DNA from: Candidatus Hodarchaeota archaeon
GTDB lineage: Archaea; Asgardarchaeota; Lokiarchaeia; Sigyniarchaeales; SOKP01
Length of the DNA stretch: 64,000 nt
Reading direction: 5' to 3'
Assembly (NCBI GenBank): GCA_048886685.1
Contig: JBHLKM010000007.1
Location: forward strand, 96,001 to 160,000
In this document: positions 1 through 64,000 of the stretch, in pieces
Layout of the letters: each line of letters starts with the position of its first letter
How positions within the stretch are numbered: position 1 is the first letter of the stretch
The notes under the pieces: generated by a model
What the model was told of the DNA's origin: nothing
Databases searched by the model: none
What the model saw: the letters and a program-made list of their open reading frames with translations, nothing else
Position numbers and translations under genes: made by a program

Positions 1-227
1 TTAACTCATATGTTTGATCCGCTGTAATTTATTATATTGTGTGCTATAATATCGAGATACTATCTTAATATTACTCCAATATTAATAATTTCTTTTTTCT
101 AAGCGAATCTCCTTAAAAATATATGATTTTGGAGTGAAAAATATGATATATAAATGATATTTATATTTTTTAAAGGGATGACCGTGATTTTACTAAATGA
201 ACTAGTTTTTAAATGGGGTTGATGTAA

Positions 228-455
228 TTGACTGAAGTTGGAAATAATTTTCTGGAACATTTAGAATATCAAATAGGAATGTTAGAGAAATCTGAAGAAG
301 CTTATAAAAAAATTCCAGTTTTTACAGAACAGTTAGAGCAATTTGATAAATCTGTAATGGATCTTAGAGAAAAATTCGAAAGAATACATCTTAGAGATAA
401 ATATCAGATTATAATTTCAGAATTGGAAGAATTAATACAACAATCAAAAAAATAA
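228..455 (+). CDS. Hypothetical small helical/coiled-coil protein
   Basis: 75-aa ORF with TTG start, E/K/L-rich, followed by a T-run; no recognisable motif. Confidence 0.55.
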   Translation: MTEVGNNFLEHLEYQIGMLEKSEEAYKKIPVFTEQLEQFDKSVMDLREKFERIHLRDKYQIIISELEELIQQSKK

Positions 456-496
456 AAAATTCCTTCCCATTTTTTTTACTGGAATGAAGATAGGTT

Positions 497-919
497 TTAC
501 TCACCTATAATTGTACAATAAATAGTCCTTGAGCGTGGTTTTTCATCACATTCAATGAAAATAATCTGCTGCCAAGTTCCTAATATTAATTTTTGGTTTT
601 TAAATGGAAAGGTTTGTGATGTTTTTATAAGAAAGCTTCTTAAATGCCCGGCTCCATTGTAATCATGCCAAGTCTTATGGTGAGCATAACTTTTTTCATA
701 GGGAATTAGTTTTTCCAAAATATTTTTAATATCATGATCTACTAAACCTGGTTCATACTCAGTTGTGGATATTGCTCCTGTCGAACCACCTATATGTACA
801 TTTACTATTCCATCTTTTATTCCACTTTTTTTAATTGAATTTTGAACTTGATTAGTAATGTTAATAACATCGCAATATGCTTTTGATTTTAAACCAAAAG
901 TTTGAAAATCTACAGTCAT
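497..919 (-). CDS. YjbQ/UPF0047 family protein
   Basis: Family motifs: INITxxV, GSTGAISTTEYEPGL, YxH..NGAGHLRS, LGTWQQIIFIECD..RxR. Confidence 0.9.
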   Translation of the reverse strand: MTVDFQTFGLKSKAYCDVINITNQVQNSIKKSGIKDGIVNVHIGGSTGAISTTEYEPGLVDHDIKNILEKLIPYEKSYAHHKTWHDYNGAGHLRSFLIKTSQTFPFKNQKLILGTWQQIIFIECDEKPRSRTIYCTIIGE

Positions 920-1965
920 TTTAGCTTCCTTTTATAGTCACACATATTCAATGTTTTTATCTGTTTAATTACCGATTTAGGCAAACTTTTTTCATCCCCC
1001 TCATTTAAAGCCAAGACTTTTGCTAAAATAAGGAGCTCATTTTGATCAAATCCCTTAATATTTGTCCATCCTGTTGAATCTCCTGCCTCTATACACACAA
1101 AATAAGGAGCTTTTTTAAATTTTGGACAATATTTATCTTTACATTTCTCACAAATTTTAGGAAAATAATAAACATTGCCATTTTTTAAGTATATAGAGAA
1201 CGTACCGAAAGATTTATTTTTTATTTTAATCCAATTAAGATAGTCAAATTCTATTTGGAGATCTAATTTTTGAAGGTATTCAATTAATAAATCCGTATTT
1301 ATAATTTGACGAATTTTTAATGTATGAGTTTCTGGTTCATAATATTCGTTACACTCATCTGTAATACCACTTTGACCAAATAAAGAAGTGAGTAATATCA
1401 GGTTGATAAAATATCTATTCTCTATTTCTTTAATTTTTGTTTTTTCTATAAAAAAACTAGAAACCTGATTAAGTATTTCATTAGCATCGGTAATCTCAGT
1501 TATTTTAAATCCGTGTTCTTCTCTGATTGAGTTAAATTCTTTGTTTATAAATTCTGAATTTATTATATCTTCTTTAGAAAGTTTTTCAAGAATTATGCAA
1601 AAAATAAGTGGTACTTCTGGTATTTTTGATTGAAGTTCATCAAAATATTGTCTAATTTGGTCGATTTTAGTTTCAGATATAAAAATTATTATCGCATCAG
1701 CTCCAGAATAGAAAATTGTGCGTAAGAAAGCTCTACGTTGACCACAGTCTATATTCCATAAAAGATATTCAAATTTCTGTTTCGGTTTGAAAAAATAATC
1801 GAGTTTACTAATATTCACACCAATATTTTGTTTATTCTCTATTGGTAAGCAATTTGAACTTAAAGATTTTTGAAACTCATTTTTTGTTATCTCGAGACCC
1901 CCAAGGATCACTATTTTTTTCTTAAAATAGAATTGGTAAGTTTCAAGAGTTTCGTAAGCACTCAA
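916..1965 (-). CDS. Degenerate Rab/Roc-like GTPase domain fused to a Cys-containing C-terminal domain
   Basis: KKIVILGGLEITK (decayed G1), NIGVNI (switch I), LLWNIDCGQRRAFLRTIFYSGADAIIIF (G3 region); C-terminal CEKC-x4-C...C. Confidence 0.65.
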   Translation of the reverse strand: MSAYETLETYQFYFKKKIVILGGLEITKNEFQKSLSSNCLPIENKQNIGVNISKLDYFFKPKQKFEYLLWNIDCGQRRAFLRTIFYSGADAIIIFISETKIDQIRQYFDELQSKIPEVPLIFCIILEKLSKEDIINSEFINKEFNSIREEHGFKITEITDANEILNQVSSFFIEKTKIKEIENRYFINLILLTSLFGQSGITDECNEYYEPETHTLKIRQIINTDLLIEYLQKLDLQIEFDYLNWIKIKNKSFGTFSIYLKNGNVYYFPKICEKCKDKYCPKFKKAPYFVCIEAGDSTGWTNIKGFDQNELLILAKVLALNEGDEKSLPKSVIKQIKTLNMCDYKRKLK

Positions 1966-2075
1966 ATTAACTTCCTCTAGGAATCATAGATTTTAATATA
2001 AATCCATTTAATAATAAAATTTTTTATGAATTTTAATTTAATCTTTTTAAACACTTTTAAATTTTTGAATTACCG

Positions 2076-2492
2076 ATGAAAAAATTAGATGAATTCCTTA
2101 AGAAGATACACAACCCTAAATCTCAAATCCCTGAATACGCAAGCATAATAATAAAACCTGGGAAAAAAGTATTAAACATTAAAATAAAAAAAGAAGATGA
2201 AAATATTTTAAAAGTAATTGCCCATGAAGAAAATCAATCTGGATGGTTCCTCCATTCTGTACATATTCCATTGAAGAATTTAGGTTTGTCATATAATTCT
2301 AAAGATAAAGAAATATTAGAATATTTATCAGATCCCAATAAAATTAGAAATAAACCAACCAAAGAATATATAGAAAATATTTTAAGGAAGTATTTAGATA
2401 TCCTGCCCGAGAAGAAGAAGCACTTCTTTAAAACTGAACGATTTAAGAAAAAGAAAGAATTCAAAGCTGGAACTCAGTTGAAAGGATTCTAA
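2076..2492 (+). CDS. Hypothetical basic protein
   Basis: 138-aa ATG ORF with normal codon style; no recognised motif. Confidence 0.6.
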   Translation: MKKLDEFLKKIHNPKSQIPEYASIIIKPGKKVLNIKIKKEDENILKVIAHEENQSGWFLHSVHIPLKNLGLSYNSKDKEILEYLSDPNKIRNKPTKEYIENILRKYLDILPEKKKHFFKTERFKKKKEFKAGTQLKGF

Positions 2493-3355
2493 CCTCTTAA
2501 TGGCATATTTTTTAAATCAAAAAATTCCTTACTGGTTGGTTTTCTTTCTCGATACGGATTTTTTATATCATCAATTTTCCTTCCAAAGGTTAAATATCCA
2601 GTATGTCCTATCATTCTTACTTCAGGACGGGTTGCGTTTTTCTTAACCTGGATTTTCCTCTTAATTAATTCGTATGTATTGATTTCTATGAAATTATTAT
2701 CCCTCAATGCAAATGTAGTTTTTTTCACTTGTTCAATCGTTGGTGAAAAAGAAACAAGAGTCCCACTCAATTTGAGATATTTCATTGCTTTTTCAATCGC
2801 ATTCCATGGTTCAGCAAGATCTAAGACAACTGAATCCACATCTTTCAAATGTAAATCATCAGTAATTATATTGCCAAATTCTATTGATACAATGTTTTCC
2901 AGTTTAACTCTTTCAACATTCTTCTTTGCATTTTTAAGTGATTTTTCGCGAATATCGAACGAGTATATATGTCCACTAGGTCGAACATAATTGCCTAGAA
3001 TACATGTCAATGCTCCAGAACCGCATCCAGCTTCAATAACTACGCTACCTGGTCCAATCCCAGAATATAGTAAAATAATCCCAGCATCTTCAGGATAAAT
3101 TATTTGAGTTTTGCGAGTCATATGAAGTATATAATCAGATGGCTTCGGTTTCAATACATAGAATTTGTATCCTTGAGTTTCATATGGTTTTGAGAATATT
3201 ACCGAGCCATAATTTTTTCCTATTATCTCATCAAATTCAATTATTCCTCTATGTGTTTGAAAACTGCCCCCAGGTTTCACTTGAACTAACCATCTTCTTT
3301 TATCATCAAGAATCAAAAAGATTAAATCATTTTCTTTTACTTTCTCGGAGGTCAT
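2489..3355 (-). CDS. trmI: tRNA (adenine-N1)-methyltransferase, TrmI/Trm61 family
   Basis: RKTQIIYPED, VIEAGCGSGAL, VVLDLAEPW, FSPTIEQV, RP..RMIGHTGYL. Confidence 0.95.
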   Translation of the reverse strand: MTSEKVKENDLIFLILDDKRRWLVQVKPGGSFQTHRGIIEFDEIIGKNYGSVIFSKPYETQGYKFYVLKPKPSDYILHMTRKTQIIYPEDAGIILLYSGIGPGSVVIEAGCGSGALTCILGNYVRPSGHIYSFDIREKSLKNAKKNVERVKLENIVSIEFGNIITDDLHLKDVDSVVLDLAEPWNAIEKAMKYLKLSGTLVSFSPTIEQVKKTTFALRDNNFIEINTYELIKRKIQVKKNATRPEVRMIGHTGYLTFGRKIDDIKNPYRERKPTSKEFFDLKNMPLRG

Positions 3356-3528
3356 TTTATATTTTATATTTTTAGTATATCTAATGTTGATAAATCTTTA
3401 ATTTTTTTTCATTCATCCTATTTATATTATTATTTTATATACAAAAAATATATAAAACATATAAAACTGTCATAATTAACCTCTGTAAATAAGATCTTTT
3501 TTATAAATACTCTCTAAAGTATGAATTC

Positions 3529-4437
3529 ATGAGTAGAAACAATTCCAAAACCTCGCAAGATTCTCGAACATCTTTTAAGGGACTTCAAATCTTAAGCGAT
3601 GATTTAAGGAAAAAAAGAGATGATCTTAACCTTAATACTAAGAAATTCATTAATGATTTGCAGGATATTGAAACTGAAATTAATGAAAGTTTAAAAACAG
3701 CTAAGGACAAATATAAAAAGAGAAGGGATTATTGGAATAATAAAGTTAAAGAACTTAAAGAAAAAAAAGTAGAATATAAGAACTTATTTGATAAATTATT
3801 AGAAGAAAAAAAATCAATTCAAAAGAAAAGTAATAGTTCAGATAGATTTGTTTCCATCAAGCAAGTAGAGAGAAAAATTGATAATTTAGAGAGAAGAATT
3901 GAGACTGAAAACCTTGATATTAGTGAAGAAAATTTAATCATAGATAAGATAAGGGAATTAGCAAAATCAAAGCAAAATTTCTTAGCAGAGCAAGAAAATA
4001 GTGATCTCTTCAAAGTAGAACGTAAAATCGAGATTGTAAAAATAAATTTAAACAAGATATATGAACAATTAAATAAGTGGTCTAATAAGTCTCAGGAAAA
4101 TCATGCTAAGATGTTAGAAATCTTCCAAAAAGTCGATGAACTAAGAGAGCGGAAAAAAAAAATGGAAGAGGAGCTAATAGAAAATAAAAAATCTGCAGAT
4201 CGGTATCATGAACAATATTTACAGGTAATGAATCAAAGAAAGAAAATTTCGAGAGGTAAAAAACCTTATAAACCAAGTAAACAACCCGCAAAAAGAACTG
4301 ATCAATTCAAAAAGAAAAATGAAATAATGGAAAAAATTAAACAAGATAAATTAGCAGAGGCTTTAGAAAAACAAAAGGCGGGCAAAAAATTAAATTTGTT
4401 TGAAGCTCGATTAATATTAGAGAAATCTGAAAGATAG
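3529..4437 (+). CDS. Archaeal long coiled-coil protein (COG1340-like)
   Basis: Heptad K/E-rich throughout; ETENLDISEEN..IDKI and C-terminal K.GKKLNLFE pattern typical of this family. Confidence 0.7.
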   Translation: MSRNNSKTSQDSRTSFKGLQILSDDLRKKRDDLNLNTKKFINDLQDIETEINESLKTAKDKYKKRRDYWNNKVKELKEKKVEYKNLFDKLLEEKKSIQKKSNSSDRFVSIKQVERKIDNLERRIETENLDISEENLIIDKIRELAKSKQNFLAEQENSDLFKVERKIEIVKINLNKIYEQLNKWSNKSQENHAKMLEIFQKVDELRERKKKMEEELIENKKSADRYHEQYLQVMNQRKKISRGKKPYKPSKQPAKRTDQFKKKNEIMEKIKQDKLAEALEKQKAGKKLNLFEARLILEKSER

Positions 4438-4652
4438 TTTCTTTTTTAAAAGTAAAATTAATCCAATAGTTTAATACCCTAAATTATAAATCTACAGTAG
4501 TTAATATTAATCTACTTGTACTAATTTTCCTTACAATTCTAATTCGAAGATGAAATATTACTTAAATCATTAATAGAACTGACATAATATTTAAAAAAAT
4601 TGAAGATTTATTTTTTTCAACTCGTTAAAAATAAAGAAAGATTTGATTAAAT

Positions 4653-5981
4653 TTGAGTGAAAAAGTAGCTGAAATCCGAGAAATTTTAATGAAACATCAC
4701 GAATGGTTTAAAAAATCAATTCCTTTAATTGCGTCGGAGAATATAACTAGTCCTGCAGTAGATGAGGCTTGTGCCAGTGATTTCTCACATCGATATGCTG
4801 AAGGATGGTCAGGTGAAAGAGTATATGCGGGTTGTACGTATATTGACCAGATTGAGGACATTTGTATGGAGCTCGCGAAAGAGTATTACTCCGTTCTTCA
4901 CGCCGACGTACGCCCTGTCTCAGGTGTTGTAGCAAATTTAGTAATGTATAATGCATTCACTTCAGATAATAACGGTAAAATGTGTTGTATGGCAATCGTT
5001 AGAGGTGGTCATATTTCACATGGCCCAAGATTTGCAAAAAGTGGGCGAGAAATTTTTGGAACAGCAGGGACAACAAGAGGTATAAATGTTGAATATTTAG
5101 CTTTTGACAATGATGAAATGAATTTAGATATTGATGCTTCTGCGAAAATAATAAGAGAATTTGAACCAGAATTGGTTTTATTTGGTGGTTCAGTATTCTT
5201 ATTTCCACACCCCGTTAAAGAGCTTGGTGATGTTTCAAAAGAAGTTGGAGCCTATGTTGGGTATGATGCAGCTCATGTAGCCGGTTTAATAGGTTCTGGA
5301 TATTTTCAAGATCCTTTAAGAGAAGGAGCAGATGCTATGACAATGAGTACTCATAAAACTCTTCCTGGCCCTCAACATGGGGCTTTAGTATCGAATAGGG
5401 AGGATTTAATTGATACATTAAGGTCATGTGCTTTTCCAGCATTATTATCTAATCATCATCTTCATAATGTAGCTGGTTTAGCAATTGCCATAGCAGAGAT
5501 GTTAGAATTTGGGAAGGAGTACCATAAAAACGTTATTGAGAATGCTAAAGCGCTTGGACAAGCATTGTATGAACGGGGAATTAAAGTATTAATGGAACAT
5601 AAAGGTTTTACAGAATCTCACCAAATAGTTGTTGATATAACTGAATTTGAGAAAACAATTGGATTAGGTGGGGATATTGAAAAGTTATTAGAAAAAGCAA
5701 ATATCATTCTTAATCGGAATCTTCTTCCCTATGACATTGCTGAAGGAAGACATTATCAGAATCCTGGAGGATTGAGAATTGGGACATCAGAAATCACCAG
5801 ACTTGGAATGGGTAAAACTGAAATGACAGATATCGCAGAACTAATCAAAAAATTACTAATTGATAAGAAGAATCCTAAAATAATAGGAAATGAAGTCGCA
5901 GAATTTAGAAAAGAATTCCAAAGTATTGGATATTGTTTTCAAACTCCCAGTAAGGCTTATGAATACCTAAAATTTTATTAA
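4653..5981 (+). CDS. glyA: Serine hydroxymethyltransferase
   Basis: LIASEN, RYAEG, GGHISH, YDAAHV, PLP-lysine motif STHKTLPGPQ, GLRIGT. Confidence 0.97.
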   Translation: MSEKVAEIREILMKHHEWFKKSIPLIASENITSPAVDEACASDFSHRYAEGWSGERVYAGCTYIDQIEDICMELAKEYYSVLHADVRPVSGVVANLVMYNAFTSDNNGKMCCMAIVRGGHISHGPRFAKSGREIFGTAGTTRGINVEYLAFDNDEMNLDIDASAKIIREFEPELVLFGGSVFLFPHPVKELGDVSKEVGAYVGYDAAHVAGLIGSGYFQDPLREGADAMTMSTHKTLPGPQHGALVSNREDLIDTLRSCAFPALLSNHHLHNVAGLAIAIAEMLEFGKEYHKNVIENAKALGQALYERGIKVLMEHKGFTESHQIVVDITEFEKTIGLGGDIEKLLEKANIILNRNLLPYDIAEGRHYQNPGGLRIGTSEITRLGMGKTEMTDIAELIKKLLIDKKNPKIIGNEVAEFRKEFQSIGYCFQTPSKAYEYLKFY

Positions 5982-6115
5982 TTCAAAATATTTTTTTTAA
6001 CACCAAAATTAAAGAGTTCTTGCTAAATATTCATATTTTTGCTAGAAATATAACAATAAAACTTATCTTATATCCTTCATGATTTTGAATATTAAATAAC
6101 TTAATTTACATTATC

Positions 6116-6949
6116 ATGGATATCGAAGTTCTTGAAAAATCAAATCAAAGGATAATATTTGTTGTACAAGATATTTCTATTGAGATGGCGAATGCTATTA
6201 GAAGGATAATTATGTCTGAAATCCCTGTAATGGCAATTGATGAAGTCATCGTTTTGAAAAACGACAGTCCTTTATATGATGAGATAATCTCTCATAGACT
6301 TGGAATGATACCGCTTACTACTGATTTGGAAACATATAAACTACCACAAGATTGTGATTGTGGAGGATATGGTTGTCCACTATGCCAAGTTTCATTAACA
6401 TGCGAAGTTTCTAACATGACGAATATGCCATTAGATGTATATTCGGGTGATTTAAAATCAAATGATCCTAAAATCGTGCCGGTTAATCCAAAAATCCCAA
6501 TTGTGAAAATTGATAAAAATAATCAATTAATTATTGAAGCATATGCAATTTTAGGGAAAGCGAGAGATCATGTAAAATGGCAAGCTGTATCTAATATTTT
6601 TTATAGATTTCATCCAGAAATAGAATTTAACGATGAAAACTGTAAAAATTGTGTAGATAAATGCATAGTATCGAGAATGTGCCCTGAAAGTTTATATGAT
6701 TTTTCAGATGGGAAAATAGTAAAATTAAAGGAAGATTACTGGAAGACTTGCACATTATGTAAATCGTGTGAAAGAGATTGTCCACAAAAAGTTATCAAAG
6801 TAGGATCAAAAGATAATGCTTACATTTTTTCTATCGAAAGCGACGGAGTTTTACCCTTTAACACAATTATTAAGAAAACTTTTGAAATCTTTTTAGGAAA
6901 AATCGATGAATTTGTTGAAAACCTTGAAGTCATTGAGTTAGAATCGTGA
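6116..6949 (+). CDS. rpoD: DNA-directed RNA polymerase subunit D (Rpo3)
   Basis: ANAIRRII, DEIISHRLGMIPL, Cys cluster CDCGGYGCPLC, ferredoxin-like CTLCKSCERDCP, FSIESDG. Confidence 0.96.
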   Translation: MDIEVLEKSNQRIIFVVQDISIEMANAIRRIIMSEIPVMAIDEVIVLKNDSPLYDEIISHRLGMIPLTTDLETYKLPQDCDCGGYGCPLCQVSLTCEVSNMTNMPLDVYSGDLKSNDPKIVPVNPKIPIVKIDKNNQLIIEAYAILGKARDHVKWQAVSNIFYRFHPEIEFNDENCKNCVDKCIVSRMCPESLYDFSDGKIVKLKEDYWKTCTLCKSCERDCPQKVIKVGSKDNAYIFSIESDGVLPFNTIIKKTFEIFLGKIDEFVENLEVIELES

Positions 6950-7015
6950 AATTACAAAATTTATTAATATATCAATAATTTAAAATAATAATTAAACCGA
7001 GAGGAATACCTCCTA

Positions 7016-7372
7016 ATGTCTCATAAGATAACTGGTTCAAGTAATTATTACGTTAGAAAGTTGATTAGAGATTTATGGAAAACAAAAATTAAGATTTGGA
7101 GAAAAATCTCTAAAAAGTTAAGTGGTCCGAGAAAAAATAGAGTTTCCCCTAATTTATATCGTATAAACAAAAAAACTAAAGAAAATGATGTGGTAGTTGT
7201 GCCTGGAAAAGTGTTAGGGATGGGACAATTAGATCATACGGTTACAATTGCTTGCTTAGATTGTACAAAATCAGCAAGACAAAAAATCGAATCTTCAGGA
7301 AGTAAGCTGATATCTATTGCGGAGTTATTGGAACAGAACCCTAAAGGCAGTGGAGTAAAAATTTTTTTCTGA
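7016..7372 (+). CDS. rpl18e: 50S ribosomal protein L18e
   Basis: VVVPGKVLG, NPKGSGVKI; conserved position after rpoD. Confidence 0.95.
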   Translation: MSHKITGSSNYYVRKLIRDLWKTKIKIWRKISKKLSGPRKNRVSPNLYRINKKTKENDVVVVPGKVLGMGQLDHTVTIACLDCTKSARQKIESSGSKLISIAELLEQNPKGSGVKIFF

Positions 7373-7391
7373 TAAAATAATAGAGTGTGTT

Positions 7392-7871
7392 ATGATTATG
7401 GGATTAGAATTTCAATTAATCGATGCTACAGATAAGATTTTAGGTAGATTTTGCAGCCAAATTGCTAAAAAAGCTTTATTAGGCTATAACATAGTAATAA
7501 TTAATGCAAAAAATGCGATAATAAGCGGGACCAGAAGAGATATTCATGAAAAGTATTTAGCAAAATTAAAAATTTCTACTGCTACAAATCCCCTAAGAGG
7601 TCCATTTCATGAAAGGAGACCTGATACTTTCATGAGAAGGGTAATAAAACAAATGCTTCCGCGAAAAAAACTTCGGGGGAAAGAAGCGCTCAAAAGGGTT
7701 CATGTGTATATTTCTGAGATTCCTGAACGGTTTAAAAGCAAATATCAAAAGCTAACGCCAACAGAAATATATAATGCTGAAAAAAAGCGTCTTTCTTATT
7801 ATAATAGATATATTACTTTAGAAAATCTTTGTATGCGTATTGGATGGAATAAAAAAGAAATTGAGGTGTAA
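7392..7871 (+). CDS. rpl13: 50S ribosomal protein L13 (uL13)
   Basis: IDA..ILGR, GPFH.RRP, MLPRKK.RGKEALKR. Confidence 0.95.
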   Translation: MIMGLEFQLIDATDKILGRFCSQIAKKALLGYNIVIINAKNAIISGTRRDIHEKYLAKLKISTATNPLRGPFHERRPDTFMRRVIKQMLPRKKLRGKEALKRVHVYISEIPERFKSKYQKLTPTEIYNAEKKRLSYYNRYITLENLCMRIGWNKKEIEV

Positions 7872-7876
7872 TCAGT

Positions 7877-8287
7877 ATGTCAGTTAAAGTGGTTCAATCA
7901 TCAGGTAAAAGGAAAGCTGCTATAGCGAGAGCTATATTGAAACATCCTTCAAAAGGACAAATCAAAATCAATAATGTTCCTCTACATTTATATGAACCGG
8001 AAATAGCACGGTTGAGGATCCAAGAAGTTCTTGAAATCATAAATCATCCTAAGCTTGAAAAATGTGATATTAATGTTCGGGTTAAAGGTGGTGGGATAAG
8101 TGGGCAAACAGACGCTGTACGTATGGCTATTGCTAAATCAATCCATAAATTTATAGGAACAAAAACAATAGAACGGACTTTTAGAGAATATGATGATTCA
8201 TTGTTAAGTGGAGATTCTCGAAGGACAGAACCAAAGAAATTTGGTGGTAAAAAGGCACGCGCTCGTAGACAGAAAAGTTTTAGATAA
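7877..8287 (+). CDS. rps9: 30S ribosomal protein S9 (uS9)
   Basis: SGKRKAAIARA, VKGGGISGQ, EPKKFGGKKARARRQKSFR. Confidence 0.97.
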   Translation: MSVKVVQSSGKRKAAIARAILKHPSKGQIKINNVPLHLYEPEIARLRIQEVLEIINHPKLEKCDINVRVKGGGISGQTDAVRMAIAKSIHKFIGTKTIERTFREYDDSLLSGDSRRTEPKKFGGKKARARRQKSFR

Positions 8288-8299
8288 TTTTTAATAGGT

Positions 8300-9616
8300 T
8301 TACCTTGTTTCTATCTGAACACCTAATTTTTGTAGATCCTCTAAAAAGGAAGGGTAAGAATCTTTTACAATTTCGATATTTGTTATTTGAGATTTTGAAG
8401 AAGCATATAAAGCAGCAATAGTACAAGCCATTGCTACCCTATGATCGTATTCATGATCTATTATCGACCCATTTAATTTGTTACAATGATAGATTGTTAG
8501 TTTTTCATCTTCTTCCTTGACATTAACACCCATTTTTTTTAATTCTCTTGCCATAGACGCAATTCGATCGCTTTCTTTTAAGCGGAGATTCCCAGCATTA
8601 TAGAGTATAGTTTCGCCATTCGCAAATGCACCTATAACAGAAAGAATCGGGAATAAGTCTGGGATATCACTACAATCGATCTCTATCCCATTTAAGCTAT
8701 TATTGGTTAAATCTCCGTGTACAACTACTTGTTTTTGATTCTCATCAAATTCGATGTCAGCACCCATTTCTCTTAGAATCTCAATTATTTTTTTGTCTCC
8801 CTGAGCATTTTCCATACTTAAATTATTTATTATAACTATCGTTGGTTCACTAGACAAAACAGCCGCTGCGATAATGAATGCAGAAGAAGAGAAATCTCCA
8901 GGTATTTCATATGATTGAGCTCTATAACTTTGTTCGCTTGTGACATAAAATTTCCCTTCTTCCAGATCTTCCTGTATATTAATCCCAAATGCGTTTAATA
9001 CATCTAGAGTAATTTTTATATATGGAATAGAAACTAATGGAGTGGTTAGTTCTATTTCAATGAAATCGGTATCTCTACATACCAATAGAGGGCAAGCAAA
9101 TAATAAGGCGGTTATAAATTGAGAACTTATATCTCCGGGGATTTTTATTTTATTACATAACTTTTTCTTACGTTCTATCTTAATTTTATCTCCAGATATT
9201 TTATATTTTCCTCCTAAAGCCTCTAAAGCATTGAGGAGTGGAATAATTGGTCTATTCCTCTCTAAAAATTCTCCTGTCAAAAAAAGACCACCTTTAACGA
9301 AAAGGCTTAAAGCGCAAAAAATTCTAAAGGAGGTCCCTGAATTTTTACAATCTAAAGCTTTTTTGACTGATCTAAACGGTATTTTATCACATTTAACGAC
9401 ATAGGAATTTTCTGTGGATTTTATTATTTTAACACCTAAAGCTTTTAAATTTTTAATTGTTATTTCTGAATCTCCAATTGTCAACGGATTTTTAATTATG
9501 GAAATTCCCTCAGCTAAGCTTGCCGCAACAAAAGCTCTATGTGTATAACTTTTAGACCCAGGTGCTGTGATTTCACCCTTTAAGTTGCTTATTAATGGTG
9601 TTATTTCTAAATCCAT
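8300..9616 (-). CDS. aroA: 3-phosphoshikimate 1-carboxyvinyltransferase (EPSP synthase)
   Basis: PGSKSYTHR, NSGTSFR, SSQFITALL, PGDFSS, LRLKESDR, DHRVAM, SYPSF. Confidence 0.97.
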   Translation of the reverse strand: MDLEITPLISNLKGEITAPGSKSYTHRAFVAASLAEGISIIKNPLTIGDSEITIKNLKALGVKIIKSTENSYVVKCDKIPFRSVKKALDCKNSGTSFRIFCALSLFVKGGLFLTGEFLERNRPIIPLLNALEALGGKYKISGDKIKIERKKKLCNKIKIPGDISSQFITALLFACPLLVCRDTDFIEIELTTPLVSIPYIKITLDVLNAFGINIQEDLEEGKFYVTSEQSYRAQSYEIPGDFSSSAFIIAAAVLSSEPTIVIINNLSMENAQGDKKIIEILREMGADIEFDENQKQVVVHGDLTNNSLNGIEIDCSDIPDLFPILSVIGAFANGETILYNAGNLRLKESDRIASMARELKKMGVNVKEEDEKLTIYHCNKLNGSIIDHEYDHRVAMACTIAALYASSKSQITNIEIVKDSYPSFLEDLQKLGVQIETR

Positions 9617-9686
9617 TAAATAATAAATAGAAAATAATAGATATAATATTAATTAAATATTATTGTAAAATTAAGTTATAGTAGAT

Positions 9687-10805
9687 GTGATTATTGTGGT
9701 AGATAATACTCTTGGAACACTCTTTAAAATAACCTCATTCGGAGAGAGTCATGGTGATTTAATTGGTATAATTGTAGATGGTACTCCAGCAGGGATTGAG
9801 TTAGATTTGGAATTTATCCAAAAAGAATTAGATAGGAGAAAACCCGGACAATCTTCTCTAACGACTACTCGTATAGAAGAAGATAAAGTAAAAATAGTAT
9901 CAGGTATCTTCAATAAAAGAACAACAGGGGCACCCATTTGTCTAATTATTGAAAATAAAGATGTAGATTCTTCAAAATATGAAGAGTTTAAGAATATTTT
10001 GCGTCCTTCTCATATAGACTATTCTGCATTAAAGAAATACGGACAATATTACGACTATAGAGGATCAGGAAGATTTTCTGGGAGAATAACTGCAGGATTC
10101 GTTATGGCTGGATCGATAGCTAAACAAATCCTTAAAAAATATAAAATTACAACATGTGCTTATACTAAAAGCATTGGAAATATAATTGATGAGAATGTGT
10201 ATAGCATAAGTGATTATGAGAAATTTCTTGAATTAAGAGAGAGATCTCCTGTTAGAACATTAAATCGAGAAAAATCAATATTAATGGAAAAAATAATAAA
10301 AGAAGTTAGAGCTCAAAGAGATTCGGTTGGTGGATTGGTAAAATGTATTGTTAGCGGATTCCCTGCTGGAAAGGGAGGGCCTATCTTTAATAGCATCGAA
10401 TCAAACATAAGTAAGGCAATATTTGCAATCCCTGCAATAAAAGGCATAGAATTTGGAGCAGGATTTAAAGCTTCGAGCATGAAAGGTTCTGAGCATAATG
10501 ATCCTTGGATCCTTAAAGATGGTAAGATACAGACAACAAAAAATGATTCTGGGGGGATCATAGGGGGAATTTCAATAGGTATGCCCATTGAGTTTACGGT
10601 TGCTGTAAAACCCACTGCTTCTATTGGAATCCCTCAAAAAACTGTAAATATTAATACAAAGGAAAACATAGAGTTTGAATTCTCTGGTCGTCATGATCCG
10701 TGTATAGTGCCACGAATAATTCCAGTGGTTGAAGCTATGACATCAATTGTCTTACTTGATTGTTTATTAATTGAAGGTTATATTCCAAGAGTTTTTGAAG
10801 CTTAG
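9687..10805 (+). CDS. aroC: Chorismate synthase
   Basis: FGESHG, RPSHID, RFSGRIT, DSVGG, KPTASI, GRHDPC. Confidence 0.97.
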   Translation: MIIVVDNTLGTLFKITSFGESHGDLIGIIVDGTPAGIELDLEFIQKELDRRKPGQSSLTTTRIEEDKVKIVSGIFNKRTTGAPICLIIENKDVDSSKYEEFKNILRPSHIDYSALKKYGQYYDYRGSGRFSGRITAGFVMAGSIAKQILKKYKITTCAYTKSIGNIIDENVYSISDYEKFLELRERSPVRTLNREKSILMEKIIKEVRAQRDSVGGLVKCIVSGFPAGKGGPIFNSIESNISKAIFAIPAIKGIEFGAGFKASSMKGSEHNDPWILKDGKIQTTKNDSGGIIGGISIGMPIEFTVAVKPTASIGIPQKTVNINTKENIEFEFSGRHDPCIVPRIIPVVEAMTSIVLLDCLLIEGYIPRVFEA

Positions 10806-10878
10806 AAGAATACATTAGCCATTAAGAAATTCAAAAAAAAGGGTACTCCCAGAAGAACAAAATAAGTTATGATTTATT

Positions 10879-11112
10879 ATGACAAAAACACTCCAGGAAA
10901 AGTATATTAATGCAATTATTGAAATAATAGATCGTTGGTCTTTTGAACAATGTGCTTTTTGTGAAGATGGAACCATGGTTTCTATAGAAGGCATGCTTGA
11001 TTATAAATGTAGTAGATGTGGAAAGACTATGAATCCTGTTAATTATTTAGTTGAAATTGCTAGAATTGTTTTAGATTACAGAGAACAATTTGAAAGTGAA
11101 AAAGATAACTGA
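10879..11112 (+). CDS. Small zinc-ribbon protein
   Basis: CAFC...CSRCG pairs in 77 aa. Confidence 0.7.
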   Translation: MTKTLQEKYINAIIEIIDRWSFEQCAFCEDGTMVSIEGMLDYKCSRCGKTMNPVNYLVEIARIVLDYREQFESEKDN

Positions 11113-11332
11113 TAGAATGATTAATTTACTTAATTAGTTAACTTAATCCCTAAAGCTTTGGTTTAGAAATTTAATTTCAATTATAGTATTTAATCTATAA
11201 TTCTACAGAAAAGTAGAACCTCTCTGGAAAAAGATCGAGTAGAAGAAAACGTATAAATTATAGTTAAGTTATTATAATTTAAAACACAAAATACTATATA
11301 ATTTAAACTAGATTTTTTGTAATTACAATTAA

Positions 11333-11563
11333 ATGGATAAAAAAATCGACACTTCGGACCAATTCATTGAATTTTATAAAAAAAAGGGTGATTACTTAGT
11401 ATCTTTATCAGAAAATCATTTCAAGAATGTAGAATATCGAAAATGTCTTGAATTATTAAATCAAGCATATAATATGTATATGAAAGGAAATTACACCGAA
11501 CTTGCTGAACAAACTAAACAAAAGTTCATGGAAATTAAAGAAAAATATTTTCAAAAAAAGTAA
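11333..11563 (+). CDS. Small all-helical protein (TPR/MIT-like hairpin)
   Basis: Helical pattern EYRKCLELLNQAYNMY..GNYTELAE; fold assignment is inference. Confidence 0.6.
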   Translation: MDKKIDTSDQFIEFYKKKGDYLVSLSENHFKNVEYRKCLELLNQAYNMYMKGNYTELAEQTKQKFMEIKEKYFQKK

Positions 11564-11574
11564 GTGTAATTTTT

Positions 11575-12069
11575 TTAATCCGTAATGGAATTTGTACTTA
11601 ACCTTTTCTCAATATCATCAATATGAGAACCTTTCCAATAGATTTTTTTACATTGCGAATTTAAACATTGGTAAAATTCATTATGTTGATTAAAAGTTTC
11701 TTGTAGAATAAGATGTTTGATATCGCTTATTTCCTCAACTTTTTTCATTTTGGAATTGCATATAGAACATCGTGCATGCTGAATATTGAATTTAAAATTC
11801 AATCCCAGATTTTTTTTTAACTGATTTAAGTAATTATATACACCTTCTCCTTTCAAATATATAGCATTATTGGCAAAACTCTTATAAAAAAGATAATCTT
11901 TTGTTATAACAAATCTATTAGTCTCCTTTGCAAATACTAATAATTGTTCGTCAGGGACAGGATCCCTCTTGAAGAAATCTATTAAATCATTTGCATATAA
12001 AGTATCATAACCGAATATCCTTAGGAATCGAGCTAGTTTACCTAACATCGAATCAACTAAAAATTTCAT
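11575..12069 (-). CDS. Mut7-C RNase domain protein (PIN-like fold with zinc ribbon)
   Basis: KFLVDSMLGKLARFLRIFGYD, ITKD, RCSICN, C..CKKIYWKGSH. Confidence 0.92.
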   Translation of the reverse strand: MKFLVDSMLGKLARFLRIFGYDTLYANDLIDFFKRDPVPDEQLLVFAKETNRFVITKDYLFYKSFANNAIYLKGEGVYNYLNQLKKNLGLNFKFNIQHARCSICNSKMKKVEEISDIKHLILQETFNQHNEFYQCLNSQCKKIYWKGSHIDDIEKRLSTNSITD

Positions 12070-12174
12070 ATTATTATCCCGATTATTTAATTAAATTCTT
12101 CTAGATTAAATATATTTAAAACATGTAATAAATTATATAACTGGAATTTAACGAAAAAAAATATATCACCTCAA

Positions 12175-12702
12175 ATGGAAACTAAAGACTTAATGGAAAA
12201 GGCAGCAAGGTTTCATGGACATATATGTCCCGGGTTGGCAATAGGTGTTTTAGCCGTTAAATATGTTCTAGAAAATGGTTTCAATTATTCTCCTAATGAA
12301 GAAGTTGTTGCAGTGGTTGAGAACGATAACTGTAGTGTAGACGCGCTTCAGTCGCTCCTCGGAGTCACCTATGGTAAGGGCAACTTGATTCATCAAGATT
12401 ATGGTAAACTTAATTATTACTTATATAATAGAGAAACTCAAAAAGCGTTAAAATTGTCTGTAAAAAGTAAAACTTTTGGAGACAAGAAGTTATCAAAACA
12501 CGAGCGCATTAAACATCTACTTGATTCTAAACCTGAAGAAATATTTTCAATATATGAAATAGAATTTAATCCTCCTAGTTTAGCTGAGATTGAAGAATCT
12601 ATACCTTGTGACATTTGTGGTGAACCAACTATGAATAGTAGACTTATGTTCTATGAGAATAGTAGTATGTGTATTCCATGCTATAAAGCTCAGAGAAAAT
12701 AA
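12175..12702 (+). CDS. FmdE/FwdE family protein with C-terminal zinc finger
   Basis: FHGHICPGLAIG, ENDNCSVDALQ, TYGKGNL, CDICGE...CIPC. Confidence 0.9.
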   Translation: METKDLMEKAARFHGHICPGLAIGVLAVKYVLENGFNYSPNEEVVAVVENDNCSVDALQSLLGVTYGKGNLIHQDYGKLNYYLYNRETQKALKLSVKSKTFGDKKLSKHERIKHLLDSKPEEIFSIYEIEFNPPSLAEIEESIPCDICGEPTMNSRLMFYENSSMCIPCYKAQRK

Positions 12703-12808
12703 ATAATGAGTTATATTTTGTTAATCTATGAAGTTCAAACCTCTATGTTTTCCGTTTTTATACTTGAAAAATATTTTTAAATTAATTTGTACATTAGATG
12801 AATAACTC

Positions 12809-14041
12809 ATGATTAAGAATATTGATAAAGGAAATACTTTATTAGTAAAAGGCCCTACAAGAATAACATTATTAGAGGGAAAATTAGACGTTTTTGGAAA
12901 GTTAGTTCTTCCAGAAAAGGAAATTTTAACATCAAATAGATCCGATATTGAAGATGAAAATGTTTTAATAATACCCAGTGCCCAATGTTATCCCCTCTAT
13001 GCATATGAGAATGCAAAATTAGAAATTTATACAAGTAACGAAGAAAACCTAAAATTAGTTAAAGAAAATTCAATTTCATCAGCATGGATTGATATTAAAA
13101 ATGAGATACTAGAAGAATTAAAAAAAGGAAAAGAAACACCTCTAAAAATTATGGTGATAGGTTTTAGTAGTGGTAAAACTACACTCATTAAATACTTAGC
13201 AAATAATTTTATGAAAGAAGGATTAAAGGGAGGATACCTTGATTCAGATCTTGGCCAACAAATTATTTATATCCCAACTACTATAAATTTGGGTACAATA
13301 AAAGAATATATAATTTCGAGTAAAGATATCCATTCTGAAGACACTGTATTTATTGGAGCAACATACCCTAAGGGAGATAATAAATATATAGTATCACTTT
13401 CATGTAGGAAAATGATTGATGATTATATTACAGAAAATCCAGATGTTAACTTTATTTTAATTGATACTGATGGCTGGATAAAAACTGAAGCAGGTATCCT
13501 ATATAAGAATTATTTCATAAAAACAGTAGATCCAGACATTTTAATTGCATTTCATGATGATACGATTGAAGAATTAAAGGATATTGAGAAGACTGCTTCT
13601 AGTCAAAGGAAAGATAGAAAAATTTATTTGATAAAGGAAGTAAATGAATATTTCTGTGAACGAGATAAAGATGAAAGAAGATTTCTGAGACAAAGTCAGT
13701 TTTCTAAGAAATTTGAGGAATTTAGAAAAATATCTATACCGTTAAATGATATTAAATTTATAAAAACAGATTATAATAAGGAATTAGATGAAATAGTTGA
13801 AACAGAAATAGAAATTAATGAATTAATAAACCTACCATATCATTACGTAATAATTGGTTTACTAACAGAAAATTCCGAATTAGTGGAAATTGGACTTCTT
13901 TTTACTATAAATGCTGAAAAAAATTACATATTGCTTTATTCAAACTTAACTTATAAACAGCAACTTCAAATAAAAAAAATACTGCTTGGGAGTCTTAGAT
14001 TATCTACAAAAGGTAATCATCAAGGTTACTTATATCTATAG
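12809..14041 (+). CDS. Clp1/Grc3/Nol9-family polynucleotide 5'-kinase
   Basis: TLLVKGP N-terminus, P-loop SGKTT, DSDLGQ, LIDTDGW, RxxxERRxxR clasp motif. Confidence 0.85.
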   Translation: MIKNIDKGNTLLVKGPTRITLLEGKLDVFGKLVLPEKEILTSNRSDIEDENVLIIPSAQCYPLYAYENAKLEIYTSNEENLKLVKENSISSAWIDIKNEILEELKKGKETPLKIMVIGFSSGKTTLIKYLANNFMKEGLKGGYLDSDLGQQIIYIPTTINLGTIKEYIISSKDIHSEDTVFIGATYPKGDNKYIVSLSCRKMIDDYITENPDVNFILIDTDGWIKTEAGILYKNYFIKTVDPDILIAFHDDTIEELKDIEKTASSQRKDRKIYLIKEVNEYFCERDKDERRFLRQSQFSKKFEEFRKISIPLNDIKFIKTDYNKELDEIVETEIEINELINLPYHYVIIGLLTENSELVEIGLLFTINAEKNYILLYSNLTYKQQLQIKKILLGSLRLSTKGNHQGYLYL

Positions 14042-14178
14042 TTATTTCTATGAATTAAGATAACCAAAATTCAAAAGTTCTCGCTCCAATTTATTAAAAT
14101 AAATAGAATGAGGATTTCATTTAGTAAAAGATTATAAAATAAGATTGAATTAAAATTATTATATAAATATAATATTAA

Positions 14179-15627
14179 ATGATTTACATGGAAGAGGATT
14201 TACTTACTAAGTTTCTTAAATTAATGTCATCCTCGATAACTGATTCCGATCTTGAATTAATCAAACTTGGAAACTCATTAGGCTTAGATTTGGTATCTTT
14301 CGCAGAATTAAGAGCTTCACAAGAGGACGCTTTTGTAGATCTTATTAGAGATAAAGCATTAGAGAAAATGAAAAAAAATGAAGATAATATCCTAATTAAT
14401 AACGACTTCTTTTACTCTGGGAGTATCGATTTCATGGTATCTGATGAACCTGAAGGAAAAAAATTTTTTCTGTTGGAAACAAATGGTGGGTCACATAGAG
14501 GACTGTCTATAATTACCAAAAAACAGCAAGCTTTATTATATAATGGATACCTTGAAGCCATCTATCAAGCGATTAAGAAAAAAGAAAGGAGAGACGATAA
14601 AGTTTTTGTATTAATTGGAGTACCGATTAATGATGCTTTAATCCATGAAAAAGTAATTATGATAGAGTATTTCAGAAAAACTCTTAAATCAGAAGGATAT
14701 AGTGTAAAAATTTTCAATAGAGAAAGTTTTAATATCGATTTTAAAGCGAAGATTATTTTTCTAATAGCAGATTATAGACAACTTTCTACTTCTCTGTCAT
14801 TTACTGATAATTTTATTAAATACAAAGGTGAAGAAATAAGTGTTTTAATCGGTGATGGTATTACAAGACGTATTAACGTTAAAAAATTTCAAGAGCAAAT
14901 AAAAAAAGATTTTCGAAAGATTAAAACAATAATTGTGAATCCAATTTTCAAAGTCACTGATGATAAATCTTTAACATACCTGGCGAGTTTTCTTAGTAAA
15001 GATATTTTAAAAAAGTATAATCTTAGATATTTACTGTTTACTAAAGCTTATAATGAGAAAGATTTAATAGGTAAATTAAGTTTTCTTTTAAAGAATTACG
15101 ATAAATCATTTATTATTAAACCTAGTGGGGGTTCGGGAGGGGCTGGAGTTATTCCTATTTCTAAAGATGAACAATCAACTAATTTAAAAGAAATTATTGA
15201 AACGAGTAAAAAGGAATTTTTTGCTAAATTTATGAAAAGTCGTAATCCGTACCCATACACTATACAAGAAAAAGCAAATTTTTCTTTAATTGATTGGGGT
15301 GATAAAAAACATACATTTGACTTAAGGTTTTATTTAGCTCAAAGTAGAGGGAAGGTAATACCAATTGGAGGATTAGGAAGAATTGCACGCGGGAGTTTTA
15401 CAGATGGATTGAATAAAGAAGAGTTTGTTGTTAACTTATCAGGTTATGATGGTCAAATAGAAGTGAAAAGGGGTATTGGTTTTTCTAATGAAACGAGCAA
15501 ACTGTTAAACTTAACTGAGGAAGACTTTATAAATATGTTTTGTATAGGATGTGTACTATTTGCCACGATTGTTAAAAATTATAATAAGATCGTACATTTT
15601 TCTAATTGGGATAAAATCATTGGTTAA
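14179..15627 (+). CDS. Circularly permuted ATP-grasp amide/peptide ligase
   Basis: Metal-binding IDF...LLETN motif near the N-terminus, followed later by IIKPSGGSGGAGV, YTIQE, FDLRFY, GGLGRIA, VVNLSG. Confidence 0.8.
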   Translation: MIYMEEDLLTKFLKLMSSSITDSDLELIKLGNSLGLDLVSFAELRASQEDAFVDLIRDKALEKMKKNEDNILINNDFFYSGSIDFMVSDEPEGKKFFLLETNGGSHRGLSIITKKQQALLYNGYLEAIYQAIKKKERRDDKVFVLIGVPINDALIHEKVIMIEYFRKTLKSEGYSVKIFNRESFNIDFKAKIIFLIADYRQLSTSLSFTDNFIKYKGEEISVLIGDGITRRINVKKFQEQIKKDFRKIKTIIVNPIFKVTDDKSLTYLASFLSKDILKKYNLRYLLFTKAYNEKDLIGKLSFLLKNYDKSFIIKPSGGSGGAGVIPISKDEQSTNLKEIIETSKKEFFAKFMKSRNPYPYTIQEKANFSLIDWGDKKHTFDLRFYLAQSRGKVIPIGGLGRIARGSFTDGLNKEEFVVNLSGYDGQIEVKRGIGFSNETSKLLNLTEEDFINMFCIGCVLFATIVKNYNKIVHFSNWDKIIG

Positions 15628-15630
15628 ATT

Positions 15631-16797
15631 ATGATAAACGCAGAAATTTTAAAAGATTTATTGTTTTTACCTAACAGACGTAAAATATTTGATAAAATCC
15701 TAAATACTCTAAAAAATTTTTCACATTTAAGTGATATTCATTATTTCGAATTTGATATATCAGAAGGTAAAATTCCGGTTATTGTAATTGCAAAATCATT
15801 GAATCCTGAAGAAGTTAGTTACTTAAAATTGTTTGTTGGGGCTCAGCATAATGAATACAACGGGCTCTTCGGAATTATTGAGTTCTTAAAGATGATAGAA
15901 AAATCGATAATACCTCTTGATGAAATTTTGATAAATAACCAGATTATAATTTTCGCTCCTCTGATGAATCCTTATGGTTTCTTAAATCCAAAAAATAATA
16001 ATAAATCAGGATATTATCTAAAAAATGGAACAAATTTAAATCGTTATTGGAGAAGAACTTTTGCTCCAGGATATAAGAATGATGAGAATGATTTAAATAA
16101 TTATCCCATTCCAGAACATGCTAGAATTTTATATAACATCCTTGAAAAATATTGGAAAAAGAATAATATCCCAATATACATTCTAGATTTTCATGAAACA
16201 TCATTACTTGAAAGATTTTTGACAGATTTAACTAATAATTTACAAAAGAAATCAATTACTTACAAATTTTCTCATTGGCTTAAGGAGGGAATAATCTTTA
16301 ACATTGTTAAACTATATAATATCCCTTACTCTAGAAAACCCTTATTTTATAGATGTAATTCTAATGCAGATCATACTCATATAAACTTTACAATTAGACA
16401 ATTAGATACAGTATACCAACACCTCCAAGAATATATATCCCAAAATCATGGAAAATTAGCATTCTATTTTTGTTATAGTAATAGAAGTAAGGAATTTTGT
16501 GAAAAGTTGGCATCAAATGTATATAATAGATTAACCGATATACTATGGGAAACTTATTTTCCTGCATTTAATCATCATTTCCATGACCATGGTTGTTTTG
16601 TAAACATGAATGATGCCACAAAAAGAAAAGGTGTATATTCTATGGAATTAGAGTCTCAAAAACAATTTTTTGATATTTTTGATGAAGTTGATAAGTCTAA
16701 AACAGATAGTAATTATTTTGAAAATAAAATTAAAATAATAAAAATGAGTACTCAATTAGTTGTAGAGTCAATAAGAGAATTATTAACTCTTTTCTAG
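15631..16797 (+). CDS. M14-like zinc carboxypeptidase/deacylase (AstE/AspA-type fold)
   Basis: GAQHNE, PLMNPYGF, NLNR, ILDFHE, terminal MELE; starts 3 nt after the ATP-grasp stop. Confidence 0.75.
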   Translation: MINAEILKDLLFLPNRRKIFDKILNTLKNFSHLSDIHYFEFDISEGKIPVIVIAKSLNPEEVSYLKLFVGAQHNEYNGLFGIIEFLKMIEKSIIPLDEILINNQIIIFAPLMNPYGFLNPKNNNKSGYYLKNGTNLNRYWRRTFAPGYKNDENDLNNYPIPEHARILYNILEKYWKKNNIPIYILDFHETSLLERFLTDLTNNLQKKSITYKFSHWLKEGIIFNIVKLYNIPYSRKPLFYRCNSNADHTHINFTIRQLDTVYQHLQEYISQNHGKLAFYFCYSNRSKEFCEKLASNVYNRLTDILWETYFPAFNHHFHDHGCFVNMNDATKRKGVYSMELESQKQFFDIFDEVDKSKTDSNYFENKIKIIKMSTQLVVESIRELLTLF

Positions 16798-16818
16798 TTT
16801 TTTAATTGTTAGGAATCT

Positions 16819-17001
16819 TTAAGTAATAGAAGATTGTAATTTTTCTTCTTTAGAGTCAAGTCTATTCAAACATTTTACGTGATAATAATAAGATTTTACT
16901 CCATGAAATTTGCCATATTTTACATTTCCCAACGTGAACTGAAATGTATTTCTTAAATTTTTAGTTTCAATAAATCTCCCGCATATTTTGCATTCATACA
17001 T
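16819..17001 (-). CDS. Small zinc-finger protein (CxxC...HxxC)
   Basis: CKICGRFI...YYHVKC in 60 aa, treble-clef-like spacing. Confidence 0.65.
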   Translation of the reverse strand: MYECKICGRFIETKNLRNTFQFTLGNVKYGKFHGVKSYYYHVKCLNRLDSKEEKLQSSIT

Positions 17002-17077
17002 TTAAAATAAGTTATAGATTTTATCAGAAGAAGTTTAGAATGAAGTTATTTAAACTAAACCAAATATGAAAATTATT

Positions 17078-18091
17078 TTAATCTTCTGAGTTATTGAAAT
17101 TTAAGAATCTAAGTGTTGCACCAACCAACGCAGGTTCGTTTTTCTTTTGAGAATGGCCCCCTTTTGCTAAAATCAATGCATTTTTTTCAGGAGTCTCTAA
17201 AATTAATGCATTTTCTTTAAAATTTCTGAATTTTATTACTCTATCATTTTTACAATGGATTAACATAACTCGTTTTGAATATTTCTTCCATTGATCTAGA
17301 GGAATATTGTTCTTTGCTTTTTTAATAATTAAATAGGGTGACAATTTTTTATTTTCTTCATTACTCGGAAAGAGTTTTACACCTTTCATTAAATAACTTA
17401 ATGTAATTATAGGATTGAATTTTGGAATATTTTGTTTATAATAAGACATTGAGGAGATGGCAATTATTTTCTCTACATCCTTATTTTGAAATCCTCCTCC
17501 TAACACCGTCAATGCGCCAACACTAAATCCTATACAATAGATTTTTAATTTTGAATAATCATCATCAGATTTTATCCATTTGATTATATGGTTAAAATCT
17601 TCAATCCTTTTTATAAAATCACTCCTGTGTCCCGTTTTCTTAGATTTCCCTGTGCCTCTGGCATCATATGCTAACACTACATAACCTTGATAAGCAAGTG
17701 GATAATAAAAATACTCAAGTGTTTCTTTCGTGTCTGAAAACCCATGACAAACAATAATTATCGCATTTTTTAATTTTGTTTTTGCTTGATTCTTGCTTTT
17801 TACCAGATTTGCTGACAAAAATCCACCTGCAACGTTTATTTTTACTGTTGATACTTTTAAATCTTCATGATAAAGTTTTGGCCAACGATCAAACCAGAGA
17901 TCGCGAAATGAAAAATATATTTCAAAAGGAGTATAGACGATTAAGAAGGTAGTTATTGATAATATAAAACATCTTGAGAAATCAGCAGTATAACATAGAT
18001 TTCCTAACGAGATATTTACTTCCCAAATATACCAGCAAAATAATACATCAATAAAGATTAAAATAATACGTTTGTGTGTATTTGAAAGCAA
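17078..18091 (-). CDS. Membrane-anchored alpha/beta hydrolase
   Basis: Two N-terminal hydrophobic segments; HGF, YDARGTGKS, GFSVG nucleophile elbow, D(RVI), GGH. Confidence 0.88.
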   Translation of the reverse strand: MLSNTHKRIILIFIDVLFCWYIWEVNISLGNLCYTADFSRCFILSITTFLIVYTPFEIYFSFRDLWFDRWPKLYHEDLKVSTVKINVAGGFLSANLVKSKNQAKTKLKNAIIIVCHGFSDTKETLEYFYYPLAYQGYVVLAYDARGTGKSKKTGHRSDFIKRIEDFNHIIKWIKSDDDYSKLKIYCIGFSVGALTVLGGGFQNKDVEKIIAISSMSYYKQNIPKFNPIITLSYLMKGVKLFPSNEENKKLSPYLIIKKAKNNIPLDQWKKYSKRVMLIHCKNDRVIKFRNFKENALILETPEKNALILAKGGHSQKKNEPALVGATLRFLNFNNSED

Positions 18092-18161
18092 AATATTCCA
18101 CTAAAAAAGATAATCAAGGATGATATAAATGATTAAATAATAAAAAAATAATATATTTTTT

Positions 18162-18491
18162 TTATGGCTGCTTTGGTTTTGGACACCCATAATCATGAGC
18201 AATTTTACAATCTGGTTTGCTCTTCAAACCTGGACAAGGTTTACATTTTACATCTCGTAACATCTTAACAACTTCATCAACTTCCATCCCAAATTCTTCA
18301 TCTTCAGTCTCCTCCTCGATCATTTCATCATCATCCGGTATTTCATAAACAATATCTTCTTCTAAATTATCTTTCCAATCATTTAGATCTAATATTTCAT
18401 CTCCATCTTCATCTATTTTTCCACTTGGAAGTTCAAGATCTTCTTCTTCAATTGGAGCACCCTTTTTTTTAGCCATAATTCTTATTCCCAA
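18162..18491 (-). CDS. Acidic low-complexity protein with C-terminal Cys/His cluster
   Basis: Long D/E-rich tract, then CKPC-x8-CKIAH..GC; ATG at MAKKK is the likely start. Confidence 0.7.
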   Translation of the reverse strand: MGIRIMAKKKGAPIEEEDLELPSGKIDEDGDEILDLNDWKDNLEEDIVYEIPDDDEMIEEETEDEEFGMEVDEVVKMLRDVKCKPCPGLKSKPDCKIAHDYGCPKPKQP

Positions 18492-18587
18492 TTCTAATTG
18501 ATTTTAATAATTATTATTTTGAATAAATAATATTTGTTAAAATTTAATTTTAATTCGATGATCCAAAGACAATTTTAAAATAACATT

Positions 18588-20672
18588 TTATTTAAAATTA
18601 TTTTTCATTAGGTTGTTCAACTGATTTTTTAATCCTTTTATATTTTGTAATCGGGTATAGAGTCTTTTTATTTTAGATAAAACAGAATCTAATTCATCTA
18701 ATGAAAAGATTTTATAATTTTTAATATAGAATCGAGGAATTAAAAATTTGTATGGAACTTTATACGGTTCTATTTTTAAATCTAATAAATCTCTTAATAA
18801 ATTGTAATCTAAATTAGACTTTAAATAAAACTCATCTAAAAATAATAAATTCACTAAAGAATTGCTCAACCTTTTGAAAAATGTAAGATAACGTACGATC
18901 TCATCATAGCTTTTGTGATTAAATTTCTCGATAATTGGATTTCCTACAATTTTAGGCGCTGTTGAATCAAAATCATATTTTAACTGTGAAAGAAGTTGCA
19001 AAATTTTACCCAGTTGTGATAGAAACGAAGGAAATTTGTTTGGTAATGGTAATCGTTTAATGAAACTCCCATTAAATCGTAAATAACCTCCAGCCATGTG
19101 AAGAGAACTAAATAATGTTTTAAACACTGTATCTAATAAGTTTGAGTTTAATATTGTTAAGAGGCAATAAAGGATCTCAGTATTTACCGAAGGGATTCTT
19201 ATGAAATATAACCCGGTTATATTAGTAAATATCCCGGAATCATAAGAACAAGTTAAATCTTTAGCTATTTCTCTGAAAATTATTTTTTCGTTGTTGAGTT
19301 CTTGCCAAATCGGTTTAAAAGTATGATCGTAATTAAAATATGAAATTCCAATATCTCGTTTGGCTATTTTTATCCTTCTATCAAATTTAATATGATACTT
19401 ACCGATATTTCCTGTCCCGATCAACAAGAGATCCTTATCAGATTGGGATTTTTCGCTGATATTATCAAAAAATTTACTATATTTCAAAAATCCATAGGGA
19501 CGATATATGATTTTTAAATCCCTAAACGTATCCTTAACTAATTTAAATTTATTATACAAATATTCAATTAAATCAATATTACCTGAAATAGGAATAACAT
19601 AAGATGGAAGAATTTTAATTAATTTCTGAGGTAATTTAATTAATTTTGTCCTATTAAAGGTCAGAAGATCGTCGAGATCATCAAATTTTCTTATATTAAT
19701 CTCAAACATATCATCGGGATTACTTTTTTTAAAATATATAATTATTGGATATGTTGCTGCTTTTTGAAAAATAGATAAAGAAGAACTATTATCAATTTCT
19801 CTTAGTTCAATGTTTTCAATTAGGATTTCTCGAATTTTAATTCCATAATCAGCCGATAAAAATTTGTTAGGTAAAATTAAGGAAAGATAACCATTCTCTT
19901 TCAATAATTCAATAGATTTTTCAATAAATACAACGGAGAGATCGAATAATTTATACGCTGACATAAACCTTTCATATAGTTTGCTTTTGTACTCAGTATC
20001 TAGTTTCTTATTTTCAACATAGGGAGGATTTCCTATTATTATATCAAACATTCCAGATTCAAGCTCCAAAAGAAAGTCTAAGTTGAATATATTGAGTTTA
20101 ACATCAATCCTATTGATAAACTTGTCAATTTTTTCTAAGCTTAATCTTTTTATGTTGAAATCAGGAAGACTATGTTTGGTTTCATTACCAGAAATAAGCC
20201 ATGAAATTAAACGTAATTTTGTGATGATATATGCAAATTTTTCAATTTCAATCCCATAAAGGTTTTCTTGTAAAATTTTTCGTTTTATTTCATAATCGTC
20301 TAATCCAGAATCTAGAATTTTATAAAATTGATAAAGATTTTTAGCAGAAGAAATTATAAACCTTCCAGATCCACAAGCAGGATCCAAAATTTTAATATTT
20401 TCGAGCTTTTTGAGAAATTTTTTTTTAAGATAATGGTTTTCAGATAAATCCTGTAACATAAATTCAAAAGAGGAATTATTTTCAGAGGTTTTTGCATTTT
20501 TAAAGAAGTCTTCAAAATATAATTTGAATACATTTGAAAAAATATAATCAACAATAAACTCTGGAGTATATATTACTCCTAAACTCCTATCATTAATTTT
20601 ACTATTAGCTTTTTTGTTCTCAAAGTCTTTAATAATATTATTCAGATACGTCAAAAAATCGTGAGTCGACAA
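18588..20672 (-). CDS. N6-adenine DNA methyltransferase, Eco57I/TaqI-like (gamma class)
   Basis: GVIYTP, motif I ILDPACGSG.F, motif IV IIGNPPY, TaqI-like target-recognition region. Confidence 0.9.
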   Translation of the reverse strand: MSTHDFLTYLNNIIKDFENKKANSKINDRSLGVIYTPEFIVDYIFSNVFKLYFEDFFKNAKTSENNSSFEFMLQDLSENHYLKKKFLKKLENIKILDPACGSGRFIISSAKNLYQFYKILDSGLDDYEIKRKILQENLYGIEIEKFAYIITKLRLISWLISGNETKHSLPDFNIKRLSLEKIDKFINRIDVKLNIFNLDFLLELESGMFDIIIGNPPYVENKKLDTEYKSKLYERFMSAYKLFDLSVVFIEKSIELLKENGYLSLILPNKFLSADYGIKIREILIENIELREIDNSSSLSIFQKAATYPIIIYFKKSNPDDMFEINIRKFDDLDDLLTFNRTKLIKLPQKLIKILPSYVIPISGNIDLIEYLYNKFKLVKDTFRDLKIIYRPYGFLKYSKFFDNISEKSQSDKDLLLIGTGNIGKYHIKFDRRIKIAKRDIGISYFNYDHTFKPIWQELNNEKIIFREIAKDLTCSYDSGIFTNITGLYFIRIPSVNTEILYCLLTILNSNLLDTVFKTLFSSLHMAGGYLRFNGSFIKRLPLPNKFPSFLSQLGKILQLLSQLKYDFDSTAPKIVGNPIIEKFNHKSYDEIVRYLTFFKRLSNSLVNLLFLDEFYLKSNLDYNLLRDLLDLKIEPYKVPYKFLIPRFYIKNYKIFSLDELDSVLSKIKRLYTRLQNIKGLKNQLNNLMKNNFK

Positions 20673-20826
20673 CTTATCTATTGAAAGTAAACAATTTTTA
20701 GAATTTTCTGTTATTTTTGTTTTTAAATTAGATTTCCTTATTAATAAAAATTATAGAAATAATATTAAAAATAGGAAAATAATAAATAGAGAAAATTTCT
20801 TATAAAATTCCTTAAAGAGGATAGCT

Positions 20827-21726
20827 ATGATTGAATTAGCATTTCTAAAAGATTTGATTAAGAATCCATTATTATTATCTGGCTTAAGATTTGATGATAT
20901 TTCGAAAATTCTACAAATAGCTAAAGATATTTTTGAAAAAGAAAATCTCCTGTTAGAGTTCAATTTGACAGATAAAGAGAAGGAGATTTATATTATTGGG
21001 GATATCCATGGAAATTTAGACACATTATTGAAACTAATTGAAATCATAAATGAAAATAAGCCAGAAATAGTTATCTTCTTAGGAGATATTGTTGATCGTG
21101 GCCCAAAACAGTTAGAATGTTTATTGATTATACTAGCCTTAAAGATTCTTGATTCTCAAAAATACTTTCTATTAAAAGGAAACCATGAAACCTTAGAAAT
21201 GAACCAATATTACGGATTTTTTCAAGATTTTATTTATAGATTTAAAAATCCTGACAATTTTAGCGAGATATTAAAATTATATAATGTACTTCCTGTATGT
21301 GCCGTCATTAATAATATTATTTTATGTCTCCATGGTGGGATTCCCCAAGATAATGATATTCTCAAAAAATTAAGAGGTATTAAAACAAGAGAAATAGAAT
21401 CAATATTAAAATCAATCTCCTATGGTATATTTCAGATAATTTGGAATGACCCTAAAGCAGGTTTAAAAGGTTTTACAGATAGTTTTAGAGGTTCTGGTAT
21501 TAAATTTTTTGGAGAAGATGTTTTTGATAATTTTATGAAGGAAAATAACCTCAAATTACTTATTAGAGCACATGAATGCTTTCCAGAAGGATATAGGTGG
21601 TTCTTTAACAATCATTTGTTATCGATATTCTCAAGTGCTAATTATCGAGGTATATACTCTCAAAACCCAGCTTCGTATGCGATAATTAAGGATGACAAAA
21701 TCATCCCAAAACTATTAGAGTTATAA
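20827..21726 (+). CDS. PPP-family serine/threonine protein phosphatase
   Basis: GDIHG, GDIVDRG, KGNHE, HGGI, WNDP, IRAHE, IFSSANY. Confidence 0.93.
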   Translation: MIELAFLKDLIKNPLLLSGLRFDDISKILQIAKDIFEKENLLLEFNLTDKEKEIYIIGDIHGNLDTLLKLIEIINENKPEIVIFLGDIVDRGPKQLECLLIILALKILDSQKYFLLKGNHETLEMNQYYGFFQDFIYRFKNPDNFSEILKLYNVLPVCAVINNIILCLHGGIPQDNDILKKLRGIKTREIESILKSISYGIFQIIWNDPKAGLKGFTDSFRGSGIKFFGEDVFDNFMKENNLKLLIRAHECFPEGYRWFFNNHLLSIFSSANYRGIYSQNPASYAIIKDDKIIPKLLEL

Positions 21727-21803
21727 TCCTATTATAAATCTACGGTTTTGTGAGATATAAATAGGATTTAATCGTGAAGAATATGAGATCTTTTGCCCCT
21801 AAA

Positions 21804-22067
21804 TTATGTAATTTGAGAGGCGTCTGGTTTTATGAAGAGAAGGTTATTCCCACGAATGAATATCTCATTGTATTTTGCAACAGGCGTTCCTTCTAGAAGT
21901 TCCGTAGCATCTTCTAATATCATGTTCATGTAAGCATCGATTTCTTTTAATAATCCTTTATATTCTGTACCATCTTTTAATCTAAGTAAAATAATGCTGT
22001 TTTGTGCGGCCTGTAATATGGAGAGAGGATTTTTTGACCTCTGCTGATTGTTATTCCTATAAGACAT
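21804..22067 (-). CDS. Sm-like (Lsm/SmAP) RNA-binding protein
   Basis: Sm1 LKDGTEYKGLL..IDAYMNMIL, Sm2 IFIRGNNLLFI. Confidence 0.95.
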   Translation of the reverse strand: MSYRNNNQQRSKNPLSILQAAQNSIILLRLKDGTEYKGLLKEIDAYMNMILEDATELLEGTPVAKYNEIFIRGNNLLFIKPDASQIT

Positions 22068-22184
22068 ATTAAAACCTTATTTTAATAAAATTATAATTAT
22101 ATTTATTGAAAAGATAATTTAAAGATAAATTTTTTTCAATTAAAACCTTTTTATCGATATTAAAAATAGAAAGATTAAAGTTCT

Positions 22185-22793
22185 TTGGTTTTATTATTGA
22201 AAAGACATTTTAAGGCTCTGAGTAAGAAGAAAAAGGTTATTGAAAATTATAACTTAACATCACATTTTTACGATAAAAGATATAAGAAAATCCAAGGAAA
22301 AAAATATGGGATAATTCTAAATAATTATCAATTAAAAGAGAAAAGAGTTTTAGATGTGGGATGTGGTACAGGACTTTTGATTGAATTTATTTTGAATAAT
22401 GAGATTTACAACTCGGATTTAAGTTGTAATTTTGTAGCAATAGATATTTCATGGAATATGCTGCGAGAATTTAGGTCAAAACTATTGAAGATAAAAAGTA
22501 AAGCTAATATCTCCTTGATGTTATCAGATATAGAAAATTTACCGTTTCGAGATAGTACTTTTAATCTAATTTTTTCATTCACGTCTTTTCAAAATCTAAA
22601 TGAAATTCGGGAAGGAATTCAAGAATTATTTAGAGTGGCTTCGATTAACAGTGATTTAAAATTCTCAATCTTAAAAAAGAAACTTCAATTAGATGCTTTA
22701 GTTGATTTTTTAAAACTTAACATTAAAAATCTTGAGATAATTAACGAGGATTATTTAGAAGATTTTATAATACAAGGAAAAATATTCAAATAA
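22185..22793 (+). CDS. Class I SAM-dependent methyltransferase
   Basis: VLDVGCGTG, IDISWNML, DIENLPFRDSTF. Confidence 0.88.
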   Translation: MVLLLKRHFKALSKKKKVIENYNLTSHFYDKRYKKIQGKKYGIILNNYQLKEKRVLDVGCGTGLLIEFILNNEIYNSDLSCNFVAIDISWNMLREFRSKLLKIKSKANISLMLSDIENLPFRDSTFNLIFSFTSFQNLNEIREGIQELFRVASINSDLKFSILKKKLQLDALVDFLKLNIKNLEIINEDYLEDFIIQGKIFK

Positions 22794-22816
22794 TTATTTT
22801 AGTTGCATTTATATCT

Positions 22817-23692
22817 TTACGTATAAAAGCTAGTTATAATTTCATCCACATTAGTCTCAATATTAAATTTCTTTTTAAAATAATTACAAATATTAGTGAT
22901 ATCTCTTTCTAAAAGTGTATTTGCATTGGGATGATCACTTGGTATCCATTGTAACCAATCAATAATTAAAATTTTTCCTCTCTCACTCACAACAATGTTA
23001 AATTCACCTAAATCTCCATGAATCATATGTGCCTTTTGATAAATTATTTTCATTTGCTTAATAATGCGTTTAAAAATCTTTAATGGATTTTTAATTTGTT
23101 TATAATAAATCAACTCCTTTCCCCTTAAATAAGACATAACAATGATATGACGGTTATATGCAATTGGTTTGGGCGTATTTAACTTTAATTTAAACATTTT
23201 AGTCAATGCCTCAAATTCCTTTTTAGCAGCAAGTCGATTTATATAAAGCCATGATAGATGGCCTCGCTCACCTATGATATCCCTGTACATTTTAATATTT
23301 CTAAAGCTTGCGCGCCCCATACGATAAAATTTTAAGGCAAAGATTTTTTCATTGTCATCCATACAACTATATACATCTGATTCTTTTCCTTTTCCGATTA
23401 AAGGTCCAAGTTGGCTTATTATATTTTTTTCCACTAATGTATGTAAAGCAAGCAAATCATATGCTTTTGAATTAAGGGTATAGGCAATTTCATATTGTGA
23501 AGCATTTCTTATTATTAAATCAAGTTTATGAACTTTATTCAAACGGAAGAGAGTTTCTTCCATTTTATATCTTGAATAAAATTTTATATTATTGATTGTG
23601 ACATATTCAGATCTCTTCATTCCAATCTCTATTGCCATGAGGATTCGAAAATCCTCTTTTTCCAAACTCTTGAGAAGATTTGCGGCTTCCAC
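22817..23692 (-). CDS. rio2: RIO2 atypical protein kinase
   Basis: N-terminal wHTH (DFRILMAIEIGM), IGKGKESDVY, IHGDLGEFNI, IDWLQ. Confidence 0.93.
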   Translation of the reverse strand: MEAANLLKSLEKEDFRILMAIEIGMKRSEYVTINNIKFYSRYKMEETLFRLNKVHKLDLIIRNASQYEIAYTLNSKAYDLLALHTLVEKNIISQLGPLIGKGKESDVYSCMDDNEKIFALKFYRMGRASFRNIKMYRDIIGERGHLSWLYINRLAAKKEFEALTKMFKLKLNTPKPIAYNRHIIVMSYLRGKELIYYKQIKNPLKIFKRIIKQMKIIYQKAHMIHGDLGEFNIVVSERGKILIIDWLQWIPSDHPNANTLLERDITNICNYFKKKFNIETNVDEIITSFYT

Positions 23693-23932
23693 ATTAATTC
23701 AGCTAAAAATTAAATTTTCGGGATGTGTTCAGAAATGGTATTAATTTATTTATTTTGTGATTAAAGCTGTTGTTTCTCTTTTATCCATTTAGATTTAGAA
23801 TCGTCAAAATTGTATGTTCTTAGCACAAGATATTTAACTAAAATTAGTTTTTAATTTTTTCCATAACAAAGTAATAAGAAAAAACAAGTAAAAATTAGGA
23901 AATTCTCAATTGATTCTTTTAGGCTTAAAAAC

Positions 23933-24832
23933 TTAGCGACTTTCAAGTCTACTCTTTATTTCGTTCCACATATTTGTAATATATTTCTGATAAATTTTAA
24001 CAGTCGCATCATCGATTGATTTAAATCTATTTTGAGCTTTCAAATATTCTGTTATTGGTTTTCTTTTTGATGAGTCTAAATATCTTTTGCTTGTATTTGA
24101 TAATTCGAATTTCCCATCAAGAACTTCATAAAGAGGCCAAAAACCCGTTTCATTTGCTAACCTGCCAATCAACATTGTATCTTTAGGATCATAACCCCAA
24201 CCAGGAGGACAGGGTGATAATATATGAATATATTTTGAGCCTTTAATATCCTTCGCTCGTTTAAATTTTTCATATAAATCAAGGGGGTAAGCGGCGTTTG
24301 CAGTAGCAACGTACGGAATCCCGTGAGCTTCTAAAATTTTAGGCATATTTTTTTTATGAACTAATTTGCCTTCTGGAGTTGTTGTTGTCTGAACACCAAA
24401 TGGTGTTGAACCACTTCTTTGAACTCCTGTATTCATATAAGCTTCATTATCATAGCATGCATAAATAAAATTTGTACCTCTTTCTGCTGCCCCGCTTAGA
24501 GCCTGTACTCCAATGTCTGTTGTTCCACCATCTCCTGCAAAAGCAAGAACAGTTATTTCATCCGCTAAACCTTTATCTTCCAATGATGCCAAGATCCCAG
24601 ATGCCGATGCACCTGTAGTGGCAAATGGAGTATGGTAAACAGAAACTTTTGTTGTACAAAAACCTTGCATTCCATGGAGAACGGTTAAGCAAGAAGCAGG
24701 AACTGTTATAATGGTGTTAGGACCGAGAGCTTTTAATGCGATCCTATATATTAATGCCATGGCACATCCGGCACACGCTCGTGTACCTGGAAATATATAT
24801 TCTTCTTCAGGAATATCCATTACATTTACCAT
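23933..24832 (-). CDS. porB: Pyruvate/2-ketoisovalerate:ferredoxin oxidoreductase beta subunit
   Basis: CAGC, TPP motif GDGG...YDNEAYMNTGVQRS, SPCPPGW. Confidence 0.93.
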   Translation of the reverse strand: MVNVMDIPEEEYIFPGTRACAGCAMALIYRIALKALGPNTIITVPASCLTVLHGMQGFCTTKVSVYHTPFATTGASASGILASLEDKGLADEITVLAFAGDGGTTDIGVQALSGAAERGTNFIYACYDNEAYMNTGVQRSGSTPFGVQTTTTPEGKLVHKKNMPKILEAHGIPYVATANAAYPLDLYEKFKRAKDIKGSKYIHILSPCPPGWGYDPKDTMLIGRLANETGFWPLYEVLDGKFELSNTSKRYLDSSKRKPITEYLKAQNRFKSIDDATVKIYQKYITNMWNEIKSRLESR

Positions 24833-24838
24833 TGTCTA

Positions 24839-26131
24839 TCATCCTCCTTTAAAATAAGTTTCTTCATCATAATCATCCAATTCTTCTAGTCTCAATCCTA
24901 AGAAGTCAGTTTTATTGGTAAAAATATCTTTTCTAAAATCATCCAAAGCTTTATAGATACCTGTTATTATGTGTTCTGTTTTAACATCTCTTCCCCCTAA
25001 TCCAACAATGAAGCCTTTGATATTTGGTCGATTTTTTAATCCATAAAGAGCTGCTTTTAATTCATATGATAGGATACCTTCATATCCATACCCAATATCC
25101 CTATCAAATACTACAATATTTTCCTTATCTCTGAAAAATTCCCTTAATTCCTCGGCAGGAAATGGTCGAAATAACTTCAGACTTAATAAACCGACTTTTA
25201 GACCTTCTGCTCTAAGTTTCTGAATAGCAACTCTAGATTGTGAAGCTACTGATCCCATTCCAAAGATTATAGTCTCTGCGTCATCGGTTCGAATTGCTTT
25301 ATATATACCATTTCCATAAGATCTTCCAAATTTCTTAGAAAAATTATTATGAACTTCCCTTATGATATTAATTGAATTTTCTAATGCTTTCTGTAATGAA
25401 TATCGATATTCATAATATCCCGGAGCGACACCCTCATCTCGCTTAACTACTTGAGGTGTTGTTACTGGATCAACTCCTTTAACAGTAGAAACATCAGACA
25501 AATTAATATGGTGATTGAGAGGTGGTAAAAACTCATCAATTTCTTTTTGAAGTTCTAATTTTACTGGCATTGCTGTGTGTGAAAGCACATAACCATCGAA
25601 AGCACAAGCTACAGGTAGGAAAACCCTTGGATCTTCTGCAATTTTAAATGCTTGAAGGTTAGTATCATAGATTTCTTGATTATTCTCACAAAATAATTGA
25701 ATCCATCCAACATCTCTGATTGTTACAAAATCTTGATGGTCTGTCCAAACTGACCATGGTGCCCCTAAGCTCCTAGTGGCTAAATTAAGAACTATTGGTA
25801 GTCTATTCCCTGAAGCCCAGGGTAGCATTTCATACATTAATTCTAAACCATGAGCAGAGGTTGCTGTACCTACTCTTGAGCCCGTAGCAGAAGCAGCACA
25901 TAAAACAGCCATCGCACTATGTTCAGATTCAACTTTAACAAATCTTGCCTTTAGTTTACCCTCAGCTATAAAATCAGCTATTTTTTCTACTACCGGGCTT
26001 TGAGGTGTAATAGGATATGCAGATATAACCCCCACTCTTGCTTGTCTAAAGGCATGTGCAGCAGCATGATTCCCTGTTAAAATCATGATATTTTCATTTA
26101 TTAATGATTCTTCTTTTTCAGTAATTGTCAT
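24839..26131 (-). CDS. porA: Pyruvate/2-ketoisovalerate:ferredoxin oxidoreductase alpha subunit
   Basis: AYPITPQS, VESEHSAM, TATSAHGL, RPFP, GLGGRD. Confidence 0.93.
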   Translation of the reverse strand: MTITEKEESLINENIMILTGNHAAAHAFRQARVGVISAYPITPQSPVVEKIADFIAEGKLKARFVKVESEHSAMAVLCAASATGSRVGTATSAHGLELMYEMLPWASGNRLPIVLNLATRSLGAPWSVWTDHQDFVTIRDVGWIQLFCENNQEIYDTNLQAFKIAEDPRVFLPVACAFDGYVLSHTAMPVKLELQKEIDEFLPPLNHHINLSDVSTVKGVDPVTTPQVVKRDEGVAPGYYEYRYSLQKALENSINIIREVHNNFSKKFGRSYGNGIYKAIRTDDAETIIFGMGSVASQSRVAIQKLRAEGLKVGLLSLKLFRPFPAEELREFFRDKENIVVFDRDIGYGYEGILSYELKAALYGLKNRPNIKGFIVGLGGRDVKTEHIITGIYKALDDFRKDIFTNKTDFLGLRLEELDDYDEETYFKGG

Positions 26132-26430
26132 TCAATTTTCACCTCTTCCATTGATATTGCTTTAACAGGGCATTCTTCCATGCAAATACCGCATCCTTTG
26201 CAGTAATTAAAGTCTATTTGAGGTGGAATTGTTTTAGAGACTACGGCTTCTGGGCAATACAACCAGCAATTAAAACAACTGGGTTTTCCAGATTTAACTG
26301 GTATACACTTTTTCAGATCAATTATTGGCTTTTTGGAACTCCATGTTCCTGTTTGACCTGCTTCTCCAATAACTGGTTTCTGAACTGAACCTAATATTTT
26401 TTGATATTTTTTTTTCGAGTCTGTCATCAA
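26128..26430 (-). CDS. porD: 2-oxoacid:ferredoxin oxidoreductase delta subunit (ferredoxin-like)
   Basis: TGTW..KP, CFNCWLYCPE, YCKGCGICMEECP. Confidence 0.9.
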   Translation of the reverse strand: MMTDSKKKYQKILGSVQKPVIGEAGQTGTWSSKKPIIDLKKCIPVKSGKPSCFNCWLYCPEAVVSKTIPPQIDFNYCKGCGICMEECPVKAISMEEVKIE

Positions 26431-26727
26431 TTCATCAGATTCTTGTATAAAATCATTATATACAATTCGTATGTATAAAACGTATCCAAATTTTATAATT
26501 GTTTTTATTTAAAAAAATAAAGATTGTTGTATGACTTTGTTTATTATAAAAAAAATTTAGGTCATGAGAATAATTAGATAATACTGTCTTTTAAATTAAA
26601 AATAAATACTTATTCTTTCATTAGTCTAATATGTAAAAGTTATACCATGTCTTAATATTGGATAACCTGTAGAGGAATGTATTTCGTTTAATTAAGGATT
26701 AAAAAACTAATGGATTAAGGGAGTGGC

Positions 26728-29394
26728 ATGGAAATTTTAAAAGAAAATTATTTAATATTGGCCGATAACGTAAATGATTTAATTTGTATTCTAAATCTGA
26801 ACCTTGAAATTGAATTTATAAATGAAGAAGTCCATTTAAATATATTGGGATTTTCATATGAGGATTTAATCGGCAAGAGCATTAAACAACTCATAGATAA
26901 TAAAGATATTAATAAAATCCAAAAAATTCTTAAAAATTTCGATAAAAACGACGAATTTATACTAAATTTACAATATAATCATAAGGATGGTAATAAAGTT
27001 TGGCTTGAGGTGAAGATTAAATTATTAGAAGATACAGGAATAGGGAAAAAAGTTCTCTTAATTTCGAAGGATATCTCAGATAAAAAGCTAACTGAACTTA
27101 CATTAAAAGGTTCAGAAGAAAAATATCAAAGTATTATCAAAAACATTAAAGAAGGATATTATGAAGTTGATTTGAAAGGCAATTTTATGTATGTTAATGA
27201 TGCTTTATGTAAATTTCTTGGATATTCAAGAGAAGAGTTGTTAAAAGAAAATTATATTATAACGACTGATGAGAAGACGCGTGATTTAGTTTTTAAAACT
27301 TACAATAAGGTATTTAGAACAGAAATTCAACAGAATATATTTCAGTTTCCAGTTATTAGAAAAAATGGAGAAAAAGCGTTTTTTGAAACCTCTGTATATT
27401 TAAAATATAATCCTCGAGGTATAAAAAGAGGTTTTTATGGTATAGTACGAGATATCACTGAAAGGAAGAAAGTGGAAGATTTAGAGGAGAAATTTAAGAT
27501 TGAACTCACTCAAAAAGTTAGATTGAGAACAAAAGAACTAGAAGAATCCCAAGAAAAATACAGTAATCTTTTTCAACATTCAAATGATGCCATTTTTTTA
27601 CATAATTTAGAAGGTAAAATATTAGATGTTAACCAAAAAGTATTAGATCATTTCGGATATACAAAACATGAAGTCCTATCTCTTAATATTGCCCAATTAC
27701 ATCCAGCTAGTGAACTTGTAGAATCAAAAAAAGCTTTCGAAGAAATTGCGAAAAAAGGTTTTGTAATGTTTGAAATTAACTTTAAAAAGAAAAACGGAGA
27801 AATTTTTCCTGCTGAAGTATCCTCAAGTCTTTTTACTATAGGTGGAAAGACCTTCATTCAAGGAGAAGTTCGTGATATTACAATACGGAAGCAATCTGAA
27901 CAAAAACTAAAGGAATCTGAAGAAAAATATCGAAATATGATTAACAATTTAGATTTGGGGTTTTATCAAGTAAATTGGGAAGGTAATTTATTAAATTATA
28001 ATCCTGCATTTAGTCGTTTATTAGGTTTTAAACCTACAGAAGATTTAATAAGGATAAATGTAAAGCAGTTTTGGCAAAATCCGAATGAGCGTGACAGTTA
28101 TTTAAAAAACTTAGTTGAAGATGGATTTGTTAAGAATTATATTGTACATTCACTAAAAAAGAATGGTGAAAAAATTGTTTTACAGCTAAACTCTCATTTA
28201 ATTAAGGATCTTGAGAGTGAACCTGTTAAAATTCAAGGAGTAATATCAGATATTACCAAAAATTTTGAATTGGAGCAAAAAGTAAAGGAATCTGAAAGTA
28301 GATATCGCAATCTCTTTGAATCTGTGCCATTTGCAATAGCTCTTATCGATCTACAAGGTCAAATCAATTATTGTAATCCTGCAGTTGAAAAATTATTGGG
28401 ATATAAAGTAGAAGAATTAATTGGAAATAATTTTAGAACTCTTACAGCAATCGAGCCGAATTATCTACCTATGATGCTTGAACGATTTCAAAAATTATTA
28501 AAAGGTGAAAATTTACCTCCTTTCGATGCAGAACTTTATAAAAAGAATGGTGAATTAGTTTGGATTAATTATCAAACATCTTTAGTCAAATTAGGGGAAA
28601 ATTTCTTAGTTCAAGCAATTCTCCATGACATAACAGACCGAAAAACGGCGGATCTATTAGTACAAGAGGAAATTCAAAAATTGAAAGAGCTTGATCAAAT
28701 TAGAAAAGATTTAATCTCAAGAGTTTCGCATGAATTAAAAACACCACTTGTATCTGTCTGTGGAGCTTCGGAATTACTTTTAGAACTATTTAAAGATGAG
28801 TTTTCGAATGAGAGTAAAGAACTAATAAAGATGATTGAAAAAGGAGGTTCAAGATTGAAATATTTGGTGGATAATCTTCTTGATATCACTCGAATTGAGT
28901 ATAACAAATTTGATTTAATAACAGAATTTACTAATTTAAGCGAACTCATCCAAGACTGTGCGAATGAAATGATGTATTTGATAAAAAGACGTAAATTAGA
29001 TTTAAAACTTGATCTTCCTAATGAATTATTGATAAACATTGATAAAATAAGAATGGAACAAGTAATTCTAAATCTATTATCCAATGCTATTAAAAATACA
29101 CCACCTAATGGGGAAATATTGATAAAATTATATAAGAAAGGAAATTGGGCTGAATTTTTTGTCAATGATACTGGTATTGGTTTGACTCGAGATGAAATGG
29201 ATATAATATTTACCAGATTTGGCAAGATTGAAAGATATGGGGAAGGTTTAGAATTTATTGATATTCAAGGTTCTGGGCTTGGTTTGTATATTTCAAAAGA
29301 AATAATTGATTTGCATAAGGGGCAAATTTGGGCAGAGTCAGCTGGAAGAAATAAAGGAAGTACTTTTCTAATCAAATTACCAATTGTGGAGTAA
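26728..29394 (+). CDS. Soluble multi-PAS (about 5) sensor histidine kinase
   Basis: Repeated PAS/PAC units ending in DIT/DIS; SHELKTPL H-box, NLLSNAIK, DTGIG, GSGLGL; no transmembrane segment. Confidence 0.93.
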   Translation: MEILKENYLILADNVNDLICILNLNLEIEFINEEVHLNILGFSYEDLIGKSIKQLIDNKDINKIQKILKNFDKNDEFILNLQYNHKDGNKVWLEVKIKLLEDTGIGKKVLLISKDISDKKLTELTLKGSEEKYQSIIKNIKEGYYEVDLKGNFMYVNDALCKFLGYSREELLKENYIITTDEKTRDLVFKTYNKVFRTEIQQNIFQFPVIRKNGEKAFFETSVYLKYNPRGIKRGFYGIVRDITERKKVEDLEEKFKIELTQKVRLRTKELEESQEKYSNLFQHSNDAIFLHNLEGKILDVNQKVLDHFGYTKHEVLSLNIAQLHPASELVESKKAFEEIAKKGFVMFEINFKKKNGEIFPAEVSSSLFTIGGKTFIQGEVRDITIRKQSEQKLKESEEKYRNMINNLDLGFYQVNWEGNLLNYNPAFSRLLGFKPTEDLIRINVKQFWQNPNERDSYLKNLVEDGFVKNYIVHSLKKNGEKIVLQLNSHLIKDLESEPVKIQGVISDITKNFELEQKVKESESRYRNLFESVPFAIALIDLQGQINYCNPAVEKLLGYKVEELIGNNFRTLTAIEPNYLPMMLERFQKLLKGENLPPFDAELYKKNGELVWINYQTSLVKLGENFLVQAILHDITDRKTADLLVQEEIQKLKELDQIRKDLISRVSHELKTPLVSVCGASELLLELFKDEFSNESKELIKMIEKGGSRLKYLVDNLLDITRIEYNKFDLITEFTNLSELIQDCANEMMYLIKRRKLDLKLDLPNELLINIDKIRMEQVILNLLSNAIKNTPPNGEILIKLYKKGNWAEFFVNDTGIGLTRDEMDIIFTRFGKIERYGEGLEFIDIQGSGLGLYISKEIIDLHKGQIWAESAGRNKGSTFLIKLPIVE

Positions 29395-29429
29395 GGCTAA
29401 ATCAAATTTATGAAATATGTGAGCCTTAA

Positions 29430-30929
29430 ATGAAATATAACAAAGAAGAAATAAGAGAAAAATATAAGGATTTATTTGAATATTCTTTAGATTTAATTTA
29501 CGTTAATGATTTGAGAGGAAATTTTCTAGACGCTAATGATATTGCGTTAAAAAAGTTAGGTTTTGCAAGAGATGAAATTCCAAATATTTCTTTCATAGAC
29601 TTACTCGATAGAGAGAATTTAATGAAAGCGATAAAAATTACGAATGAAATTAGAAAAACAGGAAAACAAACAGAACGAAGTCAATATAAGCTTAAAACAA
29701 AAGAAGGGAAATATATATACGTTGAAACCTATGCGATACCCTTAAAAAAAAATGAAAAAATTTATGCCATTCTAGGGATTGGAAATGATATTACTGAGAG
29801 AAAATTAGCAGAACAGAAATTAAGAGAATCAGAGGAAAAATATAGATATTTATTCGAAGATTCCCCATTTGCTATAATTTTAATTAACTCAGAAGGTGAA
29901 ATAGTTGATAGCAGTCCTGCCACTGAAACAATAGGTGGTTATAGCAGAAGTGACTTAGTCGGGAAAAAATTTAGAGATCTTAAAATTGTACACCCAGATT
30001 TTCTTCCATTGTTAATTGATTTATTTAGAAGATATATAAAAGGAGAAATTTTACACCGGATAGATATTCAATTGTATAAAAAGAACGGTAGTTTAATTTG
30101 GGCAAATCTTCAAGCATCTTTGGTGAAATTAGGGAGTGAAACTTTTGCTCAAGTAATTTTACATGATATTACTAAACGGAAAGAAGCAGATTTATTGATA
30201 AAAGAAGAAATACAAAAGTTAAAAGAATTAGATCAATTAAGAAAGGATTTAATTTCAAGAGTCTCTCATGAGCTAAAAACACCCCTTGTTTCGGTCTTTA
30301 CAAGTTCTGAACTTTTATTAAATGTTTTTAGAGATAAATTGGGAGAAGATGTATTAGAATTAATCCAAATGATTCAAAAGGGTGGAAAACGGTTAAATCA
30401 TCTAGTTGATAATTTATTAGATATAACAAGAATTGAATACAGGAAATTTAAATTAGAAAAAGAATCAATGAATCTCACTAAAATAATTAAAGAGAACTCA
30501 GAGGAAATGAGATTCTTGATAAAAGAGAGAAATTTAAGTCTCATTTTAGAACTCACCCCAAATGTCCATATTGAAATAGATAGATTGAGAATTGAGCAAG
30601 TAATTACTAATTTACTTTTAAATGCTATAAAGAATACCCCCCCCAACGGGAAAATAATAATAAAGCTATCAGAAGAAGAAGGTTGGGTTGAAATTTCTGT
30701 AATTGATACTGGAATTGGTCTAACTGAAGAAGAAATGAATATAATTTTCACTAGATTTGGAAAAATAGAAAGACATGAGGAAGGATTAGAATATATTGAT
30801 ATTCAAGGTTCGGGACTGGGTTTATTTATTTCAAAAGAAATTGTTGAATTACATGGGGGTAGTATTATAGCGGAATCAGAGGGTAGGAATAAGGGAAGTA
30901 AATTTGTTGTAAAATTACCTTTTCATTAG
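29430..30929 (+). CDS. Soluble two-PAS sensor histidine kinase
   Basis: Two PAS units, SHELKTPL, N/G1/F/G2 boxes. Confidence 0.93.
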   Translation: MKYNKEEIREKYKDLFEYSLDLIYVNDLRGNFLDANDIALKKLGFARDEIPNISFIDLLDRENLMKAIKITNEIRKTGKQTERSQYKLKTKEGKYIYVETYAIPLKKNEKIYAILGIGNDITERKLAEQKLRESEEKYRYLFEDSPFAIILINSEGEIVDSSPATETIGGYSRSDLVGKKFRDLKIVHPDFLPLLIDLFRRYIKGEILHRIDIQLYKKNGSLIWANLQASLVKLGSETFAQVILHDITKRKEADLLIKEEIQKLKELDQLRKDLISRVSHELKTPLVSVFTSSELLLNVFRDKLGEDVLELIQMIQKGGKRLNHLVDNLLDITRIEYRKFKLEKESMNLTKIIKENSEEMRFLIKERNLSLILELTPNVHIEIDRLRIEQVITNLLLNAIKNTPPNGKIIIKLSEEEGWVEISVIDTGIGLTEEEMNIIFTRFGKIERHEEGLEYIDIQGSGLGLFISKEIVELHGGSIIAESEGRNKGSKFVVKLPFH

Positions 30930-31292
30930 AAAGTATGGTTTAAAAATTCAATCACTCCTTCTCTTATGTTATAACTTTCTACATATATCCTTGATTATAT
31001 TTTATATATCTTTTTCTATCAATCTCGCATAATATACTAAATAATGAAAGAGAGTAAATGTAAAAAAAGTGGATATTAAAATTTTATTCTTCAAAAAGAG
31101 AAATCGGGTTTGTTTTTAACAGATAAACGTGAACTCTTTTAATAATTGGATAAAAGATTTAATATTTAATCCCTAAATACTGAAAAACTTGAAATATTCA
31201 GATATTATTAAAAGAAACAAATAAATATTGGAAAATGCCATGTTCTTTTTAGAAGAGGATAAGTATTTAAAAAATAACTAAACATTGAGGTT

Positions 31293-33557
31293 ATGATAAT
31301 GGAATTGATGAAATATGATAGGGTCGAAATTTGCGAAAAATTTAATGATTTATTCGAATATTCTTTGGATTTAATTTATGTATGTGATTTGGAAGGAAAT
31401 TTTCTGGACGCGAATGATATTACATTATTTTCATTAGGTTATGAAAGAGAAGAAATATCAAATTTAACATTTTTAGACGTCCTTGAGAAAGACGAAATCA
31501 ATAAGGCATATGGTGTTATTAAAGAAATTCTTAAATCTGGGAAACAGTTTAAACGTAGAGAATATAAAGTAAGAGCTAAAAATGGGGATTTTATTTATAT
31601 AGAAACATATGGTATTCCCCTAAAAAGAAATGGTATTATTTATGCAATCTTAGGTATTGGTAAAAATATTACTGAACGTAAAAAAGCAGAACTCAGGTTA
31701 AAAGATTCTGAAGATGTGTTCAAAGCCCTCTATAAAGAGGGTCCAATTGCGGCTTATACTTGGAAAAAATTAAATGATGACTTTGTTCTTATTGATTTTA
31801 ATAACGCAGCTGAGAATTTAACTCAAGGTAATGTCCTTAATGTGTTAGGCCATAAAGCTTCCGTAATGTATAAGGATAGATCTGACATTTTGGAAGATTT
31901 ATATAAATGTTTTAATGAGAAAACGCATACCACGAGAGAGATGAGATATAAATTTCAATTTACTGGAGAAAATAAGTATTTATTAGTAAATTATGGCTAT
32001 GTTAAGCCAGATTTGGTAATTGTACAAACTGAAGATATAACTGAAAAAAGAATCGCAGAAGAAAAATTAAGAGAGTCTGAAGAAAAATATAGAAGTATTC
32101 TTGAGAATATGCAGGATGGATATTTTGAAGTAGATCTTAATGGAAATTATACTTTTGTCAATGATTATCACTGTAAATTTTTAGGATATTCAAAAGATGA
32201 ATTAATAGGAATGAATTATCGCGATATTATAGAGAAGAAAACGATAAATGAAGTATTTAACAAATTCAGACAACTGTATAATGAAGAGACCACTAGAGCA
32301 ATTTTTGAAAGTAAAGTTCTCAGAAATGATGGAGTAAAACGAATTATAGATGGAACAGCATATTTAAAATTTGATTCCAAGGGAAAAAAAGTTGGCTTTT
32401 ATGGTTTTACTCGCGATATTACGGAGAAAATAGAAGCTGAAGAAAGACTTTTAGAATCTGAGAAAAAATACCGATATCTCTATGAAAATTCTCCATTTTC
32501 TATCGTCCTTATAAATTCTAAAGAGGAAATTGTAGATTGTAATCCAAGGACAGAAATAATGTTCGGATATCTAAAGGCTGATTTACTGGGCAAAAAATTT
32601 CACAAAATTCCAGTATTTCATCCAGATTATTTACCAACTATTATAGATCTTTTTGAAAAATTCATAAAAGGAGAAAAAATGCATCGTATTGATCTACAAA
32701 TGTATAGAAAAGATAGAAGTTTACTATGGGTAAATTTACAGGCTTCTATAGTTCAAGTAGAAAATGAGTACTTGGTTCAGGCTTTATTTATCGATGTTTC
32801 AACACGAAAGGAAGCAGAATTCTTAATTAATAGAGAAATTAAAAAATTGAAAGAACTTGACCAAATTAGAAAAAACTTAATATCGAGAGTTGCTCATGAA
32901 TTAAAAACACCTCTTGCTTCTGTTTGTGGAGGCACAGAGTTTCTTACTAGTGTTTACAATGACCAAATGGGAGAAGAAGAATTAGAGATCCTCACTTTAA
33001 TTGACAAAGGTGGGAACAGATTAAAATATTTAGTGGATAATTTAATTGACATCTCAAGAATGGAATATGATAAGTTCAAACTTAAAAAGGATATGAGTAA
33101 TTTATGTGAATTGATAAATGAATGTTCTAAAGAAATGGAACATCTAATAAAAAAGAGAACTTTATCTGTCGATTTAAAGCTTCCTGATAAATTATGGTTG
33201 GATATTGATAGAATTAGAATAGAACAAGTTATTACGAATTTATTATCGAATGCAGTAAAAAATACTCCCCCTAAAGGAAGGATTACAGTTAAAGTAGAAA
33301 AACAAGAAAATTGGGTTATCCTCTCTATAAGTGATACAGGAGTAGGTTTGACAAAAGAGGAAATGGAAATAATTTTCACTCGATTTGGCAAAATAGAAAG
33401 ATATGGGGAAGGACTCGAATATATTGATATTCAAGGCTCTGGGCTTGGATTATTTATATCAAAAGAAATTGTTGATTTACATGGGGGTAATATTAGAGCA
33501 GAATCAGGAGGGAGAGGTAAAGGAAGCACCTTTATCGTAGAATTACCAATTATATGA
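31293..33557 (+). CDS. Soluble multi-PAS (about 4) sensor histidine kinase
   Basis: Four PAS-like units, AHELKTPL, NLLSNAVK, DTGVG, GSGLGL. Confidence 0.93.
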   Translation: MIMELMKYDRVEICEKFNDLFEYSLDLIYVCDLEGNFLDANDITLFSLGYEREEISNLTFLDVLEKDEINKAYGVIKEILKSGKQFKRREYKVRAKNGDFIYIETYGIPLKRNGIIYAILGIGKNITERKKAELRLKDSEDVFKALYKEGPIAAYTWKKLNDDFVLIDFNNAAENLTQGNVLNVLGHKASVMYKDRSDILEDLYKCFNEKTHTTREMRYKFQFTGENKYLLVNYGYVKPDLVIVQTEDITEKRIAEEKLRESEEKYRSILENMQDGYFEVDLNGNYTFVNDYHCKFLGYSKDELIGMNYRDIIEKKTINEVFNKFRQLYNEETTRAIFESKVLRNDGVKRIIDGTAYLKFDSKGKKVGFYGFTRDITEKIEAEERLLESEKKYRYLYENSPFSIVLINSKEEIVDCNPRTEIMFGYLKADLLGKKFHKIPVFHPDYLPTIIDLFEKFIKGEKMHRIDLQMYRKDRSLLWVNLQASIVQVENEYLVQALFIDVSTRKEAEFLINREIKKLKELDQIRKNLISRVAHELKTPLASVCGGTEFLTSVYNDQMGEEELEILTLIDKGGNRLKYLVDNLIDISRMEYDKFKLKKDMSNLCELINECSKEMEHLIKKRTLSVDLKLPDKLWLDIDRIRIEQVITNLLSNAVKNTPPKGRITVKVEKQENWVILSISDTGVGLTKEEMEIIFTRFGKIERYGEGLEYIDIQGSGLGLFISKEIVDLHGGNIRAESGGRGKGSTFIVELPII

Positions 33558-33579
33558 ATAAATAAATTAATAATTCTTC

Positions 33580-34167
33580 TTACAGTACTTTAGCCAAATT
33601 ATATCCTTCTTCTATTAATTCATAGTTTAGCATGCCAATTTTTTTGCCCAAACGTTTAAGAACAACTTTTTTTAAATTATCCAAATTTAAATCTGGGAGT
33701 GCTTTTGAAAGAAGACCTAAGATTGGAGTATTGATAACTGGATTTCCATCAATTGTAAGATTTTTCTCTAATGCCAATTTGCTAATATCTGCTACAACAA
33801 TTTTAGATCCACTACTTAATTTATATTTCTCAACAAAAAATTCGGGATCCTTTTCTGAATTAATTACGAATATGCCACCTTCTCTAAGGGAAGAAGTTAT
33901 TTCTTGATTTAATACAGTTTCATCAAATATTATCAAGATATTTGGGTTTTCTATTTGAGCTCTATCCCAAATAATACCTGCTCGAGAAAGCTTAGCATAT
34001 GCTTGAATAGGAGCACCTCTTCTTTCTGCTCCAAATGAAGGATATGCATGTACATCAGCAAAATTCCCACTTAAATACGCCGCTTCTGCGATCAATTCAC
34101 AAGCTGTCACAGCACCCTGACCTCCTCGACCATGTATGATGATTTCTATTTTTTCAGTTTCTTTCAT
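33580..34167 (-). CDS. porG: 2-oxoacid:ferredoxin oxidoreductase gamma subunit
   Basis: HGRGGQGAVT, PSFGAERRGAP, NTPILG. Confidence 0.92.
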   Translation of the reverse strand: MKETEKIEIIIHGRGGQGAVTACELIAEAAYLSGNFADVHAYPSFGAERRGAPIQAYAKLSRAGIIWDRAQIENPNILIIFDETVLNQEITSSLREGGIFVINSEKDPEFFVEKYKLSSGSKIVVADISKLALEKNLTIDGNPVINTPILGLLSKALPDLNLDNLKKVVLKRLGKKIGMLNYELIEEGYNLAKVL

Positions 34168-34376
34168 ATTAAAAGCCCAATAAAATTGAACTATTACTCT
34201 TTATTAAGAAGTTTACCGAATAATATAAAATTTGTTTAAATTTCTTTTATGAGCATAATCTTAATAGGAAAATAGTTTGAATAATCAATTAAGAGAAACA
34301 ATATTAAGCAGAAAAAGATATAATAAACTATCATTAATCTATTAACTAGCAATTTTAAAGTCTATGTGATGTATTC

Positions 34377-35225
34377 ATGAAAAATGATACTGGATTTTTT
34401 GAAGGCAGAGAATTGAAAAAATTATTCTATCAATTTTGGTTACCTGATTCTGGGGAAATTAAGGCATATCTTATAACGCTTCACGGGTGGGGGACTCATT
34501 CTGATAGATTAAAACTTATTGCTGAATACTTTACAGAAAAGGGTTATGCCATTTATTCGTTTGATTTACGAGGGCATTGGAGAAATGCTGGAGAAATTCC
34601 CGGACATATAGATAGTATGGACCATCTTCAAAAAGATACTCTCCTTTTCCTGGATGTCATACGTGAAATTGCAGATAATAAAAAAATATTTTTGATGGGT
34701 CATTCTTTTGGAGGATTGATTGCCTTAATTTATGCTATTAATCACCCAGCATTACCAGGAGTATTAATTTCTTCACCCTTATTAGGATTGTTTATGAAAC
34801 TATCAATAGGTAAAAAAGTAATTAAATCAATATCCAGCACCATATCCAAATTATCACCTAACAAAATTTTAAATTATGAAATCGATCAAAATCAATTAAC
34901 AAGCGATTTAAAAATTTTAAGAAGTCATATTACCGATAAACATAAAATAGAGGTAATTTCGGCTAAATCGGCTTCTGAAATTGATAAATATACAAAATGG
35001 ACCATGGAAAATGCCTCTGATTTAATTTGTCCTGTGTTGATAATGCAAGGTGGTAATGATAAAATAGTTGATAAGAAAAAGGCAGAAGAATTCTTCAAAA
35101 AAGTTAGAAGTAAAGATAAAACTTATAAGGAATACCCAGGATTTCTTCATGAATTATGGAATGAAAAAGGAAGAGCCCAAGTTTATCAAGACATGTATGT
35201 CTGGTTAGAAAAACATTTGAAATAG
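34377..35225 (+). CDS. Lysophospholipase/monoacylglycerol lipase family alpha/beta hydrolase
   Basis: HGWGTH, FDLRGH, GHSFGG, QGGNDKIV, HELWNE. Confidence 0.9.
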   Translation: MKNDTGFFEGRELKKLFYQFWLPDSGEIKAYLITLHGWGTHSDRLKLIAEYFTEKGYAIYSFDLRGHWRNAGEIPGHIDSMDHLQKDTLLFLDVIREIADNKKIFLMGHSFGGLIALIYAINHPALPGVLISSPLLGLFMKLSIGKKVIKSISSTISKLSPNKILNYEIDQNQLTSDLKILRSHITDKHKIEVISAKSASEIDKYTKWTMENASDLICPVLIMQGGNDKIVDKKKAEEFFKKVRSKDKTYKEYPGFLHELWNEKGRAQVYQDMYVWLEKHLK

Positions 35226-35251
35226 GACTTACTTTTTTAATTTTACTAGTT

Positions 35252-36397
35252 TCATCTCTCACGTTTACCTTTGATAAAATCAGAAACCCATTGTTTAGCA
35301 ATTACATCAGAAGGCGGTTGAATATGAGGATGTTTAAAACTAAATGAACTAATACTTTCTAATCGTCCAGAAATCCCTCGATCTAATGCAAGTTTCATGA
35401 CACGAATTATATCTAATAAAACTCCAGCAGAATTTGGGGAATCTTCAACCCGAAGTTTAACATCCATTACTAAAGGCAAGTTACCATAGGTAGTTCCATC
35501 TATTCTTATATAGCAAACCTTTTTATCTTCAAGAAATGGAACATAATCACTTGGTCCAATTCTACAGTTAACTGGATAAGGGAGAACCGAAGCAACTGCA
35601 GAAGTTTTAGATTTTCGCTTTGTTTGTAAACGATTTTCAAATTTCATATTATAGAAATCACCATTTCCTCCTATATTTAATTGATAGGTGTCATTAACAA
35701 CTACCCCTCTATCTAGAAACATTTTAGCTAACACCCTATGGGTAAGAGTAGCCCCTACCTGAGATTTAATGTCATCCCCAGCACAGGGTAAATCCTTTGA
35801 TTCAAACTCAGCAACCCAGTCTTTATCACCTTTAATATGTTCAGAAACAATAAATTCAGGTATACCATTTATAAAACCACAATCTGCATCAATAGCAGCT
35901 TGGACATAGATTCTAGATGCTTTATAACTTCCAACAGGTAAAAGATTAATTAAAATTTCTGCTCCTTTGTCTTTTAATGTCTGAGAAATATTAACAGGTT
36001 CTACCTTGCTCTCATCATAAGCCTTAAAGTAATCTAATGTGGATATATGACCATCTTTACTTTCATAGCAGCCATCTGAAATAGGACCAGGAAAACATAA
36101 AGCACCAGTTTTAGGCATTTCATCTGGTTTTACAATCATTTGGCAGCAATTAGGCTCAGCATATATTGCTTCTGAAAGGTCTTTATTTATTTTTGTCGTA
36201 GCTACATCAAAAGCAGCAACTACCTTAATGTGACGAGGGAGATATCCACCTATACTTGGGTTCATTATACCATTAATGTATAGATCTTCTTCTTTGATAT
36301 TTTTGTAGTATTCAATCCCTTGGATTAAAGCAGAGGCACAATTTCCAAGCCCAGCTAAAGCAACCCGTATTTCTTTTTTTCCAGGATTATTTCTCAT
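35252..36397 (-). CDS. ino1: Myo-inositol-1-phosphate synthase
   Basis: GLGNCASALIQG, GDDIKSQVGAT, QLNIGGNGDF, K..SKT, GPSDYV, EDSPNSAG, FKHP. Confidence 0.95.
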   Translation of the reverse strand: MRNNPGKKEIRVALAGLGNCASALIQGIEYYKNIKEEDLYINGIMNPSIGGYLPRHIKVVAAFDVATTKINKDLSEAIYAEPNCCQMIVKPDEMPKTGALCFPGPISDGCYESKDGHISTLDYFKAYDESKVEPVNISQTLKDKGAEILINLLPVGSYKASRIYVQAAIDADCGFINGIPEFIVSEHIKGDKDWVAEFESKDLPCAGDDIKSQVGATLTHRVLAKMFLDRGVVVNDTYQLNIGGNGDFYNMKFENRLQTKRKSKTSAVASVLPYPVNCRIGPSDYVPFLEDKKVCYIRIDGTTYGNLPLVMDVKLRVEDSPNSAGVLLDIIRVMKLALDRGISGRLESISSFSFKHPHIQPPSDVIAKQWVSDFIKGKRER

Positions 36398-37466
36398 GAG
36401 TTTGATTCCTCCTATTTATTCCTAAAATAAAGTTAGCTAAATTTTTATAGGCCTCAGCTGGATTTCTCACAGCTTTTGGTGGATTTTTGAATCCATATGC
36501 AGAGATTTCATCTATAGATCCCGCAGCGCCTTGATTTATAGCCACTTTAGTAGCTCGAATCACATCCGCTAATACTGAACCTCCATTCGGTCCATCTTCA
36601 GTTTGAATCTTTATGTCCATTATGATTTCAGATCCTAAAAATCCTTTCCCTACAATCCAGAGCATAGAATTTCTTTTGTTATTAAGAAATTCAACCCAAT
36701 CAGAAGTACCTGCGACTATTGGGGCATCTACATTTAATGCACGTGTTACAGACATGCTCTTGATTTCTCGTTTAATTTCTCGTGCGCGATAAATTGTATT
36801 CAAACTTTCGGCTCCACCACCTACATCGAGAGCATAACTTTCTTCTATATCAATTCCTCTATCTAACATCTGTTGAAGGACCATTTTATGTAAAATTGTC
36901 GCCCCAAACTGATCTTGTAAATCATCCCCAATTAACGGTAAACCTTTATCATAAAATTTTCTAGCAAATTCCATATCGGTTGCAATCTTTGTAGGAGTAG
37001 CATTGATAAAAGCACATTCCGCCTTGAGAGCTTCATTTGCATAGAATTTTACAGCAATATCTGCTCCAGAAGGTAATAAACACAATACTATTTCTGTCCC
37101 TGTTGATTTAAAATGTTTTGCAATATCTTTTGATGAGATTTTTGCTGGATTGACACTTCTTTCAGTCTCAGCAATAACACCATCTAAAACGTTTCCCATT
37201 ATAACAGGGACTTTAATTTCGTTTTGAAAGTTAACCAAAATATCTAGTTCATTTTCATAAATTGCTTTAATAATATTTTTCCCTACTTTTTTTTCTGATA
37301 TATCTACTGCAGCCACAATTTCAATATCATAAACATGATATCCAGCAAGAGTTGGTCGGAGTAATCCACGATCGTTTGAACCATCTTTATAATATTCAAT
37401 ACCTTGGATTAGAGCAGATGCGGCATTACCTATACCAACAATAGCTAACTTAATCTTTTCTGGCAT
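36387..37466 (-). CDS. Divergent myo-inositol-1-phosphate synthase paralog
   Basis: GIGNAASALIQG and collinearity with ino1, but GDDLQDQFGAT, ALDVGGGAES, EDGPNGG. Confidence 0.85.
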   Translation of the reverse strand: MPEKIKLAIVGIGNAASALIQGIEYYKDGSNDRGLLRPTLAGYHVYDIEIVAAVDISEKKVGKNIIKAIYENELDILVNFQNEIKVPVIMGNVLDGVIAETERSVNPAKISSKDIAKHFKSTGTEIVLCLLPSGADIAVKFYANEALKAECAFINATPTKIATDMEFARKFYDKGLPLIGDDLQDQFGATILHKMVLQQMLDRGIDIEESYALDVGGGAESLNTIYRAREIKREIKSMSVTRALNVDAPIVAGTSDWVEFLNNKRNSMLWIVGKGFLGSEIIMDIKIQTEDGPNGGSVLADVIRATKVAINQGAAGSIDEISAYGFKNPPKAVRNPAEAYKNLANFILGINRRNQTHEK

Positions 37467-37748
37467 AAAAATTCCTCAATATGCATTCTAAAATTATTTT
37501 ATCTTAAGAGGTAAATATTTAATTATCTTATGTTTCTAAAAAACTACAAGAAGTCAATTCATGGAATTGCCTATCAAAGGTATATTATTTTTTCATGATA
37601 TTTTGGAAGAGTCTAAGGAATATAAAAAAGTCAAATCATCTTCTTTATTATTGTTATTAAAAATTTAACAAATACAGTTAATATAAAATTACTGTTATAA
37701 TTGATTATACGTAGTAATAATATCTTCTAACGCTTAAATGGGCTAATT

Positions 37749-40634
37749 ATGAAGGAAATAAACGAAAGAAAACTGACACCTATGTTAAAGCATTGGTACT
37801 CTATTCGTAAAAGATTTCCTTCAGATTACTTGATTTCCTACCGAATGGGTGATTTCTTCGAGTTTTTCTATGACGATGCTGAAAGAATTTCGAAGCTTCT
37901 AGGAATCACATTGACAAAGAGAGGAGATGTTCCATTGGCTGGAATCCCACACCATTCAGGTCATAATTATTTCAACAATCTTATGAATCTTAATCAAACT
38001 GTAGTAATAGTTGATCAGTTAGAAGATCCTGCAACAGTAAAAGGTCGGATAGTAAAAAGAGGAGTTACTCGAATCTTATCTCCAGGAACTATTATCGAAC
38101 CTAACATGTTAAATGCAAATAGAAATAATTATTTGGCATCGATGATTAAAGAGAGAACTGGTTTTGCAGTTGCGTTTGCTGACATATCAACTGGAGAATT
38201 TTCGACTGTTGAATTTTCTGCTAAAGAGGAGAATCCTCAGGAAAGATTACTTAGTATCTTTTCTCAATATGATCCAGCTGAATTAATTATTCCTCCAGAA
38301 CTCAAGCAAGATGAAAGGTTTTTCCTTATATTAACTGATTTAACAGATGCAATTATAAAAACGTATGAGGAATATGTTTTCAATTATGATGAGGCCTATA
38401 CTATTTTAACACGACATTTCAAGGTTTCTAATCTAGAAGGTTTTGGATTAGAAGGTCGAATATTAGCAATTCAGGCTGCTGGTGGGCTATTAGCTTTTTT
38501 AAAGGAAACGCAGAGAGATATTGTACCAAATATATTTAAGATTAATGTAATTCAAGAGAAAAATATTCTTCATTTAGATTATATTACCCAGAGAAATTTG
38601 GAACTAATTCATTCCTTATGGGAAAAAGGTAAAGATGTTACTTTATATAGCGTATTCAACCACACTCATACACCGATGGGAGCAAGATTGTTGAGAAAAT
38701 TCATTTTACGACCATTAACTAACATTCAGCAAATTAATAACAGATTAAATATAGTTCAGAAGTTTAAGGACGATATCTTCTTAAGATCTGATTTAAGGGA
38801 AGAATTAAAAATATTAGGTGATCTTGAAAGATTTATCAATAAACTAAATTATTCTGGTCGAACAAATGCACGCGATTTAGTCAATATTAAGCACTCATTA
38901 GAAAAAATTCCAAAAATTAAGGAGATTTTAGTCAAAGCGGATATACCTGAAATTTCGCATTTTATTGAGAACATTAGACCCTTTGATAAGATTAAGGGTC
39001 TCATTGAAAATGCAATTAAAGAAAATCCACCAACCAAAATTAGAGAAGGTGATATTATCAAGGATGGCTTTAATGAGAAAGTTGATGATCTGAGAGACAT
39101 TGTTAATAATGGAAAAAAATATATCTTAAGATATGAAGAAGGGCAGAAAAAAAGGTGGAATTTAACTTCAGGTTTAAAAGTGGGGTATAACAATATTCTA
39201 GGGTATTATATTGAAATAACCTTAAGAACTTTACAAATAATATCCAAAGTACCCGAGGATTATGTAGAAAGAGCAACTTTAAAGAATGCTAAAAGATTTA
39301 CCACAGAGGAGTTGAAAGCATTAGAAGAAAAAATTGTGAATGCTGAAGAACAAGTCGGTAATTTAGAATTTGAGATTTTTAATGAAATACGTGATAAGGT
39401 AGAAAAAGAAACAGAAAATATTCTTGAAACTGCTAGAAATATAGCAATTATAGATGTTCTAGCTTGTTTTGCTGAAATTGCCGAGAAATATGATTACTGC
39501 AGACCAATTGTTAATGACGATTCAAAAATAATTATTAAGGAGGGAAGACATCCTGTAGTCGAACAATTGAATATCACTGAGCACTTCATTCCTAACGATT
39601 GCTACTTAGATAATGAAACTGATCAATTATTAATTATAACCGGTCCGAATATGGCAGGTAAAAGTACTTATCTCAGACAAGTAGCCTTAATTTGTATAAT
39701 AGCACAAATGGGGTGCTTTGTTCCAGCAAAATCTGCCACGATTGGAATAATCGATCAAATTTTTACACGTATAGGAGCTTCAGATGATCTGGCAAGAAAA
39801 TTAAGTACGTTTATGATAGAGATGACTGAAACAGCTAAAATTTTAAATTACGCCACCCCAAAAAGTCTAATAATTATAGATGAACTGGGCAGAGGAACTA
39901 GTACAAGTGATGGGCAAAGTATCGCAATGGCTACTCTTGAAAAACTTAATCAACTAAATATTAAGACGCTTTTTAGTACTCATTATCACCAGTTAACAGA
40001 AATAAATTTACCAAGAGTAAAAAATTACCATTTGGATATAATTGAGAATGATGATGGTAGTATTAACTTTGTAAGAAAATTAAGACCTGGTAGCACTGAT
40101 AAATCCTATGGGATTCATATCGCAAAATTAGCAGGTATTCCTGATGATGTTATTATAAGAGCATTTGAGCTTCTTGAACAAATAGAAGAAAAGGATCCTT
40201 TCAGAACGACAGTTAGAGATAATGGTAATAGCATTTCATCAGGTAAAATTTATAATAAATTTATAAATGGTAAAAAACATAAACTTGAAAAATTAAACTT
40301 CGAATTAAATTTAGTTAAAGAGAAATTGGTAAATTCAAATGAGGAATTAACTAGAAAAGAAAATGAGTTAGATAGAAAGAAAAAAGAGATGAAGGAATTA
40401 GATACAAAAATAAAAACAAGTAAAGCAAAAGCTGTTCAAAGTAAAGTTTCAGGTAAGAAAAAATATGTACAAACAATCCTATTTGAACCTTCTAAAAAGA
40501 AAGAAAGTAAAATGAATGAGTACATATTCAATTTAGTCAATAATCTTAAAGAATTAGAAATAGATAAACTATCGCCCGATAATTTGAAAGAAAAAATAAC
40601 TGAACTCAAAAAGAAATTAGAGAAACATATTTAA
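37749..40634 (+). CDS. mutS: DNA mismatch repair protein MutS (MutS1)
   Basis: TPM, MGDFFEFF mismatch motif, ITGPNMAGKSTYLRQ, STFMIEM, DELGRGT, STHYH, SYGIHIAKLAG. Confidence 0.97.
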   Translation: MKEINERKLTPMLKHWYSIRKRFPSDYLISYRMGDFFEFFYDDAERISKLLGITLTKRGDVPLAGIPHHSGHNYFNNLMNLNQTVVIVDQLEDPATVKGRIVKRGVTRILSPGTIIEPNMLNANRNNYLASMIKERTGFAVAFADISTGEFSTVEFSAKEENPQERLLSIFSQYDPAELIIPPELKQDERFFLILTDLTDAIIKTYEEYVFNYDEAYTILTRHFKVSNLEGFGLEGRILAIQAAGGLLAFLKETQRDIVPNIFKINVIQEKNILHLDYITQRNLELIHSLWEKGKDVTLYSVFNHTHTPMGARLLRKFILRPLTNIQQINNRLNIVQKFKDDIFLRSDLREELKILGDLERFINKLNYSGRTNARDLVNIKHSLEKIPKIKEILVKADIPEISHFIENIRPFDKIKGLIENAIKENPPTKIREGDIIKDGFNEKVDDLRDIVNNGKKYILRYEEGQKKRWNLTSGLKVGYNNILGYYIEITLRTLQIISKVPEDYVERATLKNAKRFTTEELKALEEKIVNAEEQVGNLEFEIFNEIRDKVEKETENILETARNIAIIDVLACFAEIAEKYDYCRPIVNDDSKIIIKEGRHPVVEQLNITEHFIPNDCYLDNETDQLLIITGPNMAGKSTYLRQVALICIIAQMGCFVPAKSATIGIIDQIFTRIGASDDLARKLSTFMIEMTETAKILNYATPKSLIIIDELGRGTSTSDGQSIAMATLEKLNQLNIKTLFSTHYHQLTEINLPRVKNYHLDIIENDDGSINFVRKLRPGSTDKSYGIHIAKLAGIPDDVIIRAFELLEQIEEKDPFRTTVRDNGNSISSGKIYNKFINGKKHKLEKLNFELNLVKEKLVNSNEELTRKENELDRKKKEMKELDTKIKTSKAKAVQSKVSGKKKYVQTILFEPSKKKESKMNEYIFNLVNNLKELEIDKLSPDNLKEKITELKKKLEKHI

Positions 40635-41542
40635 CCTAAAACTACGGGAATGATAAACACAATCGTAGTTAGATATATATAATATATTGATATTATTGAA
40701 ACTAGTATTATTCGATAAAGATTCTTCCTTTCTTCGGTTTCAATGTTTTCTAAGAAGGTTATTAACAATAAAGCTATGAACATTAAATGAGAAGGTTGTA
40801 AAGCTTTCCAGATAACTGAATCAATTATTAAAAATCCATGAACTTCAGCATCACTATGACCCCAATTTTTTACCATTTGGAAGAAATACTCAGGGAAAAT
40901 CATGTATGGGATGCATATAATTGCAAAAGGGATTAGATAATAGATAAGATCTTTAAATTTAATTTTTCTAATTATTAATAATACAGGCACAAATAGAATC
41001 GCAGTTATTTTAAAAGTAGCAAGAGTAAAGAGAATACCCGCAATCCATTTTTGATCTTTTTCTAAATATATAAATGAATAAAATAAAAGAAATACAATTA
41101 AGAAATTTACATTGTTATAATAGGCATCGATACTATACCCGATAGTACCGAATACATAAAAAATGAGCAAATCTTTTTTATTTTTAAATACTTTAGGCGA
41201 TTCTTTTATTACTATAATCATTAAAATCAATCTTAAGGCATCCCAAACGTACACACCTATTAGTCCTTCGGTAGGAATTATCCATATATAGAAAAAAAGA
41301 TAATACCAAAAATATAGGTAATAAGGAGGCCAATCGGATATAGTTATTGGATCATAAAAATCTATAAGACCGTTTTCCATACCCTCTAACAAGATTTTAA
41401 AATCAATATCTTTTGTCTCTTTTATCCAAGGGGAAATTTCAAAGAAATATAAAATGATTCTCAGTATAATAAAAAAAATTGTGATTCCTGTAAAAATATA
41501 AATGAAATACTTGTGAAGGGGATATTCTTTCTCTGTACTCAT
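40631..41542 (-). CDS. Polytopic membrane protein, GT87/DUF2029 (GT-C) glycosyltransferase-like
   Basis: Multiple TM helices; luminal DF after TM1, YYNNVN, AGILFTLATFK pattern of the GT87 family. Confidence 0.6.
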   Translation of the reverse strand: MSTEKEYPLHKYFIYIFTGITIFFIILRIILYFFEISPWIKETKDIDFKILLEGMENGLIDFYDPITISDWPPYYLYFWYYLFFYIWIIPTEGLIGVYVWDALRLILMIIVIKESPKVFKNKKDLLIFYVFGTIGYSIDAYYNNVNFLIVFLLFYSFIYLEKDQKWIAGILFTLATFKITAILFVPVLLIIRKIKFKDLIYYLIPFAIICIPYMIFPEYFFQMVKNWGHSDAEVHGFLIIDSVIWKALQPSHLMFIALLLITFLENIETEERKNLYRIILVSIISIYYIYLTTIVFIIPVVLG

Positions 41543-41744
41543 ATCTATTTATTAATTTCTTGTTTTTATTGCTATGTAAATTACTTTTATATATTAAAGG
41601 AAATTTAAAAGACTTACTTATAGGCTTTTGAGTTAGATTTATTTAAACCTTAATAGAGTATTATTTTAAATTTGATTGTAATGTGAAATATATTAGGGTT
41701 AAAGAATTATAAATTCCTTGAAGATAAATTGTAAAAATTATAAT

Positions 41745-43595
41745 ATGACTGTGAAAGTAGCTAAAATAAGAAAGATATTAGATGCTGAAAAAATAGCAGC
41801 AGGGGAAGTGGTTGAAAGACCTGCCAATATAGTGAAAGAACTTATTGAAAATAGTATTGATGCTGGAGCTAAAGAAATAAGGGTGATTGTCAGAAAAGCA
41901 GGTAAAACTTTAATTCAAGTAATTGATGATGGGATAGGTATTTCACCTGAAGATATTGAAGTTGCATTTGAAAGGCATACCAGTAGTAAAATTAGGAGTA
42001 TTGAAGATCTTGATACGCTTTCTACTTTAGGCTTTAGAGGTGAGGCACTTGCGAGCATTGCTGCCGTGAGTCAAGTTGAGATTATTTCAAGAACCAGCCA
42101 GAATGAAAGAGGTGTACAATTAAATATAGAAGGGGGAAAATTCAAAGAAAAAAAGGAAGTATCATGTCAAGTTGGAACAAATATCAGGGTCAAAAATATT
42201 TTTTATAATATCCCTGCACGGCAGAAATTCTTAAAGAAAGATTCTACAGAACTTAGCCATATTACAGATATTATGCAGAGATACTCGTTGGCATTCCCTA
42301 AACTCCATTTTATTTATCGTCATAATGATTTGGATATTTTAAACTGTCCTGCAAATAATGATTTAAACACAACAGTATTCCATATCTATGGGAGAAATAT
42401 CGTTAGATTTATGGAATCTGTAGAATTTAGTGAAAAAGATCCTTTTATTAAAATATCAGGATTATTAGGACATCCACAAATTGCTAAAAAAAGTAGAAAT
42501 TATTCAAGTTTATTCCTCAATAATCGTTATGTTATTAGTGATGTCTTATTTAGAGCAATAAAGGAAGCTTATGAAGGAACCTTGATGATAAATAGATATC
42601 CTTTTTTTGTATTATTCCTGGAACTTGATCCAACAGTTGTAGACTTTAATGTTCATCCAAAGAAACTCCATGTTAGATTTGAAAAAGAAGAAGCGCTATA
42701 TAATAAGGTGTACAATATAATACGAGGTTTTATCGAAGAAAGATTCATAAATAAAGAAGCAAAGTATATTTCAACTGAGTTGGAGGATTTTGGCCCAAAG
42801 AGTAAAAAAGAATTAGGTGTTTTTGAAGAACCTATAGAAGAAATAAAGGAAATAATAGTAGATAAAAAAGGAGTAATTGAAGATAGTGTTCAATTGGATT
42901 TAATGGATCAAGTAGTTGAAAAAAAATTGGGGAAAAAATATTTGCCTGATTCTTATATTAGAGGGAAATACATAATTTCAAAGGATTTTCCAAAGATTCG
43001 TCTAATTTCTTATACAGGCCAATTACAAAATAAAAAATATGTTGTTTTAGAAGGAATTAACGAGAATAATGAAGAGGGAATCTTTATTTTAGACCAACAT
43101 GCTGCGTCAGAAAGGATAAAGAAAGAAGAACTTTTGAATGCTTATGATAGTGCTAAATTAAGTAAGCAGAAATTAATCCAACCACTAAAAATTGATGTGT
43201 CACCTAGTGATAAGATATTTATGGAAGATAATTTAAACGAAATTAAGAAACTTGGATTTAATTTTGAATATTTCGGAGGTAATACTTTTATTTTAAGAGA
43301 AATTCCTACGATAATGAATAAAATTCCTGATATTAGTGTTATTAAAGGAATTGTTAGTGATATTACTGAAATTGGAAAGGATAAAAGCTTTAAAGAAGTA
43401 AAAGAAGAAATTATCAACTATCTAGCTTGTCATAAATCTGTAAGAGGTGGGGATGACTTATCCTTAAAGGATATACGCAGTCTGCTTATCGATTTAGCAG
43501 CATGTAAAGATTCTTATCATTGTGCTCATGGAAGACCCACATTAAGATTTCTTTCATATAATGAATTAGATAAATTATTTAAAAGAACAGGTTAA
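41745..43595 (+). CDS. mutL: DNA mismatch repair endonuclease MutL
   Basis: IAAGEVVERP, KELIENSIDA, GFRGEALASI, DFNVHP.K, DQHAASERIKKE, ACH, CAHGRP; ATG at 41745 preferred over TTG at 41718. Confidence 0.97.
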   Translation: MTVKVAKIRKILDAEKIAAGEVVERPANIVKELIENSIDAGAKEIRVIVRKAGKTLIQVIDDGIGISPEDIEVAFERHTSSKIRSIEDLDTLSTLGFRGEALASIAAVSQVEIISRTSQNERGVQLNIEGGKFKEKKEVSCQVGTNIRVKNIFYNIPARQKFLKKDSTELSHITDIMQRYSLAFPKLHFIYRHNDLDILNCPANNDLNTTVFHIYGRNIVRFMESVEFSEKDPFIKISGLLGHPQIAKKSRNYSSLFLNNRYVISDVLFRAIKEAYEGTLMINRYPFFVLFLELDPTVVDFNVHPKKLHVRFEKEEALYNKVYNIIRGFIEERFINKEAKYISTELEDFGPKSKKELGVFEEPIEEIKEIIVDKKGVIEDSVQLDLMDQVVEKKLGKKYLPDSYIRGKYIISKDFPKIRLISYTGQLQNKKYVVLEGINENNEEGIFILDQHAASERIKKEELLNAYDSAKLSKQKLIQPLKIDVSPSDKIFMEDNLNEIKKLGFNFEYFGGNTFILREIPTIMNKIPDISVIKGIVSDITEIGKDKSFKEVKEEIINYLACHKSVRGGDDLSLKDIRSLLIDLAACKDSYHCAHGRPTLRFLSYNELDKLFKRTG

Positions 43596-43614
43596 AAAAA
43601 CAGAAATTTTTTAT

Positions 43615-43881
43615 TTATGCTTTTGAGAAAGCAATAGCTTCTATACCTTGAATACCATCAACTTGACCAAAAAATTCTTCAAGCTTATCTGTACCACCCC
43701 ATTCTTCAGGATATCGCACCCTTACTCTCGCTTTTTGCAAACCAAAAGCAACGGGAAGCACATCATAATGCTCGAGAGTACAAGTCTCAGGTAATATTTC
43801 CTTTAATTTACCTACAAAAGCTTCAAAATTCACATCTGTATCTTCTGGAATAACATCAATTAAAGCTATAAATTCTCCCAT
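43615..43881 (-). CDS. ef1b: Translation elongation factor aEF-1beta
   Basis: PVAFGL, GGTD.LEE; start moved to ATG 43881 because the upstream part of the track ORF overlaps a separate gene. Confidence 0.88.
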   Translation of the reverse strand: MGEFIALIDVIPEDTDVNFEAFVGKLKEILPETCTLEHYDVLPVAFGLQKARVRVRYPEEWGGTDKLEEFFGQVDGIQGIEAIAFSKA

Positions 43882-43907
43882 TATAATCATATCCTCTATT
43901 AAATTTT

Positions 43908-44084
43908 CTAAGGTCCCTCGAAATCGCATTTTAAACAACGAAATGAGTTTCCCGATTCCCTACAGCGTTCACATCTCCAGATTGTGACATCTCCACATTG
44001 AGGGCAAGGAAAATGTACAGCAGATTCGTAAGGAGTTATCGGCCTGCCACAGCCAAAGCAATTATTTCTTTTGTAAGCCGACAT
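43908..44084 (-). CDS. HVO_2753/DUF1610-like zinc-ribbon protein (58 aa, not in ORF track)
   Basis: Manual translation MSAYKRNNCFGCGRPITPYESAVHFPCPQCGDVTIWRCERCRESGNSFRCLKCDFEGP*; four CxxC motifs, ends FEGP, conserved position upstream of aEF-1beta. Confidence 0.92.
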   Translation of the reverse strand: MSAYKRNNCFGCGRPITPYESAVHFPCPQCGDVTIWRCERCRESGNSFRCLKCDFEGP

Positions 44085-44314
44085 TGCTATATTATTAAAA
44101 TTGAAATTTAGATAATAAAATATATAATAACTTTAATTGTTTTCTAATTTCAATATCTCTTTAGATTTAAACGAGAAATCTTAATATGATCAACATTTTA
44201 AAATTAACTTAATTATTAACAAAGAAAATATAAATCAAAATTTATATTAATCAACACCCTAGTTTGCATATAAATTAAATGATTTAATTTCCACTTACCT
44301 TAGAGTAGATTATA

Positions 44315-44845
44315 ATGCCAGAAAATAAAGTAAAAAAATATTTCCAACTTATTGAAGCATGGGCATGGTGTGATATCTGTGAAGATATGATTTCATTGAA
44401 TATAGATAAAAACGAGATTATTAGTGGTCTTGAAATGGGTATTTATACAAAAGAATATAAGCATGCCAATCCTAATCCTGATCTAGAAGACACAGATGAT
44501 GTTTCTGGACAAGAACATACGATTTATGTCTATATCAATGATAATTATGACATTACAGGAGTTAAATCCTTTTTTGGTGAATCTCCTACTACTGAAGAAA
44601 TTGGAGCAGAAACAGCAGAAGCGGGTGGTGAAGTGAGAATTCCCGTAGTTGTAAAGGAAATTCCTCCTATGGCTGTACAGTTAGGAATGCTTACAAAGGA
44701 CCAATTTAAAGTCCTTAAAATTTGTGATGGTATGAATACAATTGAGGAAGTAGCTTCAATTGCTCAAATAAGCGAAAATGAAATTGAAAAAATGATGGAC
44801 CAGCTCCGAAAAAAAGGATTAGTAAGAGTCATTAAAAGAACTTAA
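44315..44845 (+). CDS. CxxC/His-domain protein with C-terminal winged helix
   Basis: WCDIC...YKH...EHTIYVYIN; C-terminal DGMNTIEEVASIAQISENEIEKMMDQLRKKGLV. Confidence 0.75.
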   Translation: MPENKVKKYFQLIEAWAWCDICEDMISLNIDKNEIISGLEMGIYTKEYKHANPNPDLEDTDDVSGQEHTIYVYINDNYDITGVKSFFGESPTTEEIGAETAEAGGEVRIPVVVKEIPPMAVQLGMLTKDQFKVLKICDGMNTIEEVASIAQISENEIEKMMDQLRKKGLVRVIKRT

Positions 44846-44904
44846 AATCTTTATAAATAGTTAAAGTTTAGCTGAGATAATCAAATTTCAAAAGGTATTT
44901 CTAT

Positions 44905-45459
44905 CTACTTGTTAAAGTTCCGAGTATTGTAAACCAGTTCAATTTGTCTATTTAATATTGAAGTTAGAAAATAAAAAGCTTCATTTACATTAAGACCTGT
45001 TTTTGAAGATGTTGTGAAATATTTTAGAAATTTATGTTTTTCCATTAGATTTAAGATTTCTTCTTCTCTAACAAGAATTTTATCTTCCAAATCGGCTTTT
45101 GTTCCTATTAAAACCATTGGTATAGTTTTGTTTTGTTGTTCTATAAGATCAACCCAATCATCAATCCTTTCTAAAAATCGAGGATTTTTTGTTAAATCAA
45201 ACAATACTAATGCGCCCTTAGCACCCATAACAAAACTATCTAAGAGAAATCTAAAGCGCTCTTGTCCAGAAAAATCCCAGATTTGAAGTGAAGTAGAAGC
45301 ACCAGTCGCAAAAGTAAGGACTTTATTGAAAATCTCAACACCAATCGTCATCTTAGTATCAAACTTAAATCGATTTTCTATATATCTATGCAAGAGAGTA
45401 GTCTTTCCAACTCCACCATCCCCCGCAACGATAATTTTAAATGTAGATTTAGCTGGCAT
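44905..45459 (-). CDS. Rab-like small GTPase
   Basis: GDGGVGKT, TIGVE, WDFSGQERF, GTKAD, SSKTG; no C-terminal Cys motif. Confidence 0.95.
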   Translation of the reverse strand: MPAKSTFKIIVAGDGGVGKTTLLHRYIENRFKFDTKMTIGVEIFNKVLTFATGASTSLQIWDFSGQERFRFLLDSFVMGAKGALVLFDLTKNPRFLERIDDWVDLIEQQNKTIPMVLIGTKADLEDKILVREEEILNLMEKHKFLKYFTTSSKTGLNVNEAFYFLTSILNRQIELVYNTRNFNK

Positions 45460-46476
45460 TTAGTTGGACCTCTGCTTATTAACTTTTTTTCGTATTATTT
45501 TTAATTCTTTTTCACTTTCAAAAAGTAAATCCAAATGTGCAAAAGCCATTTCATTTGAGATTTTTCCTTTTTTTAAATTACTTGCTATCTCATTTAGTAA
45601 ATAAACGGGCGGAAAATATTGAAGATGAAGATCATATAATATCGAAATATATTTTTCACCATTAATCTGAAAATTGAAAATGATATCATTAACACACGAG
45701 CCACTTAGCGTTTCTAAATCTAGTAATGTTCTTACTTTTTTCAAAGATACTGGTCCGTTGCTTAGAAGAGACATTATTTCTTTATATTCCTTAGAAATTA
45801 GTATCTGCAAACCTTGTTTTATTGCCAAAGTTAAGTCACCTTGACCAGAAAAAATTGTCTCTTTAAAATCTTGTAAAGTCTCATTTGCTTTACTTAAATA
45901 AGATTCTTTAATTGGGGAATATTTTGGATTGTTTGAGATTTTTTCAATAGTCTGCTTATGTGGGATTTTGAAAATTATGAAATCTCTTACTAAAAAATAA
46001 CATTCAAAAAAAGTTTCATTTAACCACCGAGATTTGACTAAATTTGTTTTAATGAGTGGTAAAATCACTAATTGAAAATTATGTTCTTCAAATTCAGGAT
46101 ATTCAGAAATAAGCCTTTCAACTAATTCATTCGAATTAATTGGTCCCTCAGATAAAATTTTTAAAACTTCAGTACGAATTGGTTCGTTATAAATGGATGC
46201 TAATGCCTCATATTCTGACATATGGATAAGAGATGTGAATTCTTTCGCTTTCTTTTTAGCTGTTAATAAATCTTGATAAACAATTTCATCTCTCACAGAA
46301 AGATTTGCATCTAAAAACAGCATGATCGCATGTTCCGGTTTACCATGTATGAATATATATTCAAATGGAAAATATTTCTTATCATCTACAATATTAACTG
46401 GGATTTCTAAATCAATTACTTTTTTACAGAATGAACAATGCACTCTAACTTTTTTCATTTTTACCACATTCTTCAC
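45460..46476 (-). CDS. CxxC/His-domain protein with winged-helix-like repeats
   Basis: HCSFC...IHGKPEHAIMLFLD.N..VR; IRTEVLKILSEGPINSNEL and IMSLLSNGPVSLKK wHTH-like starts; start may be ATG 46458. Confidence 0.7.
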   Translation of the reverse strand: MKNVVKMKKVRVHCSFCKKVIDLEIPVNIVDDKKYFPFEYIFIHGKPEHAIMLFLDANLSVRDEIVYQDLLTAKKKAKEFTSLIHMSEYEALASIYNEPIRTEVLKILSEGPINSNELVERLISEYPEFEEHNFQLVILPLIKTNLVKSRWLNETFFECYFLVRDFIIFKIPHKQTIEKISNNPKYSPIKESYLSKANETLQDFKETIFSGQGDLTLAIKQGLQILISKEYKEIMSLLSNGPVSLKKVRTLLDLETLSGSCVNDIIFNFQINGEKYISILYDLHLQYFPPVYLLNEIASNLKKGKISNEMAFAHLDLLFESEKELKIIRKKVNKQRSN

Positions 46477-49400
46477 CTACTTTTTATCCTTCATTTTAAA
46501 TTCCGCTCTATATTTATCTTTAAAGGGAATTTTAGAAGGTAAATACTGATTATTAATGAGATTTTTTATGATATTTTCCCGACTTGGCTCATATATTTTA
46601 TCAAATTTTTGATTTTTAAATTTCTTTTTTACAGTTCTTATTTTCCTCTGAAATTTACTCAACCCTAAATATCTCTTATTAATAAAAACACCTAATGTTA
46701 CTAAAGCTGCTATAGATATTATACTGATAACTGAGATCGTGAGAATTGTTTCAAACAATGATGTATATACAATTAAAATTATAATTTCATCTTCTCCATA
46801 TGGATTAGAGACCACAATTTTGATTTGATGGTTGGATCTAAAAGGGTTTAAATTCAAGCTATTTAAGTCTAATTGATAAGAATCATTTGAGACGGGATGT
46901 AACAGTTGTGATTTTCCATTATATTCACAAGAAACATTAAATTCCGTTGATATACAATTATGGCTTTCATCAAAAACTGTAAAATCGACTTTATTGCTTT
47001 GCCCTTCCTTAAATTTAAATGTTAAAGAAGAGATTTGGATGTTAATGTCTAATGGAAATACGGTTATAATCAAATCTCTTAATTGAGGTTCAAAATTTTG
47101 GTTAGTTGCTAGTATCTGAATTAAATAACTCTTTGATTCTAAATTCTGTGTATTTATGGTGGAATAGAACTCAGTACCATTCCATTTAAAAGTACCAATG
47201 ATGTCTCCAACAAGGCTTAGAGAGCTATTAATTAAATTTTGTCCATCTGACACATACAAACAGGATATATTTACCCTATCCCCTCTTATGATTTCAATAG
47301 GTTCAGGATTCAGTAATAGTAATTGTGTTTCTGCTGGTATTATCATAACATAAGCTACAATAAAAGCAGTCTCATAGCCTATATGGCTTAATTCAATATA
47401 AATTGGATAAGAATCAACTGATAATCCAGAACTATTAAATAAGATTAAAAAACCATTTGAGAACGGAGTGCAATTGTAAGTTGACGACCAGATTATGCTA
47501 ATATTTGCTCCATCGATTAGTTCCCCAGAACTCTCAATTGTGTAATTTACTACTAAATTAAAATTATGATTCGGGTGAATTTGGATGATGCTTTCATTTA
47601 CTTGAGCTCTAGTTGGAACCGGATTAATTTTGAGTGTAATCGAATCTGTTGTACTTCCATAACCTGTTTTATTAGAAGAAAATGTTATAGAATAAAACTC
47701 TGGTATTCCAAATGTAGGGAGATTAAAAGTGGATAAATTAAATTCCCAGGTACCGTTATTAAAGTCGTTAATTGTGTAATAATTTTGCCAGTCTGATGAG
47801 ATATTAGCGGGCCAATAATAACTTCCCGTATTAAGTCCCGTAACATTTACCTGAACCTTAATAAAACTATTTCCCTCAACTTCGAGTATACCACATGGTA
47901 ATTGCAGGGCTAAAGGTTCAGCAATTATTTTAACTTCGATTAAATCTTTCATTTCTTGAGACTGATAATAATCCTTTGACGCATTAAAGGAAACATAATA
48001 GTCACCTAATTCTAATGAGCTTGTATCAAGATCGATAATGTAAATTCCTGAACCTAAATATATTGCATATCCCTCAGTTCCATAACTCGTATTATAAGTT
48101 ATAGATGCAAAATCGATGTAAGTACCAATGTCAATGTCTGTAAAATTAACCTTTACTAATAGAGGTGCTCCTACCATCGTTTCAAAATAAGATTTTATAG
48201 CCTTCAGACTGGTATTATGCCAGACAGTAAAATGAAACCTTTCAAAACCGATTTTATCTCTCATAATAGAAGACTCATTGTTAGTCCACTCCAAGAGAAC
48301 TTCATACTCTCCGACAATCATGTTCTGATCAACGGTATAATCACCAAAAGCAACAATTTGGGATGCAGGCGATGTTTCATTTAAGAAAGTTGACCCATTT
48401 GGATATTGAATAGTGCAACGGACAATAGTATCATCTAAAGGAAATGTATCGTTCAAAGTAGTGTGAATCTGAAACAGATCGGCATACATTAGAATCGAAC
48501 TATCTTCATAAGATGTGCCATTCCAAACAGCGGTATTTCCTCCGGTAATATAATCAATACTTGTAGCTTCAATATTCCATAATCCTTGATTTATAATTTC
48601 GGTAGGAATTGTTATTGTCTTCGATCCAATACCCGTTCCTAAACAACTCTCAGTTTTATTAACCCCAAAACCATCGTATATACTTACAATATCCCAATCC
48701 ATTGGTTTCTTGATTTGTATTAGAGTGCTACTATAGAGTAAGGGATTTGAGATAATAAAATTGGTTTCCCAGCCAATTTGTAGATCAATTGAATAATAAC
48801 TTCCTTCTACTCCCATAAAAGTTGAATTAAAGGATTTAACTAAATATGAATTAATAGATATATTCTTAATTTGGATATCAATTATATTTGTAAGATTTTG
48901 GTATATTGTAAATTCAATATTAGTCGTAGTGTTTGTAATTCTTTCAACATCAATAAAGGAATACCCACGACCATAAGATAAATTATAATAGGTATAATTT
49001 AAACTGGAATGGAAATCTAAAGCCTTCAATAAGTAAGGTTTATTTGGCATTGTCCATATTTCGTATTTAATATTATCGATTTGAATGAATTGCTGTGCCG
49101 CAGTCAGACTAAGATCAGATAAAGCATATAGTCCCGTTTTGATTGAAACATTCCCAGGTAGAATTTGACCATACATAGAAGGATTATATATCAATTTTGT
49201 GTTGGTCCAAGCATTCTTTGTTAACTCTGAAAAACTAATGGTTTTATTTACCTCTATTCCATTAATTACAATGGCCAAATAAAGAGTGAGGTTTTCAGGT
49301 GGACTGGGAACATTGGAATCAAAGAAGTAATCTATAGAAAATGAAGCTAAACTATTATCATTAAAAGGTTGGGCAATAGAAAAGTTTTGCTGGTGAACGC

Positions 49401-49851
49401 CTTGATCGTGTTTTGAGACGGATCCTGCACTGATTTCAATTTCAACATATCCACCAGATTGCCAACCATTATTTGTAAATCTGGTTGGATTATTACAGGC
49501 GTATATCCAATTAGTGTAATTTAATGGAAAATCACCATTTAAAACTTTGTCTTTCTTTATTGAAATTCCTTCATAAGATATTGTTACATTTTGTGAATTC
49601 CATCCCTCAACTAAGGTAAAATGGACATTTGTAGGTAAGGAAGATGGAAAAAAAGTATTCAATGTGGTAGCGAACTGATTTATTAATAATGGTTTTGAAT
49701 TTGGAGGGGATGTTGATTGAATAGGGATTTCAAAATTTTTAACTAAATTATTGGAATCTTTTCTATTATTATATTCATTAGAATGAAATGAGATTGATAA
49801 TAAAAAGACTAATATCAATATATTCAACAATAGAGATTTTCGGATCTTCAT
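46477..49851 (-). CDS. Large single-pass cell-surface protein with beta-sandwich (Ig-like) repeats
   Basis: N-terminal signal/anchor, S/T/N/I-rich beta-strand repeats with many N-x-S/T sequons, C-terminal TM (ILTISVISIISIAALVTLGVFI) and a basic cytoplasmic tail of about 60 aa. Confidence 0.8.
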   Translation of the reverse strand: MKIRKSLLLNILILVFLLSISFHSNEYNNRKDSNNLVKNFEIPIQSTSPPNSKPLLINQFATTLNTFFPSSLPTNVHFTLVEGWNSQNVTISYEGISIKKDKVLNGDFPLNYTNWIYACNNPTRFTNNGWQSGGYVEIEISAGSVSKHDQGVHQQNFSIAQPFNDNSLASFSIDYFFDSNVPSPPENLTLYLAIVINGIEVNKTISFSELTKNAWTNTKLIYNPSMYGQILPGNVSIKTGLYALSDLSLTAAQQFIQIDNIKYEIWTMPNKPYLLKALDFHSSLNYTYYNLSYGRGYSFIDVERITNTTTNIEFTIYQNLTNIIDIQIKNISINSYLVKSFNSTFMGVEGSYYSIDLQIGWETNFIISNPLLYSSTLIQIKKPMDWDIVSIYDGFGVNKTESCLGTGIGSKTITIPTEIINQGLWNIEATSIDYITGGNTAVWNGTSYEDSSILMYADLFQIHTTLNDTFPLDDTIVRCTIQYPNGSTFLNETSPASQIVAFGDYTVDQNMIVGEYEVLLEWTNNESSIMRDKIGFERFHFTVWHNTSLKAIKSYFETMVGAPLLVKVNFTDIDIGTYIDFASITYNTSYGTEGYAIYLGSGIYIIDLDTSSLELGDYYVSFNASKDYYQSQEMKDLIEVKIIAEPLALQLPCGILEVEGNSFIKVQVNVTGLNTGSYYWPANISSDWQNYYTINDFNNGTWEFNLSTFNLPTFGIPEFYSITFSSNKTGYGSTTDSITLKINPVPTRAQVNESIIQIHPNHNFNLVVNYTIESSGELIDGANISIIWSSTYNCTPFSNGFLILFNSSGLSVDSYPIYIELSHIGYETAFIVAYVMIIPAETQLLLLNPEPIEIIRGDRVNISCLYVSDGQNLINSSLSLVGDIIGTFKWNGTEFYSTINTQNLESKSYLIQILATNQNFEPQLRDLIITVFPLDINIQISSLTFKFKEGQSNKVDFTVFDESHNCISTEFNVSCEYNGKSQLLHPVSNDSYQLDLNSLNLNPFRSNHQIKIVVSNPYGEDEIIILIVYTSLFETILTISVISIISIAALVTLGVFINKRYLGLSKFQRKIRTVKKKFKNQKFDKIYEPSRENIIKNLINNQYLPSKIPFKDKYRAEFKMKDKK

Positions 49852-50060
49852 TTTATTCCTTTTAATTTTAGATTTAAATTACTTTTTTAATTATTGAATT
49901 AATTTCTAATTTAAATAATACCTCAACCACAAAACCGAAATAGATATTTTCAGTTTTCACTCGATAGTAAAATCAAATAAAAATGCTATATATAAATTTA
50001 AGTTTACCTAACAAAGATAGTTATTAATATGGATATTCTCACTTTTTTAAATAATTTCAA

Positions 50061-50243
50061 TTAATTATTTATGATTCTCTTTCCTTCCTTAAAACCTAGG
50101 TGTAAAGCCTTAATGTTAAAATCTGCATCAGGTAACCATTCCTTAATAACTTCTTCCTACTCTTCAATTTGAATAAATGGGAATCTGCCTAAGGGAATTG
50201 CAAATCCAAGCATAATGATATTAACTTGTTGATTATGTTTAAA
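50061..50243 (-). pseudogene. Decayed duplicate of the iorB 3' end
   Basis: Translates FKHNQQVNIIMLGFAIPLGRFPFIQIEE*EEVIKEWLPDADFNIKALHLGFKEGKRIINN*, collinear with the IorB C-terminus at 51819-52010; in-frame TAG at 50157-50159; no 5' part. Confidence 0.85.
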
Positions 50244-50278
50244 ATAAGGATTAGTCAGTGTAATTAAAAGAACATAAT

Positions 50279-51415
50279 TTAGCGAGTAATAATTAATTCT
50301 TCCATATGTTCTCTCTTTTTTTTTATTTTCGGTTTCTCAAAGTGTTCTCTGGCGGGTTCCAATAAATCTATAAGTCTCTCCGAAATACTATTTTTTAAGT
50401 CAAGAGGATGTATTTTTTTATTTAGATACGCATCCTCCAATTCTTGATATGAATTAAACTCCATATCTCCACCGAATTTTGCTGGTTTTTTAACTTGAAA
50501 ATAAGAGCCTTTTTCTCTGAAAATTATTGATTTTGTCCAATCTAGTATTGGATTAAACACTGCATTTCCTTCAGGACAAAAAGCGGATCCTATTTTTTCT
50601 TTTATTTCATCAGGATTATCATGAATAAATACAGCAGAATTGGGCAATGATTTACTCATTTTCATCTGAGACCATAACTCTCGCAATTCTTCATCATCTT
50701 TAATAGGCCAGATTGGTGGTTTTTGTAGACCCAAAATCAAATGATTATGAACACATATAGGTTTAATTGTTTCACCATTAGTATCAACAAGGTTATTCTT
50801 CTTCATTTTTAAAGCAACATCCCTCGTAATTACATGGGCTTTGCGTTGATCATAACCTGCATGAGCAAAATTGATATTTTGAATGAATATGTCGGCAACC
50901 TGCATGGCAGGATAAAGTAATTTCGCAAAATCCACATTTTCTCCTTGTTTCCTTCCCATAATTGTGATGCTTCTTTGCATTCGGCTTAAAGTAGTGTTTT
51001 TACATACATCAATAACAGTTTCCCAATATTCATCATTATTATGATATAATTCTGTACCAAGGGTAAATTTTACCTTGTTTGGGTCTGCCCCTACACAAAG
51101 TAACCCTGCTCTAAGCCCTTCTTTAAAGTATCCAACCGCAATTTCTCGAATTTTTTCCATATCTCCTCCTAATTTATCATTAATCCAGCTATGCCAATCT
51201 GCTAGAAAAATGGAGCAAGAAATTCCAGCATCAATGAAATCCTTAATTTTAGCCATACAAATAAGTCCAGTTCCTAAATGAACCTTACCTGATATCTCAA
51301 AACCTATGTAATGACTTAGAGGAACTCCTGTTTCTAGAAGATGTTTTAAATCTTCTTCTGTTAATATTTCTTCAGTACCTCGTTTAATTAAGTCAATTTT
51401 CTCGTGGATATCCAT
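50279..51415 (-). CDS. tyrS: Tyrosine--tRNA ligase (archaeal type)
   Basis: YIGFEISGKVHLG, ADWHSWINDK, YPAMQVAD, DQRKAH, KMSKS, HPLDLK. Confidence 0.95.
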   Translation of the reverse strand: MDIHEKIDLIKRGTEEILTEEDLKHLLETGVPLSHYIGFEISGKVHLGTGLICMAKIKDFIDAGISCSIFLADWHSWINDKLGGDMEKIREIAVGYFKEGLRAGLLCVGADPNKVKFTLGTELYHNNDEYWETVIDVCKNTTLSRMQRSITIMGRKQGENVDFAKLLYPAMQVADIFIQNINFAHAGYDQRKAHVITRDVALKMKKNNLVDTNGETIKPICVHNHLILGLQKPPIWPIKDDEELRELWSQMKMSKSLPNSAVFIHDNPDEIKEKIGSAFCPEGNAVFNPILDWTKSIIFREKGSYFQVKKPAKFGGDMEFNSYQELEDAYLNKKIHPLDLKNSISERLIDLLEPAREHFEKPKIKKKREHMEELIITR

Positions 51416-51446
51416 GTGAAAACATAACCAACTAAGCCTTATTTAA

Positions 51447-51833
51447 TTTATCAAAAAATGTGTTAAGAGTGTATATAATGTTCAAGAAATAGTTAATCTA
51501 CATTTAAATCTAAAAGGTGTAAAAGTAGCTAAAAGGACTGTATATGTTTATTTAAAAGATTGGGATATTGATAGAATCCCCAAAGATGAATTCTATAGGA
51601 ATAAAATAGTAAGGGGGGGAAAAAAAGGTTGGAGTTTAAAAGAAATTTGGATCAACATTGATGAAGGATTAGGATTTACTAAGAATAGTTGGGATAAAAA
51701 TAGATGCAGATTCTTTAAAAGAATATTTAAAGATGATGTACTGGTTAAGAGTAAGGAAGGAAGTATAACAGAAAAAATAGAGCATGCTTATGAACCATTA
51801 GAAGCAAAAAAATGGAGGTTATTTTCTATTTGA
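51447..51833 (+). pseudogene. Start-less 128-codon reading frame with an HTH-like segment (probable gene remnant)
   Basis: Stop-free frame from 51447 to TGA at 51831 with no in-frame ATG/GTG/TTG; contains LNLKGVKVAKRTVYVYLKDW. Confidence 0.5.
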
Positions 51834-52472
51834 AATGCTTTTTTCTCCTTCTTTTAATCCGAGTTGCAAGGCCTTAATGTTTATATCAGGATCCCGAAGC
51901 CATTCTTTAATAACTTCTTCATAGTATTCAAGATCTATGAATGGAAGTTTACCTGTTGGGATAGCAAAACCAAGCATGATGAGATTAACATACTGATTTG
52001 AGTTAAATTGTTTAATTGACAAACTAGTAGCATTTAAAAAGTATATTTCCTTTGTTATTTGATTTAAAGTTTTTTCAATTTCTTCGAGAGAGGGATATTT
52101 CTCAAAATTAGCTGTTATCATTACTCCCGGAATTGTCCGATTGTTTATAACAAATGAAGTTTTTGAGGACGCAAATATTCCATGTCTTAAAGCTTCAATC
52201 GGTTCAAAACAGATATAAAGATCACCATCACCATAACTAATAAGCGGGGACTGCAGATTTTTTCTATCATTATTGAGAATGTTTCGCTGATAACGGGTAT
52301 GGCTCATAATAGCTCCCTCTCGTTGTGCAAGTCCATGAGATTCACTTCCAAAGACTCTTTCAACTCCAGACTTTTGGGCGGCAAATTCTATTAGTCTTTT
52401 AAGCGTTATCACTCCTTGACCGGCGGTTCCAGCTATGACAATATTGATTATATCCGTTTCTTTAAATTTCAC
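51819..52472 (-). CDS. iorB: Indolepyruvate:ferredoxin oxidoreductase beta subunit
   Basis: GTAGQGVI, SESHGLAQREG, FEPIEALR, NLIMLG; GTG at 52472 overlapping the iorA stop is preferred over the track start 52553. Confidence 0.9.
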   Translation of the reverse strand: MKFKETDIINIVIAGTAGQGVITLKRLIEFAAQKSGVERVFGSESHGLAQREGAIMSHTRYQRNILNNDRKNLQSPLISYGDGDLYICFEPIEALRHGIFASSKTSFVINNRTIPGVMITANFEKYPSLEEIEKTLNQITKEIYFLNATSLSIKQFNSNQYVNLIMLGFAIPTGKLPFIDLEYYEEVIKEWLRDPDINIKALQLGLKEGEKSISNRK

Positions 52473-54405
52473 GAAATGGCACCTCCTCACCAAATAAACG
52501 TATAATTGATTTTCTAATTGCCCCATTTGGGCAAATTTCATAACACACACCACATTTTATGCATCGATCTTGATCAATTTGCATTTCTTCCACTCCTTCA
52601 GTATCAACTCTTCTAATTGCCGGACAGCTCAAAATCCTTGCACATTCATAGCACATCGAGCAGCCGCCAATGTAATAAGAAACATCTTGAACTTTTTCGC
52701 CATGTTCTTGAAGAGATTTAATTTGTGACATTCTCCATCGATGAGCTTGTAGAGCACACTCTCGTTTAATGATAATAACTTTTAATCCGTTAGTTTCTAA
52801 AGCTTCTTCAATTGTTTTTGTTAATTTTTTAGGATTATAAGAATCTTCTACTCTTAACCAAGGTACACCAATCGATTTACAAATTTTTTCAATTGAAAAT
52901 CCTTGATTGATTAGAAATCGAAGTACATCATCTTGATGCCCGGTCATTGCTGTCCAAGAGTTTTCAAAAATAATAAATAATAGATTTGAATTGTATCCAA
53001 CAGCTTCCGCTAATGGTGCCATACCCGTGTGGAAGAAGGTGGAATCCCCTATCATTGCTAAAACTTTTTGGTTTGTTTTTGTAGACATTCCGATTGCAGC
53101 ACTAATCCCTCCAGACATACATATTACTAAGTCAGAGCACTGCTGAGGTGGAAAAAATGACATCACATAACACCCGATATCCCCAGAAATTATAGTATTT
53201 TCTAAATGATTTGTTGCTTTCAATATCGAATAGAGTGTAGCTCGTTCAGGACATCCTGCACAAAAGGTAGGGAATCTACTTGGGATTATTTCTTTGTACG
53301 AATTGTAATAATGCATTGCTTTCCTCATTTGCTCACTAGGTTGTTTATTAAAAATCTTAGCTAAACAATCTGCAACTAATCCAGTAGAAAATTCGTTATA
53401 CTTAGGAAAATATTTTTGGCCTAAAATTTCAACATCTATTTTCTGATAATGAGCAATTTCAGCAATTTTCATCTCCAAAAATGGTTCCAATTCTTCAATA
53501 ATAACTACTTTCTCAAGATTTTGCATATAACTAGCTATTTGGTTGTAATTTAATGGATAAATCATTCCAAGCTTTAATATAGGAACATCATTTAATTTTA
53601 ATTGATTAAGTGCCTCCATAGTATAGCCAAAAGGCATTCCACTCGTTATTATACCCACTTTATTATCTCCCAGAATAATTCTATTTAATTCTATTTCTGG
53701 AATGATTTCTCTGAGTTTTTCAATTCTTTCATATAACCGAATGTGATTGTTGATGGCGTGTGGTGGCAATGAATTGAATTTAGGAATATTTCTAATAAAT
53801 TCTCCACGTTTCTTACCTTTTACTAATGGGCTTAATTCTACAAAGCCTCTTGAATGAGCACTTCTGGTTGATGTACGAACATTCATTACCAAGTCAAACT
53901 TTTCTGACAGATCAAATGCTAACTTTACCCAATCTTTACATTCTTGAGGTGTATGCGGTTCGATGGTAGGAAGATGTAGCATCCAGGCATAGAAACGTTC
54001 ATTCTGTTCTTGGTGAGAGCCTAGTGAACCCGGATCTGAACCAACTGATATTACCATTCCTCCGGGATTTGGCCCATTTAATGCAATTACACTCAGAGCA
54101 TCACTTGCGACATTCAACCCTACATGTTTCATAGGATTAAAACTCCGACAACCTGTCCAAGCAACTCCAGCACAGGCAGAGGTTGCAACTGCTTCGTTCA
54201 CAGCCCAATGATGTACTAAATATTCGCCAAATTCAGGAAAATCCCTAATTACTTGATGGAAATATTCTCCAATATCACTTGTAGGAGTACCTGGATATTG
54301 TGAGACATAGGAAACGCCTGCTTCCAGGCATCCGCGTACAAGTGCTTCATTTCCGAGCATCAATACTTTTCCTTCATTGTCGATAAAACGAGTATCTTTT
54401 ATCAT
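52462..54405 (-). CDS. iorA: Indolepyruvate:ferredoxin oxidoreductase alpha subunit
   Basis: LGNEALVRG, YPGTPTS, MKHVGLNVASD, FCAGCP, GDIGC, IGDSTFFHTG, TAMTGHQ, C-terminal ferredoxin. Confidence 0.95.
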   Translation of the reverse strand: MIKDTRFIDNEGKVLMLGNEALVRGCLEAGVSYVSQYPGTPTSDIGEYFHQVIRDFPEFGEYLVHHWAVNEAVATSACAGVAWTGCRSFNPMKHVGLNVASDALSVIALNGPNPGGMVISVGSDPGSLGSHQEQNERFYAWMLHLPTIEPHTPQECKDWVKLAFDLSEKFDLVMNVRTSTRSAHSRGFVELSPLVKGKKRGEFIRNIPKFNSLPPHAINNHIRLYERIEKLREIIPEIELNRIILGDNKVGIITSGMPFGYTMEALNQLKLNDVPILKLGMIYPLNYNQIASYMQNLEKVVIIEELEPFLEMKIAEIAHYQKIDVEILGQKYFPKYNEFSTGLVADCLAKIFNKQPSEQMRKAMHYYNSYKEIIPSRFPTFCAGCPERATLYSILKATNHLENTIISGDIGCYVMSFFPPQQCSDLVICMSGGISAAIGMSTKTNQKVLAMIGDSTFFHTGMAPLAEAVGYNSNLLFIIFENSWTAMTGHQDDVLRFLINQGFSIEKICKSIGVPWLRVEDSYNPKKLTKTIEEALETNGLKVIIIKRECALQAHRWRMSQIKSLQEHGEKVQDVSYYIGGCSMCYECARILSCPAIRRVDTEGVEEMQIDQDRCIKCGVCYEICPNGAIRKSIIRLFGEEVPFREI

Positions 54406-54580
54406 ATTATTACCCTATTTAACAATTATTTTACTTAAAGCCAAGTTATAAAAAAAAAGTTATCATTATTTGAGATTTTAAAATCTTCTTAAAAAACATT
54501 AAACCTAAAGCTTTAGATGTTTTTAGAAGTAATATAAATCTTCATAAGAAAAATCAAAAATTATACATTTAGAAAAAGGA

Positions 54581-55117
54581 TTATAAGGTGCCTTCTATCA
54601 TTTTTCTTGCTATAAACTCGAAAATTTGCTCCACATTTTCTCCTGTTTTAGATGAACATTCAAAATAGTCTGTTAATTCGTAATTGTTTGATAATTCCAG
54701 CGCTTCTTCAGTACTCACTGAACGATTTTGGAGATCGATCTTACCTCCTACCATGATAATGGGGATTTTCCCTTTTTGATTAGATCCAAAATATTCAAAA
54801 ATAGACAACCAGTCTTTAATTTGACCAAGACTGGAATATCGAGTTGTGTCATACATAAAAATACCACCATCAGCCCCTTTTGCAAAAGCCGGTAAAAGAA
54901 CTCTAAAACGATCCTCTCCCGCAAAATCCCATATCCGTAGTGTAACTGGTTTTTCATCTATTTCTACATTCTTAACGCTAAAATCAGCTCCTATTGTCAT
55001 AAGAATATTTTCCTCGAATACACCTTCGGCAAATCTTCTTATTAAAGTGGTTTTACCCACACCTCCATCACCAAAAACGCAAATCTTAAACGCAAGCTTG
55101 TGCTCGATTTTAAACAC
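54581..55117 (-). CDS. Rab-like small GTPase
   Basis: GDGGVGKT, TIGADF, WDFAGEDRF, GGKID, CSSKTGENV. Confidence 0.95.
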   Translation of the reverse strand: MFKIEHKLAFKICVFGDGGVGKTTLIRRFAEGVFEENILMTIGADFSVKNVEIDEKPVTLRIWDFAGEDRFRVLLPAFAKGADGGIFMYDTTRYSSLGQIKDWLSIFEYFGSNQKGKIPIIMVGGKIDLQNRSVSTEEALELSNNYELTDYFECSSKTGENVEQIFEFIARKMIEGTL

Positions 55118-55190
55118 CCAATGTTCGATTAAACAAACTATATATTATTATTGAATTAAAAATTTTTAATTAAAACGATTTATGCTTTTT

Positions 55191-55622
55191 TCACTTAATA
55201 ATATCAGTTATGAAGCAGGTCTCTATGATTTTTATCCCCTGAATTTGAGAGATCTTATCTTCAATAAGCGGATTAAACTTATCTATAGAGGGTATATCAA
55301 CTTTCATTAGAAGTCCACAATCACCTGATAAACGCCATATATTTTTAACTTCTTCAATTTCTCTAAGTTGTTTTATAATACGCTTAATATCTTTGAAATC
55401 TGGTACTGCTTTTATCGTAGCACTGACATTTTGTTTTGAATCTATGTTGTAATCTATAGTAAAACGTGTGATAACTCCTTCTTCTAGTAATTTTTTAACA
55501 CGCCTTCTTACAGTAGCCTCAGTTTTATCAATCTTCTGACTGATTTCATTAAATGAAATTCTGCTATTATTCTTTAATTCCTCTATTATTTTAAGATCCA
55601 ATAAATCTAATTTTTTAGGCAA
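55191..55622 (-). CDS. Lrp/AsnC family transcriptional regulator
   Basis: LDLLDLKII..L..NSR, EATVRRRVKKL...GVI, LSGD; RAM domain. Confidence 0.93.
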   Translation of the reverse strand: MPKKLDLLDLKIIEELKNNSRISFNEISQKIDKTEATVRRRVKKLLEEGVITRFTIDYNIDSKQNVSATIKAVPDFKDIKRIIKQLREIEEVKNIWRLSGDCGLLMKVDIPSIDKFNPLIEDKISQIQGIKIIETCFITDIIK

Positions 55623-55776
55623 CTTTACACTAATCCAGCAAATTTAACTATTTAATAATTGTGATAAATTGTTTATTAAATTATTTTTTCCTAGCAAAAA
55701 AATTCATTTTTTTCTATATTTGAGCTAAAAATTGATAATCCAAATATAAATTTAATCTAAAAATAAGACCTTACTA

Positions 55777-56064
55777 TTAAGATTCTAAATATTTCTTTAA
55801 ATCAATAAGTAGTGTTTTCTCCTTCTCGCCCTTTTGAGTAATGGTGATCTTTAGAAGTTCTCCTTCAATGGTGGCTCCTTTTAATTTGATTTCCTCTATG
55901 GTTTCAATTCCAGGTTCTTTTTCCCCTTCACTTCTAGTTTTAGATGTTAAACATGTTCTATACTCATCGTATAGATAACAATTTTCACAACAAAAACCAA
56001 TTGGCATATACCCTACAATTGAACATCTGTCAAAGAAATCACAATTACAATTTTGGCACATCAT
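55777..56064 (-). CDS. Small Cys-rich hypothetical protein
   Basis: CQNCNC-x5-C-x10-CCENC-x8-C in the N-terminal 40 aa. Confidence 0.7.
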   Translation of the reverse strand: MMCQNCNCDFFDRCSIVGYMPIGFCCENCYLYDEYRTCLTSKTRSEGEKEPGIETIEEIKLKGATIEGELLKITITQKGEKEKTLLIDLKKYLES

Positions 56065-56404
56065 TATAATATTAGATTTGATAATATTTAAATCTGAACA
56101 TTAATTTTGGAAAATTGAATATAATAGGTAATCTTGATCATTCAAATTATTAAATTCAATTATTTATATATAGTGATTCAGATAAAATTGATCGATTGAA
56201 ACATTGAATGATTAAACTATTATCAATATGAACAAAATACAGAGAAAAATATCATCATTGGAAAAATAAAAATCTCTGTAATAAAATATAACTTCACTTG
56301 GAAGTTTTACTTTAGCAATTTTCTGATAAATTTAAAAAATTTACCGTATTTACTTAACCATCAAAAACTATGGAATAAAATTATATTTTGAAATTTTTGT
56401 CAAA

Positions 56405-56902
56405 ATGAGTGTAATTAATTTTCAGTTTCGGAATGAAGTATTGAAACATAATGCCTCATTGAGCTATTGCTATCAATGTAGCACATGTAGTGGTGGCTGC
56501 CCTGTTGCTTTATTAACAAATGGAAAGTATAATCCTAGAAAGATTATTGAAGAAGCAATTTTGGGTCTTCAAGATAAATTGGTGGAGAAACAAGAACCAA
56601 ATTCATGGTTATGTTCAACCTGTCAAAAATGTGTTGAATTATGTCCTCAGAAAGTTGAACTTACTGAGATATTCACTTTAATTAAAAACTTATGTTTTGA
56701 GAGTGGAAAAGTACCTGACGCCTTCATAGCTCAAGGTCAAGCAGTTTTAGACCATGGAGTTGCTATACCATACAGTAAAGCAATATTAACGCGGAGAGAG
56801 AAATTAGGTCTTCCTACAATCAAAACAGCTCCATTAGACGAGATTAAGAAGATTTTAATTGAGACTAATTTTGAAAAAAACATCCCAAAGAGGGCTGAAT
56901 AA
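56405..56902 (+). CDS. hdrC: Heterodisulfide reductase subunit C
   Basis: CYQCSTCSGGCP, WLCSTCQKCVELCP. Confidence 0.92.
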   Translation: MSVINFQFRNEVLKHNASLSYCYQCSTCSGGCPVALLTNGKYNPRKIIEEAILGLQDKLVEKQEPNSWLCSTCQKCVELCPQKVELTEIFTLIKNLCFESGKVPDAFIAQGQAVLDHGVAIPYSKAILTRREKLGLPTIKTAPLDEIKKILIETNFEKNIPKRAE

Positions 56903-56905
56903 AAG

Positions 56906-57781
56906 ATGGCGTACGATCTATTTTTAGGTTGTGTGATTCCAGCAAGGTTACCATATTTAGAAACCTCGTCAAGAAAGGTGTTTGAAAAACTCGGTATTAA
57001 GCTGAATGATGTTGATGGTTTTAGTTGCTGTCCTGATCCAACAGGCATAGAACTAATCGATCATAAAACTTGGCTAGCTTTAGGAGCGAGGAATTTAAGT
57101 CTCTGTAATACTAATGGTGGTGTAGTATCATTTTGTTCTGGTTGTGTGGAAACATTAAAGGGTGTAAATTATGCTATTAATAAAGATTCTCATGCAAAAG
57201 AAGAAGTAAATCAAGTTTTAAAAAAGGTAGGAAAATCTTATGATGGAAAAGTTGAAGTGAAGCATTTTGCTGAGATACTCTATGAATATTTGGATAAAGT
57301 TAAGGCATATGTAGAAAAACCCTTAGATGGCTTCAAGGTCGCGGTACATTATGGATGCCATTATTTAAGACCATCAGAAATAATAAACTGGGATGACCCA
57401 TTTGAACCAAAAACAGTAGATGAAATAGTTAGAGCGCTTGGAGCAGAATCTGTAGATTATGAAATGAAAATGGAATGTTGTGGAAACCCGGTGGAGAAAT
57501 CTGATAAAGATTTATCTCTCTTAATGATTGATCAGAAGCTTAAAGCAATTCAAGAAGTAGGCGCTAATTGTGTTGTTGTGGTTTGTCCAGCATGCTATCA
57601 GCAATATGAGTTTAATCAGAGGGAACTCAATAAGAAAAATGAATCAACTTATGATTTTCCAGTATTCTATTTATCAGAATTAGTTGCCTTAGCATTTGGA
57701 TTTAAACCGGAAGAATTAGGGTTCAATTTTCATAGAATCAGACCCGCTCAATTATTTGAGAGTATTGAATTTACTCCTTAA
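56906..57781 (+). CDS. hdrB: Heterodisulfide reductase subunit B
   Basis: FLGC, FSCCP, CSGC, HYGCHYLRP, CCG, CPAC..Q (CCG domains). Confidence 0.94.
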   Translation: MAYDLFLGCVIPARLPYLETSSRKVFEKLGIKLNDVDGFSCCPDPTGIELIDHKTWLALGARNLSLCNTNGGVVSFCSGCVETLKGVNYAINKDSHAKEEVNQVLKKVGKSYDGKVEVKHFAEILYEYLDKVKAYVEKPLDGFKVAVHYGCHYLRPSEIINWDDPFEPKTVDEIVRALGAESVDYEMKMECCGNPVEKSDKDLSLLMIDQKLKAIQEVGANCVVVVCPACYQQYEFNQRELNKKNESTYDFPVFYLSELVALAFGFKPEELGFNFHRIRPAQLFESIEFTP

Positions 57782-57823
57782 ATTTTTAATTTCATAAAAA
57801 AATAAATTAGGATTTGAAAGGAT

Positions 57824-58948
57824 ATGACAGAAATTAAGCCTAAAAAAACTGTACTAAAAGATGTTAAAATCTTCAAGGATCTTGAAGATGAGATTATCAA
57901 AACCAATAAATGCTGTGCCTGTGGTGCATGTGTAGCCTACTGCAACTCACAGGGTTTTGATGTTATCAAAATGGAGGGTTATACCCCTCAATTCATTTCT
58001 GATGCAAATGTAGATAATTGTAAGGAATGTGGTCTCTGTTATTATATTTGCCCTCAAACTTTACCTTTAATGAAACAAATAAATGAAGTATATCGCATTA
58101 AAGATGAGCTTGGATATATTCGAGATGTTGTTGCCGCAAAAACTGCCGATGAGAAAATTCGAGAAATAGGGCAAGATGGAGGGATGGTAACTACTCTTTT
58201 AATGTATCTGTTTGATAAAAACAAAATTGATGCTGCGATTGTATCAGAATATAATGAAAACTTACGACCAATTCCAAAAATAATCTATAATAAAGAAGAA
58301 CTGTTAAAATCTTCTGGAACGCGATATTCTATATCATCGAATATCTTACCGTTACAAGATCTTTATAGTATAGTAGAAGAAATTGTAGAAAAACAGCATC
58401 AAATTTATGATATTAATCAAATTCGCATGGCTTTTGTAGGAACTCCTTGTCAATGTAGAGCTGTTCGGAAAATGCAACTTCTGAATATTAGCCCTACACA
58501 TGTGATTAAATATGTGTTTGGCTTATTCTGTATGGAAAACTTTGATTATGAGAAGTTATTCGAGCTCGTAAAAAAAGAGACTAATGAGGTCCCTACAAAT
58601 ATAGTCAAAATGAATATTAAGAAGAACTTTTTCATAACAAATAAAGAAAATAAAGTTTTTGAAGTTGAACTCAAGAAGTTTGATGATGCCGTAAGAAATC
58701 ATTGCCATGAATGTGATGAATTCACAAGTAGATTTGCGGATATCAGTTTTGGTGGTTCTGGAGCCGTACAACAAAATTCAATGGTAGTGATTCGTACAGA
58801 AAAAGGTCAAGATTTAATTAGAGATGCTATTATCGCTGGTTATATTAATAAATTTACTCCTAAAAAGTCTACAATTGACGAATGGAAAGCTAGTAAGATA
58901 GACCTGTTTAGAAGAATGACAAATAACAAAATTAAAAAACAAAAATAG
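57824..58948 (+). CDS. F420-binding FrhB/FdhB-family subunit with N-terminal ferredoxin
   Basis: CCACGACV, CKECGLCYYICP, QDGG.VT, GTRY, VGTPCQ, GLFCMENF, CHEC..F...ADISFG. Confidence 0.9.
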   Translation: MTEIKPKKTVLKDVKIFKDLEDEIIKTNKCCACGACVAYCNSQGFDVIKMEGYTPQFISDANVDNCKECGLCYYICPQTLPLMKQINEVYRIKDELGYIRDVVAAKTADEKIREIGQDGGMVTTLLMYLFDKNKIDAAIVSEYNENLRPIPKIIYNKEELLKSSGTRYSISSNILPLQDLYSIVEEIVEKQHQIYDINQIRMAFVGTPCQCRAVRKMQLLNISPTHVIKYVFGLFCMENFDYEKLFELVKKETNEVPTNIVKMNIKKNFFITNKENKVFEVELKKFDDAVRNHCHECDEFTSRFADISFGGSGAVQQNSMVVIRTEKGQDLIRDAIIAGYINKFTPKKSTIDEWKASKIDLFRRMTNNKIKKQK

Positions 58949-58957
58949 GTGAAAAAA

Positions 58958-60262
58958 ATGGGAGAAGATTCGAAATCAGTTGTTATAATTGGAGCGGGAA
59001 TTGCCGGTATTCAAGCCGCTTTGGATTTAGGGGATATGGGAATACAAGTACATCTTATTGAGAAACAACCTTGTATTGGAGGGAGAATGGCTCAATTGGA
59101 TAAGACTTTCCCTACACTTGACTGCTCAATTTGTATCCTTGCTCCAAAACTATCAGAATGTTATAGACATCCTAACATTACACTCCATACTCTTTCAGAA
59201 GTTCAAAAAGTAGAGGGTTCAATTGGTAATTTTACAGTAGATGTTTTAAAACATGCGAGATATGTGAAGGAGGGGGTATGTACCAATTGTGGAGATTGCG
59301 CTGATATATGTCCAGTTCGAGGAATTGCCAATTTCTTCGATGCTAACCTAGCAACTCAATCAGCTGCTCAAATAGCTTTTCCTGCAGCGGTTCCTGCCAC
59401 TTATCGTATTGATCCAAGCAAATGTCTATATTTAAATTATGAAATTTGCGGATTGTGTTATCAAAATTGTGGTGCGGATGCGATTGATTTCACGCAAAAA
59501 GATTCTGTACTTAGCTTAGATAATGTTGGAGCAATTATAGTCGCAACCGGTTTAGATTTAGCAGAAGATATACATACATTAAATATCTATGGCTATCAAA
59601 AATATGATAATGTAGTCACAGCAATGGAGCTCGAGAGATTAATCTGTGCCTCAGGACCACAAGCCGGTCATTTGGCAAGATTAACTGATGGGAAGCACCC
59701 TAAAAAAATCGCATTTCTCCAATGTATTGATTCACGTTCTCAAAAAGGACAAATGTATTGTTCCTCTGTTTGTTGCATGTATACTACAAAGGAAGCTATG
59801 ATAGCTTATGAACATGACAATGAATTGGAATCTTATGTTTTTTATATTGATATGAGAGCAGGAGGGAAAGGATTTCAAAAATTCTTACACCGGGGTGCCG
59901 AAGAATATAATATTAAGTATATTAAAAGTAAGATTTCTCACATAGAAGTAGATGAGAATGAAAATCCAATCATTACCTATGAAGATTATGAAACATCTGA
60001 AATAAAACAATTAACTGTAGATTTGGTTGTATTAGCAACCTGTATAATCCCGTCGAGAGGGATTTCTAAATTATCAGAAGTGTTAGGTATTGATTTAGAT
60101 CATTACGATTTTGTGAAAACAAATCCATTTATGCCTGTAGAAACAAGTATAGAGGGAATTTATACTTGTGGCTGTGCTCGCGAACCAATGGATATACCCC
60201 GCTCTGTTGCTGAAGCTAGTGGAGCTGCAGCACGGGCGGCAGAAGTAATTAAGGGAGGTTAA
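58958..60262 (+). CDS. hdrA: HdrA-like flavoprotein (FAD module with inserted ferredoxin, no N-terminal CxC domain)
   Basis: IGAGIAG, GGRMAQLDKTFPTLDCSIC, LQCIDSR, YCSSVCCMY, PMDIP; ATG 58958 follows an AGGTGA Shine-Dalgarno-like site. Confidence 0.9.
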   Translation: MGEDSKSVVIIGAGIAGIQAALDLGDMGIQVHLIEKQPCIGGRMAQLDKTFPTLDCSICILAPKLSECYRHPNITLHTLSEVQKVEGSIGNFTVDVLKHARYVKEGVCTNCGDCADICPVRGIANFFDANLATQSAAQIAFPAAVPATYRIDPSKCLYLNYEICGLCYQNCGADAIDFTQKDSVLSLDNVGAIIVATGLDLAEDIHTLNIYGYQKYDNVVTAMELERLICASGPQAGHLARLTDGKHPKKIAFLQCIDSRSQKGQMYCSSVCCMYTTKEAMIAYEHDNELESYVFYIDMRAGGKGFQKFLHRGAEEYNIKYIKSKISHIEVDENENPIITYEDYETSEIKQLTVDLVVLATCIIPSRGISKLSEVLGIDLDHYDFVKTNPFMPVETSIEGIYTCGCAREPMDIPRSVAEASGAAARAAEVIKGG

Positions 60263-60269
60263 GATTAAA

Positions 60270-61949
60270 ATGTCTGAAAAAGAAGAAGAACCGCGAATTG
60301 GAGTATTTGTGTGTAGTTGTGGCTCAAACATCGGTGGACTTATAGATATTAAAGCCCTTGCCGAATACGCTAAGACTTTACCCAATGTCGTCTTTACTGA
60401 AGATAATCTTTATACTTGCAGTGAAACAGGATTAGCACAGATTAAGAATGGTATAAAAGACCATAATCTAAATCGTGTGATAGTTGCATCATGCACACCA
60501 AGAACACATGAACCTCTTTTCCGGGATTGTGTTGAGGAAGAAGGTGTAAACGAGTATCTCTTTAATTTCGTGAATATACGAGACCAAAATACATGGTGTC
60601 ATCAGAAATACCCAGAAGAAGCGTTTGAGAAGGCCAAAGACTTAATCCGTATGGGCGTAGCAAAGGCAAGTAAGCTGGAGGCGCTAGAAAATATTACTGT
60701 AGATGCGACCCCAACTGCTTTAGTAATTGGTGGGGGCGTTTCAGGAATGACTGCTGCGCTTAGTTTGGCAAATCAAGGATTTGAAACACATTTAGTTGAA
60801 AGAGAAAATGAATTAGGTGGAAGGTTAAGAACACTTTATAAATTATTCCCTAATGATCAGGAAGCACATGTACTATTGGATAATCTTAAGAAAAATGTGG
60901 AAAGTAATCCAAACCTGACAGTCCATCTTTCAAGCCAAGTTAAGGACGTAAATGGTTATATAGGTAATTTTGAAGTAGAAGTAGAAACAAATGAAGATAA
61001 GATAAATTTACCTATTGGGGTTATTCTCGTAGCCGTTGGATCTTCTCTTCTTCCACCAACTGGAAAATATGGCTACGATGGTAATATACGGATTACTCAA
61101 CATGAATTAGAGGGTAAATTAAAAAATAATGAAGTTAAAGCCAAGGATGTTGTAATGATACAATGCGTTGGTGCTCGCAATGATGAGAGGGCTTATTGTT
61201 CAAACGTATGTTGTATGACTGCCTTGAAAAATGCCTTAATTATAAAGGAGAATAATCCTGAGGCAAATATAACAATATTATTTAGGGATCTTTATACCCC
61301 TGGAACATATTATGAAGATTATTATAGAAGGGCACGGGAAGAAGGAATTATCTTTATGGAATATAATCTTGAGAAAAAACCACAAGTAGAAGAAAATCAG
61401 ATTAAATTTTATAATGAATACTTAGGAGAGGAAATGATTGTTCCTTACGATCTTCTTGTGTTATCAACACCCTTAGTTGCGAATAATGATAATAAAGCAC
61501 TTGCCCAAATGTTAAAAGTGCCATTAGAAGAAAACCAATTCTTTTTAGAAGCTCATGTTAAATTACGTCCGATGGATTTTGCGACGGATGGAGTTTATGT
61601 CTGTGGCTCGGCTAAATGGCCAGTAGATATCATCGAATCTATAACCCAAGGGTACGCAGCAGCATCAAGGGCAAGTACAATTATTTCTCACGATACTGTA
61701 GAGGTTGAAGGTGCCACTTCATTCTTACCTGATTATAATAAAGCCCTATGCAGCGGCTGCGAAGTGTGTATAACTGTATGCCCTTATAAAGCAATAAGTA
61801 AGAATGAAGATGATGAGATTGAAATTACTCAAGTACTTTGTAAAGGCTGCGGAGTATGCGGTGCCACTTGTACAAATCATGCGATAATAATTAGGCATTT
61901 TACAGATGAGCAAATATTATCTGAAATTTATGCATTTGGAGGGAAATAA
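60270..61949 (+). CDS. hdrA: HdrA-like flavoprotein (N-terminal domain, FAD module, C-terminal ferredoxin)
   Basis: RIGVFVCSCGSNI, ASCTPRTHE, IGGGVSG, QCVGAR, YCSNVCC, CSGCEVC...CKGCGVC. Confidence 0.92.
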   Translation: MSEKEEEPRIGVFVCSCGSNIGGLIDIKALAEYAKTLPNVVFTEDNLYTCSETGLAQIKNGIKDHNLNRVIVASCTPRTHEPLFRDCVEEEGVNEYLFNFVNIRDQNTWCHQKYPEEAFEKAKDLIRMGVAKASKLEALENITVDATPTALVIGGGVSGMTAALSLANQGFETHLVERENELGGRLRTLYKLFPNDQEAHVLLDNLKKNVESNPNLTVHLSSQVKDVNGYIGNFEVEVETNEDKINLPIGVILVAVGSSLLPPTGKYGYDGNIRITQHELEGKLKNNEVKAKDVVMIQCVGARNDERAYCSNVCCMTALKNALIIKENNPEANITILFRDLYTPGTYYEDYYRRAREEGIIFMEYNLEKKPQVEENQIKFYNEYLGEEMIVPYDLLVLSTPLVANNDNKALAQMLKVPLEENQFFLEAHVKLRPMDFATDGVYVCGSAKWPVDIIESITQGYAAASRASTIISHDTVEVEGATSFLPDYNKALCSGCEVCITVCPYKAISKNEDDEIEITQVLCKGCGVCGATCTNHAIIIRHFTDEQILSEIYAFGGK

Positions 61950-61950
61950 A

Positions 61951-62712
61951 ATGACTTTCGAACCAAAAATTCTGGGATTTTTATGTAATTGGTGTTGTTA
62001 TGCAGGAGCGGATTTAGCAGGAGTCAGTAGAATGCAATATCCCCCAAATATCCGAGTTATTCGTGTAATGTGCTCTGGAAGAATCGATCCCAAGTTTATT
62101 TTCGAATCTCTTCGAGTCGGTGCTGATGGAGTCTTTATTGGAGGCTGCCACTTAGGAGATTGCCATTATCTCGAAGGGAATTATGAAGCTGTGAAAAAAT
62201 TTGAAATGGTACAAAAATTTCTTAAGCTTGTAAATTTAGATAATAGAGTAAAACTAGAATGGGTATCTGCTTCAGAAGGTGCGAGATACGCTTCAGTTAT
62301 TACAGAATTTACAGAACATATAAGATCATTAGGTCCATCCCCAGCAGGTGGAGACAATCCCGATGAGGAATTACTTGATAAACTGAGAGCTATGGAAGAT
62401 GCTGCTGGAGACGACCGGATGAGAGCACTTGTAGGGAGAGAGAGAAAGATTACAGAGCAAGAAAATGTGTATGGTGAGCAAGTTTCGATTGAAAAATTTA
62501 ATGAGATATTTGATTCAGCAATTATGGAAGAATATGAACGAAATAGAATTCTAATTTCATTAGAAAAAGATGAAAAGTCTGTAAAGGATTTAGCAGCTGA
62601 ATTAGAAATAGATCCAAGTATAGTACTAGAACATATGACAATTTTAAAAACTCGAGGTCTTGTTGACTTTGGAAAATTTGTTGGAATTACTCCAATGTTT
62701 CATAGGATGTAA
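61951..62712 (+). CDS. mvhD: MvhD [2Fe-2S] subunit with C-terminal winged-helix extension
   Basis: FLCNWCCYAGAD, RVMCSGR, GGCHLGDCHY, WVSASEG; extra 110 aa or so ending in a wHTH; ATG at 61951. Confidence 0.9.
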   Translation: MTFEPKILGFLCNWCCYAGADLAGVSRMQYPPNIRVIRVMCSGRIDPKFIFESLRVGADGVFIGGCHLGDCHYLEGNYEAVKKFEMVQKFLKLVNLDNRVKLEWVSASEGARYASVITEFTEHIRSLGPSPAGGDNPDEELLDKLRAMEDAAGDDRMRALVGRERKITEQENVYGEQVSIEKFNEIFDSAIMEEYERNRILISLEKDEKSVKDLAAELEIDPSIVLEHMTILKTRGLVDFGKFVGITPMFHRM

Positions 62713-62724
62713 GGAGGTAAAAAG

Positions 62725-64000
62725 ATGGAAAAAGTAGGAGCAGTAATGGTTGTAGGCGCTGGAATTGGAGGATCCCAAGCAGCGCTAGATTTAGGAGATT
62801 CTGGCTATAAAGTTTACTTAATTGAGTCATCAACAAGCATTGGTGGCGTAATGGCTCAATTGGATAAAACTTTTCCCACAAATGACTGCGCAATGTGTAT
62901 CGTGAGTCCTAAGCTTGTGGAAACGGGTAGACACCAGAACATTGATTTGAGCATCAATTGCGAAATCTTGGATGTCTCAGGGGAAGCAGGTAACTTCACA
63001 GTTAAAGTAAAAAAGAATTCTTTGTATATCAATCCCGATAAATGCACTGGTTGTGGTGTTTGTGGGCAGAATTGTCCAGTTGAAGCAATAGATATATTCA
63101 ATGAAGGATTAGCGAAATATGCTGCAACTTCAGTAAAATATCCACAAGCAGTTCCACTCGTTTATGCAATCAATAAAAAGCATTGTATAGGTTGTGGAGT
63201 GTGTGCGGGAGTTTGTAAGGCTAAAGCAGTAGAATATGATCGAAAGGATGAGATTGTCGATCTAAACATTGGAGCTATTGTTCTAGCACCAGGATTTGAT
63301 GAATATGTTCCCCCAGAAGTTAATAAATACGGTTATGGTAAATTTAAGAACGTTGTATCAAGTATCGAGTTTGAGCGGATATTATCTGCATCTGGACCAT
63401 ATGCAGGGAGAGTTATAAGACCTTCTGATGGAGACATACCAGAAAAGGTAGCGTTTCTTCAATGTGTTGGCTCACGAGATTACACGGGAGATGGACAGCC
63501 CTATTGTTCTTCGGTTTGTTGTATGTATACTGCTAAGGAGGCTGTAATTGCTCATGAACATCAACATGAAGTAAAACCCACCATTTTTAGTATGGATATT
63601 AGAGCCTATGGAAAAGATTTTGATAAATATATAATTAGAGCTCAAGAAGAATATGGTATCAGGTATGTAAGGAGCCGAATTTCATCTATAGATGAAAATC
63701 CCGAGAAAAAAGATTTAATTTTAAGATATGAAACTGAAGATGGAAAAGTAGTGGAAGAAAATTATAATATGGTTGTGTTAGGTGTTGGACTTAATCCGCC
63801 CAATGATGCAGAATATCTTGCGGAAAAATTTGGAATTGAATTAAATGAATATAAATTTGCTAATACTGACATTTTTAATCCGGTACAGACTACGAAGCCA
63901 GGTATTTTTGCATGTGGAGCATTTTCTCAACCTAAAGACATTCCTGAAACTGTTACTCAAGCAAGTGCCGCTGCTGGATGTGTGAATCAACTTTTATATG
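62725..64000 (+). CDS. hdrA: Third HdrA-like flavoprotein (3' truncated by window end; not in ORF track)
   Basis: Manual translation MEKVGAVMVVGAGIGG..GGVMAQLDKTFPTNDCAMC, CTGCGVC, FLQCVGSRD, YCSSVCCMY, QPKDIPETV; AGGAGGT Shine-Dalgarno site upstream. Confidence 0.92.
   Translation, partial: MEKVGAVMVVGAGIGGSQAALDLGDSGYKVYLIESSTSIGGVMAQLDKTFPTNDCAMCIVSPKLVETGRHQNIDLSINCEILDVSGEAGNFTVKVKKNSLYINPDKCTGCGVCGQNCPVEAIDIFNEGLAKYAATSVKYPQAVPLVYAINKKHCIGCGVCAGVCKAKAVEYDRKDEIVDLNIGAIVLAPGFDEYVPPEVNKYGYGKFKNVVSSIEFERILSASGPYAGRVIRPSDGDIPEKVAFLQCVGSRDYTGDGQPYCSSVCCMYTAKEAVIAHEHQHEVKPTIFSMDIRAYGKDFDKYIIRAQEEYGIRYVRSRISSIDENPEKKDLILRYETEDGKVVEENYNMVVLGVGLNPPNDAEYLAEKFGIELNEYKFANTDIFNPVQTTKPGIFACGAFSQPKDIPETVTQASAAAGCVNQLLY

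Follow-up and report, generated by a model that had tools for sequence, protein, structure and literature searches.

A candidate make-and-break gene pair in Lokiarchaeia: a circularly permuted ATP-grasp amide ligase followed by an M14-fold zinc hydrolase

The window, i.e., the whole stretch of 64,000 nucleotides analysed here, carries two co-oriented genes that lie 3 nt apart, as the sequence-only reading had described; the junction reads TAA-att-ATG. All motifs quoted in that reading were recovered at their places when the translations of both genes were checked. The genes and their features are as follows.

14179..15627, + strand: gene 1, permuted ATP-grasp amide ligase (longest ORF, 482 aa)
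14416..14490, + strand: predicted metal-binding beta-hairpin, SGSIDFMVSDEPEGKKFFLLETNGG, residues 80-104 (translation; model strands 80-90 and 93-102)
14596..14928, + strand: Rossmann-like pre-ATP-grasp domain, residues about 140-250 (model secondary structure; unpermuted ATP-grasps begin to align here)
15112..15147, + strand: predicted ATP-binding strand and Gly-rich loop, IIKPSGGSGGAG, residues 312-323 (conservation, translation)
15316..15441, + strand: FDLRFY, GGLGRIA and VVNLS blocks with R383, R401/R404 and N419 (conservation, translation)
15631..16797, + strand: gene 2, cytosolic M14-fold zinc hydrolase (ORF, 388 aa)
15844..15855, + strand: QHNE, residues 72-75, putative first metal motif H73-x-E75 (invariant)
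16033..16044, + strand: NLNR, putative terminal-carboxylate anchor (N137-R138 invariant; motif position)
16186..16197, + strand: DFHE, with H188 as predicted third metal ligand (invariant)
16198..16620, + strand: expanded segment that separates H188 from the catalytic Glu, with ADHTHI (246-251) and NHHFHDHGC (314-322) (alignment, model, translation)
16651..16653, + strand: E341, candidate general base (invariant, also in a 30%-identical homologue; model strand 335-342)

The start of gene 1 is probably at 14188 or 14224, since its homologues begin at M4 or the invariant M16. Homologue searches yielded 356 ligase and 235 hydrolase homologues, with Promethearchaeota or Lokiarchaeota as source labels. 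Within about 6 kb on each side no alpha-E or transglutaminase gene was found, in agreement with the sequence-only reading. A Clp1-like kinase gene upstream was not counted as a member of the system, as it is adjacent only inside the syntenic block of the window's family and is missing at the sister-family locus.

In the ligase, the hairpin residues D84, E100 and N102 and K314 of the Gly-rich loop are nearly invariant in 39 ligase sequences reaching down to 19% identity, and R383 is conserved together with them. K314 is the predicted ATP-binding lysine and D84, E100 and N102 are the predicted Mg ligands, assigned by motif and strand position. The Gly-rich loop is followed by IQE, FDLRFY, GGLGRIA and VVNLS, in this order. 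The family is small, with 67 clusters among 1.84 billion proteins, and neither fused nor longer forms turned up among its members, which is weak evidence.

None of the curated Pfam and NCBIfam cut-offs was reached by the ligase. The best Pfam match below threshold is YheC/D (21.3 bits vs. a cut-off of 26.8), and the sub-threshold ATP-grasp matches, which span residues 284-403, comprise YheC/D, sugar-transfer-associated and RimK/GshB-type families; three relatives also match TTL families. Among all these are families that modify proteins, an observation that speaks against a small-molecule substrate. Comparison of both proteins and their profiles with the sequences of the PDB gave nothing meaningful.

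The AlphaFold2 model of the ligase (pLDDT 90.7) has the ATP-grasp fold, with Z 11-15 against many solved ATP-grasps and a Foldseek probability of 1.00. The domain is circularly permuted, as had been proposed from the early position of the hairpin: permuted ATP-grasps are collinear with the model from residue ~21-60 to ~440-472 (3k1t, Z 15.4; YjfC, 14.5; eukaryotic glutathione synthetases, ~13.5; GspS, 12.8; 3n6x, 12.1), whereas unpermuted ones (ArgX/LysX, Ddl, TTL/TTLL6, CPS) cover residues ~140-466 only and keep their own C-terminal ~50 residues unmatched. The carrier-protein ligases ArgX/LysX have the highest identity among the structural matches (17%, Z 13), which also counts against a small-molecule substrate. 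When the hairpin segment of five homologues was searched alone against Pfam, no ATP-grasp match was found; the permutation therefore rests on structure and not on profile matches.

The model of the hydrolase (AF2, pLDDT 89.2) aligns with carboxypeptidases A, A4, B, D and M at Z 21-22 (rmsd 3.2 Å, ~256 aligned residues), and Foldseek also retrieves the small deacylase-like M14 proteins 3b2y, 2qvp and 3ieh from Shewanella. Carboxypeptidases that act on proteins and peptides thus head its fold matches, a further observation against a small-molecule substrate. The N-terminus consists of helices (residues 4-32) followed by the catalytic sheet, and the C-terminal part is helical. A pro-domain is absent, and reading of the N-terminal sequence revealed no signal peptide. 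No Pfam or NCBIfam cut-off is passed, those of PF00246 and PF24827 included; a precomputed PF00246 match exists for one of 120 homologues, and an N-acetylornithine deacetylase model gives a weak match to the sister-family homologue.

The M14 motifs that had been read from the sequence of gene 2 are present as NPYG (113-116), NLNR (135-138), DFHE (186-189) and MELES (338-342). Q72-H73-N74-E75, N137-R138, H188 and E341 are invariant, also in a 30%-identical homologue. The first zinc motif is indeed atypical, with H-x-E instead of H-x-x-E in 38 sequences and in that same homologue. Such a metal motif is unreported, and the metal ligation by it is putative. By its position in the motif order, N137/R138 may be the counterpart of N144/R145 of carboxypeptidase A, and E341, judged by motif order and strand position, probably corresponds to E270. 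A terminal Glu had been pointed out before, and the catalytic Glu is present, but the residue kept in all relatives is E341 and not E339. The large insertion is real as well: H188 and E341 are ~150 residues apart, with ~75 of them extra, while the distance between H196 and E270 in carboxypeptidase A is about 74 residues. The His and Cys residues of the insertion are invariant in the window's family and absent from the sister-family homologue.

A survey of 300 genomes of the phylum detected the full-length ligase only in the window's own family (62 of 67 genomes) and in one sister genome. The hydrolase is present in 45 genomes, and in 44 of these it lies directly downstream of the ligase on the same strand; co-occurrence in Asgard genomes, which the sequence-only reading had set as a test, is thus found almost wherever the hydrolase exists. 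The gene order around the pair is a conserved block throughout the window's family, and adjacency inside this family therefore carries little independent weight. In the single sister-family genome (locus L032) the pair is also adjacent, in a different neighborhood, directly after a one-strand cluster of FAM1 (an unnamed protein of ~400 aa, possibly RtcB-like), pyruvoyl arginine decarboxylase and deoxyhypusine-synthase-like genes. This cluster recurs in two further sister-family genomes; in the window's genome its genes are on other contigs. Deletion or decay of the hydrolase, with the ligase left intact, happened many times, and about a third of the window-family genomes that keep the ligase have lost the hydrolase. 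Many genomes show clean deletions of the hydrolase from an otherwise syntenic locus, with ligases 57-75% identical.

Distant ligases (30-42% identity) in Hadarchaeota, Chloroflexota, Bipolaricaulia and metagenomes adjoin a gene for an enzyme of the AstE/AspA family. This neighbor is present in 13 of 20 genome loci and on most metagenome contigs that are long enough, in varying order and orientation. The AstE-type partner matches PF24827 at 1e-27 and DoeB (PDB 6twm) at 5e-35, and its first metal motif, GQHGxEWNG, is one residue longer than the H-x-E spacing of gene 2. Characterized members of the AstE/AspA family hydrolyse N-acyl amino acids. In hhalign, gene 2 and the AstE-type partners are weakly related (52% probability, E 1.4e-4, 88 columns). 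As the neighbor in these distant lineages is again M14-like, the association of this ligase family with M14-like zinc hydrolases is old. The loci of Anaerolineae have tandem ligase paralogues from two old clades, which suggests two successive ligations. FAM1 is found at the distant ligase loci, too. The idea that FAM1 is a dedicated third component in Asgard archaea was rejected, since 140 of 300 genomes carry it, many of them ligase-free, and since the window's genome has it unlinked to the pair. A relationship of FAM1 to the gene 2 hydrolase was rejected as well (hhalign probability 0.1%).

Our preferred reading, for which we see an even chance, is that the gene pair acts as a module that makes and breaks a single amide bond, with a small metabolite or a short peptide as substrate. 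The ligase, which belongs to the structural class of glutathione synthetase and GspS, would activate a carboxyl group as acyl phosphate, and the acyl group would then be passed to the amine of an amino acid whose alpha-carboxylate stays free. The M14-fold enzyme would hold this terminal carboxylate via N137/R138 and hydrolyse the same bond, with H73, E75 and H188 holding the metal and E341 acting as base. The product would be an N-acyl amino acid, a dipeptide-like or a pseudopeptide compound rather than a protein conjugate, and the hydrolase might serve in turnover or recycling and would be dispensable. The direction and nature of the reactions, and the action of both enzymes on the same bond, are what we infer. 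A small substrate is suggested by analogy to relatives at 10-14% identity; those close structural relatives of the ligase that have a known activity all act on small molecules.

The sequence-only reading had proposed a reversible amino-acid tagging system, functionally analogous to the tubulin-code enzymes. Of this, the functional coupling and the add/remove chemistry hold up: the two genes are adjacent in nearly all genomes with the hydrolase, the distant ligases again lie beside an M14-like zinc hydrolase of the AstE/AspA type, and the addition and removal of a residue with a free carboxylate fits the conserved NLNR anchor. None of the three observations named in advance as contrary to it was made. 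Nothing found supports a protein substrate or a tubulin-code analogy beyond the enzyme superfamily: the ligase has a different topology and no TTL match in Pfam, and the hydrolase has no N-terminal CCP domain. A protein substrate is further disfavored by the closest folds of the ligase, which are all small-molecule ligases, by a distant partner family whose characterized members cleave N-acyl amino acids and by the repeated loss of the "eraser". The alternative that had been offered alongside, synthesis or turnover of a small peptide or cofactor, is the better reading.

In its general form, tagging would mean that a C-terminus or an acidic side chain of a protein or peptide is extended by the ligase with one or more amino acids, which the M14 enzyme trims off. 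That an ATP-grasp ligase and a cytosolic M14-fold enzyme are paired conservedly would suit such a role, as would the weak sequence affinity of the ligase to YheC/D, RimK-like and TTL models, its structural matches to ArgX/LysX (Z 12-13) and TTLL6 (Z 11.7) and the true carboxypeptidases (Z 22) among the best fold matches of the hydrolase. We nevertheless hold it to be rather unlikely: no candidate substrate gene accompanies the pair and the neighbors differ outside the window's family, the ligase shares its topology with small-molecule ligases, unlike RimK and TTL, distant relatives have an AstE/AspA deacylase as partner, and the trimming enzyme is lost in about a third of the window-family genomes that keep the ligase. 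The lack of fused or longer ligase forms (weak evidence) and of the CCP N-terminal domain points the same way. Unlikely, too, is the wider proposal that the pair reversibly tags an Asgard macromolecule or, together with the FAM1/arginine decarboxylase/deoxyhypusine-synthase-like cluster, forms an undescribed protein or RNA modification pathway and not a metabolite pathway.

This cluster also bears on polyamine conjugates, in which the ligase would couple a polyamine or agmatine to the carboxylate of a peptide or acid, with the conjugate reversed or processed by the zinc enzyme. The best fold matches include YjfC, YgiC, GspS and trypanothione synthetase (Z 11-14.5), and the pair in L032 directly follows the cluster. 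However, the ligase has such a context in a single genome, and the window's genome carries those genes on other contigs. M14 and AstE-type enzymes require that the part they release carries a free carboxylate, and polyamines have none; we give little credence to this possibility. It is likewise very improbable that the two enzymes act on different bonds, where the carboxypeptidase would, e.g., supply free amino acids or mature a precursor and the adjacency would reflect shared regulation or inherited order. Such an arrangement could account for the gene order conserved as a block in the window's family and for ligases that persist without the hydrolase, but is at odds with the 3-nt spacing, with the adjacency of the pair in the sister-family genome despite its different neighborhood and with the separate branches that link the ligase to another M14-like subfamily in shuffled gene order.

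Returning to the proposed make-and-break module, its value is that of a well-defined, testable orphan enzyme pair: no curated model exists for either protein family, and no description of this ligase-hydrolase pair was found in the literature. Should the pair yield a small peptide-like compound, this would be an unknown metabolite characteristic of one Lokiarchaeia family and scattered anaerobes; should it place a protein tag, the archaea most closely related to eukaryotes would have a new post-translational modification. In this analysis no ties to eukaryote-like cell biology were found.

Among known systems, the best structural match of the ligase is PDB 3k1t from Methylobacillus flagellatus, a structural-genomics entry annotated as "putative gamma-glutamylcysteine synthetase" (Z 15.4, rmsd 4.4 Å, 335 residues, model 60-472 vs. 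chain 24-423). It shares the permuted element order, at 11% identity and with no match at the sequence level. The top Foldseek matches (E to 1e-14) are glutathione and homoglutathione synthetases of the eukaryotic type (2hgs, 8fbz, 1m0w, 3kal, 2wyo), which are collinear with the ligase from ~21 to 441 (Z 13-14, 10-13% identity), while the Pfam models of eukaryotic GSH synthetase do not match it. Eukaryotic glutathione synthetase is the classic circularly permuted ATP-grasp, with E-x-N metal ligands in its N-terminal half; the permutation was reportedly described by Polekhina and coworkers in 1999. A function as glutathione synthetase was rejected because the genome, whose marker-based completeness is 100%, yielded no gamma-glutamylcysteine ligase of the GCS2/GshA type (PF04107, PF04262); controls matched, and the eukaryotic GCS model lay outside this search. 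Moreover, glutathione synthesis has no M14 partner, unlike the gene pair. The CP ATP-grasp of the COG2308 type (PDB 3n6x, Z 12.1) shows the same kind of permutation. The window's ligase does not match PF04174 or PF14403, and CP_ATPgrasp_2 (PF14403) weakly matches six of 39 family members (best E 4e-4).

In RimK, LysX/ArgX and TTL/TTLL, which are paired with M14D carboxypeptidases or LysK, an ATP-grasp adds and a metallo-carboxypeptidase removes amino acids. These ligases are unpermuted, in contrast to gene 1. ArgX matches the model at Z 13 and TTLL6 at Z 11.7, TTL and TTLL6 align with residues 139-470 only, and PF03133 (TTL) does not match gene 1, with weak matches in three of 39 relatives. 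On the side of the hydrolase, the cytosolic carboxypeptidases (CCP, M14D) have an N-terminal beta-sandwich domain that is missing from gene 2, and the bacterial CCP-like chain 3l2n aligns with gene 2 only from its own residue 79. Gene 2 has its fold in common with M14 carboxypeptidases of the A/B and N/E types (Z 20-22 over ~256 residues), AstE/AspA/DoeB and 3b2y/2qvp/3ieh; gene 2 keeps the M14 elements NPxG, NLNR, DFH and the catalytic Glu, and the C-terminal beta-domain of AstE/AspA is absent from it.

GspS and YjfC/YgiC are collinear with the ligase (Z 12.5-14.5) with no sequence similarity. YgiC and YjfC, the E. coli relatives of GspS, are peptide-spermidine ligases, and Cp1B yields a pseudodipeptide (PMC12568646). 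The amine substrate of GspS, YjfC and YgiC has no carboxylate. GspS combines a permuted ATP-grasp ligase with a hydrolase that reverses its reaction, which is the same logic as in the gene pair. Its hydrolase is a fused cysteine amidase and not a separate M14 zinc enzyme, and the glutathione and glutathionylspermidine synthetases are small-molecule ligases. Write/erase pairs for one amide bond are known from the GspS synthetase/amidase, from TTLL with cytosolic carboxypeptidases and from permuted ATP-grasps with AstE-type deacylases.

The host genome is an Asgard genome of 4.4 Mb with low G+C content, about 27% around the gene pair. The ligase gene (gene 1) is followed on the same strand by the hydrolase gene (gene 2) with the junction TAA-att-ATG, and all motifs quoted in the sequence-only reading were found at their places in the translations. 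As the N-termini of gene 1 homologues lie at M4 or at an invariant M16, the true start is probably 14188 or 14224.

11575-12069, minus: Mut7-C/PIN-like RNase with zinc ribbon
12175-12702, plus: FmdE-like protein with DksA/TraR-type zinc finger
12809-14041, plus: Clp1-like P-loop protein (PF16575, 1e-26)
14179-15627, plus: gene 1, ligase, ORF of 482 aa
15631-16797, plus: gene 2, hydrolase, ORF of 388 aa
16366-16383: ADHTHI, His/Cys-rich piece of the gene 2 insertion
16570-16596: NHHFHDHGC, His/Cys-rich piece of the gene 2 insertion
18588-20672, minus: Eco57I/MmeI-type DNA methylase, 694 aa, TaqI-like specificity domain

The RNase and FmdE-like genes are retained in the syntenic block of the window's family, and the methylase position is conserved across the family. 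The Clp1-like gene lies 137 nt 5' of the ligase in all window-family genomes examined and is absent from the sister-family locus; its place beside the ligase is probably inherited gene order and not membership of the system.

Conservation of the pair was surveyed in 300 genomes drawn from the phylum. Within the window's own family, 62 of 67 genomes encode a full-length ligase; one of the seven sister-family genomes does too, and in the other groups only generic ATP-grasp fragments match. The hydrolase is found in 43/67 and 1/7 genomes, respectively. Hydrolase matches come from 45 genomes, counting the window's own, and in 44 of them the gene directly follows the ligase gene on the same strand; the single exception is a genome whose search gave no ligase. 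The hydrolase is frequently absent: one genus of 27 genomes has the ligase in 22 and the hydrolase in only seven. Within the genus of the window itself, three genomes retain hydrolase stubs beside an intact ligase:

G131, C22:9385-9564: residues 328-387, contains stop codons
G194, C6:58711-58932: residues 1-76, contains stop codons
G176, C34:6783-6884: residues 1-34

Gene order is uniform in ten loci of this kind (FmdE-like, Clp1-like, ligase, [hydrolase], S33 hydrolase, 109-aa ORF, methylase), so in hydrolase-free loci the hydrolase gene has been excised. This repeated loss with retention of the ligase shows that the ligase is independent of the hydrolase.

Searches of Pfam and NCBIfam with gene 1 gave only sub-threshold ATP-grasp matches covering residues 284-403, led by YheC/D (21.3 bits, cut-off 26.8) and followed by prokaryotic glutathione synthetase and the sugar-transfer-associated type; among PDB sequences no match was found with the single sequence or a profile. 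For the ligase family, 1.84 billion cluster representatives searched exhaustively with HMMER yielded only 67 clusters, about 25 of them full-length, with 19-42% identity and one common architecture. D84, E100, N102, K314 and R383 are near-invariant in an alignment of 39 full-length-type sequences. The top structural matches of the AlphaFold2 model (pLDDT 90.7, pTM 0.91) are all permuted ATP-grasps, collinear from residue ~21-60: 3k1t (Z 15.4, rmsd 4.4 A, 335 residues), YjfC (Z 14.5), eukaryotic glutathione and homoglutathione synthetases (Z 13-14), GspS (Z 12.5-12.8) and 3n6x (Z 12.1). The unpermuted ArgX/LysX, D-Ala-D-Ala ligases, TTL, TTLL6 and carbamoyl-phosphate synthetase align with residues ~140-466 only, and their own C-terminal ~50 residues have no counterpart. 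Canonical ATP-grasps carry the E-x-N metal ligands within these C-terminal ~50 residues; the gene 1 equivalent is a hairpin of residues 80-102. Collinearity with the permuted enzymes and partial alignment of the unpermuted ones show that the circular permutation proposed from sequence is real, and the model places it with the glutathione-synthetase/GspS kind.

For gene 2 no match was found in Pfam, NCBIfam or PDB sequences, and in a protein language-model atlas it adjoins clusters carrying Peptidase_M14. Its model (pLDDT 89.2) has the M14 fold and aligns with carboxypeptidases A, A4, B, D and M (Z 21-22, rmsd 3.2 A, ~256 residues); the bacterial CCP-like 3l2n matches over the catalytic domain only (Z 20.5), and the small Shewanella M14-like proteins 3b2y, 2qvp and 3ieh are among the Foldseek matches. 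Invariant in 38 homologues are Q72-H73-N74-E75, N113-P114, N124-K125, N135-L-N137-R138, D186-F-H188-E189 and E339/E341. In a 30%-identical sister-family homologue only E339 of this set is changed, which makes E341 the likely general base. The M14 assignment with an atypical first zinc motif stands; the H-x-E spacing is invariant. Set against GQHGxEWNG in the AstE-type partners of distant ligases, the AQHNEYNG of gene 2 seems to have lost one residue. When the profiles of the two hydrolase groups were compared, hhalign gave 52% probability (E 1.4e-4), spanning the zinc, NP and NR motifs. ADHTHI and NHHFHDHGC are invariant across the window's family and missing from the sister-family homologue, and are therefore a lineage-specific addition, perhaps a second metal site. 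The model is of low confidence at residues 240-246.

The distant-ligase profile retrieved 20 loci from species genomes and 27 from metagenomes, in Hadarchaeota, Chloroflexota (Anaerolineae), Bipolaricaulia, Helarchaeota and Promethearchaeota. Their neighbourhoods repeatedly include two protein families, in variable order and orientation: an AstE/AspA-family zinc deacylase (PF24827 1e-27; DoeB, PDB 6twm, 5e-35; NCBIfam DoeB model 2e-24) and FAM1, a conserved protein of ~400 aa. Seven Anaerolineae loci (L006, L008, L014, L015, L038, L039, L053) carry tandem ligase genes from two old paralogue clades adjoining one AstE-type gene. A tree built from 72 ligases groups the Asgard sequences in a single clade (SH-aLRT 100), with an M14 partner of the window type on either side of its basal split, and the remaining clades with known context all have an AstE partner; a search of the window's genome found no AstE-type gene. 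Linkage to an M14-like zinc hydrolase therefore predates the Asgard clade, at whose base the hydrolase subfamily was exchanged or strongly diverged. An M20-family peptidase adjoins the ligase in a Helarchaeota locus without M14 partner (L018:9395-10849, minus), and in the window's genome another is located 3.4 kb away from FAM1 (L023:14556-15908, minus); both may be coincidence.

FAM1 had no match in Pfam. Its invariant motifs are D..CGM, GxSNHF, HxSG, NHQG and PHGGGY, and it can be aligned in order to the RNA ligase RtcB (GxNHF, HxSG, NHQG, PHGGGY, C-terminal strand) with weak statistics (hhalign E 0.014; NCBIfam RtcB models E 5e-4); 13% of the members of its atlas neighbour cluster carry RtcB.

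L002:9415-10614, L018:6732-7940 and L032:1013-2230: FAM1
C19:49863-51107 (L023:9863-11107), window's genome: FAM1
L032:1013-6703, G284: three-gene FAM1 cluster, ligase-hydrolase pair directly after on the same strand
G088, C5:44747-47645, and G212, C1:1986932-1989860: three-gene FAM1 cluster without ligase

In bacteria and in Hadarchaeota, FAM1 genes cluster with those for the ligase and AstE. In the window's genome it lies on another contig than the pair, and this presence is nothing specific, as 140 of the 300 phylum genomes encode it. The same-strand three-gene cluster of three sister-family genomes joins FAM1, a pyruvoyl-dependent arginine decarboxylase and a second deoxyhypusine-synthase paralogue; G284 is the only sister-family genome with the pair. 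The window's genome has two deoxyhypusine-synthase paralogues, one adjoining arginine decarboxylase (C3:318169-320004). A polyamine link of the pair is a lead only.

ATP-grasp enzymes turn a carboxylate into an acyl phosphate, which then reacts with an amine, and M14 and AstE/AspA enzymes hydrolyse amides whose leaving part has a free alpha-carboxylate, gripped by an N-R pair. The invariant NLNR suggests the same grip in gene 2. From these chemistries, the common reaction of the whole family would be R-COOH + amino acid -> R-CO-amino acid, and the reverse. Gene 1 is not a glutathione synthetase: a search of the window's genome, which is complete by markers, gave no gamma-glutamylcysteine ligase of the GCS2 or GshA type.

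The sequence-only reading had proposed a writer/eraser system for reversible amino-acid tagging, analogous to the tubulin-code enzymes. The pair is confirmed and its writer/eraser chemistry is plausible, but tubulin-code-like protein tagging is unsupported. The weak sequence affinity of the ligase to YheC/D, RimK-like and TTL models and the resemblance of the hydrolase fold to carboxypeptidase A would fit a protein as R. A small molecule is more likely: all characterised close structural relatives of the ligase work on small molecules, the substrates of characterised AstE/AspA/DoeB enzymes are N-acyl amino acids, the tandem ligases suggest stepwise assembly, the ligase is patchily distributed and the hydrolase dispensable.

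A literature search found no paper describing the pair. The analysis contributes the ligase/AstE/FAM1 triad in distant lineages, the position of the ligases in the tree, the record of hydrolase losses and the apparent deletion of one residue from the metal motif. The pair would function like known ligase/hydrolase couples, yet it falls outside every named family tested.

Follow-up and report, generated by a model that had tools for sequence, protein, structure and literature searches.

Three minus-strand open reading frames that follow one another in the 64,000-nucleotide stretch of Candidatus Hodarchaeota DNA analysed here (the window) encode a large surface protein, a middle protein referred to as MID, and a small GTPase (Table 1). 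Their lengths and positions agree with those given in a first-pass annotation of the same DNA, which also had the three genes abutting with zero spacing. Inspection of the sequence upholds the latter claim for the MID/GTPase junction, where TAA is followed directly by ATG at 45460/45459. In contrast, the junction between the large gene and MID, TAG followed by GTG at 46477/46476, represents the longest-ORF reading. MID likely starts at the GTG at 46467, 9 nt past the stop codon of the large gene, because its orthologues begin with MVKTKK, the database entry comprises 335 aa and the sequence AGGTGA is located 5 nt upstream of this codon. Even with this start, the large gene, MID and the GTPase gene, here collectively called the cassette, are still tightly coupled, and the AT-rich region upstream of the large gene is probably its promoter region.

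Table 1. Features of the cassette and its surroundings (positions refer to the window)
Feature	Positions	Strand	Remarks
Large surface-protein gene	46477-49851	-	ORF of 1124 aa; no Pfam family
MID gene	45460-46476	-	ORF of 338 aa as longest reading (335 aa from probable start)
GTPase gene	44905-45459	-	ORF of 184 aa
AGGTGA, Shine-Dalgarno-like site	46473-46478	-	overlaps stop codon of large gene; 5 nt before GTG 46467
GAGGT, Shine-Dalgarno-like site	45468-45472	-	within 3' end of MID, 8 nt before ATG of GTPase gene
AT-rich upstream intergenic region, 427 nt	49852-50278	-	candidate promoter region; includes TTTATATATA stretch
TM helix of large protein, about residues 1031-1058	46678-46761	-	hydropathy maximum 2.64, windows starting at residues 1021-1041
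Juxtamembrane tail of large protein, residues 1059-1100	46552-46677	-	core [KR]R.[IL].[LMV][ST][KR]FQ[RK].[IV] ... [ST][RK][ED]
MID N-terminal domain, residues 7-84	46225-46458	-	five strands and two helices, b-b-a-b-b-b-a; structure models
MID tandem winged-helix module: WH1 88-172, helical linker, WH2 229-288	45613-46215	-	model; common to paralogous family
Genome-specific segment, ~9.7 kb	44857-54560	.	cassette, tyrS and ior genes; comparison with five congeners

The cassette belongs to a genome-specific segment that is absent from five congeners, in which the flanks are joined directly. For instance, positions 2676-9835 of a congener contig (G022:C11) match window positions 37749-44856, and 3 nt further on the match continues with window positions 54561-55136. 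The 176-aa neighbour gene P0163 (44315-44845) was considered as a further carrier of the CxxC/His domain present in MID and was rejected, as a hidden Markov model built without P0163 missed it at E values up to 1. It was likewise dismissed as a part of the module: in the five congeners its orthologue adjoins a different GTPase, without the cassette.

The product of the third gene matches the Ras family of Pfam (PF00071) with an E value of 2.7e-40, residues 8-167 aligning with positions 1-158 of the 162 in the profile, and TIGR00231 at 1.4e-20. Its motifs are intact, that is G1 (GDGGVGKT), the switch-I threonine in KMTIGVE, G3 (DFSGQ), G4 (TKAD) and G5 (SSK), and the catalytic glutamine following DxxG is present. 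As judged by eye, the sequences IGVEI, LQIWDFSGQERF and RFRFL resemble RabF1-3, and the orthologues carry the NCBI name 'Rab family GTPase'. There is no cysteine anywhere in the sequence, so that CC, CxC and CAAX prenylation motifs are all lacking; for this reason, we classify the protein as Rab-like rather than as a bona fide Rab, in accordance with its initial description as an intact Rab-like GTPase devoid of a lipidation motif. A hydrophobic segment was not found in the protein either, and therefore it should need a protein partner to reach the membrane. The orthologues form a distinct group with 68-84% identity, followed by a drop to 57% or less. The 4.4-Mb genome contains ~80 Ras-superfamily ORFs, or roughly one GTPase per 55 kb, and a GTPase as neighbour is therefore in itself not rare.

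Features originally ascribed to the large protein were recovered: a hydrophobic, signal-like N-terminus, an ectodomain with internal repeats, a single TM helix and a basic cytoplasmic tail, which comprises 65-68 aa and contains 22 lysine or arginine residues as compared to 6 aspartate or glutamate residues. All 37 N-x-S/T sequons reside in the ectodomain, where composition predicts 18, and their density (3.3 per 100 aa) compares with a genome mean of 0.67. Orthologues exhibit 59-70% identity in metagenome-assembled genomes (MAGs) and 31-34% in the distant genomes G029 and G061. In 9 of 11 comparisons the tail is more conserved than the ectodomain (33% versus 17% for genome G275; 36% versus 32% for G029). 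Indeed, the ectodomain of the G275 partner has been replaced by an essentially unrelated one, and the best BLAST segment corresponds to TM helix and tail (E 7e-6). Four homologues that exceed the large protein in length (P0149-P0152, 1223-1460 aa) were inspected as potential fusions of large protein and MID and discarded, since in BLASTP their C-termini are unlike MID.

MID had been portrayed as a soluble protein with a CxxC...H...H domain and winged-helix segments, and this picture holds. A hydrophobic segment is missing, and profile searches against Pfam and NCBIfam returned no family. The AlphaFold model (pLDDT 90.1, pTM 0.81) predicts a C2H2-type beta domain, a first winged helix, a helical linker, a second winged helix and C-terminal helices, with both winged helices at high confidence. 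In the N-terminal domain, CxxC is placed at the hairpin of strands 1-2 and HGxPxH at the hairpin of strands 3-4. Among 49 family members, C14 is conserved in 48, C17 in 47, H44 in all 49 and H49 in 42, and D56 and R62 are conserved as well. As modelled, the domain would thus display four conserved candidate metal ligands on two beta hairpins, in the manner of zinc C2H2 or zinc-ribbon-like folds. A fold search with this domain (model pLDDT 86) yielded no significant neighbour, the best Z score being 4.8 and Foldseek E values at least 1.1. The weak neighbours are mostly PH, PTB and FERM-F3 domains (Z 3.5-4.8, not significant); longin and roadblock chains are not in the top 50, and NPRL and FLCN chains were likewise not seen, although such an absence does not rule these folds out. 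The order of its secondary structure elements is compatible with a minimal longin domain, which by itself proves nothing.

The fold search with whole MID returned only generic winged helix-turn-helix (wHTH) matches, all on residues 85-170 (Z 7.0-8.1, rmsd 2-3 Å over 72-91 residues). Over residues 47-322, MID shows homology to Asgard proteins of ~370 aa, which form a large family (hhalign probability 99.9, E 1.8e-34, 265 columns); the MID profile matches these proteins at positions about 75-317, and structure neighbours of MID in the Atlas reach TM scores of 0.57-0.58. The ~370-aa proteins are encoded 0 or -1 nt downstream of genes for 1200-1900-aa surface proteins with a single TM helix, genus-wide, and MID shares this arrangement, its gene lying directly downstream of that for a single-pass surface protein with a basic juxtamembrane tail. 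Related basic tail motifs are present in every partner surface protein of the MID paralogues, and each MID subfamily pairs with its own tail variant. Moreover, the paralogous module occurs fused C-terminally to ectodomain, TM helix and tail, namely in P0264 and in two further proteins of 2.66-2.68 kaa of this genome; such fusions were seen for the paralogous module only and not for MID itself. In each of the four GTDB genomes that have a MID orthologue (G000, G029, G061 and G275; 31-35% identity), it neighbours the large gene. Contig sizes and consecutive accessions indicate the same arrangement in MAGs, and the pair persists down to about 32% identity. Thus, the sequence comparisons provide good support for the surface protein and MID being one unit, because sister genes are fused and the tail motif has been kept despite an ectodomain swap.

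It is conceivable that MID is instead a membrane-sequestered winged-helix transcription regulator, which the tail releases or whose DNA binding it alters upon an external cue, the GTPase being modulating or unrelated. The sole structural neighbours of MID, wHTH regulators of the ArsR/MarR/TrmB type, would fit this role, as would an HTH_5 match that remains sub-threshold (13.5 bits, curated cutoff 22) and the paralogue profile, which among PDB sequences hits wHTH regulators only (ArsR/HlyU type, E 2e-4 to 8e-4). However, winged helices can also mediate contacts between proteins, the same list of matches including cullin WHB, Stn1 and ORC, and the fold alone, which MID does possess, is not proof of DNA binding. 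Residues 131-143 (FQLVILPLIKTNL), which form the helix at the recognition position, are mostly hydrophobic, and the net charge of WH1 is -6; both features appear more in keeping with binding of protein than of DNA. Furthermore, the fused relatives keep the module permanently tethered behind ectodomains of 1100-2200 aa. We therefore regard a role of MID as transcription regulator as quite improbable.

The cassette is a variant of the paralogous surface-protein/winged-helix-adaptor cassettes of Asgard archaea, distinguished by its Zn-type domain and by a GTPase that is Rab-like. Both have a single-pass glycoprotein, a basic tail and a tandem winged-helix protein encoded directly downstream, with fused forms and a small GTPase alongside. 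They differ in the N-terminal domain of the adaptor, which comprises ~120 aa in the ~370-aa paralogues and ~75 aa with a C2H2-type beta fold in MID, and in the GTPase, which in the paralogous cassettes is a convergently encoded Arf-like protein of ~345 aa with an N-terminal extension, found at 15 of the 18 genus-g1 loci fetched, whereas here it is the 184-aa Rab-like protein encoded in the same direction without a gap. The paralogous cassettes are also genus-wide, whereas the one described here is present in 4 of 398 genomes of the phylum and in none of 50 congeners. It is thus a patchy accessory element rather than a conserved Asgard trait, and its absence from the 50 congeners implies that it is dispensable. 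Scans of genome and metagenome contigs for related loci, using single-protein as well as alignment queries, gave no match.

Soluble multi-domain regulators that target a small GTPase and are held on a membrane by a further protein are known from the eukaryotic longin GAP complexes GATOR1 (NPRL2/NPRL3), FLCN-FNIP and C9orf72-SMCR8, and 'NPRL2-like' proteins have been described in Asgard archaea (Liu et al., bioRxiv 10.1101/2020.10.19.343400; Traffic 2025, PMC12290439). In FLCN, an N-terminal Zn module, HxCx2H...Cx2C, has been proposed (PMC3438538). However, neither MID (E up to 0.1) nor eight of its paralogues (cutoffs of E 0.01-0.05) matched the NPR2, NPR3 or longin profiles of Pfam, no chain of this kind is among the structural neighbours of MID, and the partner GTPase here is Rab-like and not Rag-like. 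In one ESM-Atlas neighbour cluster of the paralogue N-domain, 19% of the members carry Pfam NPR2 (score 0.85), which we treat as a lead only.

How firmly the GTPase belongs to the unit depends on gene order in other genomes. The same three genes are not unique to the present one: in MAG ACFFE4, the GenBank accessions of large protein, MID and GTPase run consecutively. For MAGs ACFE8N, ACXAAI and ACXAC5, accessions were retrieved for two of the three proteins and proved to be adjacent or one apart. Contigs of 17120, 16278, 3709 and 151327 bp, matched by size, are consistent with the cassette; the gene contexts of the MAG homologues are deduced from such contig sizes and from consecutive accessions. 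The abutting, co-directional GTPase is confined to one subclade with 60-84% identity. The functional unit might consist of the surface protein and MID only, and the GTPase might be a lineage-specific passenger that is kept by a compact operon and recent ancestry, as general synteny is also still preserved at the divergence of this subclade. At the distant orthologous loci the downstream gene is not a GTPase but encodes a P-type ATPase in G029 and, convergently, a DeoC aldolase in G061; both genomes lack an orthologous GTPase, the best matches (46-53%) residing on other contigs. With ~80 GTPase genes per genome, chance adjacency should be common, and in MK-D1 GTPase genes generally lie outside the operons of their regulators, gene order rarely revealing partners (Tran et al. 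2024, PMC10933270). Against a passenger speak the TAA-ATG junction and the Shine-Dalgarno-like site within MID, which imply coupled translation, and the Arf-like GTPase retained beside the paralogous cassette. In addition, Ras-family GTPases recur near the distant orthologous loci, albeit at differing positions: in G275, a different, non-orthologous one is encoded 55 nt upstream of the large gene, and in G029 another non-orthologous one 2 kb upstream. A GTPase within 3 kb at three of four distant loci corresponds to a rough binomial p of ~0.004, our own post hoc estimate from four loci. The other MID N-domain family members of this genome are not near GTPases, and no known GTPase-binding fold was recognised in the N-domain of MID. 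Considering these points together, we deem a passenger GTPase unlikely, while taking it as a serious competitor; the link of the GTPase to the surface-protein/MID pair is weaker but recurrent, and moderately supported.

Taken together, we favour, at about even chances, a split receptor-adaptor unit that belongs to a family specific to Asgard archaea and has gained a dedicated small GTPase in this lineage. According to this model, the 1124-aa protein would be exported, N-glycosylated and anchored by its TM helix, and MID would bind the basic juxtamembrane tail in the cytoplasm, using its tandem winged-helix module, its C2H2 beta domain or both. Translational coupling could provide MID in a fixed proportion to the surface protein, and the GTPase, which has no lipid anchor, would be translated from the same message as MID. 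By docking on MID in one nucleotide state, it may be kept at the membrane solely at sites occupied by the surface protein. In this way, the surface protein, by its state or its position, would be coupled to the GTP/GDP switch, either in outside-in signalling or in inside-out control of clustering, adhesion or turnover. The analysis shows the gene structure, the protein features, the homologies and fusions, the conservation of the tail and the patterns of gene order, whereas every physical contact in this scheme, and any GEF, GAP or effector role, is one that we infer. The receptor-adaptor-GTPase circuit envisaged in the first-pass annotation is supported in part: the link from tail to MID has the best support (fusions, conserved pair, retained tail), and that to the GTPase, which abuts in one subclade, is moderate.

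The same components could serve a different task, that is biogenesis or sorting, in which MID and GTPase would act in targeting, insertion, clustering into protrusions or removal of the nascent or mature surface protein, like cargo adaptors with Arf, Rab or Sar, or SR-alpha with SR-beta, in eukaryotes. The presence of one translationally coupled adaptor gene for each surface-protein gene points to a private partner in stoichiometric amounts, a constant tail combined with very variable ectodomains is reminiscent of cargo-sorting signals, and the GTPase is of the Rab/Arf type. However, genes for Sec, SRP, glycosylation or ESCRT functions are lacking at the loci examined, a private chaperone per surface protein would be unusual, and no evidence separates such a device from the split receptor-adaptor unit. 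We accord it a low probability.

As a functional analogy only, the split receptor-adaptor unit resembles the integrin - talin/kindlin - Rap1 system, in which a glycosylated single-pass adhesion-type protein, a short conserved tail, a tail-reading adaptor and a Ras-family GTPase controlling this adaptor at the membrane likewise come together, the contacts here being hypothetical. In contrast to that system, no homology of components was detected, and there is neither an NPxY motif nor a FERM domain at significant score. A precedent in gene arrangement is an Asgard operon encoding a LAMTOR1-like Roadblock protein, a Rab-like GTPase and a DENN-domain protein, which the majority of Asgard lineages have conserved (Liu et al., bioRxiv 10.1101/2020.10.19.343400). 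There, too, candidate regulators and a Rab-like GTPase putatively share an operon, but that operon comprises no membrane receptor or winged-helix adaptor and is common, whereas the present cassette is rare. In the literature searched, which was incomplete, we found no description of cassettes composed of surface protein, winged-helix adaptor and GTPase. More broadly, and tentatively, these loci could belong to a modular Asgard system of pre-eukaryotic logic, in which variable glycosylated surface proteins share a conserved tail and winged-helix adaptors each recruit their own unlipidated Rab- or Arf-like GTPase by an exchangeable GTPase-facing head (longin-like or Zn-type), the cassettes moving between lineages. 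This generalization is possible but on balance doubtful.

Of the dozens of Ras-superfamily GTPases in Asgard genomes (about 80 ORFs in the present case), almost none has an assigned partner. The locus and its paralogues offer clonable triplets of tail peptide, ~335-aa adaptor and 184-aa GTPase for assays of direct binding and nucleotide dependence. Should the pair alone prove true, it would reveal an uncharacterised and widespread Asgard family of surface-protein partners together with a conserved tail signal. If the contacts are true as well, they would explain how archaeal GTPases without lipid anchors are recruited to the membrane, and they would physically link a glycosylated surface to a cytoplasmic switch in those prokaryotes that are most closely related to eukaryotes.

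The three minus-strand reading frames proposed in the first-pass annotation, encoding a large surface protein, a middle protein (MID) and a Rab-like GTPase, are present (see table) in the source genome, an Asgard genome of 4.4 Mb and ~29% GC; homologues come from metagenome-assembled genomes (MAGs) named Promethearchaeota or Lokiarchaeota. The zero spacing claimed for them holds for one junction, where the MID and GTPase genes meet exactly at TAA|ATG, with GAGGT within MID 8 nt upstream. At the other junction, the longest ORF gives TAG|GTG, and MID likely starts at the GTG at 46467, behind a 9-nt spacer, because MVKTKK opens the orthologues, the database copy measures 335 aa and an AGGTGA site, which overlaps the stop codon of the large gene, lies 5 nt ahead of this GTG. 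As the spacer would comprise merely 9 nt, coupling of both genes would still be tight.

Coordinates of the cassette, its surroundings and related loci (window positions unless a genome, contig C or fetched locus L is named)
Feature	Position	Strand	Product or content
Gene flanking the segment	44315-44845		176 aa
Genome-specific segment, ~9.7 kb	44857-54560		GTPase, MID, large protein, tyrS, iorB/iorA-like genes
Rab-like GTPase ORF	44905-45459	-	184 aa
MID ORF, longest-ORF reading	45460-46476	-	338 aa
Large protein ORF	46477-49851	-	1124 aa
Second GTPase	54581-55117		178 aa
MID N-terminal domain, AlphaFold model	residues 7-84		five strands, two helices
MID winged helix 1 (WH1), AlphaFold model	residues 88-172		
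MID long helical linker, AlphaFold model	between winged helices 1 and 2		
MID winged helix 2, AlphaFold model	residues 229-288		
MID C-terminal helices, AlphaFold model	after winged helix 2		
Paralogue partners, source genome	C6		1462 aa, 1461 aa
Paralogue partner, source genome	C20		745 aa
First giant, source genome	C20 48751-56784	+	2677 aa
Second giant, source genome	C20 56946-64922	+	2658 aa
N-domain protein, source genome	C11 164382-166586		734 aa
Interrupted large gene, G061	L029:6969-10189	+	943-aa and 112-aa frames
Ras GTPase, G275	L051:12417-13217	-	266 aa

The large protein had been described as an exported, repeat-containing, sequon-rich protein with a basic tail, and the corresponding sequence features were seen: the N-terminus is hydrophobic, repeats are present, a single TM helix lies at about residues 1031-1058, and the tail of 65-68 aa contains 22 K/R versus 6 D/E. 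All 37 N-x-S/T sequons are extracellular; composition predicts 18, and their density is five times the genome mean. The cassette tail carries the motif [KR]R.[IL].[LMV][ST][KR]FQ[RK].[IV] ... [ST][RK][ED], whose conservation exceeded that of the ectodomain in 9 of 11 comparisons. In the distant genome G275, the partner protein has another ectodomain (MG4/Ig) and keeps the same tail, TM helix and tail forming the best BLAST segment between the two proteins (E 7e-6). A related basic juxtamembrane motif occurs in all partner proteins, each adaptor subfamily having a distinct variant. The metagenomic homologues P0149-P0152 (1223-1460 aa, ectodomain identity 35-45%) have a long cytoplasmic extension ending in a winged-helix-like segment; it showed no similarity to MID in BLAST and may represent an alternative fused cytoplasmic partner. 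The gene part coding for residues ~284-629 has weak DNA matches (63-65% identity) in the congeners G004 (G004:C24:20363-20955) and G022 (G022:C27:156573-158204), which have no MID orthologues; other surface proteins with related ectodomain modules could account for these matches.

Searches of Pfam and NCBIfam with MID found no family. An AlphaFold model built with a 32-sequence alignment (pLDDT 90, pTM 0.81) bears out the suspected winged helices, for which fold searches returned generic winged helices alone (ArsR/MarR, cullin WHB and similar; Z <=8.1, residues 85-170). The N-terminal domain, modelled separately with pLDDT 86, had no significant neighbour in fold searches (best Z 4.8, Foldseek E >=1.1), the non-significant weak rows being mostly PH/PTB/FERM-F3. 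It forms its own family, found in Asgard proteins alone, or joined to wHTH or GerE domains. The CxxC/His pattern noticed earlier is conserved: C14, C17, H44, H49, D56 and R62 each occur in 42-49 of 49 sequences. In the model, the four Cys/His residues are located on two hairpins, and putative zinc binding is plausible. About ten further ORFs of the source genome carry this domain, with the motif C-x2-C ... [FY]P[FV].[YH] ... HG.P.H ... D ... R, either solo (~90 aa) or joined to a C-terminal wHTH or other domains; a 734-aa protein with the domain at its N-terminus adjoins a 417-aa MID-module paralogue. A genome-wide look found no GTPase near these ORFs.

Over residues 47-322, MID shares homology with a large family of Asgard proteins ~370 aa long (hhalign 99.9%, E 1.8e-34). 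In the source genome, no spacer (0 nt) separates the genes of these paralogues from the preceding genes for large secreted single-TM proteins, which bear Laminin_G_3, Ig-like and CarboxypepD_reg domains, and the pairing is seen genus-wide (~35 fetched loci). Fused forms also exist: in P0264 (1351 aa), a MID-type module follows ectodomain, TM helix and tail, and the two tandem giants of contig 20 are receptor-adaptor fusions with ectodomain, one TM helix, basic tail motif, a ~120-aa domain (PIGLIFMRWDERIGTE...) and MID-type tandem winged helices. By the Rosetta-stone argument, such natural fusions suggest that the split surface protein and adaptor cooperate at the cytoplasmic face. They also bear on the rival idea of MID as a sequestered winged-helix transcription factor, which we disfavour, as the related fusions are permanently tethered and the helix at the recognition position is hydrophobic. 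Beyond the giants, after a further 1.1 kb, the opposite strand encodes a Ras-superfamily GTPase of 325 aa. Arrays in genus g1 (L030-L047) and on contig 6 of the source genome (L021, C6:166000-183000) comprise two to three units of a 1200-1900-aa surface protein and a ~370-aa adaptor, the first adaptor gene being followed by a convergent gene for a ~345-aa Arf-like GTPase and the last by a RuBisCO-like gene; the arrangement with the Arf-like GTPase by the adaptor is kept in 15 of the 18 g1 loci fetched. Another genus-wide three-gene cassette (L022, G000:C20:7000-15000 in the source genome; L003-L019) has a third partner that is not a GTPase: a single-TM protein (745 aa in the source genome; tail FKYPP.VRKIRKLKK) and a 375-aa MID paralogue are accompanied by a 500-650-aa protein that combines a TrmB winged helix at its N-terminus with a coiled coil and the conserved C-terminus EIAGMGS..EEHVKLFAAVLEDVW.

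The window GTPase belongs to the Ras family (Pfam 2.7e-40) and proved to be, as annotated, intact and devoid of a lipidation motif, with G1-G5 complete, the catalytic Gln kept and zero cysteines. Since the genome contains ~80 Ras-superfamily ORFs, its adjacency is unremarkable by itself, and a rival reading sees it as a passenger. The three-gene order does exist elsewhere. It is conserved inside one subclade, judging by consecutive accessions in MAG ACFFE4 (MFW9822582, -583, -584); where two of the three proteins were looked up, MID and GTPase are adjacent in ACXAAI, and in ACFE8N and ACXAC5 the accession of the large protein is two away from that of the GTPase. Contigs of 17120, 16278, 3709 and 151327 bp, matched by length, hold two to three orthologues apiece, and the GTPase orthologue group is sharply delimited (identity 68-84%, next <=57%). 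Outside the subclade, in the distant genomes G029, G061 and G275, the large protein/MID pair stays, but the abutting GTPase is gone. In G029, a P-type ATPase gene comes next after the pair, and the same strand encodes, 2 kb upstream, a non-orthologous Ras GTPase (37% identity). In G061, a convergent aldolase gene is next, no GTPase was found within the contig, and the large gene, being split, could be a pseudogene or contain a frameshift or an error of assembly. The nearest relatives of the window GTPase lie on other contigs in both genomes. In G275, a Ras GTPase gene precedes the large gene by 55 nt on the same strand; its product has a Cys-rich ~80-aa C-terminal extension, possibly a zinc ribbon, with the end CPYC...CHNC. 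Small GTPases of varied lineages thus recur by the adaptor family at varied positions, and this recurrence, albeit in few independent cases, is stronger evidence than conserved order alone; three of four distant loci have a GTPase (p ~0.004, a rough post hoc estimate).

For the interactions within the cassette we offer hypotheses. MID would bind the conserved tail of the large protein; WH1 has a net charge of -6, opposite to the strongly basic tail. The unlipidated GTPase would dock on MID, which would keep it at the membrane next to the surface protein, and its nucleotide state may be coupled to that protein in either direction. Alternatively, the unit might be a private sorting or biogenesis device.

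The nearest system is the paralogous Asgard cassette of surface protein, winged-helix adaptor and Arf-like GTPase. MID is without the N-domain of those paralogues and failed sequence tests against both NPRL2 and ArsR-type regulators; the MID cassette is therefore set apart as an apparent variant with a Zn-type head and a Rab-like GTPase. NPRL2-like longins and a LAMTOR1-like/Rab-like/DENN operon have been published for Asgard archaea (bioRxiv 10.1101/2020.10.19.343400), FLCN/SMCR8-like longins have been described (PMC12290439), and GTPase genes are stated generally to lie outside operons with their regulators (PMC10933270). In the literature searched, we found no description of receptor-coupled cassettes.

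Among 398 genomes of the phylum, 4 have MID orthologues; the 50 congeners compared have none, and metagenomes contain ~14 orthologue clusters at 50% identity. In five congeners, the sequences flanking 44857-54560 are directly joined: a few bases after the orthologue of the 176-aa gene comes that of the second GTPase, and then an AsnC regulator. In the window, this second Ras-family GTPase (Pfam 1.3e-42) lies just downstream of the AsnC/Lrp-type regulator on the same strand (54581-55622), a pair that is syntenic in congeners. The tyrS and ior genes of the segment have matches elsewhere in the five genomes. As the flanks are joined in congeners, the cassette lies within a genome-specific segment; it is an accessory trait and probably mobile.
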